Source: Adineta vaga (lineage: Eukaryota; Animalia; Rotifera). From it: a DNA stretch of 64,000 bases. The notes under the pieces are model-generated. The model searched no databases. It was not told the DNA's origin and saw only the letters and a program-made list of their open reading frames with translations. The position numbers and the translations under genes were made by a program. The stretch covers positions 4,650,001-4,714,000 of the forward strand of contig CP075493.1 in NCBI GenBank assembly GCA_021613535.1, in the 5' to 3' direction. Shown one piece after another: positions 1-64,000 of this stretch; positions within the stretch are counted from its first letter, which is position 1, and each line of letters starts with the position of its first letter.

Positions 1-959
1 ATCAACGCCGATCTGATGGATCTTATCAAGCTGTGAGATATTGGGAACGATTAATTCATTCGATGTTTTCTATTTATCCTCTATTAACTTATAAATCATT
101 TGATAATAGATTTGTAATGTTTAAATACATGATTTTTCCTGGTCGACAATTAGGTCGATCGGCAGCATGGGGATATTCTTATCTGGGACGAAACTTTCAA
201 TCATACCCATTATCTACTGTACATTATCGTCGAGCATATTTAGCATATTCAGAATGGATTTTATATCATTTTAGTTTACCATCGAAATTTGAATTAACAT
301 CAAGTCAAAAAGAATTACAGGAGACAAAACAATTCGAACAAATTCCTCTATGTAATGGATCATGTTCAAGTAAACGACCAATTATATCTAATAGTAATTA
401 TACCGGTGAATGGATTGTTGTATTAAATCGTCGTGGGATGAATAATCGTGAAATTTATAATGCAGATCAATTAGTTCAAGCTTTATTAGAAACATTTCCT
501 GATCATTCTAATCCATATTTACGTGTTTGGCCAGAGGTATTTTATTTCAATGATAACTTCTATGATATCGTACGTATGTCTAGATCAATTCGATTATTAA
601 TTGGAGTTCATGGTGCTGGTCTAGCGAATAGTTTATTTATGAGACCAGCAGCTATTCTTTATGAAATCAATTCATATGGTTGTCGTGATTTATCATTTAA
701 TTTTCGTCGATGGGCTGAAGTTTTTAATCTTCAACATGCTCTTTGGATTCCATCGAAAAGAAAAGCCAACTCAGACCAATCTTGTTATCGAGAAACTGGA
801 ACAGAAGTAAATATTAAAGAAATTATCGATGAAGTGAAAAATTTATTGAAGAATGAAATTGAATATCGAAGTGGATATTTAAAACGAGCCTTGGATATAA
901 TGAATGATATGTCAATCGTTGATTATCCTCCAACTGGATATGAAAATGTTTTATCATAA
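1..959 (+). CDS. Glycosyltransferase family 61 (DUF563)-like protein, 5'-truncated by the window edge; near-identical duplicate of 14086..15801
   Basis: LIGVHGAGLAN GT61 motif; aligns to 14843..15801 at constant offset 14842. Confidence 0.75.
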   Translation, partial: QRRSDGSYQAVRYWERLIHSMFSIYPLLTYKSFDNRFVMFKYMIFPGRQLGRSAAWGYSYLGRNFQSYPLSTVHYRRAYLAYSEWILYHFSLPSKFELTSSQKELQETKQFEQIPLCNGSCSSKRPIISNSNYTGEWIVVLNRRGMNNREIYNADQLVQALLETFPDHSNPYLRVWPEVFYFNDNFYDIVRMSRSIRLLIGVHGAGLANSLFMRPAAILYEINSYGCRDLSFNFRRWAEVFNLQHALWIPSKRKANSDQSCYRETGTEVNIKEIIDEVKNLLKNEIEYRSGYLKRALDIMNDMSIVDYPPTGYENVLS

Positions 960-1129
960 TTTGTTTTTTTCGACAAAGTTTATAGAATAGACTAGATGAT
1001 CGAACGAAATGAAACACTAGCACATGGTAAATCTCTTGTATATATCTTTGTTCATGTGTTTTACACTATCTAAGCATTTTCAAATTTACAAAAATATTAG
1101 TGCCTTCTTCCATCATCGCCACTTGTTAA

Positions 1130-1520
1130 TCCGTTCAGGACGGGCGGCCACTATAGTGGCCACTGATTGTTTTTGAACAGTGAAACGCTATTCATTAGCG
1201 ATCAGAAAAAGCTGCGTATGTATCATAATATACCTAGCGTAATGACATATATCTGATGTCATTTTCTTGATCAGTCATACTTTTTTCTCTTCACGAAGAT
1301 GCATTGTCTACAGTACGACTAGCAAACGGTCCAAAAAACGTTCTCGTACTAAGTATGAATGTTCTGAGTGTGATGTAGGTTTATGTGTTGCAAATTGTTT
1401 TCGAGAATATCATACATTGCAATCGTATTAATAAACTTGAAGGAAGAAAAGAATAAATTAATTCTTAAATTTTCTCTTCCATATGTTTTTTTCACGAAAA
1501 ATAATCCCGTCCTAAATGGG
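1130..1520 (+). mobile_element. Non-autonomous piggyBac deletion derivative
   Basis: TTAA at 1126-1129 and 1521-1524; imperfect TIRs tccgttcaggacggg / cccgtcctaaatggg; 1294..1431 encodes RRCIVYS..RSRTKYECSECDVGLCVANCFREYHT, the piggyBac transposase C-terminal Cys-rich domain. Confidence 0.85.
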
Positions 1521-1540
1521 TTAATAACATAAATTGCGTT

Positions 1541-1560
1541 TTCTCTCTCTCTCTCTCTCT
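1541..1560. repeat. (TC)n microsatellite
   Basis: direct reading. Confidence 0.9.
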
Positions 1561-1736
1561 TTTTCTTTCACCATTTTAAGTTTATGTAAACGATAGATGT
1601 TATAATGTGTTGTTATTGATAGTATAATAATCAATTCAAATTGTGAGTAACAAAGAATCGTTTCCGGTTTGTATTCTTTAGCAGTATTATAAACTTTTGT
1701 TATTTTAACATTTGATTATTTGTTTGAAAATAGTTT

Positions 1737-2523
1737 TAATTTCGAATTGAAGCACGTTTAATAGTTTCATAAAGTGTCATCATAAGAACAGAATTTGGTA
1801 TAACAATACTTGTACGAGGTATTGAACCAGAAAAAAGACCTTTAAAACCTCTTTTTTCTATAAGAATAACAAATGTTTTCGAAAGTGACTGTCTTGTAGA
1901 TGCAACTTGTAAACGTGTTTTTAAAACATCAAATGGTTATGTTAATAATGATGTTAAAAGTGCTGCTATTGTTGATGATAATGGACTAATCATTTGATCA
2001 TATTCTAATGGAAGAAATCTTTCTAATTGATATTGAATTTTCCAATAAAGTGTCCAAATAATTGAATTAAATGGAAGAGATATACCTAAAGTTATTAGAT
2101 AACCTTTATAAAAACCGCGTAAGCCATCACCGGATTTCAAATAAATATCACGAATAATATCATTCATTCGAATTCTTTCATATGTACGAGTGATCATGAT
2201 ACGTTGAGTAACAACATCAATTGGAACTATTACAATGAGAAAAATAGATTATTATCATGAAGAAAAGAACTTCAATTCTACCGAGAAATGTTTGTTGAAT
2301 AAGTGTAGCTATTCCAGCAAATGTCAAGCTTGTCAAAGTATTCCATTTGTGAGTTGGAAACTGAATTTGATTGATGATGTTTTAGAAAAGCTTACGTTGT
2401 TTCTAACGTTGTAAAACATGTTTGTAAGGCAAGAGAACTTGTTGATAAAAGACCAAGAAATTTGGTTTTGTTTAAATCATTGCAACATAATTCATGATTA
2501 TTCTTCTCCTCTGGTTTCCTTTC
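1737..2523 (-). pseudogene. Mitochondrial carrier (SLC25A44-like) pseudogene
   Basis: Carrier motifs VPIDVVTQR, GLRGFYKGY and PFDVLKTRLQ; in-frame TAA at 1937-1939 just before PFDV; stop at 2392-2394; most of carrier repeat 1 missing. Confidence 0.75.
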
Positions 2524-3673
2524 TATAGAAAGAAACAAGTTCTTTTTGTATATAGGTGAATAAGAAAAGAAATAAATCTTACTTGAATTCATTTAGTTTT
2601 GTTTTGAATAAAAACGCTCTCCTTCCAAATAATAATTAACCATCGTGTATAAGTTATCAAGAACAAAACAGATGTCACATATTCCATAGTGGTTATTTTA
2701 CAGAACCAATTCAAAATATGTAAAGAATTCGAATAATTAACTGTGCATTATTCTCACAAAAGAGAAAAAAAAACTTTCCACTCTATTCTTCTTTTATTTT
2801 TCTTATGGAAAAATAACAAATTAATTACACCTGATATGATCGATATTCTTTAACAACAGGTGGAAAAGCTGAAGATCAAATCAAATGAAAAATTCAGGTG
2901 GACGAGGATCTACATATGTATTTTATCAATACTTTCTTACTTGATGAGCCAGTTCATTGAGATAAATTAAGGTTTTATTTAAATTTGAATTCAAATGTAA
3001 AACAATAAAAATATTATTTTGACGATTGATTGTAGCTATTGGAAATAATATTCTTATAGAAAGCTAGCGAACATTTCCGACGCTATTCGGAAACTTTTCT
3101 TGAGCACAAACATACAAACTGTATTAGTATGTACATTCACATTCTCTTTCTAACTCTTTGAAACTCATTTTTAGCTTTAAATACTTTCTTATTCGATAAT
3201 CAATACTTCGTCCATGACGTCATTTATGTTCAAAAGTCTTATTCATATCTATAGGAAAATATCGCCAAGAATATGAAGTAATTATGAGATCGTGTCGGGT
3301 GTAAATAGAAAATGAGCGTGTTTCATGGTACATATTTGGTTAATACGAGAAAATCGTTATTCTCAATCTTAAGCGGATGATACAGTTAATTTTAGTTCCT
3401 AGAAGAGTCGTACCAAGAAGAATAGATAAAAATCCTACTTAGGACCGATCTTTTCTTAGTTTTAGCGAATATTCTGTTGAATCTCTTTTTCTTTTGTTTA
3501 GATGTCTATAATAATAAAAAAAATATTTGTTTCTTCCATCGCTTTGTAATTGTACGAATACAATTTAAAATTTTTATTCAGTTTCAACAAACTCTTCAAT
3601 TCATAATGTTTGATATTTCTACAACGAGAGATATAAGTATTGAAGAAAAGAGAAGTTCAATAGTTTTATTTTA

Positions 3674-5866
3674 TTAAAGCCAGCAAAAGAGAATTGTTTC
3701 ATCAATAATTTCCGATGGAATGTATTGCTCAATTCGATAAGGATGTATACTGTTCTTCCAAAGGATGCACATTTTTGAATATTGTTCTTCTCCACCTCTT
3801 AAACTACCATGACAAATGAGAAAATTCAATTTTGAAAGACCATTTATAAGGATGTGTAATGCTTCAGGAAGTTGAATATCATTAGTATTTTCGCAACTAA
3901 ACTCTATGATTTGTAATCGTGACAATTGTTTGACGATTAAAGAAACAAAACATATCAAATCTGGAATTTTGCAATGAGTATAAAAATATAATTTCTGTAA
4001 TCCATTTGACATGAGCATATTGCATAAAGAAGTATCATTAAGAAAATTGGTCAAATCTTCCATCTTCAAATCGATATCTTCATTATCACAACAAAACATC
4101 AGTTCAAGAGTACGTAAATTGATCATTTTCGATAATAGCAAATGTAACTGGCATAAACTAAATGGATTATTGATTATCAATGAAGTAATTTTATGAAATG
4201 AAACGATAGTTTGAAGGTAAGAGAAATATTTGTCGTTCAACTCAATATCTCTACAATTTATAGTAATCTTATTGATGTCTGTCGAACAATTGTTTGAGAT
4301 CATCGGTGTAATAGATGAATATCGACTTTGTCTACATTCAGAAAAACAACATCTTTGACAAGACAAAGAAAGACGAAATATCTACATACGCATATACAGT
4401 ATTTTTACTTGTAAATTCATTATCATACAGAATACTTTTAATTTGTGGTATTGTCAAAACTACGATACAATAATTATGGTCATTTAAAGATAGTTGTACT
4501 TCGATCGGTATTCGACTTTGTAATTGTCGAAATGTATCTAATAAAATGGTACTTGTATCTGATAATGATATCATGTTTTGTACATGCCAAGTCACCATCA
4601 GTGTATATGAACAATGAGAAGAAAGCATAGAAAGTAAATTACGGATGCTTGTCGGTCCAGCTACCGGTCCCAATAATGTGAACTTCGTCAAAGAAAACCA
4701 AACATCTCGGTCAAATATCTGATCAACCGAGTCCACACTACTATTGTAATGTTTCAATGTTATTTTAAGCCGCCGCAGATTTGAAACCAATTGTCTATTA
4801 ATATTTGAAATTCGACTGAAATTAATTAATAAAAAGAAAAGATTTTGTGATAAGCAAGAATAAGGAATATATTATTTGAGGTGAATAATTATCTATCTGA
4901 CCAATAATGCGCATAAAATTCAGTAGAGTATGAACTTTCTAGTTAACTCAACTTTTTCTGACCTGTAATTCCATTTATTTATCCTTTTTGTTCAAAACAT
5001 ATTTCTCTTTTCAATAAATAAAAATTAGTTAAAAAAAACTGATTCTCCATTTCAATTTATCACGTAGATTTGAATGTTAAAAAGCCAACTTACTTTTTAA
5101 TATTATCTTTCAGTGGGCATCTATCAGGTAACCAAAGCCTAGATAGACCAAAACTAAGATCTTGTAATTGTGGAAGATATTTAAGTAAATGTTCTAGAAA
5201 GACTAATGAACATTCTCGAATTACAATCGATTGCAAATTACAAAAATGTGTTTCAACTGATATAAAAACTTCATTGGTTGGTAGAATTATTTGACTATCT
5301 AAAGTCTTGTACATATATTTACGAAAACCTAGATGACATACACGTATGTAAGGAAATAATCGGCAGATTTGTTCATAGAATGCACCTTCAGGCACACCTA
5401 TATACGTATAAAGAGCGCGATAGTAACTTGTAAATCGCACTGTAAACATGACGAGAGAAGTATTAGATGTTGATGAACATTCATTGAGTATTGACTCAAA
5501 TACAGAACGTTTGATATCAATTAAGGATAAATGACGAAGATTAATGAAAGTTGATAAATGTTTAGATAACCATAATCCATTGTCAAAAGCGCATTCATCT
5601 GATACACATAATGAGATAAGACGATGACCAATATTCGATTGTGATAAGCATGTATGATAAAACTCAGTTAAAGTTATACTCATTGTATTGAAACCCAGAT
5701 AAACAGGCATAAGCGGCATGTTATAGATAGTAGAAGCAAATCGAGAATTTAAATTGGAAAAAATATTGAAGACTTCATGAAATTGAAAATAACTGAATAT
5801 TTCATAGAAAAGTTCAGTTGATAAATCTTCCAATGTTGTCGTCTTCATGTCGTATTCTAATATCAT
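3674..5866 (-). CDS. F-box-like/LRR-like protein, multi-exon (middle exon structure uncertain)
   Basis: N-terminal TLEDLSTELFYEIFSY..FSNLNSRF F-box-like motif; LxxLxL repeats; donor at 5093 and intron at about 4334-4388 link ORFs 5090..5866, 4338..4790 and 3674..4366. Confidence 0.65.
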
Positions 5867-7454
5867 TTTATCAACTTAATTGAATAGCATTCTTTTTTTA
5901 TACTCCTATGTACACAATGACACAAAGTGTCATAGTTCCTTCCGCCAATAATATTATTTGTATTAGTCCGCTTCGTCACTCAATGTACATAGAATTTCTA
6001 TTTTCTTTTTGGTACGGACACTGACGGAACGAATGATAAGAAAAAAAGTGAAACAATATCAAATTGCTAGTCGTTAATCAGAAATTTTTTGCCAGCAGTC
6101 GTAAATAATTTTGTCATCAGTAATTAGAGAATTTTTTTGTCTATCGATTCATGTAATTTGTTTTTATTGAAAAAGAAAAGCATTGAGCGATACGCAGCTT
6201 CTTCTTTGATAGATATCTGTTTTTAGGCGTTCACTTATGATTATCTCGAAAATAAGATCGGGGCTTTGAAAATGAATTTTACAGAAAAATTGTACACAGT
6301 AAATGGATGAAAATGATATATAATAGAGCTCTCGGAAAAGTGGCATCACCACTATGTACACTTTTTGATAGTGAATTGATGAATCATAGCCATCAGCTCC
6401 CATACCATTTCCTCTCCGTCAATTTCTTGTTTCCTTAGCAATGATTATTAGGTTATGATTGTTGGAAAATATTTTTCGATGATCATTAATATTAATAACT
6501 TTCTGTTAGATAAAGCTAACCAACGTTCATGAACATTGAATCCCATGTATTATCTTTTTTATTTTCTATATTCCTCTTTTTCAGTGTCGAAAACGATAAA
6601 ATAATATAAAATTTTGACACTAGATGTCTACTTTTCACCCACACTCTATTTATCTATCGATGTATATAAAGAAGAAAGTTTGTTTGTCTGTTCACTATGT
6701 AGTCAGTCCCAGTAATAGATAGTGTCAGCAAAGTTTTCACGATGGTTCCTTAGGTTCAAAGGAAGATCAACATGCAGTTAGAATTATCGAAAAGAGTCGG
6801 GAAGGGGCACCTGGGTGAAATTTCACTCAAGTACTTCCATTTCAGCAAACGTCACGAAACTTTTCACGATACTTTGTTTAGGTTGAGATAAAAGTTAGAA
6901 TATGCTTGGATTCACTAAAGAGAGTTACAAGGGCGTGTCTTCTATAGAATGAAACGCGCTCAATTTATTGTCGCGTGCTGTTTTACCAATGAATGTTCAT
7001 TTGATCGAAACTTGAAATGATATTCTAGTTTTTCAAAATCGTTCTGAAATAATAGTTTTGATATGAGACGAGCATATGAAAATGTAAGTGTGATCTTGTC
7101 CTTGCCTTGTTTTTAAGTTTACTGTGATAAAGAATGGAAACATGTTTGCTGTCTCACTTCGCTGCTTTCGTTTTATATGAATGTGTACAATCTTGAGGAT
7201 GTGAATGTAGAGAATTATTTTTTGTAGGACAATTTCATAAACTTTTATATCAGAAGACGATATAAAATAATAAGAAAATATATTTTGTTGTAAGATTTAT
7301 TCAACGAACTATTTAGCGAAGTTTTTAATTATTTAGATGCATTTGCGTATTTCATTTGATCTAAAATTAGAGTTTGAGGGTGAGGTTGATGTACAGATAT
7401 GTTAGATTCATCCTCAAGATGTCTTTTTTTATAGAAAATATTGAAAAAAATAGA

Positions 7455-8431
7455 CTACCACTGCTTTTTATAGAATATATTCAGTTTAACATTATCAATC
7501 ACACAAAATGTTGATGCGTCGTTCATATATGCATGAAGTTCAATTCGAATGAATCGAGTATAACTTGGTATTTTCCCAATTATTGATGGCACATTGTTTA
7601 GTTTTGTTTCAGTGTTAAATACTGAATATATAAATTTCTTTCGAATAAAAGAGAAGAATTCTTTCAAATCTTTTACTTTGATGTGTATCTATCCAAAGAT
7701 AATTATTTTTCAGAAAAACTAATTTTATCCACACTTTATTTGAATTATACTCTTTGGAACAACCCATGTATGTTGATATATTATACCCAGCTTGTTCACT
7801 ATAGATCAATACGGAAAACAAATGTACATCAATTAATTGAATTAACGATGATGTATTTAACGATTCAGCAAGAAAATAACATTTTCCATTATTCGATGAA
7901 ACTGATATTGTAGAATTAGTTTCTATTGAATTATCAGATCCCGGTTTCCATCTTTGTACAATTGTATTGAATTGACACTTAAAAGTATAGGAAATTTAAT
8001 CAATTATTTTCTTCTCCTCTGCTTACATCTAATTCTGCTTCGCCATCTTGAATTAATTCCGTTGAATCAATAGGATTAAACGATCCATCTGGAAATCGTG
8101 TATTAACAAGAATTAACACATTCTTTGAAATTGAATTCCATTGAAGTAATTCTCCATGATCATTATGACTATCAGGTAAATCTGTATTCGTTAAATCAAC
8201 TTTTTCTTTCCAATCAGTTCCACCTATAAATGTTGTTCGAATACTTTGTTCATCAGCTTGTTTTTGATCTTGTTTACGATTTTCATTAGCAGTTATATTT
8301 TGTTGTACAGTAAATATAATTGTAAATACTCCAAAGACAACCGAAGAAAAAGCAGCAAGAAGAAGTTTAATTATTTCTAAATAACGATTGGATTTTGACG
8401 GTTTTTCACGAGATTTTGATGAAAACTTCAT
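7455..8431 (-). CDS. Uncharacterised single-TM protein, 3 exons; possibly an internally deleted member of a TM-pentapeptide-repeat family
   Basis: ORFs 8000..8431, 7615..7821 and 7455..7667 joinable by short GT-AG introns; N-terminal hydrophobic helix followed by QQ..NRKQD..ADE. Confidence 0.5.
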
Positions 8432-9229
8432 TCTACACGTCGTACCTACCGAATAAAATTAGCATTTATCAATTTGCAAAAGGATCAAAATATATTGTTT
8501 GTCAAATAGATAATACACTTTCTCTTTTATTTCCTTTCATGAGTAGACTACAACAAATCGTAAAGTAATAACAATTGTATTATTCTACTTCTTTATAATT
8601 AATATATCGATTCATCCATGATTAAGGCAGATACTATAAGTGAAAAGTCAATGGCAGAATGACCATTTAACTGCTCTTTTTTTTGTTAAAACTCAACTAT
8701 TTACAAAGGAAGAAGCAACAGAAATATATGCAACATCGGTTTTGATAATCAAAAAGTTTTTGATTACTAGTAACTGAGATTGTCACTTCGTCTGATGACA
8801 TAAATATGCGACATATTTTGTTTTTCGTCTAGTCTTAAATTCGCTTTTATTTCTATACTCTCGAGAACGTGATCAAACATTGAAATTTTAAAGAATAGAC
8901 TCCGTAACCAATGAAACAATTATTCAATATGATATTCAACGTCGTCATATTTATCGAAATGTTGCCTTGTTTAGCTCGAATCGGAATGAGAATAACATAT
9001 TTACATATCAATTTCATCCACACTCTCACTTTCACCCTTCGCTTATTTATTTAAAAACTTTAAAGGAACATCACCATAGTAATAATGTTGAATTTAAAAC
9101 GAAATTTTTTCTTTAGAACTTTTCATTCTTCTACTTACAGAATAATTCTTAAATTGCTTGTGATTAAAACATTTCCATTTCAACAACATACAGTAGATGT
9201 GAGAGAACGATATGGTTGTTAATTTATAG

Positions 9230-9736
9230 AATAATAACTTTTCACGATTTCGTTGGATACTTCTCCTATGCTTATTTATAACGTTTCTTCTGGCTTTTTG
9301 TCACTATGAAATAAACCGTTCATCTATTATACGAACTTTTTTAATTTCGTCATCAGATTTTGAACGTTCAGTCGTATTCATTTCTAACCTTCGTACAAAT
9401 TCGACATCAATAAATGGTTGAAAATATCGTTCGTTAATTTGTACAATTGTTCGAAATGATCCACATCTAATGGAATTTCTCCTAGGACATTTAATTATTG
9501 GATTTTTGCATATCGTTGTATATGACAATAATAGAATCCTCGCTAGATACGAACACCATCACAATTATCAACTAATCGATATGGACCTGGAAATATGGGA
9601 GGTGGTGGTCTTTCACAACGTCGACCATCCTCTACTGACTCCTGATTATTATCGACAAGCACCACCACAACAGCCATCTGGACCTGGATATGATGACGAT
9701 CGTTTTGCCCACTATGAAATGGCTAATTTTCGATAG
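9230..9736 (+). pseudogene. GT92/Glyco_tranf_2_4-like 5' fragment fused to an unrelated terminal exon
   Basis: LICTIVRNDPHLMEFLLGHLIIGFLHIVVYDN resembles the GT92/GT2-like N-terminal motif; TGA at 9419-9421; frameshifted signal anchor upstream; low-complexity frameshifted tail after about 9546. Confidence 0.5.
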
Positions 9737-10875
9737 TCATCCAGTCGTTATATTTTCTTTCTTTCTTTCTTTCTTTCTTTTTTATACTCAACAAGTGTTG
9801 ATCACTTATATCTGAATGCAAGCTCATTCATCGACCTTCTGTCACCCTTCTGTTCTAGTCATTGTCGATTTCTTTCTTGTGGTCTCAGTGCCTAAGATTG
9901 ATTCTTAGCTCTCTCTCTCTCTTGTTCTTTGTGTGTATTTTTTTTGCAATTTGTACACAAATACATCATTAAATAATTTTTCTCGAAAAAATGAAATTTA
10001 AAAAAATAATAAAGATATTTGTATGATCTCCAATCGTGGTAGTTTGATTGACCCTTGTACCTAACATTAAAAGATACGACATAAATCAGAAAAAAACAAC
10101 CTCTAATGGAAATCAGAAAAGTTTTCCAGTCATTTCCGATTAGATATGTCATAAAGTTCTGGTGATTTCCGATACAATTATTCGTGAACTGACGATTGTA
10201 TCCGGAGATTGACTGTATGTATAAACGAGGGATCGAAGTTGTTATCTACTTCATATCGACTATTTCTATAGATGTTCCAACATTTATGCCATCAGGTTTT
10301 ATAAATACAACCGAATGATGATTCGATATGAATCAATCGTATTTCTGTTGTATATCTAAGATTATGTAAATAAAATAAGTCACGAAATGTAAATTCTTCT
10401 TATCTGTATGACCATCGAGGAAGATTGACAAAAAGACACAAAGAGAGAGTATGTTTAAAAACTTTCATCTGAATAATTAATAAATTAGAGTAAACAATGA
10501 AAGCGCATCACCACATAATTTTTTGCCTTTTTTCATAATAAAATAACAAATACAACTTTGCTTTCAGAGAATTTCTCGTGTCACAAATGCTGTCAACTTT
10601 CTTCCTCCTATGTGTTTTTGTCTCATCGATAAGTTGAAAAAAAGATGTATGGAGTTTGTCTACTGAAACTTGATGAAAATGGCAATTTCTTCAAAAATAA
10701 TGACGTCTCATATTTTTCTTTTTGAAAGGAGAAAAAGAAGAAATAGAAGAAGGAGCAAAAAAACCTGTAAACAATTACACATCATTCTCTTTCGGTTGAC
10801 AAAACCGACGAACGTCTATCGCAAGAGTAGAAATTTTTCTTTTCTTTATTTTCAAATAACAAGATCGATCAAATT

Positions 10876-13551
10876 ATGTCGAAAACAAAGTAAATTATGT
10901 CTTTACTATTAAAACAATATACTCAAAAGAAAGATTCGTTGTAGAAAATCAACTGAAAAACAATGGCATTCTGTGCTAAAGATAGATCATAATCATCGAG
11001 GAGAGATCATCTCAAGAGATGAATATAAACGTCAATCTAGAAGACAACATACTTCGAAAAGGTAATAAACTTAGTCTCTCATCTGCCCTCATTTCAAAAT
11101 GGTTGATCTTTCGATTATGATTTAGTAAACAAAGTCATTCAAAATCTCCCGGTCGAACGAAAACTTCTCAATCAAAAGTACGAGTTTGATTAGGATTATT
11201 ATTATCTATTCTAAAATCGTGTAGAAAAGAAAAGATTCCTCGGTTCGATCTCGATCTCAATCTCCTGATCAGCTTGAAATTGATCAATCCCAACGAGTAA
11301 CTTCGTTCGAAAATAAAAGATTTTCAATTTTATGTTGATGTTTCTTTCTATTAGACATATAAATCAAAAACTTCAGCACGCTCATCATCATCGAAACAAT
11401 CCACATGCGTACCGAATGTTTTACTCAGTCGTAATGTCACTCCTCGGGTACGATTCAATTTCATTAGAAGAAAAAAAAAGGAATGTCTTTGATTAAGTTT
11501 CATGAAAGATTTATTAAACAACATTTTTCTATTGACATAAACAAAGAAAATATGAAAATATGAAATCATTTTGACAGCCATGTGTATACGGTTAAACTTG
11601 AAGGATTGCAAAGAAACATTTCTTGTATATAGATCTTTCCACCTGGTGAACGATGTATGATTACTATGATGTATTTTGGATCCGAATTAAAGGTTGAATA
11701 TGATCGTGAATGGTTTGAACCTGATGGTGAAGAAATAATTGTTATGCAACAACATTGTGGAGGTGAAAATCTTGTTGCTTTCAAAGGTTTTCTTAAACCA
11801 AAAGGTAATTTGATTGATGAGAGAAATGTTCATGTGGAAAACGAATGCTTCATGTATTTTTTTTATTTTTTTTAGACATCTTTTCATTTGAATCCGCACG
11901 ACAAACGGATTATCCATTTGCATTAACATGTTTCATTAATGGAACGATGTATAATCGTTTGTCACTTTGTTGTGAATCAAGATGTAAAAATGGAATGAGA
12001 ATTGGTGGTAGACATGGTATGTTTTGTGTCATTGATGTTCAGAAAGAAAGACCATGTCGAAGGTATGTTATTTTGAATCATTATTCGTTTCTACTACTAT
12101 TGTCATGATATACCCTTAAGATGTCGATACGAGAAGCGTATGAAGAAATTGATGGAAGATGACGGAAAATCATCCGTATGTTTTTATATTATTTCAATTT
12201 TATTTTATTGTATTTCAAATAATTTACTTAGACTTCAAGTGAAAGACAACTTTGTCCAAAATCGACGAAGTCTTCAAGATTACGTTCGAAATCACCTGCC
12301 ATTCGTGAAGAAAATTCCACATCAAATACAAAGTCGAAGAAACCTGTACGATCTATCACAGCTCCAACTACTTCGAAATCAGTTACTGATTCCAAATCTG
12401 ATGCGAAGAAAAATGACACTTCGAAAGAGAGTTCGGATTCATTTGACTCTGATTCATCAAATGGTAAACCAGATGCTACTCGCAAACTAAATACTGACAC
12501 ACCTGCGCCGACTTCAAATCCAGATGATTCTGATGCTTCCGTTCAAGAGTTATCACACGTTCGATCGTCAAGTTCAGAAGCTTTTACTTCTCATAATCCT
12601 AATCCAGAAGGAACCGGAGCTTATCGAAAGAATTCGGATTCATCTGATTCTGAGTCGGCGAATAGAAAGGTAGCTGCTTCTCGTAAACTGAACGCTAATA
12701 CACCTGCACCGACTTCACATCAAGATGATTCTGATGCTTCCGTTCAAGAGCTATCACAATTTCGATCGTCAAGTTCAGAAGCTTTTACTTCTCACAATTC
12801 CAACCCGAAGGAGACCAGAACTTCTCGAAAAAATTCAAATTCATCTGACTCTGATTCATCAAGCGGTAAACCAGTTACTTCTCGAAAACTGAATGATAAC
12901 AACGACTAGAACTCTTACACCACTTCCACATTCAGATAGTTTGAATACATCGCCTCAAAGACAATCACCGTTACGAACACCAAGTCCAGATTCAGAAGGT
13001 AATCAATCATTTAAGTATGAACGGATGATCATATTCCCTTCTGTTCATAGAACGACCTCAATCACCAAGAAAATTAACGGTAAACTAAAACATTGTCATC
13101 ATCAAAAACCTACTTTATCTTATGACTATTTCTAGTCCACTCAGCAAACAAATTCAAATGGCAAATATAATAGTAGAACTTAGAAAAAAAACGATTTCTT
13201 TTTCCTTAAATTTTCTTGTTTCTCCTAGCCATTTCTTCACTTGTACAAAAACTAGGGAACAATGACTCATCAACGGTTTCACATACTGTATGTTTCGATT
13301 GAAAATAGACGTTCTTTAAAATCATATTTTTAGAACGACAATGAACGAAGCAGTTCACCTTCTTCAACTACATCCAATACTGGTCGTAACACAAGTTAGC
13401 TAAATTATTCATTAGAATATTAAATCAAATATCTTTTCTAGCTAACGATCAAGTTTATCCATGGATGAACCATCAACAAAGACAAAGTGATCAAGACAAC
13501 AAGCGAGATGCTGATGATTCAGATAACGACAACAAAGATGATTTCAAATGA
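10876..13551 (+). CDS. ERICH3-like DUF4590 protein, multi-exon
   Basis: IIVMQQHCGGENLVAFKG..YPFALTCFING..RLSLCCESR..RIGGRHG DUF4590 signature; Ser/Asp-rich C-terminal half; start and end from inferred splicing. Confidence 0.75.
12420..12895 (+). repeat. 201-bp (67-aa) coding tandem repeat, about 2.3 copies
   Basis: gatgattctgatgcttccgttcaagag at 12523 and 12724. Confidence 0.85.
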
Positions 13552-14085
13552 ATACTTCTCTTCAGTGATTATCAAACAAATATGAAAATTGCAAAAGAGA
13601 CAATCTACTGAAGATATTTATGTATTTTAAACCTTCATAATAAATATATGAACCAGCCATTTGTTTTCTACGTTTACATTTTAGACCATACCTAATGAAT
13701 TTTCTTCTTTTATTATTTTTTGAAAGTTTTCGATGTTGTAACCAAGTGTTCGAGAAGAATATTTGATCGTTGAAAAGAAAAGTACATGCTGACAGAAAAA
13801 GAAGAAAAAAAGAAACAAACAACTCATGTATTTTGAGATGAAAATTGGTTATTTTCATTTTTTTCGTTTCTTTTAATAGTCGTATGGAATAATGTAAAAT
13901 TCACACGTCAGTTTATTGTTAAGTGAAAAAAATGCCATATTTTCATGAAAAATAACGCTAATATCATGTATAATAACCGACATCTTTATGATTTCTTTTC
14001 TCTCGATTGAAAAATGTTTGGTCTTCAATCCAGTTCAAGTTCTTTCAAATCATAGTTATACTTAAAAATATTCTGTAGATATTCA

Positions 14086-15801
14086 ATGTTTAAAGATATT
14101 TCATCTCGAACTTTACTCATCATCATTATCATCTTAATAGGTCTTATCTATATAATCTATCATATTAGTATTTTAAAACCATTCATTGTACCATCCTATC
14201 AAGCAGTTAAAAATCATTCTTTATTGCTCAGTAGTGGTAATGAAGGATGGATCTCATCATCACTCGATGATCAATTTCGTTCTTATGCTTATTCACGAAA
14301 AAATACAATTGGAAAAATTGCAAAACAAATCCATGTCTGTAAAGATAATGCTACGACTCCACCATTGAATTATGATTATATACAATATATAAAGAGACCG
14401 AATTCATCATTTCATCCATATTCAACTTGGAAATGTTCAAACACATCTGTTACTGATTTTGAAAATGCTGGTGAATATTGTATCTTAACTAATATCTATT
14501 ATGATTCAAGTATTGATCAATATTATTTCTTTCAAGATCCATCGGATAACCGAACAATGAATCAACGAACTAAATTTAAAACACCTGCTGATGATATAGA
14601 ACTATTTAATATTACCGATATGACGTTTTTAAAACGTCCAATTTCTGCAATTTTGAAACGACCTGTTTTAGTTGCTGTTCCACCTGATTTAAACTATGCA
14701 CATGGATTTCTCGAAACTTGTGGACCACGATTTTGGGTTTTGGCTGAATGTCAATCTCATGCATCGTATATAAATCCGAAGACAATACAAATCTACTATA
14801 CATCTCGTATGTTCAATGGTCATCCACGTAATTGGAAACTTTATGAACGCCGATCTGATGGATCTTATCAACCTGTGAGATATTGGGAACGATTAATTCA
14901 TTCGATGTTTTCTATTTATCCTCTATTAACTTATAAATCATTTGATAATAGATTTGTAATGTTTAAATACATGATTTTTCCTGGTCGACAATTAGGTCGA
15001 TCGGCAGCATGGGGATATTCTTATCTGGGACGAAACTTTCAATCATATCCATTATCTACTGTACATTATCGTCGAGCATATTTAGCATATTCGGAATGGA
15101 TTTTATATCATTTTAGTTTACCATCGAAATTTGAATTAACATCAAGTCAAAAAGAACTACAAGAGACAAAACAATTCGAACAAATTCCTCTATGTAATGG
15201 ATCATGTTCAAGTAAACGACCAATTATATCTAATAGTAATTATACCGGTGAATGGATCGTTGTATTAAACCGTCGTGGGATGAATAATCGTGAAATTTAT
15301 AATGCAGATCAATTAGTTGAAGCTTTATTAGAAACATTTCCTGATCATTCGAATCCATATTTACGTGTTTGGCCAGAGGTATTTTATTTCAATGATAACT
15401 TCTATGATATCGTACGTATGTCTAGATCAATTCGATTATTAATTGGAGTTCATGGTGCTGGTCTAGCGAATAGTTTATTTATGAGACCAGCAGCTATTCT
15501 TTATGAAATCAATTCATATGGTTGTCGTGATTTATCATTTAATTTTCGTCGATGGGCTGAAGTTTTTAATCTTCAACATGCTCTATGGATTCCATCGCAA
15601 AGAAAAGCCAACACAGACCAATCTTGTTATCGAGAAATTGGAACAGAAGTAAACATTAAAGAAATTATCGATGAAGTGAAAAATTTATTAAAGAATGAAA
15701 TTGAATATCGAAGTGGATATTTAAAACGAGCATTGGATATAATGAATGATATGTCAATCGTTGATTATCCTCCAACTGGATATGAAAATGTTTTATCATA
15801 A
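14086..15801 (+). CDS. Glycosyltransferase family 61 (DUF563)-like type II membrane protein, intronless
   Basis: 571-aa ORF; N-terminal signal anchor; NYAHGFLE, RRGMNNREIYN and GVHGAGLAN motifs. Confidence 0.8.
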   Translation: MFKDISSRTLLIIIIILIGLIYIIYHISILKPFIVPSYQAVKNHSLLLSSGNEGWISSSLDDQFRSYAYSRKNTIGKIAKQIHVCKDNATTPPLNYDYIQYIKRPNSSFHPYSTWKCSNTSVTDFENAGEYCILTNIYYDSSIDQYYFFQDPSDNRTMNQRTKFKTPADDIELFNITDMTFLKRPISAILKRPVLVAVPPDLNYAHGFLETCGPRFWVLAECQSHASYINPKTIQIYYTSRMFNGHPRNWKLYERRSDGSYQPVRYWERLIHSMFSIYPLLTYKSFDNRFVMFKYMIFPGRQLGRSAAWGYSYLGRNFQSYPLSTVHYRRAYLAYSEWILYHFSLPSKFELTSSQKELQETKQFEQIPLCNGSCSSKRPIISNSNYTGEWIVVLNRRGMNNREIYNADQLVEALLETFPDHSNPYLRVWPEVFYFNDNFYDIVRMSRSIRLLIGVHGAGLANSLFMRPAAILYEINSYGCRDLSFNFRRWAEVFNLQHALWIPSQRKANTDQSCYREIGTEVNIKEIIDEVKNLLKNEIEYRSGYLKRALDIMNDMSIVDYPPTGYENVLS

Positions 15802-15940
15802 TTTGTTTTTGTTTTTTTCGACAAAGGTTATATGAATAGACTAACACATGATCAGTGTTTTTCATATGATAGAGCTGTTTTATAGATTTTTGTTCATGTG
15901 TTTTACACTATCCAAACATTTTCAAATTTACAAAAATATT

Positions 15941-15956
15941 AGCCCTAAAGAGGGCT
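15941..15956 (-). promoter_or_regulatory. Histone 3' stem-loop of the H2A gene
   Basis: Minus strand reads aaacccaac-AGCCCT-CTTT-AGGGCT about 55 nt after the stop; identical to the H2B element. Confidence 0.9.
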
Positions 15957-16009
15957 GTTGGGTTTTTAGTTAAATCTTGATGTTATGATTTAAGTAAAGT
16001 CAAGCTTAT

Positions 16010-16552
16010 TTAGGCTTTTTCAGCGGCTTTTGAGCCTGATTTTTCGCCAGCTGGTTTCTTTTTGCTTGGACCAGCTCCTGATGATGGTGCTGAAACAGCG
16101 CCACCTTCAGCTGTCTTCTTTGGTAAAAGAATAGCTTGAATATTTGGCAAGACACCACCTTGAGCAATGGTTACACCAGATAATAATTTGTTCAATTCTT
16201 CATCATTTCTGATGGCTAATTGAAGATGACGTGGAATAATACGTGTCTTCTTGTTATCTCGTGCAGCATTGCCTGCTAATTCAAGAATTTCAGCTGATAA
16301 GTATTCGAGGACAGCGCCCAAGTAAACTGGAGCACCAGCACCGACACGTTCAGCATAATTACCACGTCGAAGAAGACGATGAATACGACCCTATGATTTT
16401 AAGAAAAAAGAAGAATTTATAACTTTTTTTGTACATTAAATTTATTAAATAGATAAACTTACAACTGGGAATTGAAGACCAGCTCGTGATGAACGAGTTT
16501 TCGCTTTGGCGCGTGCTTTGCCACTTCCTGCAGTTTTACCACGTCCGGACAT
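16010..16552 (-). CDS. H2A: Histone H2A variant with extended C-terminal tail (156 aa; intron 16391..16462)
   Basis: [16 protein letters not shown]|[14 protein letters not shown] plus tail [33 protein letters not shown]; GTAAG..TAG intron, phase 0. Confidence 0.95.
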
Positions 16553-16804
16553 TGTGTCTTGATTTGTTTTACTTGACGAAAATGTAGAGAGAATGAATGA
16601 TATAGAGATTGAATCAATGTATTCTCTTCTCCTTTTATATGTCCATATAGTGAACAACTTTTTTGACCAATCATCTACGAACATTAATGATTGGTTGTTC
16701 AACTAACAATATATTAAACATATAAGAACGAAAGAAAAAAATCGTTTCGTTCTATTTCATTCGTACAGAAAGAAAGAAAAGTTAACGTCCATTTTTTTTC
16801 CATC
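16553..16804. promoter_or_regulatory. Bidirectional H2A/H2B promoter
   Basis: Divergent ATGs about 250 bp apart; CCAAT at about 16667 and ATTGG at about 16690; TATA-like boxes at about 16633 (-) and 16721 (+). Confidence 0.65.
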
Positions 16805-17188
16805 ATGCCACCAAAAACTCCATCGAAAGGCTCTAAAAAAGCCGTTACAAAAACATCAAAAGGATCGCCTGGTGCTAAAAACACCACCAAAAAGATTAAA
16901 CGTAGACGAAAGGAAACCTATTCGATCTATGTTTACAAAGTACTTAAACAAGTTCATCCTGATACAGGTATTTCATCGAAAGCAATGTCAATTATGAATT
17001 CATTTGTTAATGACATTTTTGAACGTATTGCTGCTGAATCAAGTCGTTTATCTCACTATAATAAACGATCAACAATTAGTAGTCGAGAAATTCAAACTGC
17101 TGTTCGTCTGTTACTTCCTGGTGAACTTGCTAAACACGCTGTATCGGAAGGTACAAAAGCTGTTACCAAGTATACTAGTGCTAAATAA
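16805..17188 (+). CDS. H2B: Histone H2B
   Basis: [32 protein letters not shown]. Confidence 0.98.
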
Positions 17189-17233
17189 ACAATATAACAT
17201 CTAATATTTGGACAAAATATGTATAAACCCAAC

Positions 17234-17249
17234 AGCCCTCTTTAGGGCT
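17234..17249 (+). promoter_or_regulatory. Histone 3' stem-loop of the H2B gene
   Basis: aaacccaac-AGCCCT-CTTT-AGGGCT 45 nt after the stop. Confidence 0.9.
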
Positions 17250-18489
17250 AAGATTTTTTCTATTCATGAATGTTTGTATTCGAGTTACATAAATTGAATG
17301 CTATTCGCTTATTTTTTACACATATGAATTGAATGCATAAAATTCTCTTTTTTTCTCGATCGAAGTGACGAAAGAGAATAATATGATTTCACGATGCATA
17401 TGAACAACAGCTGGGTTTTCGTTCTCTTTCTCCTGATTGGTTCACTAACAACTTTTCTTAACTGACCAACGAGATGCATATAAACTTGTGTTAAGGAATG
17501 GCCTTGCATAAAACAAGAAAAGAAATGGAATAAGATATATGAGTCATTGTACAATCGTAGATGTTATTGTTGAATCCAATGTGATATACGAAAACTGCTA
17601 TACACTTAAATTATTTGATAATAGAAGATAAATTAATTCAAGTAAAGATTCTTTAAAGATGTAAAAACGAACTGAGACGGTATTTATGGTAAGCTTATCG
17701 TCATTTTAGTACCATGATGAAAAAAGGAAATTTGTTTTTATGAAATGTTGATATCTATTTTATATACGAATGATCTGTAGAGAATTGTGCTACATGTCCA
17801 TATCGGTGTACAAAAATTTACGAATATTTTATATAGATATAGACTTTATATCAGTTGTACTTACTTTAACGTTGATCGTTAGCCTGTATGAAAGTCAATA
17901 CAGTGCTATACTTTCATAGTTCGTGCTGCATCTCATGGTGAATCCAACCAATGATCTGTTTCATTTATAATTTTGTATTTACTGCATGTTTAACAATATA
18001 TTCTCAAACTTTTGCAAACATGTCTGTATACAACTCCAATAATCTTAATTAATGATAGTCATTGTATCAGTTCTTTACAGGAATACTACAGATATGAACT
18101 TTTGAAATAGTATCGGTGTTTTCGAAAATGAAATAATGTTGATAGAAACCATATGCTCAAGAATAAATTCCAAATTTATCGATAGTGCCATTTTGTTACC
18201 AAACAAACATATCGAGAGCATCAATCATACAAGAGCGACATCTAACTCTGAAGATCCCGATCGGTAGACAGTTATCCTATAAACATTACTAAATCGATAG
18301 AACAAACAGGATAGGTAGAATTGACATGACGTTATACTGAACTTTTACGTGTAATATATAGAAAATTAAATCTATGGCGCAGATTTTTTCCAAAATATTT
18401 CAGTTATCCATTTGATTAATATGTAACATATAAAATTAAATATCATTCATATATAGTTTAATTACAATTGAATTTGTGAACATACAATA

Positions 18490-21400
18490 ATGATTCTTCG
18501 AATAGTTCATATAACATATTTCTTTTTAATTTCAACGTTAATGATAAATGGTATGAAATTAGAAGAAAAAAATCAACTTCGTTCACAAGTGATTGATATG
18601 TTTAAGCATGGATTTAATTCTTATATGGTAAATAACATGACTTGTCAAATTAAACAAAAAGAAAGAAATTTGAATTTGTTTTTCAGAAATATGCTTTTCC
18701 AGCTGATGAATTAATGCCATTAAGGTAATAAAATTGACAATAAAATAAGTAATTTAATAATTTGTTTTTTTTTCTTAGTTGTAAAGGTCGATATAGAGGT
18801 TCAGAACCATCTCGTGGTGATATTGATGATGCTCTTGGCAAGTAAGTTATTATAAGAATACTTATAAAACAAAACGACTAACTCTTTTCAATAGTTTTTC
18901 ATTAACACTAGTGGATAGTTTGGATACATTAGCGGTAATCAATTTAAAATCAAATCTTTTTATGTTTTGTTTATTGAATATATATAATTTTTCTTTTAGA
19001 TTATGGGATTATTTGATGAATTTGAACTTGCAGTTCGACAAGTTATTCAATATGTATCATTTGATCGTGATGTTATTGTTTCAGTTTTCGAAACAAATAT
19101 CCGTATGATCGGGTAAATTGAAATTCTTTTTCTAATCTTAATATTTACCATTTAATTGAGAGACAATTTTGAACTATCGAATTCTCTTTTAGTGGTCTTC
19201 TCGGTGGTCATACATGTGCTAAATATATTCAAGCACACAATTCACCTCGTTTATCTTGGTATCGCGATGAATTATTAGTTCTTGCACATGATTTAGCTTT
19301 ACGTTTATTACCAGCATTTAATACTACAAGTGGTTTACCATTACCACGTGTTAATCTTCGTTATGGAATTGATTTAACATTATCGAAAAGTGATCGTGAA
19401 CGTTTTACATGTACAGCATGTGCTGGTACATTGATATTAGAATGGGCAACATTATCACGTTTAACTGGAAATCATTTATTTGAACAATATGCTGATCGTG
19501 CAATGTCATATTTATGGGATCGACGACATCGACAATCAAATTTAATGGGAACAATTCTTAATGTACATTCAGGTGATTGGATTGTACGTGAATCAGGTAT
19601 TGGCGCTGGTATTGATTCATATTATGAATATTTATTTAAAGCTTATGTACTTTTGGGCGAAAAAAATAATGATTATTTATCACGTTTTGAAGAACATTAT
19701 TCTTCAATCATGTCCTATGTTCAACGTGGTGTTGCTATGGTTAATGTTCATATGCATCAACCGTATCGTTCAACAAAAAATCATATGGATGCTTTATTAG
19801 CATTTTGGCCAGGTCTACAAGTTATGACAGGTGATATAAAATCAGCTATTGAATTACATGAAATGCTCTATCAAGTTGTTAAAAAACATAAATTTCTTCC
19901 TGAAGCATTTACAACTGATTATCGAATTCATTGGAATTCACATCCATTAAGACCTGAATTTGTTGAATCAACTTATTTTCTCTACAAAGTAAAAGAAAGA
20001 TAATTTTGAATTTCATTTCGAATCCTTTCATTTTTCATTATGTTAGGCTACGGGTGATCCACATTATCTCGAAGTTGGTCGAACAATTCTTACTAATCTT
20101 GAAGAACATGCTCGTGTTCCATGTGGTTATGCTGCTCTATCTGATATATCAACTGTTCAAAAAGAAGATCGAATGGATTCCTTTGTTTTAGCTGAAACAT
20201 TTAAATATCTTTATTTATTATTTGATTCAACTCCACATCGTTTTATTGATATTGATCAATTTATATTTACAACGGAAGCACATCTTCTTCCATTGAATTT
20301 ATTCTTATTCAATATAAATGATACATTACAAAATGAATTCAATCGAATGACATTAGAATCTATTCAACAATATGAACCACGAAATCTTTCAATAAATGAA
20401 CGACCAAGTGAACGAAAAGCAAAGAGTTATCAATGTCCAGTAATGGATGATCAATTTCAATCACATCAATATAAAGAAAATTTAAGACAGAACATTCGTG
20501 GCGATCAAGATATGACAGAAACAATTACAACAGCAGGAAAACATATGGAAAAAAGAAATAATAAGTGAGTGTTTCAAGTCAATCAGTGATAATTGAAGAA
20601 ATACATTTTTGAAATATTTGTCTTTTATTCAGTATTTCTTATCGTCGTTTGACGGCTGCAGAATTTTCTTCGGATAATTCCGATCATATTATTCAATTGA
20701 AACAAATGGGTATTCAACTGCAACCTCTACCTGATGGACGTAAGTATTCAATTGTTATATTGTCTTATTTCTTTTTCTTTTGTTTCTCTAGAAATTCAAT
20801 TAATCCATATGGCATCAACAGCTGATTCTATTGATGATGCAGAAAATGGTTTACATTTTATGCAAGAAATGATTGAATTTATGAAAAATACAAATCTTCA
20901 TGATAATTCTCTCATACATCGTATACCATTAAGTGTTATACCATTATTAATATCATCATCATCAAAGAAATCTATTCGTTTTCCTGTTGCTGCTGCTCAA
21001 TTTGGTCAACAATTACATGGAACTCAAGGAGTGAATATATATTCTCTCTGATCGCTCATATTTATCTCTATTCTATTTAGATCTTTGCTCAATTATATGT
21101 TGTTCAACCATTTTCTTATTTTCTCCACATGTTCATTCTCGTATTGGAATTATTCGTCGTGGTGATTGTATGTTTATTGACAAAGCTCGTCATTTGGAAC
21201 ATGTACATGCTGTTGGTGGAATTGTTATTGATCATAATCTTTCTTTAACATCATCAAGTGGTTCGATGTTTTCTATGACTGGTGATGGAAATAATAATGT
21301 ACAGATTCCTCTTGTACTTATGTTTAAAGATGAAGCATTTCAATTATTACATCTTTTATCGAAACAACCACAATTGATTGTTTATATAGGAGATGAGAAT

Positions 21401-21964
21401 TATTTGATGGAAAGTTTTTATCAACAAATTGATTATTTAGAAAGTCTAGTGGACTTATTGAAACAGAAAACATTAAGATGGTTTTATGGACAACAGGAAT
21501 TATTTGATAGAAAGACACAATGTTTTATTGTACCGAAGAGTTTGGAAAAGTTTGAATTAACAATTCAACAATATATGAATTATACAAGTAAGAAAAACTA
21601 AAGAGTAATATCAACTTTAATCGAATAGTTTAATCATAGAGAGCAATTAGTTCGAATCTATCTAATGGAAGCAAATGATGTTTAACTTGAAATTCAACTC
21701 TGAATTATTTGTGGATAACCTGAGCTTTGCTGATGCTTCCTCTACTCATTTTTCGAATAATCATCTTTGAAATTGTCTTTAGATAACGATCAGTTATCTG
21801 AACATTCATCCAATGCTACAGCAGATACTTATCGTACAGCATTAGATAAACTAATTCAATCAGTTTTTCCTACGGATAATCAAATATCATCTTCCAATAC
21901 TACTGCAACAAGTTCCGACAATAAAACTACAACTGATGCTCAAGAAACAAAGAAAGAATCCTAA
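18490..21964 (+). CDS. EDEM3: ER degradation-enhancing alpha-mannosidase-like 3 (GH47 + PA domain), multi-exon
   Basis: [32 protein letters not shown] and [17 protein letters not shown] motifs; PA domain [12 protein letters not shown]. Confidence 0.9.
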
Positions 21965-22637
21965 ACCAGTGTACGCTGCATCCTTTTTTATCTATCGTTT
22001 CCGGTGGTAGATCGCTTTATTTTTTCTAGTCTTAAAATTATCAAACTGAATGATTTTTTGATATAATATAACTGTATATAGCTATTATTTGATCCTTTAA
22101 TATCATTGTTGTTGTTGTTGTTGTTGTCATTGTTATATTTAAATTTCTCAAGAATATAAACCATTTAATAAACAGATGGACTAAATCAATAAAAATTAAT
22201 ATACATAGAACATAAAAAGTGAAGGGTTTGTAAGGACATATGGAATGTTTTTAAAAGTGATCGAACAGTTTTCAATTCAGTCATAACGGTATTGATATTA
22301 ACCATATGGTGACGAAAATTGACCATAAGAAAGTCAAAAATAACACTTTATTCAGTTAAAATCTCTAAATATCCTAAACATAGGATGCATAAATCGATTG
22401 TAATCACAAGACACGATATCATAATGTATGAAATTGAATATGTATTTTATTTAACTTCTTCAAATTTGTAAAAACAAATTTCTAATTAATAATTAATGTT
22501 ACTATTCTTCGACAATCAATGTATGTTATTTGTCAATCTGTGATAAGAGCCAGTCTTTTCGTGATATTGTGTTTTTGACTGTAAATCGTAATGAATTAAA
22601 AATAATATACATGGTATTCATTTGATTTATTACACAA

Positions 22638-23588
22638 ATGCATTGGTTTGAATATTTAGCATCGACATTTATGTTCATATGCAATCTAGTGGGAATTATT
22701 TGTACACTGATTTTTATAAGTGTATTCATTTTCAGTCGTCAATGTCGAACGACGACTACTATATTAGTATTGAATTCGATTGTGGCTGGTTTTATTCTTA
22801 ATGTTGTGTACGCTTGTCAAGCATGGTATCAACTTAGTGCTACTGAACCTGATCCACTTTGTAGATTTCGTTGTTTTTTAGTAAATATGACATTTGGTTT
22901 ACTTTATCATACATTTTGTCTTCATGCTCTGTATCGTTTGTTTATGACGATATCCATTCAACGAATCTATCTTCGATCAAAATGTATCCTCCTACTTATG
23001 GTATTTTTTCAATGGTTGATTTCACTAACATTTGCTCTTCCTATCCTTCAGAATAATCGAATTCAATTTAGCTTGGATAGTCGTGTATGTCAGGTATCAA
23101 TCGACGATATTTATACATCTGTTTATCTTGGAATATGGATTTATTTCTTTCCTCTGGCATTAATGATTGGTATTTATATTCGAATTGTAATGTATATTAG
23201 AAAACATTCATTACCAACTGTACTTCCTCAAAATATAGTTGATCAACAACGACAAAAACGTGAATTTCGTATTCATCGTCGTATTATTATACCAGTGATT
23301 GCTCTTTTTATAATGGGTCTTCCCTTTCTTGTCTTCTTTGCATTGAGTCAATTTATTCATATAAAAGTACCAAAAGATACACAACGAATTTGTTCGATGT
23401 TTGTTTCCTTTGGACAAGGTATTAGTATGTTACTTTGCTTGATGAATACGGAAAATGTTCGAAAATATATCAACAATAGAATTCGAAAAATCAAACGACG
23501 ACGTCAAAGACAACGACAAGTACAATGTATTAACGTTATTCAACTTCCAATTCAAAGATTACCTGTTAATCATGTTTATATTCGATAA
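22638..23588 (+). CDS. 7TM GPCR-like protein, intronless
   Basis: 316 aa with about 7 hydrophobic segments; Cys at TM3 start and in ECL2; ALYRLF at the DRY-like position. Confidence 0.75.
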   Translation: MHWFEYLASTFMFICNLVGIICTLIFISVFIFSRQCRTTTTILVLNSIVAGFILNVVYACQAWYQLSATEPDPLCRFRCFLVNMTFGLLYHTFCLHALYRLFMTISIQRIYLRSKCILLLMVFFQWLISLTFALPILQNNRIQFSLDSRVCQVSIDDIYTSVYLGIWIYFFPLALMIGIYIRIVMYIRKHSLPTVLPQNIVDQQRQKREFRIHRRIIIPVIALFIMGLPFLVFFALSQFIHIKVPKDTQRICSMFVSFGQGISMLLCLMNTENVRKYINNRIRKIKRRRQRQRQVQCINVIQLPIQRLPVNHVYIR

Positions 23589-23686
23589 ATCAACTAAATG
23601 ATTTTGTTAAATTTTATTTAAAAATTTCGTTTCATGCAGGATTATAATGACATAATACAAAACAAATTTGCACTGTATACAACTAG

Positions 23687-25230
23687 CTATTCAACCATAA
23701 TTACTCGTTCTTCCATAAAGTTTTCTTCTTCATCTTCACCATCATTTAATCTTAATTCTTGTCCAGTAGTTCTCATTGGTTGAGATTGATGAATAAAATC
23801 TGTTAATGTTCGTTCAGTACATTTGGCAAGAAATCTTATGAGTGGTCGTACATCACCATCATTTGCTTGATTGAGATGAGAATAATAAGTTAATCGTTCT
23901 GATTTCTTTATAATTACAGGAGGAAAACCAGATCTCATTAAAATTAAATTCATCAATAAACGTCCTGTTCGACCATTGCCATCAATAAATGGATGGATAT
24001 ATACGAATTTATAATGTGCTATAGCTGCTAATTCAATCGCATGAAGATCTCGTGTATCTTCCAATGAATTAAGCCATTTAAAAAAATCATTCAGATATTC
24101 AGGTATTTCTATTGCGGCAGGTGGTACAAATGATCCGACATATACTTGATGTTTACGTAATTGACCAGCTTGAATAGGATCAACAAAACCGAAAACTCGA
24201 CGATGAATTCCAAGAATATCTTCACGTACAATCGAACCTAAACGATTTACTAATGTACAATTCACATATTGTAATGCTGAATCAAGACCAAGAACTTCTT
24301 GTTGTTCAATAAGAGATTTTCCAGCGACAGCCATTCCTGTTTCAACAATATAACGTGTTTCACGTAAATTTAATGTATTTCCTTCGATTGCATTGGAATG
24401 ATAAATATGTAAATAATAAGCATCACGTTTAGCACGTCTTAGATAAGGATTTGTATCGGAAATACGATAGAATTCTTTGAGAAGATTATCAATAAATGTA
24501 AAACGTTTTTGATCGATTTCTTCGACTAATGGTAAAGTTCGTTGTTTTAATTCTAGTGCACGAAAATTACTCGGTTGTTTCCCTAATGCACGTGTATAAA
24601 AATGTTCAGCACGAATTAGATCTTTTTGATGATATTCAAGAAATTGTCCATATTCAACAAGAATATCCGAATTATGTGGATCAAGAGTTAAAGCTTGATC
24701 AAATACTTTTCGAGCTTTCTCAAATTTATTCGATGCAACTAATTGTAGTGCTAAATTTAGTGCACTTTCAGCTTCTTGACGAAGTTCTAAAGAAAATCAA
24801 GATTATTTAGTCTATATATATATATATTGAAATAAACTTTACCATTTGAGACATTCTTTTGTTTGGATTGATCTTTGATGTACGTTCGTTTATTATTTGA
24901 TAGTTCTTGTCTTCGATCATGTGTTTGTAATTCATGATGATGAAAATATTCAACAGAGATTAAATCTTCTGAAAAGAAGATTTGGCTTGATGTGAGTAGA
25001 CTTAAAGATGATGATGATGAAGAACGAAATGAAGATTTTGAGATAAAATTTAGTAAGAAAATATTAACTAGAATCGTTGTAAAGAATGAGAGAAGAAGAA
25101 AGAGGCAGATTGTCGTCAGAAATCGCGAAATTCGGTTGAAGAGCAACGTTCCATTAGTGAATAAAGAATATGACGTAAAATAACAGGATAGATCATAAGT
25201 ATTAATAACCGAATGATTTGATTTATTCAT
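23687..25230 (-). CDS. FICD: Protein adenylyltransferase FICD/HYPE (intron 24787..24842)
   Basis: HPFIDGNGRTGR Fic motif; SNAIEGN inhibitory helix; TPR region; N-terminal TM. Confidence 0.92.
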
Positions 25231-25587
25231 TGTATAGAAGAAATACGTGGAAAAAGCGCGAGAATATCAAGTCATTAGTAGACCATATTTATTCAATTGA
25301 ATTCAATTTGACAATTGAAAGAGAAAAGGAAGAAAAAACTGTTGACGAGCTAAACGATCATTAGACAACAATAACAATCAATACGAAGACGGATTAGATA
25401 GAGGACACTAGATGCCACTACTTATTTCTTTGTATTCTAATCTTTATTAGATATTTTTCATGAGACAAAAATTTGTATTTTGATAACAGAAAGAAAAACA
25501 AAACCAATCAATCTATTTGCTTTTTTTTTTAAAGAGAACTGTCCAAGTCGATTTATTTTTGTTCAATCGATTGTCAATGAAATGATA

Positions 25588-26718
<1,131 letters not shown>

Positions 26719-26873
26719 GACGAATTTATATTAATGAAAAGATCTGAAAAATAAAATCATATTTGTAAAACTAGCAAAGAGAGAATCAATCGAAAAAATT
26801 CCTGAATTATTTTCATAACTGACTAGGAAATATCTACGGAGGAAGAGGGATTATCTAACTAAATTTTGTTCGA

Positions 26874-27830
26874 TTATTTAATAATAAATCGTGATTGATA
26901 ACGATTCTGATGAGCATTAGAGAAACACTCTTTCAGTTGTCGACGTAATCCTATAGTTATCGATTGTATAGATTCAAAATGATATTCTACATTTAAGCAA
27001 AAATGTAAAGATTTCAATAAGGGTAAACGTATAGTGAGAATCGATGCAAGCCAATCATAATCACAAATTAGTTCGGTAAGTTTTGAAATTGAAATCGATC
27101 GATAAATAATCAATTGTTCGAGATTGGATACACAACCAAGAAACATATCGATCAGTTGATCATTATAACGCCAATCAGTTATTTCACTATGAATTTCAAG
27201 TTTTTTCAAATTGAAATGTTCTTGAATATTGGAAAGTTTTAAATAAGATTGAAACATTTTCAATTGAAGTGAATGTAAATTTGGACAAGAAGATAGTAGA
27301 GATTTATAAACATGAAAATCGATAAAACCAATTTTTAAAATATGTAATGAACGTGTTTGTGTCCATGGAAGGATTGTTTCAATGGTTTCGAATCCAAATA
27401 GATTACATGATTTTAGATTAGGAAATGTATTCGAAAAGATTTGTTGATAGATAGAAGACATACCAAATAGGATATCCGGAATAGAAAGATATTCCAAATG
27501 AGAAAGATTGCTATCATGAAGTTGATTTAATAAATTATTTGAAGGATATTGTAAAGTTAGACGACGAATATTAGGGAATTGATGAAGTTCGATGTCGACA
27601 TTACCGATGAATATTAGACTATGAATGTGAGAAAAGAAAGAATGATTGTAGATAGAATCAGTGTTTTCCGAAAGAGTAAGATGAAGAGTTTTTAAAGATT
27701 GGATTAATGAATTTAAACGAATATTAAGATTATAGAAAGATTGAAAAAGATCAGAAGTATTTAAATAACTAAAGATATTGATCAGTAATTCATTGGATAG
27801 TAATTCTAATTTCGACGAAGTATTGTTCAT
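26874..27830 (-). CDS. F-box-like/LRR-like array member 9
   Basis: LELLSNELLINIFSYL; C-terminal HQNRYQSRFII. Confidence 0.8.
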   Translation of the reverse strand: MNNTSSKLELLSNELLINIFSYLNTSDLFQSFYNLNIRLNSLIQSLKTLHLTLSENTDSIYNHSFFSHIHSLIFIGNVDIELHQFPNIRRLTLQYPSNNLLNQLHDSNLSHLEYLSIPDILFGMSSIYQQIFSNTFPNLKSCNLFGFETIETILPWTQTRSLHILKIGFIDFHVYKSLLSSCPNLHSLQLKMFQSYLKLSNIQEHFNLKKLEIHSEITDWRYNDQLIDMFLGCVSNLEQLIIYRSISISKLTELICDYDWLASILTIRLPLLKSLHFCLNVEYHFESIQSITIGLRRQLKECFSNAHQNRYQSRFIIK

Positions 27831-28404
27831 AAATAGAAAGAATCTAAAAAGAAAAGAATCGAATGTTGTAATCTATTGAAGTTCTCATTCAAAGGCCGAA
27901 CGCATCATTTACATAACAGACGATTTCCTCTCGATAGATATTGATTCTAAATCAAGTACATATGTGATGATTCTACTAATCAGATCATCCTTCTTCAGGG
28001 TCGTATAGAATCTCTGATAACTTATTATTATTATTATTATTATTATCATTCTTCTTACATTTGTACGTAATAAACAACTCATCAAACTCTTTTTCTCTAT
28101 CAACACTTAAACAAGACTGAAAATTGAATTTGTCCATATCTCAATACTATCTACAAATACGAAAAGACAATATAATCGATGTTCATTCAAATTATCTGCG
28201 AGAAATAAAAGTCCTTCGGATTCATCACAGATAGTCTCATACTGTTTATTTCAAAGAAAAAAATTACTTTTTGACATACGTACGTATACAAAATCCTTAT
28301 TGCTTACTCTTTGATTCAACCTCAAATGTAAACTCTAATAAACAGATGGCGCTCAATATCAATGACGCATTGAAGTAATTGTCGTCCACGTAAAAAGGAA
28401 ATTT

Positions 28405-29337
28405 TTATTTTGTAATAAACGTTCGAAAGTTTAATTCATTATTTGAACAATAAATCTTTCGAAAACAAGGATGTATTTGACGAATTATATCGAGATTATT
28501 TGTCGGATTATCAAACGATGCATCATCAATATTACAATCAAATTGTTTCAAATATTGTAAACGATTTACTAAAGTTTGTGCAAAACGAATAAACGGAATT
28601 CTACATAGAAAATTCAAATAAATTTTCTGAACATTTGGAATAAGAGCAAGTAATTTATGTATGTGATTGAACGATAATTGATGATAAGGATCCAAGAGAT
28701 GAAAATGTTTTAACGAATGATGAATAATTGATGGTGATTGATGAAATATTGAAATTGTATTGAGAAGAAAATCAGCTTGAAGGTATCGAAGATTAGGTGA
28801 AGATGCAAGAATAAAAAGAACAAGTGTTGGATTATTACAGCGAATAGTAATCGATTGAAGTGATGGTGATTGATGCCAAGTACGTAAATGTGGAATATTA
28901 ACAATGCCAAGATCGAGAGAATGAATAGATGGAAATTCATTTGAAAATAAACGTTGAGCTAATTGAGGCATTAGAGTAAATTCTGGAATGGAAGATGTCG
29001 AAAGATAACGAAGTTGTGGCATAAATTCTGATCGAATTTGTTGCAATTGATCTTTTGTGATTTGATATAAGATCAATGATTGTAGAGAAGGAAATTGTTT
29101 CAAATCGATATTTTCCCATGTATTTAAAATTAAATGAATAATTTGATTTGAAAAGAAAGTTATTACTATTGATTCATTTCGTTCAAGATTCAATGAAAGT
29201 TTATCTAATGATCGTATTAGACAATTCAATCGTTTATTTAAATTCCAAAATCCATGAAATAAATCTCGAATATCGATATATTCAAAAAGATCAAGTAATA
29301 CTTCATTTGGTAAATGTTCAATGTTCATTCGATTCAT
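28405..29337 (-). CDS. F-box-like/LRR-like array member 8
   Basis: IEHLPNEVLLDLFEY. Confidence 0.8.
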   Translation of the reverse strand: MNRMNIEHLPNEVLLDLFEYIDIRDLFHGFWNLNKRLNCLIRSLDKLSLNLERNESIVITFFSNQIIHLILNTWENIDLKQFPSLQSLILYQITKDQLQQIRSEFMPQLRYLSTSSIPEFTLMPQLAQRLFSNEFPSIHSLDLGIVNIPHLRTWHQSPSLQSITIRCNNPTLVLFILASSPNLRYLQADFLLNTISIFHQSPSIIHHSLKHFHLLDPYHQLSFNHIHKLLALIPNVQKIYLNFLCRIPFIRFAQTLVNRLQYLKQFDCNIDDASFDNPTNNLDIIRQIHPCFRKIYCSNNELNFRTFITK

Positions 29338-29426
29338 CTACAAAATAAGAAAAATTAGATAGAGAATTTATTAATTAGTCAATCGTAACAGAAAGAAAAA
29401 AAAAGCACTTTTAGTCTTCTTTACAA

Positions 29427-30392
29427 CTAAACTAAATTGAGAACAAGTTGTGAGAGATATCGATTCTTATGTACATGTTTAAAATGTGTTTTCATATGGT
29501 TAATTAGATTTGTATCATAATTTTTCGTTCCATAAATATACAAATGATATGTCAATCGACGTAAGAATACAAAATGTTTCTTTGTTAATGAAGCAAACCA
29601 ATTGAATGTTAAATATTCTTTAATATTAACATCGAAATTAATTTCATAAACAATAAATTGTTCTAAATTTGGTACACATGATAAATATTGATTCATAATT
29701 GAATCAGGTAATGTTTTCATATGACTTTGAAATTTAATGATCATTCGTTTAAGATTTAAATGTGGTTTTATTGCACATGATTCATCTAAATCATCGAGGA
29801 TATTGAATTGCAAAATATATAAATTAGGACATAAAGAAAGAAGAGATTTATATGTTAATAAATCGATATTATCCATTTTTAAAATAGATAATTGTATTGT
29901 TTGTGTCATATGTGGAATAATTTCAAGGATTCGTGGTTCAAGAAGTGAACAAGATTTTAAACAAGGAAAACCATTTGAAAATATCTTTTCACATAAATCA
30001 GGAATATGATCACAAAAAAGAAAATGTTCATATCCAATTGTTAAATGTTCTAAATAAGGTAAAGTATTGCAAACAAGTTGTTTCAATTGACTAGATGTTG
30101 GAGATAATAAAACTAAACGATGAATGTTTAGAAAATGATTGAAATCAATATTGACTGCATAATCCATGATTAATGTATAGATATAAGGAGTTAATTCATT
30201 GTAATAATCTATTTCATTCGAATTGTACTTAAATAAAGTTAATGACAGATAATGAAGTGATTGAAGAAGATGATTGAAACGAATATTCAGATTATAGAAT
30301 GCTCGAAAAAGATCTCGAGCATCAAAATGTTGAAAAATGAATATGAGCAGTTCATTAGGTAAACATTCGAAACGTGAAGGTATGTTACTCAT
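29427..30392 (-). CDS. F-box-like/LRR-like array member 7
   Basis: FECLPNELLIFIFQH; IFSNGFP and CPNL motifs. Confidence 0.8.
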   Translation of the reverse strand: MSNIPSRFECLPNELLIFIFQHFDARDLFRAFYNLNIRFNHLLQSLHYLSLTLFKYNSNEIDYYNELTPYIYTLIMDYAVNIDFNHFLNIHRLVLLSPTSSQLKQLVCNTLPYLEHLTIGYEHFLFCDHIPDLCEKIFSNGFPCLKSCSLLEPRILEIIPHMTQTIQLSILKMDNIDLLTYKSLLSLCPNLYILQFNILDDLDESCAIKPHLNLKRMIIKFQSHMKTLPDSIMNQYLSCVPNLEQFIVYEINFDVNIKEYLTFNWFASLTKKHFVFLRRLTYHLYIYGTKNYDTNLINHMKTHFKHVHKNRYLSQLVLNLV

Positions 30393-30493
30393 ACCTTCAG
30401 TAATTATCTAGAAAATATTTGTAAAAAAAAATAGGTATGTATTTCATTAAAGCAACTATAAATCCTAAAACAGTGATTTAAAAGAAAATATTA

Positions 30494-31438
30494 TCAAAAT
30501 AATTTGGTTCGGACGACAATAAATCGAGATTGATATCGATTATGATGAGTAATATAAAAATTCTCTTCGATTTCATCAAGGGTAAATGTCTCGTTACGTG
30601 CAATATCACAAATATGAAAATAAAAATCAAATTGTTGAAGAAATATTAAATGGGTACTTATTATTGATGCTAACCAATTGTATTTCTGTTTGAAAAACAT
30701 ATCTGTTTGATGAACACTGAAATATTCAAGTTCAGGAACATAGGAAAGACAACAATCAATATCATTATCTTTCCATGGTTGAAGAAATGGTGACGTACGA
30801 ATGATTAATTGTTTAAGATTTCGATGTGGAACAATAGACATCAATGTATTATTTGATGTTAATGTTGCTAATTGAAGAGATGATAAATTTGGACAACTGG
30901 TTAATATTGATTTATAAATAATTAAATCAATTTTTCCAACTTTAACAATACGTAATGTTGGTGAAAGTGTCCATTGTGAATTCTTAATGATTGTTCCCCA
31001 TTTGAATAGTTGACAAGATTTAAGTTTTGGAAAAGCATTGGAAAATGTTTGCTTGCAAAGATTTGGAATGTAATTAAAAACCGAAATATGCATATGATTG
31101 ATAGAAAGATATTTCAAATGTTGAAATGTTAGATAATTAAATTGAGATAATAAATTTTCTGTTGGATATCGAAGAATTAATGAATGAATGTGAAGAAAAT
31201 GATTGAGATCAACATTGATAGCTCGATGAATGATAAGTGTACGAATGAATGGAAACGAATCATCTTCAGTATAACGATGTGTTGAAATATTAAGAGTTAA
31301 ATATGGAAATGTTTCTAATAGATTATTAAAACGTAAATTTAAATTATAAAATGCTCGAAATAGATGTGAAGATTGTAGAAATTGAAAAATATCATTGAAG
31401 ATTTCATTCGGCAAGGATTCCAATTGAAATATATTCAT
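30494..31438 (-). CDS. F-box-like/LRR-like array member 6
   Basis: LESLPNEIFNDIFQF; first in-frame ATG at 31438. Confidence 0.8.
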   Translation of the reverse strand: MNIFQLESLPNEIFNDIFQFLQSSHLFRAFYNLNLRFNNLLETFPYLTLNISTHRYTEDDSFPFIRTLIIHRAINVDLNHFLHIHSLILRYPTENLLSQFNYLTFQHLKYLSINHMHISVFNYIPNLCKQTFSNAFPKLKSCQLFKWGTIIKNSQWTLSPTLRIVKVGKIDLIIYKSILTSCPNLSSLQLATLTSNNTLMSIVPHRNLKQLIIRTSPFLQPWKDNDIDCCLSYVPELEYFSVHQTDMFFKQKYNWLASIISTHLIFLQQFDFYFHICDIARNETFTLDEIEENFYITHHNRYQSRFIVVRTKLF

Positions 31439-31537
31439 TATCACAATCTTGTCTTACTCTCATATTCAAATCATTACTATAGAATCATCTAAAACAAAGA
31501 CGAAAATAAATTTTTATTTAATAATCAATCGTGCATT

Positions 31538-32476
31538 TTATCGATTTTTATGAACATGATAAAATTGTTCAATGATTTGATCGAGAATACTGTTCATACG
31601 AGGTCCAAGAACAATTGTAGCTTTACCAACATGAAAAATATGAAAATAACAATAAAATCGGTGTAGAAAAGGAAAATATGAAGGAATAATTGTTGAAAGC
31701 CAATCATAATTAATAAATGATTTGTTAACTATCGAAATATTATCTTGTCGATGAAGACTTAATCTTTCCAGATTAGATAAACAAGAAAACAAATCATTCA
31801 ACACAAGAATATGTTCATTCTTTTTCCAAGTATTACATTTCGTTTTCAACACCAAATGTTTTAAATTACTATATGGTCGAATATCACGAGAGATTTCACA
31901 AGGAAGAATAATACCTGTATTTAGATTATATAAATTCGGACATGTTGATAAAAGTATTTTAATCGATGAGAGATCCAAATATGAAAATGTTAAACTATAT
32001 AAATGATTTATTTGTATCCAATCAATTGTATTCTGTATTGGTTCATTATCAAGATGATAGAATGATTTCAATTGCGGAAAACCATTAGTAAAGATTTTGG
32101 AATGTAAATTCGACATTTTTTCTGATAATTGTACAGATTGTATTGAAATATGTTCAAGATTATTTAATTGATTTGTTTGAAGTTGTACGAGAATGTTTTC
32201 GGTTGGATTATTCAAAACTAGACGAGATAAATTCCGGAATGGATGAAGATTCATTTCAATCTGCTCATTGATAGATAAAGTGTGCAAATAGGGAAATATA
32301 ATGGACATATTATTGATTTGATTTTGATTAGTTTTCGAAATAGTTAAAGAAAGATAAGGAGTGGATTGTATTAAATGATTCAAACGAATATTTAAGTTAT
32401 GAAATAGTTGAACAATTTCATTAGCATGAAAATATTGAAATAGATAAAAAAATAATTCATTTGGAAATTGTTCCAT
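31538..32476 (-). CDS. F-box-like/LRR-like array member 5 (C-terminus shortened by 8 aa)
   Basis: MEQFPNELFFYLFQY; ends HVHKNR* followed in frame by NARLIIK*. Confidence 0.75.
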   Translation of the reverse strand: MEQFPNELFFYLFQYFHANEIVQLFHNLNIRLNHLIQSTPYLSLTISKTNQNQINNMSIIFPYLHTLSINEQIEMNLHPFRNLSRLVLNNPTENILVQLQTNQLNNLEHISIQSVQLSEKMSNLHSKIFTNGFPQLKSFYHLDNEPIQNTIDWIQINHLYSLTFSYLDLSSIKILLSTCPNLYNLNTGIILPCEISRDIRPYSNLKHLVLKTKCNTWKKNEHILVLNDLFSCLSNLERLSLHRQDNISIVNKSFINYDWLSTIIPSYFPFLHRFYCYFHIFHVGKATIVLGPRMNSILDQIIEQFYHVHKNR

Positions 32477-32549
32477 TTTCAATTCATCTAGAAAAAAGAA
32501 ACAGAAATCTTTCTAATCAAAATCATGACATATAGATTGATAATTACTT

Positions 32550-32837
32550 CTAGGAATGTTCAATAATTAAATGTAATTGATATTGATCTTGTTATTCGCG
32601 GGATATATTAATAAAATGAACTTTTACGAACAAAGTTGTTGAAGTTCATCATTTGATGACCATTCTAATTTTGAACATCGAACATTTGGAAATTGATTTA
32701 AATTCACTTCGATGCCAGCATGAACCTGTAATGAATAAACAAACGATAGAAATATTTGATTTCCGTTGATTTGATTTTTATTCGAATTTTTCAAAGCAAA
32801 AACAATCCAATAGAATTTCATTAGGTAAAGATTCCAT
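32550..32837 (-). pseudogene. F-box-like array member 4, internally deleted pseudogene
   Basis: MESLPNEILLDCF start, middle fragment EVNLNQFPNVR, C-terminal remnant QYQLHLII*; stops and frameshifts; only about 290 bp. Confidence 0.75.
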
Positions 32838-32864
32838 CTGGAATATAAAAAGAAAGCAAAATTA

Positions 32865-33851
32865 CTAAGCTAGAATTCGTATTCGAGCTTGATAATGGTA
32901 TTTATGTACATTATGAAACTGTTCTTTCAATGCACAAAACATATTTTCACGAAAACATTTCGTAAATCTTTTCTTATCATAAATATTTAAAATTAATTGA
33001 AATTTTTGAAGTAATCGTAATGAACGAAGAAGGATCGATGCAAACCAATCATAATTTGAATAGTCAGTTATCTTTCGAAAAGACGTTGAACGATAGATTG
33101 TCAATTTTTCTAGATTTGGAATGCATTGAAGATATTCTTGAATATGTTGATCATTCCAAGGTAAAGATAAATCATCATCTTTAATAATCATTTGTCGTAA
33201 TTGAAAATGAAACATTAGATTTGGTAATGTCGATTCAATCAATGGCAATAATGTTGTGAATTGAATGAAATGTAAATTTGGACATGCAGAAAGAATGGAT
33301 CTATAAATTATTGGATTAAGTTTTCCAATTCGAAGAAATTTCAATGAAAAACATTGTTGCCAAGATTCATTTGGATGTTGAACTTCTATATCGATAAAAT
33401 GGCAAGATTTTAAATATGGAAAATCATTGGAAAATATTCGTTGATATAAATCATTGATTGACGATTGAATTGTTGTTGTATTGAATTTATGAGTAATGGA
33501 AAGATATTCAATCAAATGAATGAATTGAAAATTCAATTGTTCGAAGATTTTCTCTTTTGGATTTCGTAATATTAGACAACGAAGATTCTTGAATTTTCTC
33601 AAACTAATATTAATTCCACGATCAATAATTAATGTTCGAATACAATGTAATAAAATCTCATCATTCTTATTTTCCTTCATATCAAATAATGAAATAGTTA
33701 AATGTAAACAATTCAATGAGAATAAAAGTTTTGTAAAACGATTATTAAGATAAGAAAATGAATGAAAAAGTTGACGAGCATCAACATATTTACATATATC
33801 GACGATTAATTCATTAGGTAAATCTTCTAAACAAGTTATATTCATCGACAT
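32865..33851 (-). CDS. F-box-like/LRR-like array member 3
   Basis: LEDLPNELIVDICKY. Confidence 0.8.
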   Translation of the reverse strand: MSMNITCLEDLPNELIVDICKYVDARQLFHSFSYLNNRFTKLLFSLNCLHLTISLFDMKENKNDEILLHCIRTLIIDRGINISLRKFKNLRCLILRNPKEKIFEQLNFQFIHLIEYLSITHKFNTTTIQSSINDLYQRIFSNDFPYLKSCHFIDIEVQHPNESWQQCFSLKFLRIGKLNPIIYRSILSACPNLHFIQFTTLLPLIESTLPNLMFHFQLRQMIIKDDDLSLPWNDQHIQEYLQCIPNLEKLTIYRSTSFRKITDYSNYDWFASILLRSLRLLQKFQLILNIYDKKRFTKCFRENMFCALKEQFHNVHKYHYQARIRILA

Positions 33852-33977
33852 AATAACAACTTATCTAAAATAAAGAAAATTATTGTTCATCGGTAAAGAT
33901 TAAACAATGATAATCATTGAGGAACACAGATGGTAAAATTCAATTACAAATTTATTATTAAAATAAAAAGCAAAATT

Positions 33978-34904
33978 CTATTCTAATAGAAACACTCGTG
34001 ATCCATCATTTTGTACAATACATTCTAAATTATGTAAACATTCATGAATTTGTTGAATACTTTCTACATCGATCATTTGAGTATTTGGTAATTCGAGAAT
34101 ATCACATTCAAATCGATTCAATTGTTCTAATTGTTGAAAGATATTTTCCATTAGAAGAAGAAATGGTACACGACATAGAAATCGTAAAAATAAATATTTA
34201 ACATTGGGTATATAACGTAAAAGAATTTGTATAGTTTCATAGGATAATCGATGATATAGATCATCTAAAAAGAATTTCTCTAATGGATGATCAGAAGATG
34301 ATGATGATGGAGGAAGAATATGATGATTTTGACCGAAGAAAGTTATATGAAAATCAGATAAATTTGGACAAGCTGAAAGAAGTTGAATAATCACATTGGC
34401 ATGTGTACAAGTAATACGTAATGTTTGAAGAGAAAGTGATTGAAATCGAGGTGATATTTGAAATGTATCTAAACGATTGAGAGTTGCATGACGAAGAAAA
34501 CGAAAATCAGTCGAAAATATTTCACGTAAAGTTTCCAAAGGTAAAGATATATGAAATGGTGTATGGATATTGAGATTGATTAAATTTGGCATTAGTACAG
34601 ATCGAATTTGTTCAAGTTGATAACCATTTGCTTGACATAATTCTAATGTTTGAAGATTGGAAAATTTTGTTAAATCAATTGATGTTGAAGTCTCAACTTT
34701 TAAATGAAATATTTGACGTGCAAAGATTTCCGTAAAGAATGGTTCTTCTTTGTCAATAATAAGACAATGATTAGTTAATGAACGAAGTAATGTATTCAAT
34801 CGTTGATTGATTCCCCAAAAACTTTGATATAAATTGAATAGATCAAAATATACGAATAGATCAAGAATGATTTCATTTGGTAAATCTTCGAATTGAATGG
34901 ACAT
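33978..34904 (-). CDS. F-box-like/LRR-like array member 2
   Basis: MSIQFEDLPNEIILDLFVY; ATG at 34904. Confidence 0.8.
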   Translation of the reverse strand: MSIQFEDLPNEIILDLFVYFDLFNLYQSFWGINQRLNTLLRSLTNHCLIIDKEEPFFTEIFARQIFHLKVETSTSIDLTKFSNLQTLELCQANGYQLEQIRSVLMPNLINLNIHTPFHISLPLETLREIFSTDFRFLRHATLNRLDTFQISPRFQSLSLQTLRITCTHANVIIQLLSACPNLSDFHITFFGQNHHILPPSSSSSDHPLEKFFLDDLYHRLSYETIQILLRYIPNVKYLFLRFLCRVPFLLLMENIFQQLEQLNRFECDILELPNTQMIDVESIQQIHECLHNLECIVQNDGSRVFLLE

Positions 34905-34988
34905 ATCTAGAAAATAGATAGTAAACAAAAAATTGCAATGTATTTATTAATATCTTTGTAATGAAAACTATCAAAACAAAAATCACGT

Positions 34989-36002
34989 TTAGTTTTCAGT
35001 AAAAATTCGAATTACAGATTCATCGACAACGTATTTTTCATATTTGATATGTTTAAAACATATATGAAATGAATGCAATTTTTCGAAATCAATTTGTTCT
35101 TCTTGATTACTGATTAAATCACAATGAAAAGAAATTAACTTGGGTAAACGACTGGAAAATATAAAAGCTAATTTTTGAAAATTCCATAGAAAATCCATCG
35201 TAATTGCATCAAAATATGAAGTATAAAGTCGTAAATGTTCCACTGTTGGAATGTATGAAAAACAATAATCAAGTTTATCATATGTCCAATGACCATTGAG
35301 GTGTAATTTGATATGTTTTAAACACGAATGTTGAAAAATACTTGAATCATTGAGTATTACATATGTTAATGGCCAATTTAAAAATAATTCAAATACTCTT
35401 AGAAACATTAAAACAGAAGAAATACGTTTAAAAATTGTGCATGGATTATTTGACCATATACCTAATGATTTTAACGATGGAGAACCAGTCCATAATTCAC
35501 TATCGTCAACATTGTTTAATGAACATTTTTTTAGTAATGGAAATGCATTTGAAAAAATCTTTTGATGAAGTTTATGTAATTCAGTTTTAGCTGTTGAATA
35601 ATTCATATGGAAATATTCTAATCGAGGAAATGTTTCTGGATTTATCATTTGAATAAGTTTAATGGTTGGAATGTCAATAATCAATGAATGAATATGTGAA
35701 TAATTAATTAAATTTTCATTGATTATATATCTATTATCAATAAATCGAAGTCTTGTGATAAGTTTTTGTTTGTTGAATAAACGAGAAAGAAATTTCTCAG
35801 GAATTTTACCGTCTTGAATATGATCAGGATAAAGAATATGCTGATGAATATTTGAGGAGAATAGAAGCGAATTTAAACGATAATTTAAATTAAAAAATCC
35901 ATGAATTAAATCATTTAAATCAATAAATTCGAATATTTCCAATAGAATTTCATCAGGAAGTTTTTCTAATATATATGAACATATCACATTATCAGTTGTC
36001 AT
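34989..36002 (-). CDS. F-box-like/LRR-like array member 1
   Basis: LEKLPDEILLEIFEF. Confidence 0.8.
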   Translation of the reverse strand: MTTDNVICSYILEKLPDEILLEIFEFIDLNDLIHGFFNLNYRLNSLLFSSNIHQHILYPDHIQDGKIPEKFLSRLFNKQKLITRLRFIDNRYIINENLINYSHIHSLIIDIPTIKLIQMINPETFPRLEYFHMNYSTAKTELHKLHQKIFSNAFPLLKKCSLNNVDDSELWTGSPSLKSLGIWSNNPCTIFKRISSVLMFLRVFELFLNWPLTYVILNDSSIFQHSCLKHIKLHLNGHWTYDKLDYCFSYIPTVEHLRLYTSYFDAITMDFLWNFQKLAFIFSSRLPKLISFHCDLISNQEEQIDFEKLHSFHICFKHIKYEKYVVDESVIRIFTEN

Positions 36003-36759
36003 TAATATACTGTTAACGATTGATAAATATTATCGATCCAAGTGACGAAAACGTGTTTTATCTTTGTTGTTATTATGACACATGAAGTGAAACTTATGAT
36101 TCATTAAGAATATTTTAGAGACGAGTAAAATAATACTAATCATGTCAAATTTTACGACGATAGGAAGTATGTATCGATCGATAGAAGAATAGAAACAAGA
36201 AAAACTGATGTTTTTTCTTGTTCTTCAAAACAAAATGTTTCAAATCAGAGAACAAATAGAAATTTCATCATAGTCGAAGAAAGGAATGATCAATAGATGT
36301 CATTATATACAGATTTACACCTAATGCTTTCGTGTTCAGTTTTATAGAATTGAAGAAATGTCGAAGTGACAATGAAATATATAACTCTATGAATTTCAAT
36401 CGTTTGTCTTTGCACAATCATTTCTAAGTATGACTACAATCTTATTCGTTTTTTGTTACGTCCGTTCGCATTGATCAATGTGTAGAAAATTACAAATCTA
36501 GATTTTATTCGATTAATATTAATAAAGAAGAATTTGAATACTTATCAAAGTTATTGCAAACGAATAGGATATGACTATCTACTAACTAATCGATTAATCA
36601 TTATCTGGTGTCATGTAGACAATGACAAATCTCAAACTTAGTGTGCAACATATTACAATACTGTCAGTGACTAATATTTAGCTAATGAATTACAAAACAA
36701 TAGAGTAAGTTAACTTTTTCTAGTCAGGCGGATGAATGTTCGTCATTAAGGTTACCGTT

Positions 36760-37660
36760 ATTAGCATATTCTGACGACTTTGTATCTCGAAGACAATCGA
36801 ATCGACAGTAGCATTTTTGGAAGGTCGAACAAATACATTACAAATCAATAATGTAAGTCATTCATTTTATAACTATTCATCACATACTTTTACCATTTTC
36901 TTTTTCGACATAAACATTAAAACAGTTAGATTTACAATTCAATCGAATTAACTTTGAAGGTGCTAAACATCTTGCCACTTTGTTCGAAGCCAATACAGTA
37001 AGATATTATTTACATTGAATAATACTGTCATTATATGTCTATCCGTTCATTTAATTTTTGTTTACAATTATTATTAACTATAGAAATTTAAAAATCTAAA
37101 TCGTTGGAGAAATCTACTTAACAATCGAGGTGTACAGTATTGAAGGTATGGTTTGCAAACGAATACAGTAAGTAACCTATTCAATTCTTTTATCAATATC
37201 TGTCGTAGGCACTTTCAAATATGAATCTAACAGATAATGAAATTAATCACATTGGTATACAATATCTATTTAATGTATTGAAAAGTAACATAGTATGTCA
37301 ACTTATTGATTGATCTATTGCACTTTGATGCGTATCATCGGCCATAGATTCTGACAAATCTTGCTGATGTATTAAAGTATAATATCTTTCGTTTTCTCAT
37401 ATAATTGTTATTGAATGCAAAAACACTTATAACTTTGAATATTCTGTTGAACCAAATCAATAAGATAGGTGCTCAATATCTAGTCGATACATAACAAAAG
37501 AAAACAGTAAATTGCGCAATATCTAAAAGTTGTCTGATAGAATCATTGCTTTTGTTCGATATAGACACTCAGATCGTTAAATATCCGAGAAAGTGGAACT
37601 GGCAAAGGATACGTACTTTCTTTAAGAAAGATATTCAATACTATACATCTAGAGAAGTGA
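36760..37660 (+). pseudogene. RNI/NLRC3-type leucine-rich repeat pseudogene with 84-nt exons
   Basis: Exons 36914-36997 (TLKQLDLQFNRINFEGAKHLATLFEANT), 37084-37167, 37209-37292 and 37423-37506; in-frame stops and mutated acceptors. Confidence 0.75.
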
Positions 37661-37927
37661 CTGTATAATAATCAATCTCACAGATATTTTTGATTTACAT
37701 ATCAGCTATATAGACTTGTTAGTAAAGTAGTAAAAGCTCGGTTATCAAATACTAATCACAGTATAGTACAGAATAGTCTGACTTTGGCAAGATTTCAACG
37801 AGAGTGAGGGATTCTACTATCGTATTTTTGAAGTTGTAATTGTAGATATGTATTTATTTCGATTACATAGATAAATTTCTATGCTTCCTTCAATTATTTG
37901 CAAAATATATGTTATAGAGCAGTCCCA

Positions 37928-39288
37928 TTAACTTGCCACTGTTACTTCTGCTTCATCTTCAATACGTTCCCACCATGCCCATGTTAGTAAACCTGGTTCA
38001 GCACCAGGATATGATCGATGTGGAGCAATGCATCGAAATTTAATACCATCATACATCACTTCATCACCTTTTTGGTAGTCAAAAAGTTCTGATGACCATG
38101 TTGTTAAACCAAGTGGTGGACGAGATGTCGTTGTAGATGTTGATACTACTGCTCCTTGAGTTGATGATGTTGACCACCATGTCGATGGATTTGCCGACGA
38201 CCAAGTGGATGGATTCGTTGGCCACCATGTCGATGGATTTGTTGACCACCAAGTGGATGGATTTGTTGGCCACCATGTCGATGGATTTGTTGACCACCAA
38301 GTGGATGGATTTGTTGGCCACCATGTTACAGTATTTGGCGATGACCATGACCAATGATTTGATGATGATGATGTTGAAATGGATGACGTAGCAGTACTTG
38401 GTCTAATCGTTGGTCTATATATAATATATATCATAACTCAAAAGACGAAAAAATCGATAAGCATACACTGTAGGTATGATAACCATAGGTGGATCTATTG
38501 GTGAACCATTTGATAAAATAGCAATATCTGAACAGCCCATGAATGTTTCATTTTCTTTTCCAAGACCAGGACCAGATTGACCAGTGGTTGGATCTGTACC
38601 CCAACTATTACCTGCCGTATATTTCCATTGAAAAACACAGTGTTGACAAGCAACATTCGGAGGAAGTTGTACACGAAGTGCAATCATTTCTGACCCATAT
38701 TTATCAACATCACGAAACTTTGTTGAATCTGTATTTGCAATTTTCAATAGATGACGATCAAGACATTCTTGAGAAGCATCTGCTGATGGACTGGCATCCA
38801 AATTACATAGACGAAATTCAAAATAACCTTTATGATTTGCTGTTAACTATAATTCACAAACAGAACTAAAACTTTTACTCTCTATTGACTCATTGAAAAT
38901 TCAACCTACCACTACTTGTACATCGATTTGTTGTCCTTGGGTATATGTTCGAACAATCGTACCTTTATACCTAGCTCCACCTTTTTCAAAATCTTTTACT
39001 GGTTTGTCATAGGCTTCTCCGCAAATACTACATTTCCCACCTAAATTAACTCTTCACAATAGATATATTTGTAGAAAATAAATCATAAAACCAACCATTG
39101 ACATTCCATTGATGTCCTAAACCTCCACAGAACATTTCCATATGTTGAGGCCAAGTACAACATTGTCGAAATGAAGCATCAACGAGCCAAGCTGAACTAC
39201 GAGCGACTGGTTCTAATAAATATCCATGTCCATAAATTGATACTAAACAATAGGAAAATAGAACCGTAAAACCTAATAGTGTGATCAT
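37928..39288 (-). CDS. AA15 lytic polysaccharide monooxygenase with Trp/Thr repeat linker and CBM5/12-like module, multi-exon
   Basis: Signal peptide then His1 (HGYLLEPVARSSAW); ANHKGYFEF; QWKYTAGNSWG; ETFMGCSDI; C-terminal YQKGDEVMYDGIKFRCIAPHRS..EPG..W. Confidence 0.85.
38175..38345 (-). repeat. 24-bp coding repeat WW(P/S)TNPST, about 7 copies
   Basis: direct reading of ORF 37928..38434. Confidence 0.9.
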
Positions 39289-40069
39289 AGTCTTAGATAT
39301 CCGAACAAATATGATTGTTAACCGAATGCAATCGAATTTAAAAGGCAGAGGTGGAAGAAACTAGTCTTTAAGATCAATTTCCAAAACAAAGCATGATTTT
39401 TTATGATTAAAAAATGGTTTTAAGAGATTTACATTGTATGAATATGCTAGCAAATGTAAGGTTTTGAAAACATATCAAATATCAGTTTCATATGATGAAT
39501 ATAAATATGAATCTTTACTGTGCAGAATAAAAGGATACAATCGTATTAATAAAAAAAAACATTTTTATTTATCAAAACGCTCCATATATCGACACAAAGT
39601 CATTGAATTGAAAGGGTTTCTTTTGATGACAACCATTCCTGTTTCATGAAATGTACATAATAGATGCAAGAAAAACAAAATATCAAGTATACTTTAGGTC
39701 ATATTTTGATCATTCGTCATATTTGCACGTGATTCAGATTTACTAGTACGATGATATTTAATAACTAAAAGGAGTATATTCGAGTCTCTAAAAACAATCA
39801 TATTATCAGTGTTATGTAAACAAACGACTGTTGAATATTGAAGACAAGCATTGAAACCTTGTTACAAATGTAAAGGACACATTCTTTTCATTATAAACGA
39901 CATTAGAAATCCATCTTTTTTTTTCTTTATCGAGACGATTCTACAAATCATATTTTTGTTATTGTGTAGACTACAGAACGAAAAATAGTGGCCTTTTATT
40001 TTGTTAGAAGAAAGCTGCTTTGTTATTGTCAAAAAGAAACCAGTATTGACAAAGCAATCGTTAATAACA

Positions 40070-40587
40070 ATGATATTATTGCTGATCTGTTTTCTTGGTA
40101 AACTATTTTAAATCTAACTTTTGTTCTATGATTTATCTATAAAATAGGATTCATTCAATCGGTCACATCGATTCAGTGTTATACATGTAATGAACCGGGA
40201 TTTTTTTGTTCATTACCATTGAATGTCGATGGTGGTGATGATAGTAATGAAAATGATATTAATAATCCACATTATGGCTATGGCTTTGTTTGTCAAGTAA
40301 GATAATTTTGTTGAAGAAAATTTCAATTTTTACTTGCCTTTTATTAGAGCGATCATTATATCGATCTGAGAACGGGTCGAGAGAAATTGATTTTACGTGG
40401 AACAAAACATTGTGAAAATTTAAATATAGTTAATCATCGTACATTTTGTTGTAATACAAATAATTGTAATAAATGGTTACCAAATATGAAAAGACGAGCA
40501 TACATTCCTTCAAATACTCAACGTCATTTATCGTCAATGGTTCTTATCGGATTTTCAATAATTACTCAATATTACCTTTTTATCTAA
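40070..40587 (+). CDS. Ly6/three-finger-like, probably GPI-anchored protein, 3 exons
   Basis: Signal peptide, IQCYTC, CCNTNNCN and hydrophobic C-terminus. Confidence 0.75.
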
Positions 40588-41551
40588 AGATTTAGTCAAA
40601 AACAAGTTGTATTTACATTTTTTTTTCTAAATTTATATTGATTAAAGTTTTGACAATAGAATTTTTACCGAAACGTGTGTTTGTATTCTTTTATAATCAT
40701 GCGGATGTTTGAATTAATTGAAATTTCATAATAAAACAAGATGTTCCTAGTATAGGTTGACATAATATAATTTTCGATATGTAGAATGTGTGAGGGATAC
40801 ATTTGGGAATAATAACATCTGTAAGAAAACTTTGATTTGAAAATCAAAAATTTATCTGTTATCATTGAAGGTTATCATAAATAAAATAAGTCATATCGTT
40901 TGATGTCACTGACTTCGATTTAATACGCATTTCAAATAGTGAAGTCTTAGAAATATCGTTGTTAGTTTTCAGTAGCGACAAGCAAAAAAGAAACATCCGT
41001 AGAACCATTCATTTATACGAAAATCTCTTTTGATGAATGTACCTTGGTATAGATACAGATTCTAAATGACATTTTTCCTGTACAGGTGTTTTATGGATAG
41101 ATTCAATAGAATAGTATTTAACCTTTTTTTTAATGATTTTTAATGGCGTATGAGTGGGTGTTTTTTTCTTCAAAGGAATGAAATTATAGAGGCAATGGTA
41201 TGGCATTAGATTGGACATGTTAATTCCATCATACTCATAAGTAGATTTCTATAGAAACGAAAAAAACATAAAGATCTCACAAACAGGTATTGAAAAAGAA
41301 GTCGTTGAGTAACAGTTTTGTTATTTATTGTGTTGCAAGAAATATTAGTTACATAAAATTCGATGTATAACAAACGATGGCAATTTTATAACTTATCTCC
41401 AACAAGTGTTATGCTTTATAAAGAAAAAGTAATTAATCTAAACTAGTCGTCAAACGATTTGAATGGAAAAAAACAGAAGTAGCTTCATGTGTCTTGAAGT
41501 TGGAATCATCTTCTCTTTCATTGATAGGTCGATTACATCACATATCATATA

Positions 41552-44500
41552 CTATAGATCTTTAACATAAATACAGTTTGAGACAGCACTGTCTGCATCG
41601 GAAGCTTGTGCAAGATATGTATCTGAAAATGTTGATCGACTAATTGTAACATTTCCTTTTATAACTGTTGTTTCATGACCATTATATTCAACGTATATCA
41701 ATAGTTGAATATCTTGAAAAACATTACCAATCTCGTTTGAAGTGTAGTCTAATGCAAAATTAACCGTAGCATTCACAGTTACAGATGACATTTGCTTCAT
41801 GGACGTTTCTCGTCGTCGTCTTGTAATTGGACTTACATCGGCTGATATTGTCGAAACAATAACATTCAATAACGTACTCGGAAAGTATATAAAAAATAGA
41901 TCAAATATAGTATCGGCTGTTGCTGAAGTATTATAACTATATCCAGACCAATAGTCTGTAGTGTCAAATGTCACATATAAAGAAAAATCAGCTTTGAATA
42001 CTAAGCGAACTGAGGCATTTCGTGGTGTTGATGGAGATGAATTTTCTTCATCGTTCGAACTTGAAGTAACTATTATATTATTACAAGTTGAATTCAGGCA
42101 TATAACGTAATTCTTTTCCTTAACAGAATTATCTGGAGTAGGATTACTTTGAAAATTCGAAAATTCATCAAGAAAAGTGCTTAACCTTGAACTCTCCTGA
42201 TCATCAGACGTTACGAGAGATATAGAAGGTGTATAATTTTGAAAAACACTCCTCACTTTGTCAACTGTAATATTTTGCTTCAAATAAAGCCGACCATCAA
42301 TCACTATCTTCAATCTTCGATCCCATCCAAGAGGCGCACGATCCGTCACTTTTTCAACATGTGTTTCTACCTCTTCATTTGCATAAGCGTTTCTCTTCCT
42401 CCGTTTCGAAGGCTTGGTTACCACTGAATCACTCTCAGTCGATACGTTTAACATCACATATGTAAGAAAATATTCATTTAAATAACTTGTCATTTGTGAA
42501 TAATGAGTTGAAAATAAATATGCGCGTTCAGCAGAACGGTTATAAAATTCTAATAACTCGCTATCCAACATCATTCGTTGTAACACTATGCTAATATTCA
42601 TGGAAATCAACGGTTCACATGATGTGCCCGTAACTTGAGTCGACGTTGAAACGACTGCTGTGGTATCGCTACTACCATATGAACCCTTTTCTGTTGATTC
42701 CGTAGTGTGATTATTTTTACTTGGGTCTTCTGTCATCGGTATATCGGTGATAGTAGTATATGGAACTGTAGGTAAATCAGTGGTAGTCGTATATGGAACT
42801 GTAGGTAAATCGGTGGTAGTCGTATATGGAGCTGTAGGCTCATCCGTGATGGCTGTATATGTTGCTGTAGGTTCATCAGTGATAATCGTATATATTGCTG
42901 CAGGTTCAACGGTGATGGTCGTATATGGAACTGTAGGTAAATCGGTGGTAGTCGTATATGGAGCTGTAGGCTCATCAGTGATAATCGTATATGTTGCTGC
43001 AGGTTCATTGGTGATGGTCGTATATGGAACTGTAGGTTCATCGGTGATGGTCGTATATGTTGCTGCAGGTTCATTGGTGATGGTCGTATATGGAACTGTA
43101 GGTAAATCGGTGGTAGTCGTATATGGAGCTGTAGGCTCATCCGTGATGGCTGTATATGTTGCTGTAGGTTCATCGGTGATGGTCGTATATATTGCTGCAG
43201 GTTCATTGGTGATGGTCGTATATGGAACTGTAGGTAAATCGGTGGTAGTCGTATATGGAGCTGTAGGCTCATCCGTGATGGCTGTATATGTTGCTGTAGG
43301 TTCATCGGTGATGGTCGTATATATTGCTGCAGGTTCAACGGTGATGGTCGTATATGGAACTGTAGGTAAATCGGTGGTAGTCGTATATGGAGCTGTAGGC
43401 TCATCCGTGATGGCTGTATATGTTGCTGTAGGTTCATCGGTGATGGTCGTATATATTGCTGCAGGTTCAACGGTGATGGTCGTATATGGAACTGTAGGTA
43501 AATCGGTGGTAGTCGTATATGGAGCTGTAGGCTCATCCGTGATGGCTGTATATGTTGCTGTAGGTTCATCGGTGATGGTCGTATATATTGCTGCAGGTTC
43601 AACGGTGATGGTCGTATATGGAACTGTAGGTAAATCGGTGGTAGTCGTATATGGAGCTGTAGGCTCATCCGTGATGGCTGTATATGTTGCTGTAGGTTCA
43701 TCAGTGATAATCGTATATATTGCTGCAGGTTCAACGGTGATGGTCGTATATGGAACTGTAGGTAAATCGGTGGTAGTCGTATATGGAGCTGTAGGCTCAT
43801 CAGTGATAATCGTATATATTGCTGCAGGTTCATTGGTGATGGTCGTATATGGAACTGTAGGTTCATCGGTGATGGTCGTATATGTTGCTGCAGGTTCATT
43901 GGTGATGGTCGTATATGGAACTGTAGGTAAATCGGTGGTAGTCGTATATGGAGCTGTAGGCTCATCCGTGATGGCTGTATATGTTGCTGTAGGTTCATCG
44001 GTGATGGTCGTATATATTGCTGCAGGTTCATTGGTGATGGTCGTATATGGAACTGTAGGTAAATCGGTGGTAGTCGTATATGGAGCTGTAGGCTCATCCG
44101 TGATGGCTGTATATGTTGCTGTAGGTTCATCGGTGATGGTCGTATATATTGCTGCAGGTTCAACGGTGATGGTCGTATATGGAACTGTAGGTAAATCGGT
44201 GGTAGTCGTATATGGAGCTGTAGGCTCATCCGTGATGGCTGTATATGTTGCTGTAGGTTCATCGGTGATGGTCGTATATATTGCTGCAGGTTCAACGGTG
44301 ATGGTCGTATATGGAACTGTAGGTAAATCGGTGGTAGTCGTATATGGAGCTGTAGGCTCATCCGTGATGGCTGTATATGTTGCTGTAGGTTCATCAGTGA
44401 TAATCGTATATATTGCTGCAGGTTCAACGGTGATGGTCGTATATGGAACTGTAGGTAAATCGGTGGTAGTCGTATATGGAGCTGTAGGCTCATCAGTGAT

Positions 44501-45673
44501 AATCGTATATATTGCTGCAGGTTCATCCGTGATGGTCGTATATGGAACTGTAGGTAAATCGGTGGTAGTCGTATATGGAGCTGTAGGCTCATCAGTGATA
44601 ATCGTATATGTTGCTGCAGGTTCATTGGTGCTGTTTGTATATGGAACTGTAGGTTCATCGGTGATGGTCGTATATGGAACTGTAGGTAAATCAGTGATAG
44701 TCGGATATCCAGTTGCAGGTGTATAGGTACTATATGGAGATCTAGTTGCAAGTGTATAGGTACTATTCGGATATCCAGTTACTGTGACATTGATATTTGT
44801 TCCATTGTTTGGTATGGTTGTATTTAGGAAAACTGAATGATCATTAGGTGTCGTATTGGTGCTATTTGAAGATTCCATTGCTGTTGTACTGTGATTGCCC
44901 GTATTGTTCGAAACTGTTACCGTGACGGTAAATGGGTGTTCAGTTGTTCTTTCAACTTTATCTTTATTGGTAGAAGAATTTGATAGAAAAGTTGTGCCTG
45001 TGGTTGCTAATGTACTTTCGGGATTAGTCGGATGTAGCGGTAGTAGATTCAAAATAGTGTCCTTTGGTGTCATCTGATCATCATCAGGATCTACTGTAAT
45101 AGAAGAAAGCCGTTTGACTTTTTTTTCTGTAAGTTTGTCCGGTCGTGTATCGGTGGCAAAAGAGTAAAGCTCAGATAATGTTGCCAATTTTGAACTGGGT
45201 TTACCATCTTTGGTAAGAAGAGTTACATTTCTTGTATAATTTTTTAGTACAGATAGAATCTCTTCTTTCGTATGATGTTCTTTAAAATAGATGGTTCCTT
45301 CGACAGCAACAATTGATGGACGTTCGGTATCACGCTTTTTTTTCGTTGAAAGCACAACAGGTCTATGAGTGAACTTTAAAATAATCAACTTGATGAATGA
45401 TGGTGATAAAAATGATTGTCGAAAATGTTCGTTAAGACTTTCGATAAGATCAATTAATGTTCCCGGTTTACTATAAAACCGATCCCATTCATTTTCAGCA
45501 ATAAGACGATCAAGCGCTACACGTATCTCTCCTAATTCGACTTCTTGATCGGGAGGGATATTAACAACTATAATAATAACTGCAATAGTTGCTGCAGTCA
45601 CACTAGCTATAGTTCCGACAATAATCCCTATCGAAAGTATTCGAATACCTACGAACGGATCAAATAAGACCAT
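41552..45673 (-). CDS. Type II membrane mucin-like protein with 11-aa Thr/Pro/Tyr repeats and SEA-like domains
   Basis: 1373-aa single ORF; N-terminal TM; about 60 repeats such as DEPTAPYTTTT; KKKR, RRKR and RRRR sites. Confidence 0.8.
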   Translation of the reverse strand: MVLFDPFVGIRILSIGIIVGTIASVTAATIAVIIIVVNIPPDQEVELGEIRVALDRLIAENEWDRFYSKPGTLIDLIESLNEHFRQSFLSPSFIKLIILKFTHRPVVLSTKKKRDTERPSIVAVEGTIYFKEHHTKEEILSVLKNYTRNVTLLTKDGKPSSKLATLSELYSFATDTRPDKLTEKKVKRLSSITVDPDDDQMTPKDTILNLLPLHPTNPESTLATTGTTFLSNSSTNKDKVERTTEHPFTVTVTVSNNTGNHSTTAMESSNSTNTTPNDHSVFLNTTIPNNGTNINVTVTGYPNSTYTLATRSPYSTYTPATGYPTITDLPTVPYTTITDEPTVPYTNSTNEPAATYTIITDEPTAPYTTTTDLPTVPYTTITDEPAAIYTIITDEPTAPYTTTTDLPTVPYTTITVEPAAIYTIITDEPTATYTAITDEPTAPYTTTTDLPTVPYTTITVEPAAIYTTITDEPTATYTAITDEPTAPYTTTTDLPTVPYTTITVEPAAIYTTITDEPTATYTAITDEPTAPYTTTTDLPTVPYTTITNEPAAIYTTITDEPTATYTAITDEPTAPYTTTTDLPTVPYTTITNEPAATYTTITDEPTVPYTTITNEPAAIYTIITDEPTAPYTTTTDLPTVPYTTITVEPAAIYTIITDEPTATYTAITDEPTAPYTTTTDLPTVPYTTITVEPAAIYTTITDEPTATYTAITDEPTAPYTTTTDLPTVPYTTITVEPAAIYTTITDEPTATYTAITDEPTAPYTTTTDLPTVPYTTITVEPAAIYTTITDEPTATYTAITDEPTAPYTTTTDLPTVPYTTITNEPAAIYTTITDEPTATYTAITDEPTAPYTTTTDLPTVPYTTITNEPAATYTTITDEPTVPYTTITNEPAATYTIITDEPTAPYTTTTDLPTVPYTTITVEPAAIYTIITDEPTATYTAITDEPTAPYTTTTDLPTVPYTTTTDLPTVPYTTITDIPMTEDPSKNNHTTESTEKGSYGSSDTTAVVSTSTQVTGTSCEPLISMNISIVLQRMMLDSELLEFYNRSAERAYLFSTHYSQMTSYLNEYFLTYVMLNVSTESDSVVTKPSKRRKRNAYANEEVETHVEKVTDRAPLGWDRRLKIVIDGRLYLKQNITVDKVRSVFQNYTPSISLVTSDDQESSRLSTFLDEFSNFQSNPTPDNSVKEKNYVICLNSTCNNIIVTSSSNDEENSSPSTPRNASVRLVFKADFSLYVTFDTTDYWSGYSYNTSATADTIFDLFFIYFPSTLLNVIVSTISADVSPITRRRRETSMKQMSSVTVNATVNFALDYTSNEIGNVFQDIQLLIYVEYNGHETTVIKGNVTISRSTFSDTYLAQASDADSAVSNCIYVKDL
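42745..44770. repeat. 33-bp minisatellite with 132-bp higher-order units
   Basis: gtcgtatatggaactgtagg-like unit every 33 bp; 4-unit cycle recurs. Confidence 0.95.
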
Positions 45674-46457
45674 ACCTTGATTGCTTATTATGAATATGTG
45701 ATGACAAAGGATTAAATATTCATAACTTAATATATCGAAAATCTACCTGTAGACGAAAACTGATTTAATCTAAGTACAACCATTCAATAGTATCAATTTG
45801 ACAGGCATGATTTTCGCATAGTGTCAGGTATAGAATGTTTTTTTCACTGATCGTTTCTATTTAAATTCACATAAATTAGAAAATATTATCAAAGAATTTC
45901 TAGTTAATTACAAAATCAATTGTAACTTAGAAACCTATAGGATGTATCTCAACATTTATATTAAAAATTTTTACAATCGAATATAATATATTATTATTAT
46001 TTGAGATAGAGCTATTCGAGCATAAACATTAAGAAAAAAGTCGGAAGAAGGTGTCTAAACCAATATGATTACAAAGTTTGTTTTCTTAAGCAAAGCAATA
46101 GAAAAGTATATCTATCAAAAGCATAGGCTTAATGTCATACGTCTGGTTTTTCTTTCAGACAACGATCAAACGATGATTACTCATCTAAGATATACTGATT
46201 GAGTGCGTGATCAAATCTTTTGTTTCAACCAATTGTATCTCTGTGATGAAACAAAAAATCTATCTAAAAATCGTAAAATATTATAAATATAGATTTTTAT
46301 CGAAAGTATGGCAATGATTCATAGATATGAACATCATTTTCAGCGAGTGAAATAAGGTACTATCCTTCTTTTTCGGTATTAGTCATGCATCTCGTATGAC
46401 ATCTGGAAAGCAAAAGTCAATTTTACATATCCTCTATTATATTCTTGACATTCAATT

Positions 46458-47144
46458 ATGAGTACGAGTAATAATAGTACGTTAACTTCTTCTGGTTATG
46501 AATATATGAATGAAAATGAAATTGATATTGAACTTAAATGTGTGATTTGCAAACAACCATTTCAAATACCTGTTAGTCTTCGCCGATGTCATCACACATT
46601 TTGTAAAGATTGTATTCAAACATGGTTCACTCGAAGTCATACATGTCCGATTTGTCGACAATATGCAATAAATCATGTTAGACAGAATCATCGATTAGTT
46701 TTAACATCTCCATTCGTTTCGATTAATACACAAGTAGTACTCGATCAATTGGATCATCTTCTTATTCGATGTTTACTTTGTAATGAAATCAATATTCAAC
46801 GATGTCATTGGCAAAATCATCAGAAACATTGTACAAAAAAGTCAATTCAGTGTCCAGCAGCTGATATAAAATGTCAATGGATAGGATCACAAGATGCTTT
46901 ATTAATTCATTTGAATACATGTGCATTTTATCAAGTTCGACCACTTATCGACGAACTTAAAAAGGAATTAACGTCCGCTCAACTAATTCAAAATGAATTG
47001 AAGAAATCTGTTCATATTTTAGAGAAAAAAGTAGAATTTCTTTTTCAATTCATTAATAATGGAAAATTAATGATACAATATTGTACAAAATCAGAGAATG
47101 AATGTCAATATACAGGTACAAATGATTCGAATCGTTCTCTTTAA
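46458..47144 (+). CDS. RING finger + TRAF-type zinc finger protein
   Basis: CVICKQPF..CHHTFCKDC..CPICR; CPAADIKCQWIG..HLNTC; coiled coil. Confidence 0.85.
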   Translation: MSTSNNSTLTSSGYEYMNENEIDIELKCVICKQPFQIPVSLRRCHHTFCKDCIQTWFTRSHTCPICRQYAINHVRQNHRLVLTSPFVSINTQVVLDQLDHLLIRCLLCNEINIQRCHWQNHQKHCTKKSIQCPAADIKCQWIGSQDALLIHLNTCAFYQVRPLIDELKKELTSAQLIQNELKKSVHILEKKVEFLFQFINNGKLMIQYCTKSENECQYTGTNDSNRSL

Positions 47145-48259
47145 TTTCTTTGTAGTATTTGTAATTAATATGTTTGACGTGTTCAAATTCAATTACATGT
47201 TTTTTCATTTGAAATAAAAAGTGTCTTCTAATTAAAATATTGGTCTCTAAATGCATTACGTATGAGATAAAACAAAGAGAAAATATGTGTTACATAAAAT
47301 TGTACTAAAGATGATTCATCAAAATAGAATGTATTAAAGCGGAAGAAAGATGTTTACTGTCATTATTTGATTCGCTTGAGATAAAGCAAATAATCAACTT
47401 ATATCATCGTCATGTCATATGAAGCTAAAAAAGATGAGTCATAAAAGTTAATCGTGTGTAATTTTATCAGTTCAGAAAATCTTTATCGTTTCATATGACT
47501 GACATTGACAAGTCTATGAAAAGAAAGATTAGAAATGATTATCGTGTATGCATTCATATTATTCTTTTGAGTTTTCATTGAAATAAAGAACGAACACATT
47601 TAATACCAAACTTCTTATTTTGAGTAATGGAATAGAATAAGTATATAATGATAAAAGGGTGGGTGTAACATTTAATTCAAAGTGATAACACAAATGTTGA
47701 TATTTCTAAAGTAACGACGGCCTTACAGATAGTAATAAAACAAGAAAAGAAAAGTAATAGTGGTAGCATTCGTTCAAAAGTCTCACATTAAAAATTGAAA
47801 AGAAATGATTAAAATTTCTTTAACACAGTTAAAGATATAGCAAACAGTATATGCCAATAGGTTATGTTCATATTACTAGCCGAATTATCTCGAACAGTTG
47901 TAGCAATGGTGGTAGTTGATGTAATGATTCTTGTTGAAGTATTGTGAATATGTGTTGTATTGTTCACTGATGACAAAGTTGATGATGGAATTTTTCATGT
48001 TATTCGACATTGAACAAGTATGAATAATGTAATAAAAAGATAAAGACGCAAACGAGATGTTGATACTTTCATCATATTCTTTGAAATGAAAAGAAAATGC
48101 TAGGAACAATTTTTGATGATCTTACCTTTATCAATCATTCAAAGGTTATGATGTGAAATGGCAACTAATGTAAAGACATTCAGTTTGTTTATATTTATAG
48201 TTAAAAGGAAGTTTTTATTGCGAGAATAGATATTTATAAAAAAAAAGAGATAATACTAT

Positions 48260-48809
48260 TTAAAGAGCATCAACAGATGCATTTTGTTCTTTGACTATTT
48301 TCAATTGTTCAAAAAGAAGATCACGAACTTTAGGTAAAATATCTTTATCTTCAATTGCTGTTTCATATAATTTAATTAAAACACTTTCACCTTTATGAAC
48401 TTCAGAAACAATAGCGGATTTATCTCGACCATCAGTAAACCATGCTTTAACATCAATCCATGTTCGATGTGCAGCTGCAAGAGCTGAACCTGATTTCACT
48501 CTAAAATATATATTCTATTGATTAAAAAAACCGATCAACTATATACACTTACGGTTCAACACCTAAATCAACTCGAACCGAATTCGATAATAAAGAGATA
48601 AGATCTGATCGGCTTGCTGCAATTTTATCAAAAAGTACTCTCATTGCTGTATCTTTGGTATCAGCAGCACATTGTTTATAACCATCAAACGAATCATGTA
48701 AACCTTCTAAGACAATTTGACATTTTTCGGCAGCTTTGCGACGAATAGCTGATGCATCATCACTAGCAACATTTGAAGCAAGTGCACCTGTGGCAGTATT
48801 TGAAGACAT
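48260..48809 (-). CDS. DUF2383 / PA2169-family four-helix-bundle protein (intron 48501..48552)
   Basis: DSFDGYKQCA..LFDKIAASR..GS..AAHRTWIDVK..AIVSEVHKGE..YETA; GTAAGT..TTTAG intron keeps frame. Confidence 0.8.
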
Positions 48810-49210
48810 GATTGCAAGTGTAACTAGAAGATCAAAAAGTACGAAGTGACATGATAGGCAAGAACGAACGAAAAATAATTATTATTATGGCTATTTACGA
48901 AGTTGAATAATAACGAATCAAGAATTGAACACGTACTATGTTTACGTAGATGTCGCATAATAATGATGTGATTTGATCATTAATCTTATCTTATCTTATC
49001 ATTGAAATGAGATAATCTTTTCAAAGAATTATTTTATTATAGTCAGAACTGATCAAAAATCGTTAACAATCAGTAAAATTTATATAGTAATTAATTAATA
49101 CAGAAAAAAAAAGAACTCAGTTTTGATACAGAAGATTGCACGTTGATTGATTGATTTACTTTTCTGTCTCTTGAAAATCGTTGATGAATTAAATCTATTC
49201 TATTGATTAC

Positions 49211-51435
49211 TTAAAATTGTAATGTCACTGTTCTCGATTCTCGAAAGATTGTCGGTACAAGATCAGCTAATTGTAAGAATGTTTGATCAAGTAAATTCTA
49301 AAAAGAAACCATGATACAAAATTTAAAACATCATTCAATATACAAAACATACCTTTGGTACAACAAGTTGAATTGTTGAACATCGATTTGTTCCCCATGT
49401 TCCCATTTCCATCATAAATCCTTTCAAACATTTCAGTACTAATTCTGCTCGTTTTAAAACCCAAGGTATAGTCATTTCCTATTGATTTCAATTTAAATAA
49501 GATTCGAAATTCTTTCATCATCAATATTTACCTCAGTCATATCATGTGTTAATAATAACGGTAATGTTAATGTCGTTATATCATGTTTACAACATTCTTT
49601 TAAAATATTTCGTAAACCAAATAGAGCTGCATGTCGTGAAGTAATTTCCGATGATGATCGTAAAGCACTATCATTAACAACCAAATGATAAACAACATGA
49701 ACTTCAGATAGATTTGAATGACGAGTAACATAAAAATCACCTACAGAACATAAATTTGGTTCCTATATGAAAATGATTAGTTATACAAGTTATTCTCTTT
49801 CTCTAGAATTAAATTTACTTCCAAAGAACTGTCACTTTGTTTACTGGTTAATGAATTCGAATCGACATTAGCTGAAGCAGTTAATCGAGCTTGATTTGCT
49901 TGTTGAAGACATTCTTCAATATTAGTTAATTGATGTTCAAAAGATGGAAAATGAAAATCAGTCGAACGTTCGCATACATTAGCAAATTCTATAGAAAGGC
50001 TGTTTTTTATTTTTCATTTGAAATTTTTACAAATTTAATAACCTTCTTTAATATCTGCAGTTGTTAAACGAATACGTTTTGGAACGAGAAGAATAAGTCC
50101 ACAAAGTGCATTCGAAAAAAGTGACATCAAAGTTTGAAGACGTTGTGGTTCAATTAAAATCTTATTACTATTCAAATCAAACAGATTGTTTCGGAATCGT
50201 TTAGAAAAAATGATTTCATCTTACTCTTTTTTTGTAGTTTTTAAACGACAATAATCAAGCATATCACAACGAATCAATCGTAGATTATACATTGATTTTA
50301 ACTGTGCACCTAGAATAAATGAAATCTTAAAGATCAATAATCAATTGAACAAGAAAACAAACCAAGTTGAACAGTATAACTAGTTTCTAAACGACGTTCA
50401 TTTACAGCTGTATCTGATACAGCAATCATAACCGAGAGAGGTGATGATGGAATAGCCTGTTGACGTGAATTCCTTTTATAAAAAGAATTATTTGACGAGT
50501 GTTTTTTACAAATTAAACGTACATTTTCGGACTATTCGATACGAAACTTTGTTCGTAGAGTTGCATAACACGATCTTTGAATTGTTGTTTTTGATGATCT
50601 TTTGCTGCTGTAATACTACTATTCCATCGTCCTTCAACTGACTAGAATAGAAATTTCTTTATATTATACAAATAAAATTATGAAAAAAGAAAAAATGAAT
50701 GATTTCTTTACTTGTTTATCTTCCATATGTTTCTGTGCAAGATTTCGAACAAAAACATCAGGATATTTATTTGTTGGTTCATTAATAACTTCTTGCATTT
50801 CTCGATGATGTCTAAAATATCAATTAAATGCAAATGAATAAATAGAAAACAAAAATTCAAACTTTAAATCTAAATCTTGTAATTGTTTATCACGTTGTTT
50901 TAATAGATCTTCAATTTCACTTTGATAGACATATTCAAGTTGAAGAAGTATCTCATAATTCGTTCCCGTATGAAGAACATTTTGAAATGTATTGGAAAAG
51001 ATTTGTTCATCACTTGGACGTTCTTGATGATGTGTATAAGCTTTAAATTCCTAATGAATGAAGATAAATTAAAATATTGATTGAGAAAAAAAAAGAAGCT
51101 TTACTTGAACAAGTTTAAACCATTGATCAAGAATTGTTTGAAGTTCCAGTTGTCCTTTAATTAAGGGTTCAACAGCAAGTTGAGTAATTTCATCTGCAGC
51201 TATTTGAATTTGTTCATTGAAAAATAATCGAAGTGCTTCTTGTAATTCTAAAGAAATATCAAAGAATTTGAATTGAAAATGCGATTTATTTATATATACA
51301 CTTACTTGGAAAAACAAAAACTGGTAGTTGCCATTGATCTATTAAACGATAAGTATGTTCACTTATAGATATTTTATTTGGAATGTCTAATAGGATTGTA
51401 TGATTAGAATATGTAAATGGAACTTGTCTACCCAT
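49211..51435 (-). CDS. C12orf4: C12orf4/FERRY3 (DUF2362) homolog, multi-exon
   Basis: [28 protein letters not shown] and [19 protein letters not shown]. Confidence 0.88.
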
Positions 51436-52219
51436 TGAATAATAAAATCTAATCTAGAATAATAATTGAGCGGTTTCGATTTGACATGACATACATGTGT
51501 ATGTAAATATGACTCATCGATGAGACTCATTATTTGTTCGATACATAGAGAAATTAATACTTTTCTTTTGTAAATTTTTCATTTTTTCTTTTTTTTATGT
51601 TGAAAAGAAAACCACATTTCTTATGTGTTTTTTTCTTTAAAAGCGACATCTATATTTATATGAAATTTGCAAAAACAAAGATATGATAAATATTCTTCTA
51701 ATGAACGGAAATTTTTTTTTTATTAATAAATAATTTCGTAATTTTCGAATGAAATGTTTTTTTTCTTTCTTTCTTTCAAATTTTAATTGAATTGATAACA
51801 TAAACAAATAAATATTCTCAGACTGTTATTGTTGTTGTTTTTATCATATACATTGTCATGTTTACTTTTGTCTATCTATCTCTCATTTATCTAGAATATA
51901 GGTAGAATAGAATTAATTCATGAGAAAGAAAAAATATCTATGATCATCATATCTACCTTTATTCTATCACTTCGGCTTCTTCTTTCTTTTTTTGTTCTTT
52001 TTTCGATATACATTTATTTTCCGCTTGAACGAACAGATTTCGACTGAGAAGGTATTCTTGTTTGAAAAGGTTATTCATATAATATCTTATTTAGAAATGA
52101 GTCTTTACAATCGAATGTGAGTATTCACCTTGAACTGCTATTTTACTTTCATACGTACTAGATTTTTCTTTGTTTTAAGGTAAAAGAGTTCTTATTTCTT
52201 TTGTTTATTTTCAGACATA

Positions 52220-55200
52220 ATGGGTTGTACAGGTACGAAAGCAAGCAAAGCTGAAGGTGATATTGATCGTTATCATCAGGAAATTTTGAATGCAGCACAA
52301 GGAGATGATGTCAGACGTCTTAAAGAAATTCTTGATGAATTGGATAAACGTAAAGCAACAACAACGAAAAAAGAAGTACTTAATATGGGTATGTATAAAC
52401 GAAAAGAAATCAATTCTTCTTTTATGTTTTGTTTTTTTCTTGTTGACAAATATTCACTATGATACAAACTCTTCAAATAGGGTATTGTCATCGCAGTTTT
52501 CATATTTGTATTCATACAATTCACTCTTCCATTTACTGGAGATTTGCCTTCGCCTTCTATTTCTCTCTCATCTTCTTTCTCATCTTTTTCACCTACATTA
52601 TCGATGAATCTAAACCCAAATATGTCCACAAATTGGACAGAACAAGTAATAGCACAATCCATACCATTAAATGAATATCCACGTCCAAATTTACGACGTC
52701 AAACATGGTTGAATTTAAATGGTCTATGGTCATTTACAATAACTTCTCTCGATGCAACATTTCCCATAACTTATGATAAAGTCATTCGCGTTCCTTTTCC
52801 TATCGAATCCTATCTATCTGGTATTCAAACACGTGTTGATAATACGAAATTTCTTTGGTATAAAAGAACATTTCAATTTCCACTCGTTTCTCAACAACGA
52901 ATTCTTTTACATTTTGATAAAGTTGATTATGAAACAGTTGTTTATATCAATCAAGAACTTGTTGGTACGAAACATTTAGGAGGTTATGATCCATTTTTTT
53001 ACGATATTACATCTTATATTAATGAAACAATCGATAATGAACTTGTTGTACGTGTTTGGGATCCATCAGATCATTGGTATCAAGCACGTGGAAAACAAAT
53101 GTTAGATATTAAAATCAATAATTCGATTTTCTATACACCTTGCTCAGGTATATGGGGAACAGTATGGCTAGAATATGTTCCCAATGTTTATATCAATCGT
53201 GTACAATTTCAAACCAAAATTTTATCAAAAGAAATTGATTTGAGTTACCAAATTGATCTATTTATTCCATCATTGCATTCAAAATATTATTTATTGGAAA
53301 TGGAAAAACAGAAAGAACAACTATTAGATGCTGCACATGTAGATATATCGGACAAATCAAATGTCACTGATAATAAACATAATTATAAACTTGAAATTCA
53401 TATATCCAACTCAAATCATGAACATGTTCTTACTTTAACAACAAAGAAAATCAATCAAAATAATCATTTCATATTCTCTCTATTCGATATCAAACTTTGG
53501 TCACCAGAAAATCCCTATTTATATGATATACATATTGAATTATATCAAAAAAATATTCTCATCGATCAAGTCGATAGTTATCTTGCATTTCGACAAATAT
53601 CTCTTTGTATGAAAACAAAAGAAATCTGTTTAAATAATAAACCATACTTTATGTATGGCGTACTTGATCAAGGTTATTGGCCTGATGGATTATATCGTGC
53701 ACCGACTGATGATGCATATATATATGATATCAAACAGATGAAACAATTAGGTTTTAATACACTACGTAAACATATGAAAATTGAAACATCAAGATGGTAT
53801 TATTGGTGTGATGTATTAGGTATGTTAGTTTGGCAAGATATGCCTGCTGGTGATTCATATATTGGTTATGAAATTGAATTTGAACAAGATAGACAATTAC
53901 GATTACATCGAGATATTAAAATAAATAATTTACCAACTGAACCTTCTCCATATGACGAACGTTTTATTCGTCGAAAAGAAGTTTCACATAGAAAATATGC
54001 ATCGAAAATTCAATTTGAACGAGAATTACAAATAATGGTAGATTTTCTTTCATTTCATCCATCCATTGTTATTTGGGTTTTATTTAATGAAGAATGGGGT
54101 CAATATGATACCATTCGTTTAGCAAAATGGATGGAATCCTATGATCCTCATCGATTAATTAATGCAGCAAGTGGTTGGCAAGATCGAAAAGATACTGGTC
54201 ATATTCGTGATATTCATGATTATACACAAAATATCCTTTTACCAATAGATGATGAACCAAATCGTGCATTAGTTCTTGGTGAATGTGGTGGCTTTGGTTT
54301 AGTCGAATTTGGTTGGAGTTATAATACATATCTTGATCAAGAATTTCTGACGTATGCATTTGAACAATTGATCATTCATTTATCAAAACGTTTATCAGCA
54401 ATGATCTATACTCAATTATCTGATGTTGAAAATGAAAAGAATGGAATATTATCATATAATCGACAAAAAGTCAAATTTCTTTCAACACATATAAATCGTG
54501 TATTGAAAAAGGATTTCTCTCGTATATTTAAATTTCAATATATCTGGAATCTAACCTCCATCCCTTATACTAATTATACTTATTTATCTTTAAATCGTTC
54601 ATTTCATCTTGATTTAAATATAAAAAATTACGATCTATATCATTTTTATTTCTATACATGTTATTTATATTCAGTGGTCAATATAAATATTAATAATCAT
54701 TATGTATTTTATTTTAATCGTACACATCTCATTCGAGATTATTATTATACTGCAATACCAATAAATCTTTTTCGTAATAATCGTTTTAATCAAAACTATT
54801 ATCTCAATATTCAAGTATCCTATTCGAACGATTCATTAATTTCCTATCGAAATCGAACATATTTCGATATATATATTGTTATGCTTTCTAAATAACAAAT
54901 TTTATTCTTTTTATGTGTCTATTTTTTCTTTCGATTAAATATATATATATATTTATATTTGTTTAAAAACATCGATTTTTTTTTCTTTTTCTTTCAGGCT
55001 ATCGAGAAGCAGACGGTTTGACAGCATTGAGTATAGCAGCTGGAAAAAAACACAAGACATTGACCGAAATTTTAGCTAGTGAGTTTATATTCAATGATTG
55101 AATCTTTTAATAAATTATCCTCTTGTTTAAATAGCATGTACCGAAGTCGACGTAAACAAAGCATCATTATCCGGAATTACACCATTATTAATGGTTGCAG

Positions 55201-57374
55201 AAGTTGGTTGGCCAGATATACTTGATATTCTTTTACAACGAGGTGCTGCTGTTGATTCAGCACCAGCTGGTAAACGAGCAGAAGAAAATAAAATAGCTGG
55301 TTCAACACCATTGATTGGTGCAACTAAATACAATCATCCAGATTGTGTCAAACGTTTATTAGCACATCATGCAAATCCAAATCATCAAAATCAATCGGGT
55401 ATATCAGCATTGATGCTTGCAGCGGAACAAGGTTATTTTGAATGTGTGAAATTACTTGTACAAGCTGGAGCTGATTTGGAATTAGCACCAAGTGGTAAGA
55501 GTTTTTGATTACATTTCTGTGAAGATGATGGTTATGAAAACAAACTGTTGTATTTCATAGGTCAATTAGCTTTAACAATGAATTTATGCGGCCAAACACC
55601 GTTATTTTGTGCGGCAAAAGAAGGACGAACAGAGATAGTGAAATATCTATTAGATCGTGGAGCTAATCCTCGTGTACAAAATCATTATGGTGTTAGTGCT
55701 TTATGGATTCCAGCACAAAAAGGCATGTTACAAGTTGTAGAATTGTTATTGAATGCTGGTGCTGATACACATGTTGCACCGTTTGGTAATCTTGCTGATG
55801 AATTAAATATAACCGGTTGGACGCCACTTTATGCGGCAATGAAATCTCGGAAATTTGATGTAGTTAAATTACTTCTGAAACGTGGTGCCGATCCTAATGC
55901 CGTCACAAAATTAGGTTCAACACCATTTTTATTAGCATCAGAAATATGTGATTTAGATATTATTGAAGCATGTGTTGAAGCAAATGCTGATCTAGATTTT
56001 GCACCAAGTGGTTCAGATGCTGATAATCTGAATATTACGGGTCAAACAGCACTTTTCATGGCAACATTAAAAGATCGTGTCGATGTTGTGAAATTTCTCA
56101 TAGACAAACGAGCACAAGTTAATGTACAAAATCGTTATGGTGTTTCACCATTACTTCTTTGTGCTGAATCGGGCAATTTCGAGCTTGTACAAGCACTCGT
56201 CGAAGCTGGTGCAGACGTGAATATTACACCACAAGGTGATTTAGCTGAAGAGAATTTTCTTGCTGGACAAGTAAGTTCATTTTCGGTTTTCGTATTTAAT
56301 AAATATTGATCGGTTTTTCTGTAGACACCTCTTTTTGGTGCAGCAAAAAAGGGCCATGTAGAAATTTGTCAATATCTAATTAAGAATAATGCCGATGTCA
56401 ATGCTGTAACAATGGTATGTTTATTATTATTCGAAAATGATTTCTTCTATGTAATTGATTGTTTAGACTGGTGCCACACCCTTGTATACAGCAACTGAAG
56501 AAGGCCATTTAGAAGTTGTTGAATTATTAATTCGACATGGTGCCGATGTCAACCGATCACCACAAGGTCAAGTCGCACGTGATCTACATATTGAAAACCA
56601 AACACCTTTATTAATTGCATGTATGAGAAATCATGAAGCTATTATTCGACATTTAATTGAATCGGGTGCCAATGTTAATGTTACATCAGAACGTGGCTCA
56701 TCACCGTTTCTTGCCATTTGTCAGCATAATAATGTTGAATTAGCACGATTGCTTATTCAACATGAAGCCCGACATGATGTTGAAGCAAAAAATTTATATG
56801 ATGGAAAAATTAATGGATTAATTGTTGCGGCAGAATCGGGATCCTTTGATATTTTACGTTTATTAGTTGACGCCGGTTTAGATGTTAATTATAAAATTGA
56901 AGGAAAAGTAAGATTCTATCTGGCAAGAGAATTAACTTGATGTATATCATGAAAATGTTTTTTTTTTCTTTCTAGGGTGAAACAGCAGGCCGTACACCAT
57001 TATTTTGTGCATGTGCGAAAGGCTTTCAAGATATTGTAGAATATTTAATCGATCGAGGAGCTGATGTAAATGGAACAGAAAAAGTAAGTTTAATCATAGA
57101 TTATGAAACTATTATGATCATCTTTATTTGATTTTAGAGTGGTCTTTCATGTTTGCATATTGCGGCAGCTATGGGTCATGCTGATACCGTTCGAATCTTA
57201 TGTGAACGTGGTGCCAATGTTGATCAACAATTTCGTTTCGAAGAGCAAGATGTCACTGCATATGATTTAGCCGAATCTCAGCAACACGATCATGTTTGTC
57301 AAGTTCTGAAGAATTTTGGCGCACGACAACCACCACATAGTACATTGCCTAGCCATGTAGAGTCTAATAAATAA
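52220..57374 (+). CDS. N-myristoylated ankyrin-repeat protein, multi-exon (coding intron 1 = 52389..54997)
   Basis: MGCTGTK start; phase-1 splice NMG|YREADGLTALSIAA; many GxTPLxxA repeats. Confidence 0.85.
52604..54895 (+). CDS. Glycoside hydrolase family 2, intronless, nested in ankyrin intron 1 (start uncertain)
   Basis: EYPRP..WLNLNGLW, QARGKQ, YTPCSGIWGTVWLE, GVLDQGYWPDGLY, FNEEWGQ, LGECGG and YTQLSDVENEKNG. Confidence 0.88.
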   Translation: MNLNPNMSTNWTEQVIAQSIPLNEYPRPNLRRQTWLNLNGLWSFTITSLDATFPITYDKVIRVPFPIESYLSGIQTRVDNTKFLWYKRTFQFPLVSQQRILLHFDKVDYETVVYINQELVGTKHLGGYDPFFYDITSYINETIDNELVVRVWDPSDHWYQARGKQMLDIKINNSIFYTPCSGIWGTVWLEYVPNVYINRVQFQTKILSKEIDLSYQIDLFIPSLHSKYYLLEMEKQKEQLLDAAHVDISDKSNVTDNKHNYKLEIHISNSNHEHVLTLTTKKINQNNHFIFSLFDIKLWSPENPYLYDIHIELYQKNILIDQVDSYLAFRQISLCMKTKEICLNNKPYFMYGVLDQGYWPDGLYRAPTDDAYIYDIKQMKQLGFNTLRKHMKIETSRWYYWCDVLGMLVWQDMPAGDSYIGYEIEFEQDRQLRLHRDIKINNLPTEPSPYDERFIRRKEVSHRKYASKIQFERELQIMVDFLSFHPSIVIWVLFNEEWGQYDTIRLAKWMESYDPHRLINAASGWQDRKDTGHIRDIHDYTQNILLPIDDEPNRALVLGECGGFGLVEFGWSYNTYLDQEFLTYAFEQLIIHLSKRLSAMIYTQLSDVENEKNGILSYNRQKVKFLSTHINRVLKKDFSRIFKFQYIWNLTSIPYTNYTYLSLNRSFHLDLNIKNYDLYHFYFYTCYLYSVVNININNHYVFYFNRTHLIRDYYYTAIPINLFRNNRFNQNYYLNIQVSYSNDSLISYRNRTYFDIYIVMLSK

Positions 57375-58399
57375 ATCAATAAATAAAATCTATTCCTTTT
57401 TCTTTTTTTTTTCTCTTTTCTGTTCCTGTATATCATAATACAACGTCATCCCGTTGTTCGTACTTTATTTATTCTTCTTATATCTTTTTTTCTTTGTCTC
57501 TACGATCGACGGTTGCTCTATTTGTCTCAATCTTTCCCCCCTCGTTTTGTGCGCCCAACTGTGTGTAATTTTTTTTCTTCTCTTCTATATTGTCTCTGAT
57601 TTTCGCTTGTACACGAGCTCACAATTTTTTCTCTTTTTCTTTTTCAATATCTGTGTTCTTTTCTTCTTTTTTCTTTATTGAGAAATTCCTACGAGTGTAT
57701 GTTTAGAGAGAGAAAGAGAGTTATTCTAGGAATAAAAAGTGAACAAAATAGTGTATATCTATGTGTGTGTGTGTGTGAAACAAACGATAGATTCATTTTA
57801 ATTTTACTTTATTCAATATATACATATATATATATATATTAAAGAAAAGACAAATATAATGAATCAAATTTTACTTCAGATTAAGTTGATCGATTTCAAC
57901 AACGAGATAAGAACGATATGTACGTGGGCATGATTATAAATTAACCATTACATTTTGCTATTTTGCATTCTAACAAAGTTATATAGATTGAAATCGAAAT
58001 ATCTCAACTTAAATTGAAGGTTTTGAAACTTGCAACTGCTTGATACATTTATATCGATATATTTTGATGAGATTTGTATGTTCGCAGTTAATAGCTAAAC
58101 AAAATGTCTTGAGAATTTGCTGATTGTGTATTGCACTCATTGATCTTTGACCAAATGATCTTCTCATCTACTTTTTCTATACTAACATAAAATCTAGTGT
58201 TAATTTTCCCGATTTATTCTATTCTGTTTGATAAGAAGCTCGAAATAATTGTCCTTTCTCGTGACATATTCTAATCAATGATGACATGTCATTGCTATAG
58301 GGGCATATATGTAGCTATTCAATGAAGCTAAAACTATTGACAAATAGAAGGCAAATTGAAGATATCGAAAGTAAATCATCTGTAAATTAATTTCAGATC

Positions 58400-60238
58400 A
58401 TGCATCAACAATTGTTTTTCATCGTTTCTCGTACTTCCTTGAACAAGATTACATCTCGTTCAATACAAACAATGGCAGATAGTAAATCATTTTTAGTTTC
58501 ATCTTTCATTTGTTTTATTTTCTTTGCTATTAGTTCGAAAAAGTATGCAAGCATTAGTTGGTGCTCAAATAGTTTATGGTCACGGAAATCAAAGTGGAAG
58601 TCATGCTCAATTAACTGATCAGATTGCAGTCAGTTCAACATTAACTTCACGTACAATCGCTGAAAGTTATGATGAAGCGATCATTCCATTAGGTAACAAA
58701 CTACCTTGTCTTTTCTTTAATTATTATCTATATGAATTAGCATCAAATATAAAACTACGAGAACCATATGTTAATTTCGAAAATAAAGTACGATTTGGAA
58801 GAATCCTCGAAGATCTGGATACCATGGCTGGTATTACAATAGAGCTTCGTTTTTTTTTCTTCTTCTAAATTAATTTCTTTCTTCAAGTTCATATTGCATA
58901 CAAACATAATGCTCCGCAATTGATTAAATCAATAAATGTTCATCCGTTAGCAATTGTAACTGCTGCTGTTGATCGTATTGGTATGAATAATGTAATATTT
59001 CTCATGTAGAACTTGTTTTGTTGAATTTTCTTTTTTTATAGAAGTGGCTGTACCTCATATGAATATTGATCAAGATATTCGTCTTAGTGGTTTTGCGTCA
59101 TATGTAGGAAAATCTTCAATGGAAGTGACATTAAAAATCGATCAAGTAAATGTTTCAATTGGAATGAAATACAGTTTAAAGAAAAACGATTTCGTAGGAT
59201 AATAATGGTACATGGAATCATATATTACATGCATTGTTTGTTCTTGCTGCTCGAGATCCACGAACAAGAAAGTCGGTTTGATCATCTGAATGAATTTCTT
59301 TGAAGATCATTTCAATTGTAATGAAATTAAAAACTAGGTCTGCAAAAATGAATCCATTGGTGGGATCAAATGCAAAAGATAATGAAATAATTAAGAATGG
59401 AGAATGTAAGTTCGAACATATACTTATGAACAACTGAAATTATACTTCTAGTGAACCGTCAACGTCGATTAACTGAACAAGATAAGTCATTATTTAAGAT
59501 ACCACCTGATACAGCTGAAAGTTCACTTGTTCATGATTTATTTCTCAAAACTATCACTCCAAAGTAAATCTATCGGTGGAGAAATCATCAATCTAAATAA
59601 ATCATTATTTAGTACATCAATATTTCGAACAAGACTTTTAACTGAAAATTGCATGTGGATGGAAGAAACAACTTTAAAAAATATGCATATTGGTCATCCG
59701 GAAGTAAATTTTTCTTTTTCTTTTCAAATACACAACAAATCGTTTTGTTTAGCAACGAAATTTATATAATAAAATATTCGGTGGTTATTTGATGCGTAAA
59801 TCATTTGAATTAGCTTGGACAACTGCAAGTTTATTCGCGTACGTTTCATGGGAGATCTTCGGATAAATGAAATTTCTCATTTTCTTTAGAAAGCAATCAT
59901 TAAGTACACTTGCTGTTGATGATATTATGTTTCAACGTCCGGTGGAAATCGGTTCACTTCTATTTCTTTCGTCTATGGTTGTTTATGTTGAAGGAAATAA
60001 GATTCAAACACGTGTACATGCCGAAGTTGTCGATATGCATACTGCTAAACGTGAAACAACAAATGTTTTCTATTTTATTTTCAAAACAAAAGATAATTCA
60101 CCATTGGAAAGAATTGTTGTACCAAAAACATATGCTGGTAAGTTGAAGACAATGAGAAAATAATATTCAATTTTTTGTTTGTCTTTCTTATTTTTAGAAG
60201 CAATGATGTATTTGGATGGCAAACGACATCTCGATTAG
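58400..60238 (+). CDS. ACOT9: Acyl-CoA thioesterase 9-like (double hotdog fold), multi-exon
   Basis: VRFGRILEDLD, IVTAAVDRI, VGKSSMEV, KIFGGYLMRKSFELAW and VVPKTYAEAMMYLDGKRH. Confidence 0.88.
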
Positions 60239-61116
60239 ACTCTTTTGTTACATATATATATATATAGATAGATTGTCTATTCTTTTTTTTTGTATTCGAC
60301 AAAAAATTTTCAAGTAATAAAAGTATTCTATGTATTTATGTCAATAAACAGCTTGCTTGAATATCATTTAAGTTATGACCTTGATCTATTAGACACATGA
60401 CCCTTGAATGAATATCAGTTACTGAAAATTTTGCTCGATGTATGATTTAAGAAGAAACTATTATCATCCGGTGTATAGTTGGTGAAAATTAAGGTATAAA
60501 CACCCACACACAGCATGAAAATGCATTATGATGCGAACAGCTGATATCTATTAATAACATGTATTCGGACAATTTATAGAAATATCTTCAAATTTTAGCT
60601 TCTGTCATATGATAGAAATAAGCAATATTGAGCTACAGGGTCATCTTCATCTATTCTTTCTTTCGTAATATAAGGATAAAACGGTGTCTCATCAATGCAG
60701 TAATATTTAGGAAAAAAAACAATTGTTTAGTGTTATCGTTCTTGCCTTCTTTTTTTTCTCCTTCTTATCCATCTGCTTAGTCTATATCGTTGGAAAGGAC
60801 GAAGAGAGAACTATCCTTCTATTCCGATGCTTTCTCTCACTATTCTTTTCATTCATTTGCATGGTGTTGTGCATATCCAAGGACAAGAAACCATCGTTTG
60901 GTTCTTCCTTTTTTTGCCATTATTTATCTTTCTCCTATTTTTTTTCTGGCATTACCGATATTGGCGCGTATTGGTACTATCTACTACCCAGGCCAAACGA
61001 GCGAGTAACAAACAAAAAAAAAAAGAAACGCCGTCGTAGTCGTTGTCGTCTTCAGTTTATATGTAGGAAGATACAAGTATATCACTCGACGTCTGACCTG
61101 AACTAAAGAAAATCAA

Positions 61117-64000
61117 ATGAGTAAAGTTTTTATCAGTCGATCAGATGCAAGTGTTTCATGGGGCTTTCGACTTCAAGGTGGCTTGGAATATAATGAACCG
61201 TTAACAGTCACCAATGTAAGTTTTCTTATTAGAAAAAAAACAATATCGATTGATTATTGTTGATATATGGATATACATTATCAAGAAAAAAAACAGGAAA
61301 ATAACCACAAGATTTCTAGAAAGAAAGAAAGATAGAGTAGAAAAACTTCTTCCTACAAAAGATTTATGTTTATCAGTAGGAAAAAGAAAAAGAAAAAGAA
61401 ATGATTTTAACTTTCTTAGATCATCCCAGAATCTCCTGCCGATGGTAAACTGGATCCTGGAGATATGATCTCGGAAATAGCTGGTAATAATGTTACTAAC
61501 ATGACTCATCGCGATGCTCTTGATCTTATTCAACATTGTGGAAATGCACTCTTTTTTACTGTTCATAAGTATATATCATGATAGTTTTCTTTTCATCAGT
61601 AAGTATGTTATTACTAATTATGTTGATGTTGTTTTAGAGTCGGTTATTCATATCCACCAGGTGGAGCACAACCACGTCCTGCCCCCGTACAATCATCAAT
61701 GTGGAAACCTGGCGGTCCACCACCAACACAACAACAGCCGCCACAATCTTCATCCTACTATCAACAAGATTTTCAACAACAATCACCTTATTACCAGCAA
61801 AACTATCAGCAACAACAACAACCTTATCATCAATCGAATTTTCAACAGCAGCCGCAACAACCACCGTATTATCAACCGAATTTTCAACAACAGTCGCAAC
61901 AACAACCATCTTATTATCAACAACAACAGCAACCACCCTATTATCAATATGATGCTCATCATCAACAGCAACAACAACCTTATTATCAAAATGATTTTTC
62001 TCATCAACAACAACAACAACAACAACCACCAACACAGTATGGTTATGGTCAATCACCACAGCCTATGTTCAATGCTGCTCCACCAGCTCCTGCTCCACCA
62101 CCACCACCACCACCTCCTCCTCCTCCACCACCGCCACCACCAATGCCTGCAGCAAACATCCCACCACCACCAATATTTGATGCTGATATGATTGCTAATG
62201 CAGCTGCTTCATTAAAAAGTCGACAACCAACTACTGAATCTCATACATCATATGAACAGACAACAGTAATTTGTCTTCCAATAAAATATTTTATATTGAT
62301 CTCATGTTTTTCTTCATCTAGGACATTTCAGCTATTCCTGCTGCACTTGCTAAAAGTCTTGGTCGTCCTGGTGGACCTAAACCATTCACTTATACGCCAG
62401 GTGGTCTTGATCTTTCAAAAATACGTGAATCAGCACGTGTGAGACGGTATGATTGCATCATCAAGACATTTTTCTTTCTAACACGATCGTTGATGACAGG
62501 TCGTGGTCGTAGTCGTACATATACATATATGCGTTTAAGCTTTATTACGTTCTTTTACTTGTCATCATCTGAACAAATGACAATGAAAGAGGTCAATTGT
62601 ATTTGATAGGTGTGAAGTCTTTCGTAATATGAATCTAAAGAATTATTACCAAGTATGAAAAGGGATTACTATCATTTTTTTTTTATCTCAGACGAAAAAA
62701 GGTCGTATGATATATGAAAAGAAAAGTATATAAAGATAAACTTGACCATTTTTTTAACCTTTTGTAAGATTAGAAAAAATGATGACCTTGCTTACAACAA
62801 TATAAATAGTTCATTATTTAATTTCCATATTATAGTCATCGCGAATATGCTTCAAATAATGACGAATCTAATGATATACAAGACATCGAACCAAATATGA
62901 ATCGTCGAATGATGGCTCCACCGGATCAGTATGCATCACAAAATCCAGCTCAAGCATTCAATCAACCTCGACAACAACCACCACAACAAAAGAAACATAT
63001 TCAACATGATACTGACGTGTAAGTTTATTCGCATAAAGAAGAAAGTCTTTTAGTTTACATGACAACATTTTTTTTCTCTATCAGAGTGACACAATCACGT
63101 TCGTTTCAAATGCTTCAAGGTTGGATATCTGATAGTGAAAAAACTGTTCCAACAGCAGTTCCACCACCATCACAACCACAAATACAACCACAGTCACAAT
63201 CATACTCACCATCTTCATCATCATCAACTACAACGACAACAATAAATACAACCTCAGCAGCAGCGGCCACAGCAGCCGCAGCTAAATCAGCAGGTTTGTC
63301 TCTGACCTTTTTTCTATGATTATTAACATAGAGAATTACCTTGGATATATGTCTTTATCCAATGCCAGAAAGTATAACTTGCGATAGATACATAGCGATA
63401 CAATTCACTGAGATAATCATTGATATTTATGTGTCTATGAACAAACTTAAGAATAGAATTTCTAAAAAAAAATAAATCTTATCTAATTGAATAAAAACAA
63501 AATGATATCAAAGTGGATAATTTCTATGATGAGACCTTATGATTTCATGTTTGTATTTCTCCATTGACGATCAACAGACTTCGAGTTATTTTGAATTCCT
63601 TCTGATCGATCTACATTTGTTGACATGTATGATATCTTTTGGTGACCTTATTTCCATATTTTAATGTCATAAGAAGGACATGTTAAATCTTCTTGATTGT
63701 CGTGAAACATTCATCGTCATAATAACCTTGATGTGACTTTTGAAGAATGTTTCTGTTCATTGTTTTTCTAGTTGCTCGAGCTGTTCTTGAAGAACAACAG
63801 ATGGGTAATCGTAGTCGACATAGCAGTAGTTCTGGTCCAACATCAAATCTTCCTTCTCGATCATTTCGTTATTTACAAGAACAATACAATACAAATAATA
63901 ACGATAGTAACGATATGACAACGACAACAACAATCGAAGAAACTGTTGTATCAGGTGAAGGAGTTGGTCTTCGACGTGGTAGTGATGGTCATATGCCATC
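61117..64000 (+). CDS. PDZ-domain ZASP/PDLIM-like protein with Q/P-rich region, runs off the window
   Basis: SWGFRLQGGLEY..MTHRDALDLI PDZ; poly-Q/Y and poly-P; QSRSFQMLQ and PSRSFRYLQ motifs. Confidence 0.75.

Follow-up and report, generated by a model that had tools for sequence, protein, structure and literature searches.

How are the downstream genes of a tightly packed, co-directional array in the bdelloid rotifer Adineta vaga expressed: from read-through transcripts that are resolved by splicing, or each from a promoter of its own? Operons that are resolved by trans-splicing occur in nematodes, tunicates, flatworms and chaetognaths. In rotifers, no operon is reported (PMC7986045). A sequence-only reading of the 64,000-nt stretch that contains the array (the window) had proposed that it is such an operon, with spliced leader (SL) addition at each downstream gene. 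Taken alone, the evidence from this locus makes it an operon candidate and not a demonstrated operon.

The array lies on the minus strand and consists of eight intact ORFs and one relic, arranged head to tail (Table 1). The description of eight intact intronless ORFs plus a pseudo-ORF was confirmed, with a size range of 308-337 aa; a coding intron is needed by none of the eight. Upstream, the nearest neighbour of g1 is an LPMO gene, 1.9 kb away; downstream of g8 lies an unrelated multi-exon gene (ATG at 26718), which is also preceded by an acceptor. Gene order is collinear in A. vaga, A. steineri and Rotaria, so the array is older than their split. The locus is an ancient tandem array of intronless FBXL-like genes that has stayed collinear across genera.

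Table 1. Coordinates of the array genes, their non-coding exons and the junctions between them (positions in the window).
Feature	Position	Strand	Description
g1 5' UTR	36003..36187	-	contiguous with the genome; ATG without a strong acceptor before it
g1	34989..36002	-	337 aa; F-box/LRR; most diverged paralogue; first in array
g1-g2 junction	34905..34988	-	AATAAA 34943-34948; acceptor AG 34907-34908; ATG 34904
g2	33978..34904	-	308 aa; F-box/LRR
g2-g3 junction	33852..33977	-	AATAAA 33951-33956; acceptor AG 33865-33866
g3	32865..33851	-	328 aa; F-box/LRR; orthologue Rotaria L013:940-1923
g4 non-coding 5' exon	32548..32864	-	decayed paralogue; acceptor AG 32838-32839; from RNA contigs
stub ORF	32778..32837	-	19 codons; heads the decayed paralogue
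g4 5' UTR intron	32488..32547	-	60 nt, GT-AG (GTAATT...TCTAG); relic exon to g4 coding exon
g4	31538..32476	-	312 aa; F-box/LRR; orthologue Rotaria L013:4222-5199
g4-g5 junction	31439..31537	-	ATTAAA/AATAAA 31513-31522; acceptor AG 31489-31490; short upstream ORF after acceptor
g5	30494..31438	-	314 aa; F-box/LRR; orthologue A. steineri L011:6580-7545
g5-g6 junction	30393..30493	-	AATGAA 30443-30448; acceptor AG 30408-30409
g6	29427..30392	-	321 aa; F-box/LRR; protein used for structure model
g6-g7 junction	29338..29426	-	AATAAA 29367-29372; acceptor AG 29338-29339, touching the ATG
g7	28405..29337	-	310 aa; F-box/LRR; orthologue Rotaria L013:10061-11008
g7-g8 spacer	27831..28404	-	574 nt; acceptor AG 27844-27845; candidate donor GTAAAT at 27912
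g8	26874..27830	-	318 aa; F-box/LRR
g8-next gene junction	26719..26873	-	acceptor AG 26744-26745

The proposal that the products are F-box proteins gained support from the predicted fold and from orthologue annotations, although the HMM search stayed below the Pfam cut-off. F-box-like or F-box matches were obtained for seven of the eight proteins, none of which reached the curated threshold (PF12937, 16-22.6 bits with a cut-off of 24.3; PF00646, at most 18.9 with a cut-off of 20.5). Approximately one quarter of the homologues that we found carry precomputed PF12937 or PF00646 matches, and several named homologues are titled F-box domain-containing protein. The AlphaFold2 model of g6 (pLDDT 85.7) has a three-helix F-box at its N-terminus and an LRR solenoid after it, the same arrangement as in the FBXL-type SCF receptors SKP2, FBXL2, FBXL3 and TIR1, and its best Foldseek matches were FBXL2, SKP2, TIR1, FBXL3 and FBXL17 (E 4e-6 to 5e-4; TM 0.25-0.49). 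An LPxE motif of an array protein also aligns with the F-box of FBXL5. Judged by this predicted fold, and in agreement with the orthologue annotations, the proteins of the array are FBXL-like and combine an F-box with LRRs. They differ from the known receptors in their low identity (9-14%) and sub-cut-off Pfam scores, and are putative SKP1 binders. With one-to-one orthologues across genera, they constitute a bdelloid-specific family.

Each of the nine downstream starts, counting the relic and the next gene, is preceded by a pyrimidine tract and AG at a distance of 0-50 nt. The acceptor G positions that had been read from the letters (34907, 33865, 32838, 32488, 31489, 30408, 29338 and 27844) were found as claimed, and one before the unrelated gene (26744) was added. 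When we required at least 9 pyrimidines in 12 nt plus AG within 60 nt upstream of the start, eight of the nine downstream starts passed, as compared to a background of 17% at random positions or at all same-strand ATGs (binomial chance approximately 5e-6, paralogues being non-independent samples). No acceptor that passes the same test lies upstream of g1. These acceptors are genuine 3' splice sites, and one of them, that of g4, was seen in use.

The distances from stop codon to AG are 81, 112, 26, 48, 85, 88 and 560 nt. From stop codon to ATG they are 84, 126, 388, 99, 101, 89, 574 and 155 nt, so that five junctions fall within 84-126 nt and three are wider. The earlier argument that the gaps leave too little space for a promoter holds at these five, but the spacers of 388 and 574 nt could accommodate one. 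The stop codons of g1 to g7 are each followed by AATAAA, ATTAAA or AATGAA, the one nearest to g7 overlapping its stop codon, and the sole signal of g8, found by eye, is an ATTAAA that overlaps the stop codon as well. AATAAA begins at 34948, 33956, 31518 and 29372, and AATGAA at 30448; their ends lie 34, 84, 22, 27 and 33 nt, respectively, from the acceptor. Similar to the earlier observation of AATAAA shortly before several acceptors, a poly(A) signal thus ends only 22-34 nt ahead of the next acceptor at four junctions. The 574-nt spacer before g8 contains a single-copy conserved non-coding element (approximately 28270-28365), the predicted fold of which was not better than that of shuffled sequence. 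An Rfam search gave a single weak match at chance level, and a bacterial-type promoter scan, whose model does not apply to a rotifer, showed no enrichment.

The premise that this organism has a trans-splicing leader proved sound. The rotifer SL exon, for which a single leader sequence is given (PMC3795323), has 59 matches in the A. vaga genome, as compared to none for a control sequence, and a GTAAAT donor lies immediately 3' of the leader exon in the one SL gene that we read. Joined to an mRNA, the leader would appear as a clip ending in ...ACTTACCAAGAG. Leader-like sequence was found nowhere within the window. A scripted leader scan of Logan/metagenome contigs from other bdelloids (L007-L009 and L015-L018) yielded no carriers, and L019 and L020 were inspected only; L007-L009 and L015-L020 were taken for genomic DNA because they include the sequence upstream of acceptors.

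The RNA data were assembled contigs and not raw reads, at a depth of approximately 10, from four runs (X1-X3 and X11) of three studies; such contigs do not show transcript ends, and a contig over two genes is not proof of a single transcript. In the four runs, the g1 contigs ended upstream at 36075, 36085, 36171 and 36187, with nothing further, and the g1 5' UTR is at least 170-185 nt long and continuous with the ORF. Unlike these contigs, which reach 170-185 nt past the ATG, those of g2, g3 and g5 never extend beyond their own acceptors. No contig of the four runs carries the spliced leader, and at g2, g3 and g5 all contigs fall short of the acceptor boundary. Between g1 and g2, the g2 contigs stop by 34902 and one g1 contig stops at 34908. 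No contig crosses the g2-g3 or the g4-g5 gap, where 33831-33989 and 31480-31532 were without coverage in all four runs. Two contigs terminate on the A of an acceptor AG (at 34908 in X1 and at 32839 in X11); a reading of these as message ends was considered and dropped, since contig ends track allelic bubbles. A variant near 32869 would account for the end at 32839 and for that of X2 at 32899. Co-transcription is partly supported in the RNA data at one junction alone, that of g3 and g4; at two others, the mature mRNAs are separate.

At the g3-g4 junction, the relic retains homology over 32627-32839 to an intact A. steineri gene (tblastn, E 2e-12). Here the acceptor at 32488 is spliced to a GT donor at 32547 in the RNA contigs, which contradicts the earlier view that all downstream acceptors are unpaired. 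Loose contig ends at 32548 continue as the 16-mer from 32472-32487, which is unique in the window, and the intron between is uncovered in X1-X3. Contigs of the g4 5' exon span 32548-32865, 32548-32883 and 32600-32899, and upstream they reach 32865-32899, either within the g3 ORF or at its end. RNA coverage runs uninterrupted from g3 into this exon, whose depth equals that of the g4 body. Among the array genes, a cis joint was found in RNA for g4 alone (32548/32487).

Read-through co-transcription is still the most economical account of the tight junctions, and we consider its chance to be only just short of even. Because the gaps there measure 84-126 nt and a poly(A) signal precedes the acceptor by 22-34 nt at four of them, a polymerase transcribing one gene would carry the acceptor of the next on the same primary transcript. 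Polyadenylation and splicing at the acceptor would then cut this transcript into single-gene mRNAs. The leader would be added in trans if the upstream RNA lacks a donor, whereas a donor there would lead to splicing in cis, as for g4. The downstream genes would thereby be expressed at least partly from read-through transcripts that start upstream of g1. We infer leader addition at the acceptors other than that of g4, read-through as the source of the downstream mRNAs, and a lack of internal promoters. Consistent with this are the absence of an acceptor at g1, its contiguous 5' UTR and its distance from the upstream neighbour; the near-equal depth of five genes in three runs (8.5-12 in two) is a hint only, depth being unsuited to ranking genes. 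Against it stand the two uncrossed gaps, the uneven depth in X11, with a five-fold difference between neighbouring genes, and the 388- and 574-nt spacers, which could house promoters. Thus, of the operon originally proposed, the short gaps, acceptors, poly(A) signals, SL genes and g3-g4 RNA stood, whereas the contigs lack a leader and the motif recurs in widely spaced orthologues. The fuller proposal, a bdelloid SL-resolved operon of the tunicate type, with a seven- to ten-cistron array of paralogous F-box receptors, one promoter upstream of g1 and a change from trans- to cis-splicing upon cistron decay, is possible and is put forward tentatively.

It is also possible, if somewhat doubtful, that this is an ordinary tandem array in which every gene is served by a compact promoter of its own, located in the spacer or within the upstream ORF at its 3' end. 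For genes so transcribed, a proposal that we hold in the same doubt, the acceptor would serve a short outron (for trans-splicing) or a 5' UTR intron, and the packing would reflect genome compaction. The same acceptor motif stands ahead of every orthologue, and because it is equally present in Rotaria genes 0.86-2.3 kb from their neighbours, it is a feature of the family and not an operon mark. Together with these spacers, the annotation of a local 5' exon and a 55-nt intron for the A. steineri g6 orthologue indicates that the family is able to use separate promoters. The two gaps uncrossed by RNA, the unequal depth in X11 and the conserved element before g8 point in the same direction, as do candidate GTAA-type donors 60-109 nt ahead of the acceptors of g2, g3, g7 and g8, although a rough, uncomputed estimate is that chance alone would place such motifs at about half of comparable sites in this AT-rich DNA. 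However, the five tight gaps, with poly(A) signals close by at four, leave no free room for a promoter, and the g4 5' exon extends as far as the g3 ORF or into it. In favour of read-through, tight gaps (24-143 nt) recur in A. steineri, among uncultured bdelloids and in the array of paralogues that lies on contig 4. An ORF-based screen of 200 kb of the genome for similar junctions returned mostly intron junctions and nothing comparable.

Mature poly- or bicistronic mRNAs, in which two or more ORFs are kept, with the spacers spliced out like ordinary introns, are improbable. The continuous g3-relic-g4 coverage with its one cis intron, a GTAAAG directly after the g6 stop codon and a GTAATT that follows the g2 poly(A) signal would fit them, but the sole joint seen is that of g4, every gene carries a poly(A) signal of its own, and downstream ORFs would be poorly translated under scanning initiation. 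We find it very improbable that the acceptor motif is instead a core promoter giving near-leaderless mRNAs, in which the A/T-rich hexamer approximately 30 nt upstream would be a TATA-like box and TTAGAT the initiator. The hexamer position (22-34 nt ahead of the AG at four junctions), the likeness of TTAGAT to the initiator consensus YYANWYY and the RNA contig ends near the AG agree with such a promoter; against it, the motif at 32488 is in use as a 3' splice site, a pyrimidine tract of 9-12 nt is characteristic of splice sites, and orthologues with long upstream gaps less often have the hexamer (approximately 4 of 14, by our own reading), which fits a poly(A) signal of the upstream gene. The alternative raised earlier, a common non-coding leader exon that lies upstream of g1 and is cis-spliced to each ORF as an alternative terminal exon, is scarcely credible, as no long-range joint occurs in the four runs and the g1 5' UTR is contiguous with g1.

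Tunicate operons (Ciona, Oikopleura) and the SL1-type operons of C. elegans reportedly have little or no intercistronic region (described, it is said, by Satou et al. in 2008 and Williams et al. in 1999). Like these operons, the array combines a single leader, co-directional genes and a poly(A) signal tens of nucleotides before a near-ATG acceptor; it differs in having paralogous cistrons and one cis-spliced junction, and in that leader addition and a common transcript are inferred only. With SL2-type operons of C. elegans it shares tight same-strand clustering and would share a need for 3' end formation with trans-splicing. In those operons, however, the poly(A) site lies approximately 100 nt from the acceptor, with a U-rich element between, and a dedicated SL2 is used, whereas the array spacing is 22-34 nt and a single leader sequence is listed for rotifers (PMC3795323). 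Chaetognaths, which belong with the relatives of rotifers in Gnathifera, trans-splice operons without an operon-specific leader, as called from gaps below 250 bp plus leader evidence (PMC12460157). That study had leader-bearing reads, while our contigs include none. A proven case would add one more phylum with such operons and make a link between trans-splicing and compaction testable in an asexual animal. The same gene order, tight in Adineta and approximately 1-2 kb apart in Rotaria, provides a natural comparison. Conrad and colleagues are said to have found in C. elegans that an outron becomes an intron once an upstream 5' splice site is present. The g4 acceptor, cis-spliced to a donor in a decayed upstream paralogue, resembles this conversion, but would be a natural case by way of pseudogene decay, its former trans-splicing being presumed. 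With one junction turned cis after the decay of a paralogue, the locus is suited to asking whether packing creates operons.

The sequence-only reading of this locus, in the window G000:C1:4650001-4714000, had described eight intact ORFs lying head-to-tail on the minus strand, one pseudo-ORF, and a pyrimidine tract with AG 0-50 nt 5' of each downstream ATG. These features, along with the short gaps and poly(A) signals, were confirmed, and the acceptor positions agree; the intact ORFs (g1-g8) encode 308-337 aa. When 9 pyrimidines out of 12 followed by AG were required, acceptors were found at eight of nine downstream starts, as compared to 17% of random positions; the g1 start did not pass. The gene that follows the array, which is unrelated and multi-exon (ATG 26718), likewise has a pyrimidine tract and AG before its start. 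Stop-to-ATG gaps along the array are 84, 126, 388, 99, 101, 89, 574 and 155 nt, and a 1.9-kb spacer lies upstream of g1. The distance from the end of the poly(A) signal to the next acceptor is 34 nt for g2, 84 nt for g3, 22 nt for g5, 33 nt for g6 and 27 nt for g7. Short upstream ORFs directly 3' of acceptors could dampen translation.

Features of the array and its surroundings (window positions; orthologous pairs from the maximum-likelihood tree)
Feature	Position	Strand	Remark
g1	34989-36002	minus	
g2	33978-34904	minus	
g3	32865-33851	minus	pairs with first Rotaria gene
g4	31538-32476	minus	pairs with second Rotaria gene
g5	30494-31438	minus	pairs with third A. steineri gene
g6	29427-30392	minus	pairs with fourth Rotaria and fourth A. 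steineri genes
g7	28405-29337	minus	pairs with fifth Rotaria and fifth A. steineri genes; weaker support, 88/98
g8	26874-27830	minus	
Upstream ORF MESLPNEILLDCFCFEKFE	32778-32837	minus	19-codon stub, start of decayed copy; inside g4 5' exon
Upstream ORF ATGAATTGA	32479-32487	minus	5' of g4 ATG
Upstream ORF ATGATTCTATAG	31477-31488	minus	5' of g5 ATG
Coverage hole	33831-33989		g2-g3 gap; RNA contigs
Coverage hole	32490-32547		RNA contigs
Coverage hole	31480-31532		g4-g5 gap; RNA contigs
Coverage hole	beyond 36187		RNA contigs
g8-spacer element	28270-28365	minus	
LPMO_10 gene	37928-39288	minus	upstream neighbour
Repeat ORF	41552-45673	minus	
Fic/DOC exon	23687-24334	minus	two genes downstream of array

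The multi-exon LPMO_10 gene carries a tryptophan-rich NPSTWW repeat in its last long ORF. The repeat ORF (1373 aa) contains a long Thr/Pro-rich tandem repeat of PTxPYTTxTD units, with a local GC of 0.37-0.42 vs ~0.30 in the rest of the window. The Fic/DOC domain was matched in Pfam with an E-value of 7e-26.

Of the eight array proteins, labelled 'F-box-like' in the sequence-only reading, seven gave Pfam F-box-like matches, all below threshold. The predicted fold of g6 (AlphaFold2, pLDDT 85.7) is of the F-box/LRR type, with three helices at the N terminus and then strands that alternate with helices. The solved structures closest to this model are FBXL2, SKP2, TIR1, FBXL3 and FBXL17, all in SCF complexes. 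A family profile of 24 sequences gave weak matches to FBXL5, FBXL17 and LRR proteins, and alignment to FBXL5 places the family's LPNE motif at the F-box. 'Putative F-box/LRR substrate-receptor-like proteins' is a fair description.

Homologues are present in Rotaria, A. steineri and A. ricciae, and in metagenome and sequencing-run contigs taken as uncultured bdelloids. Gene order is identical in Adineta vaga, A. steineri and Rotaria and the one-to-one pairs are well supported, so the array is older than the Adineta-Rotaria split. The counterpart of the decayed paralogue (relic) between g3 and g4 is intact in A. steineri, and Rotaria has a broken copy at the matching position. Two A. steineri members were recently duplicated locally (retrieved sequence L011:6580-7545 and 15776-16747, branch lengths 0.02-0.03; fragments 2533-2652 and 14478-15077, 94-95% identical), showing that the array is still turning over in that species. 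A paralogous array on contig 4 of the A. vaga genome has gaps of 39, 81, 491 and 143 nt; a family member on contig 4 is listed in NCBI as 'hypothetical protein I4U23_019740 [Adineta vaga]'. One member of the paralogous array (L010:7840-8814; G000:C4, ~8554340-8555313) has a frame open from the acceptor through the LPNE motif and its first ATG only past the beginning of the F-box; the gene is broken, or else an upstream exon is required.

All family members examined carry the pyrimidine tract and (T)AG, usually followed by AT, 0-25 nt 5' of the ATG, g5 being the exception at 50 nt. The motif is kept where the upstream gene lies 24-188 nt away, in Adineta and several uncultured bdelloids, and where it lies 0.86-2.3 kb away, in Rotaria orthologues. 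Therefore, the acceptor is a conserved family feature and alone no sign of an operon. The gene model annotated for the A. steineri g6 orthologue predicts a local exon on the 5' side, followed by a 55-nt intron that ends at the conserved acceptor.

The rotifer spliced-leader exon, GGCTTATTACAACTTACCAAGAG (PMC3795323), had 59 genome matches with up to two mismatches (100.8 Mb, six contigs) vs none in the reversed control and none within the window; in one leader gene inspected, GTAAAT directly follows the exon. The first base is T in the genome vs G in the published leader. Leader RNA genes occur in head-to-head pairs with exon starts ~154 nt apart (L001:1380-1700, an A. vaga sequence; G000:C1 ~2551160-2551336; other sites) and in large clusters on contig 5. 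Our literature search found no report of rotifer operons; none are reported according to PMC7986045, and PMC12460157 names rotifers as a trans-splicing lineage without operon data.

RNA was represented by assembled contigs from four runs of three studies over 30350-36340, and the runs behaved as RNA. Per-bin depth equals the summed depth of the listed contigs, so the coverage holes are real; flanking genes had depths of 8-50. Two contigs ending at 32548 run on for 13 and 16 letters, reading ATGAATTGAAAATGGA on the minus strand, a 16-mer occurring once in the window, at 32472-32487. Thus, splicing takes out a 60-nt GT-AG intron running from 32547 to 32488 (GTAATT...TCTAG), and the g4 acceptor at 32488, previously called unpaired, is paired in cis with a donor at 32547. 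The decayed paralogue serves as the upstream exon and has the same depth as the g4 body. Its contigs extend to 32865, 32883 and 32899, reaching the edge of the g3 ORF or entering it, and two runs show overlap with contigs of g3. Hence, the start of the RNA that supplies g4's acceptor lies in the g3 3' end or further upstream. These contigs match the prediction of a read-through transcript; they would equally be produced by a promoter inside g3 or by a g3 3' UTR overlapping a separate g4 transcript.

None of the four runs had a contig extending past the acceptor of g2, g3 or g5 (furthest reach 34902, 33830 and 31479, respectively), unlike g1, whose contigs extend 170-185 nt 5' of the ATG. Leader RNA, expected at each AG by the sequence-only reading, was on no assembled contig of the four runs; coverage this shallow may fail to preserve junction words located 23 nt from the mRNA end. 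Two contigs end at an acceptor, on the A of its AG (34908, 32839), as would fit a tunicate-type junction; these were discounted, since allelic variants give such ends too. Depth was near equal across g1-g5 within runs (X2 and X3, 8.5-12; X1, 12-25), which hints at co-regulation, contig depth being a poor measure of expression.

No free promoter DNA is left where ORFs are separated by 84-126 nt and, at four acceptors, the poly(A) signal lies only 22-34 nt upstream. Polymerase would either read through from the upstream into the downstream gene or start at promoters within the upstream coding sequence; with an acceptor this near to the poly(A) site, the downstream RNA could receive its cap from the leader. 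We tentatively favour read-through as the source of downstream expression because of the g3-g4 result, the distinct g1 5' end and long upstream spacer, and contig depths that, in three runs, differ little among the five genes. Separate promoters embedded in upstream coding sequence are a somewhat less likely source; the Rotaria spacing, the absence of bridging RNA across the g2-g3 and g4-g5 gaps and the absence of the leader from the RNA contigs count against read-through. The two long spacers (388 and 574 nt) may hold internal promoters, and the latter contains a single-copy element conserved in another bdelloid. This non-coding element of ~100 nt, 5' of g8 (core GAGCGCCATCT.TTTAT ... TAAGCAATA ... 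TTTGTATACG), recurs 3' of an F-box gene at L009:1415-1500; it had no Rfam match and an unremarkable predicted fold, and could have a promoter or regulatory role.

Under the favoured read-through, the cis-splicing of g4 can be set beside a known rule, that a donor located in an outron switches trans-splicing to cis-splicing. The g4 donor, which lies in the relic, agrees with such a trans-to-cis conversion.
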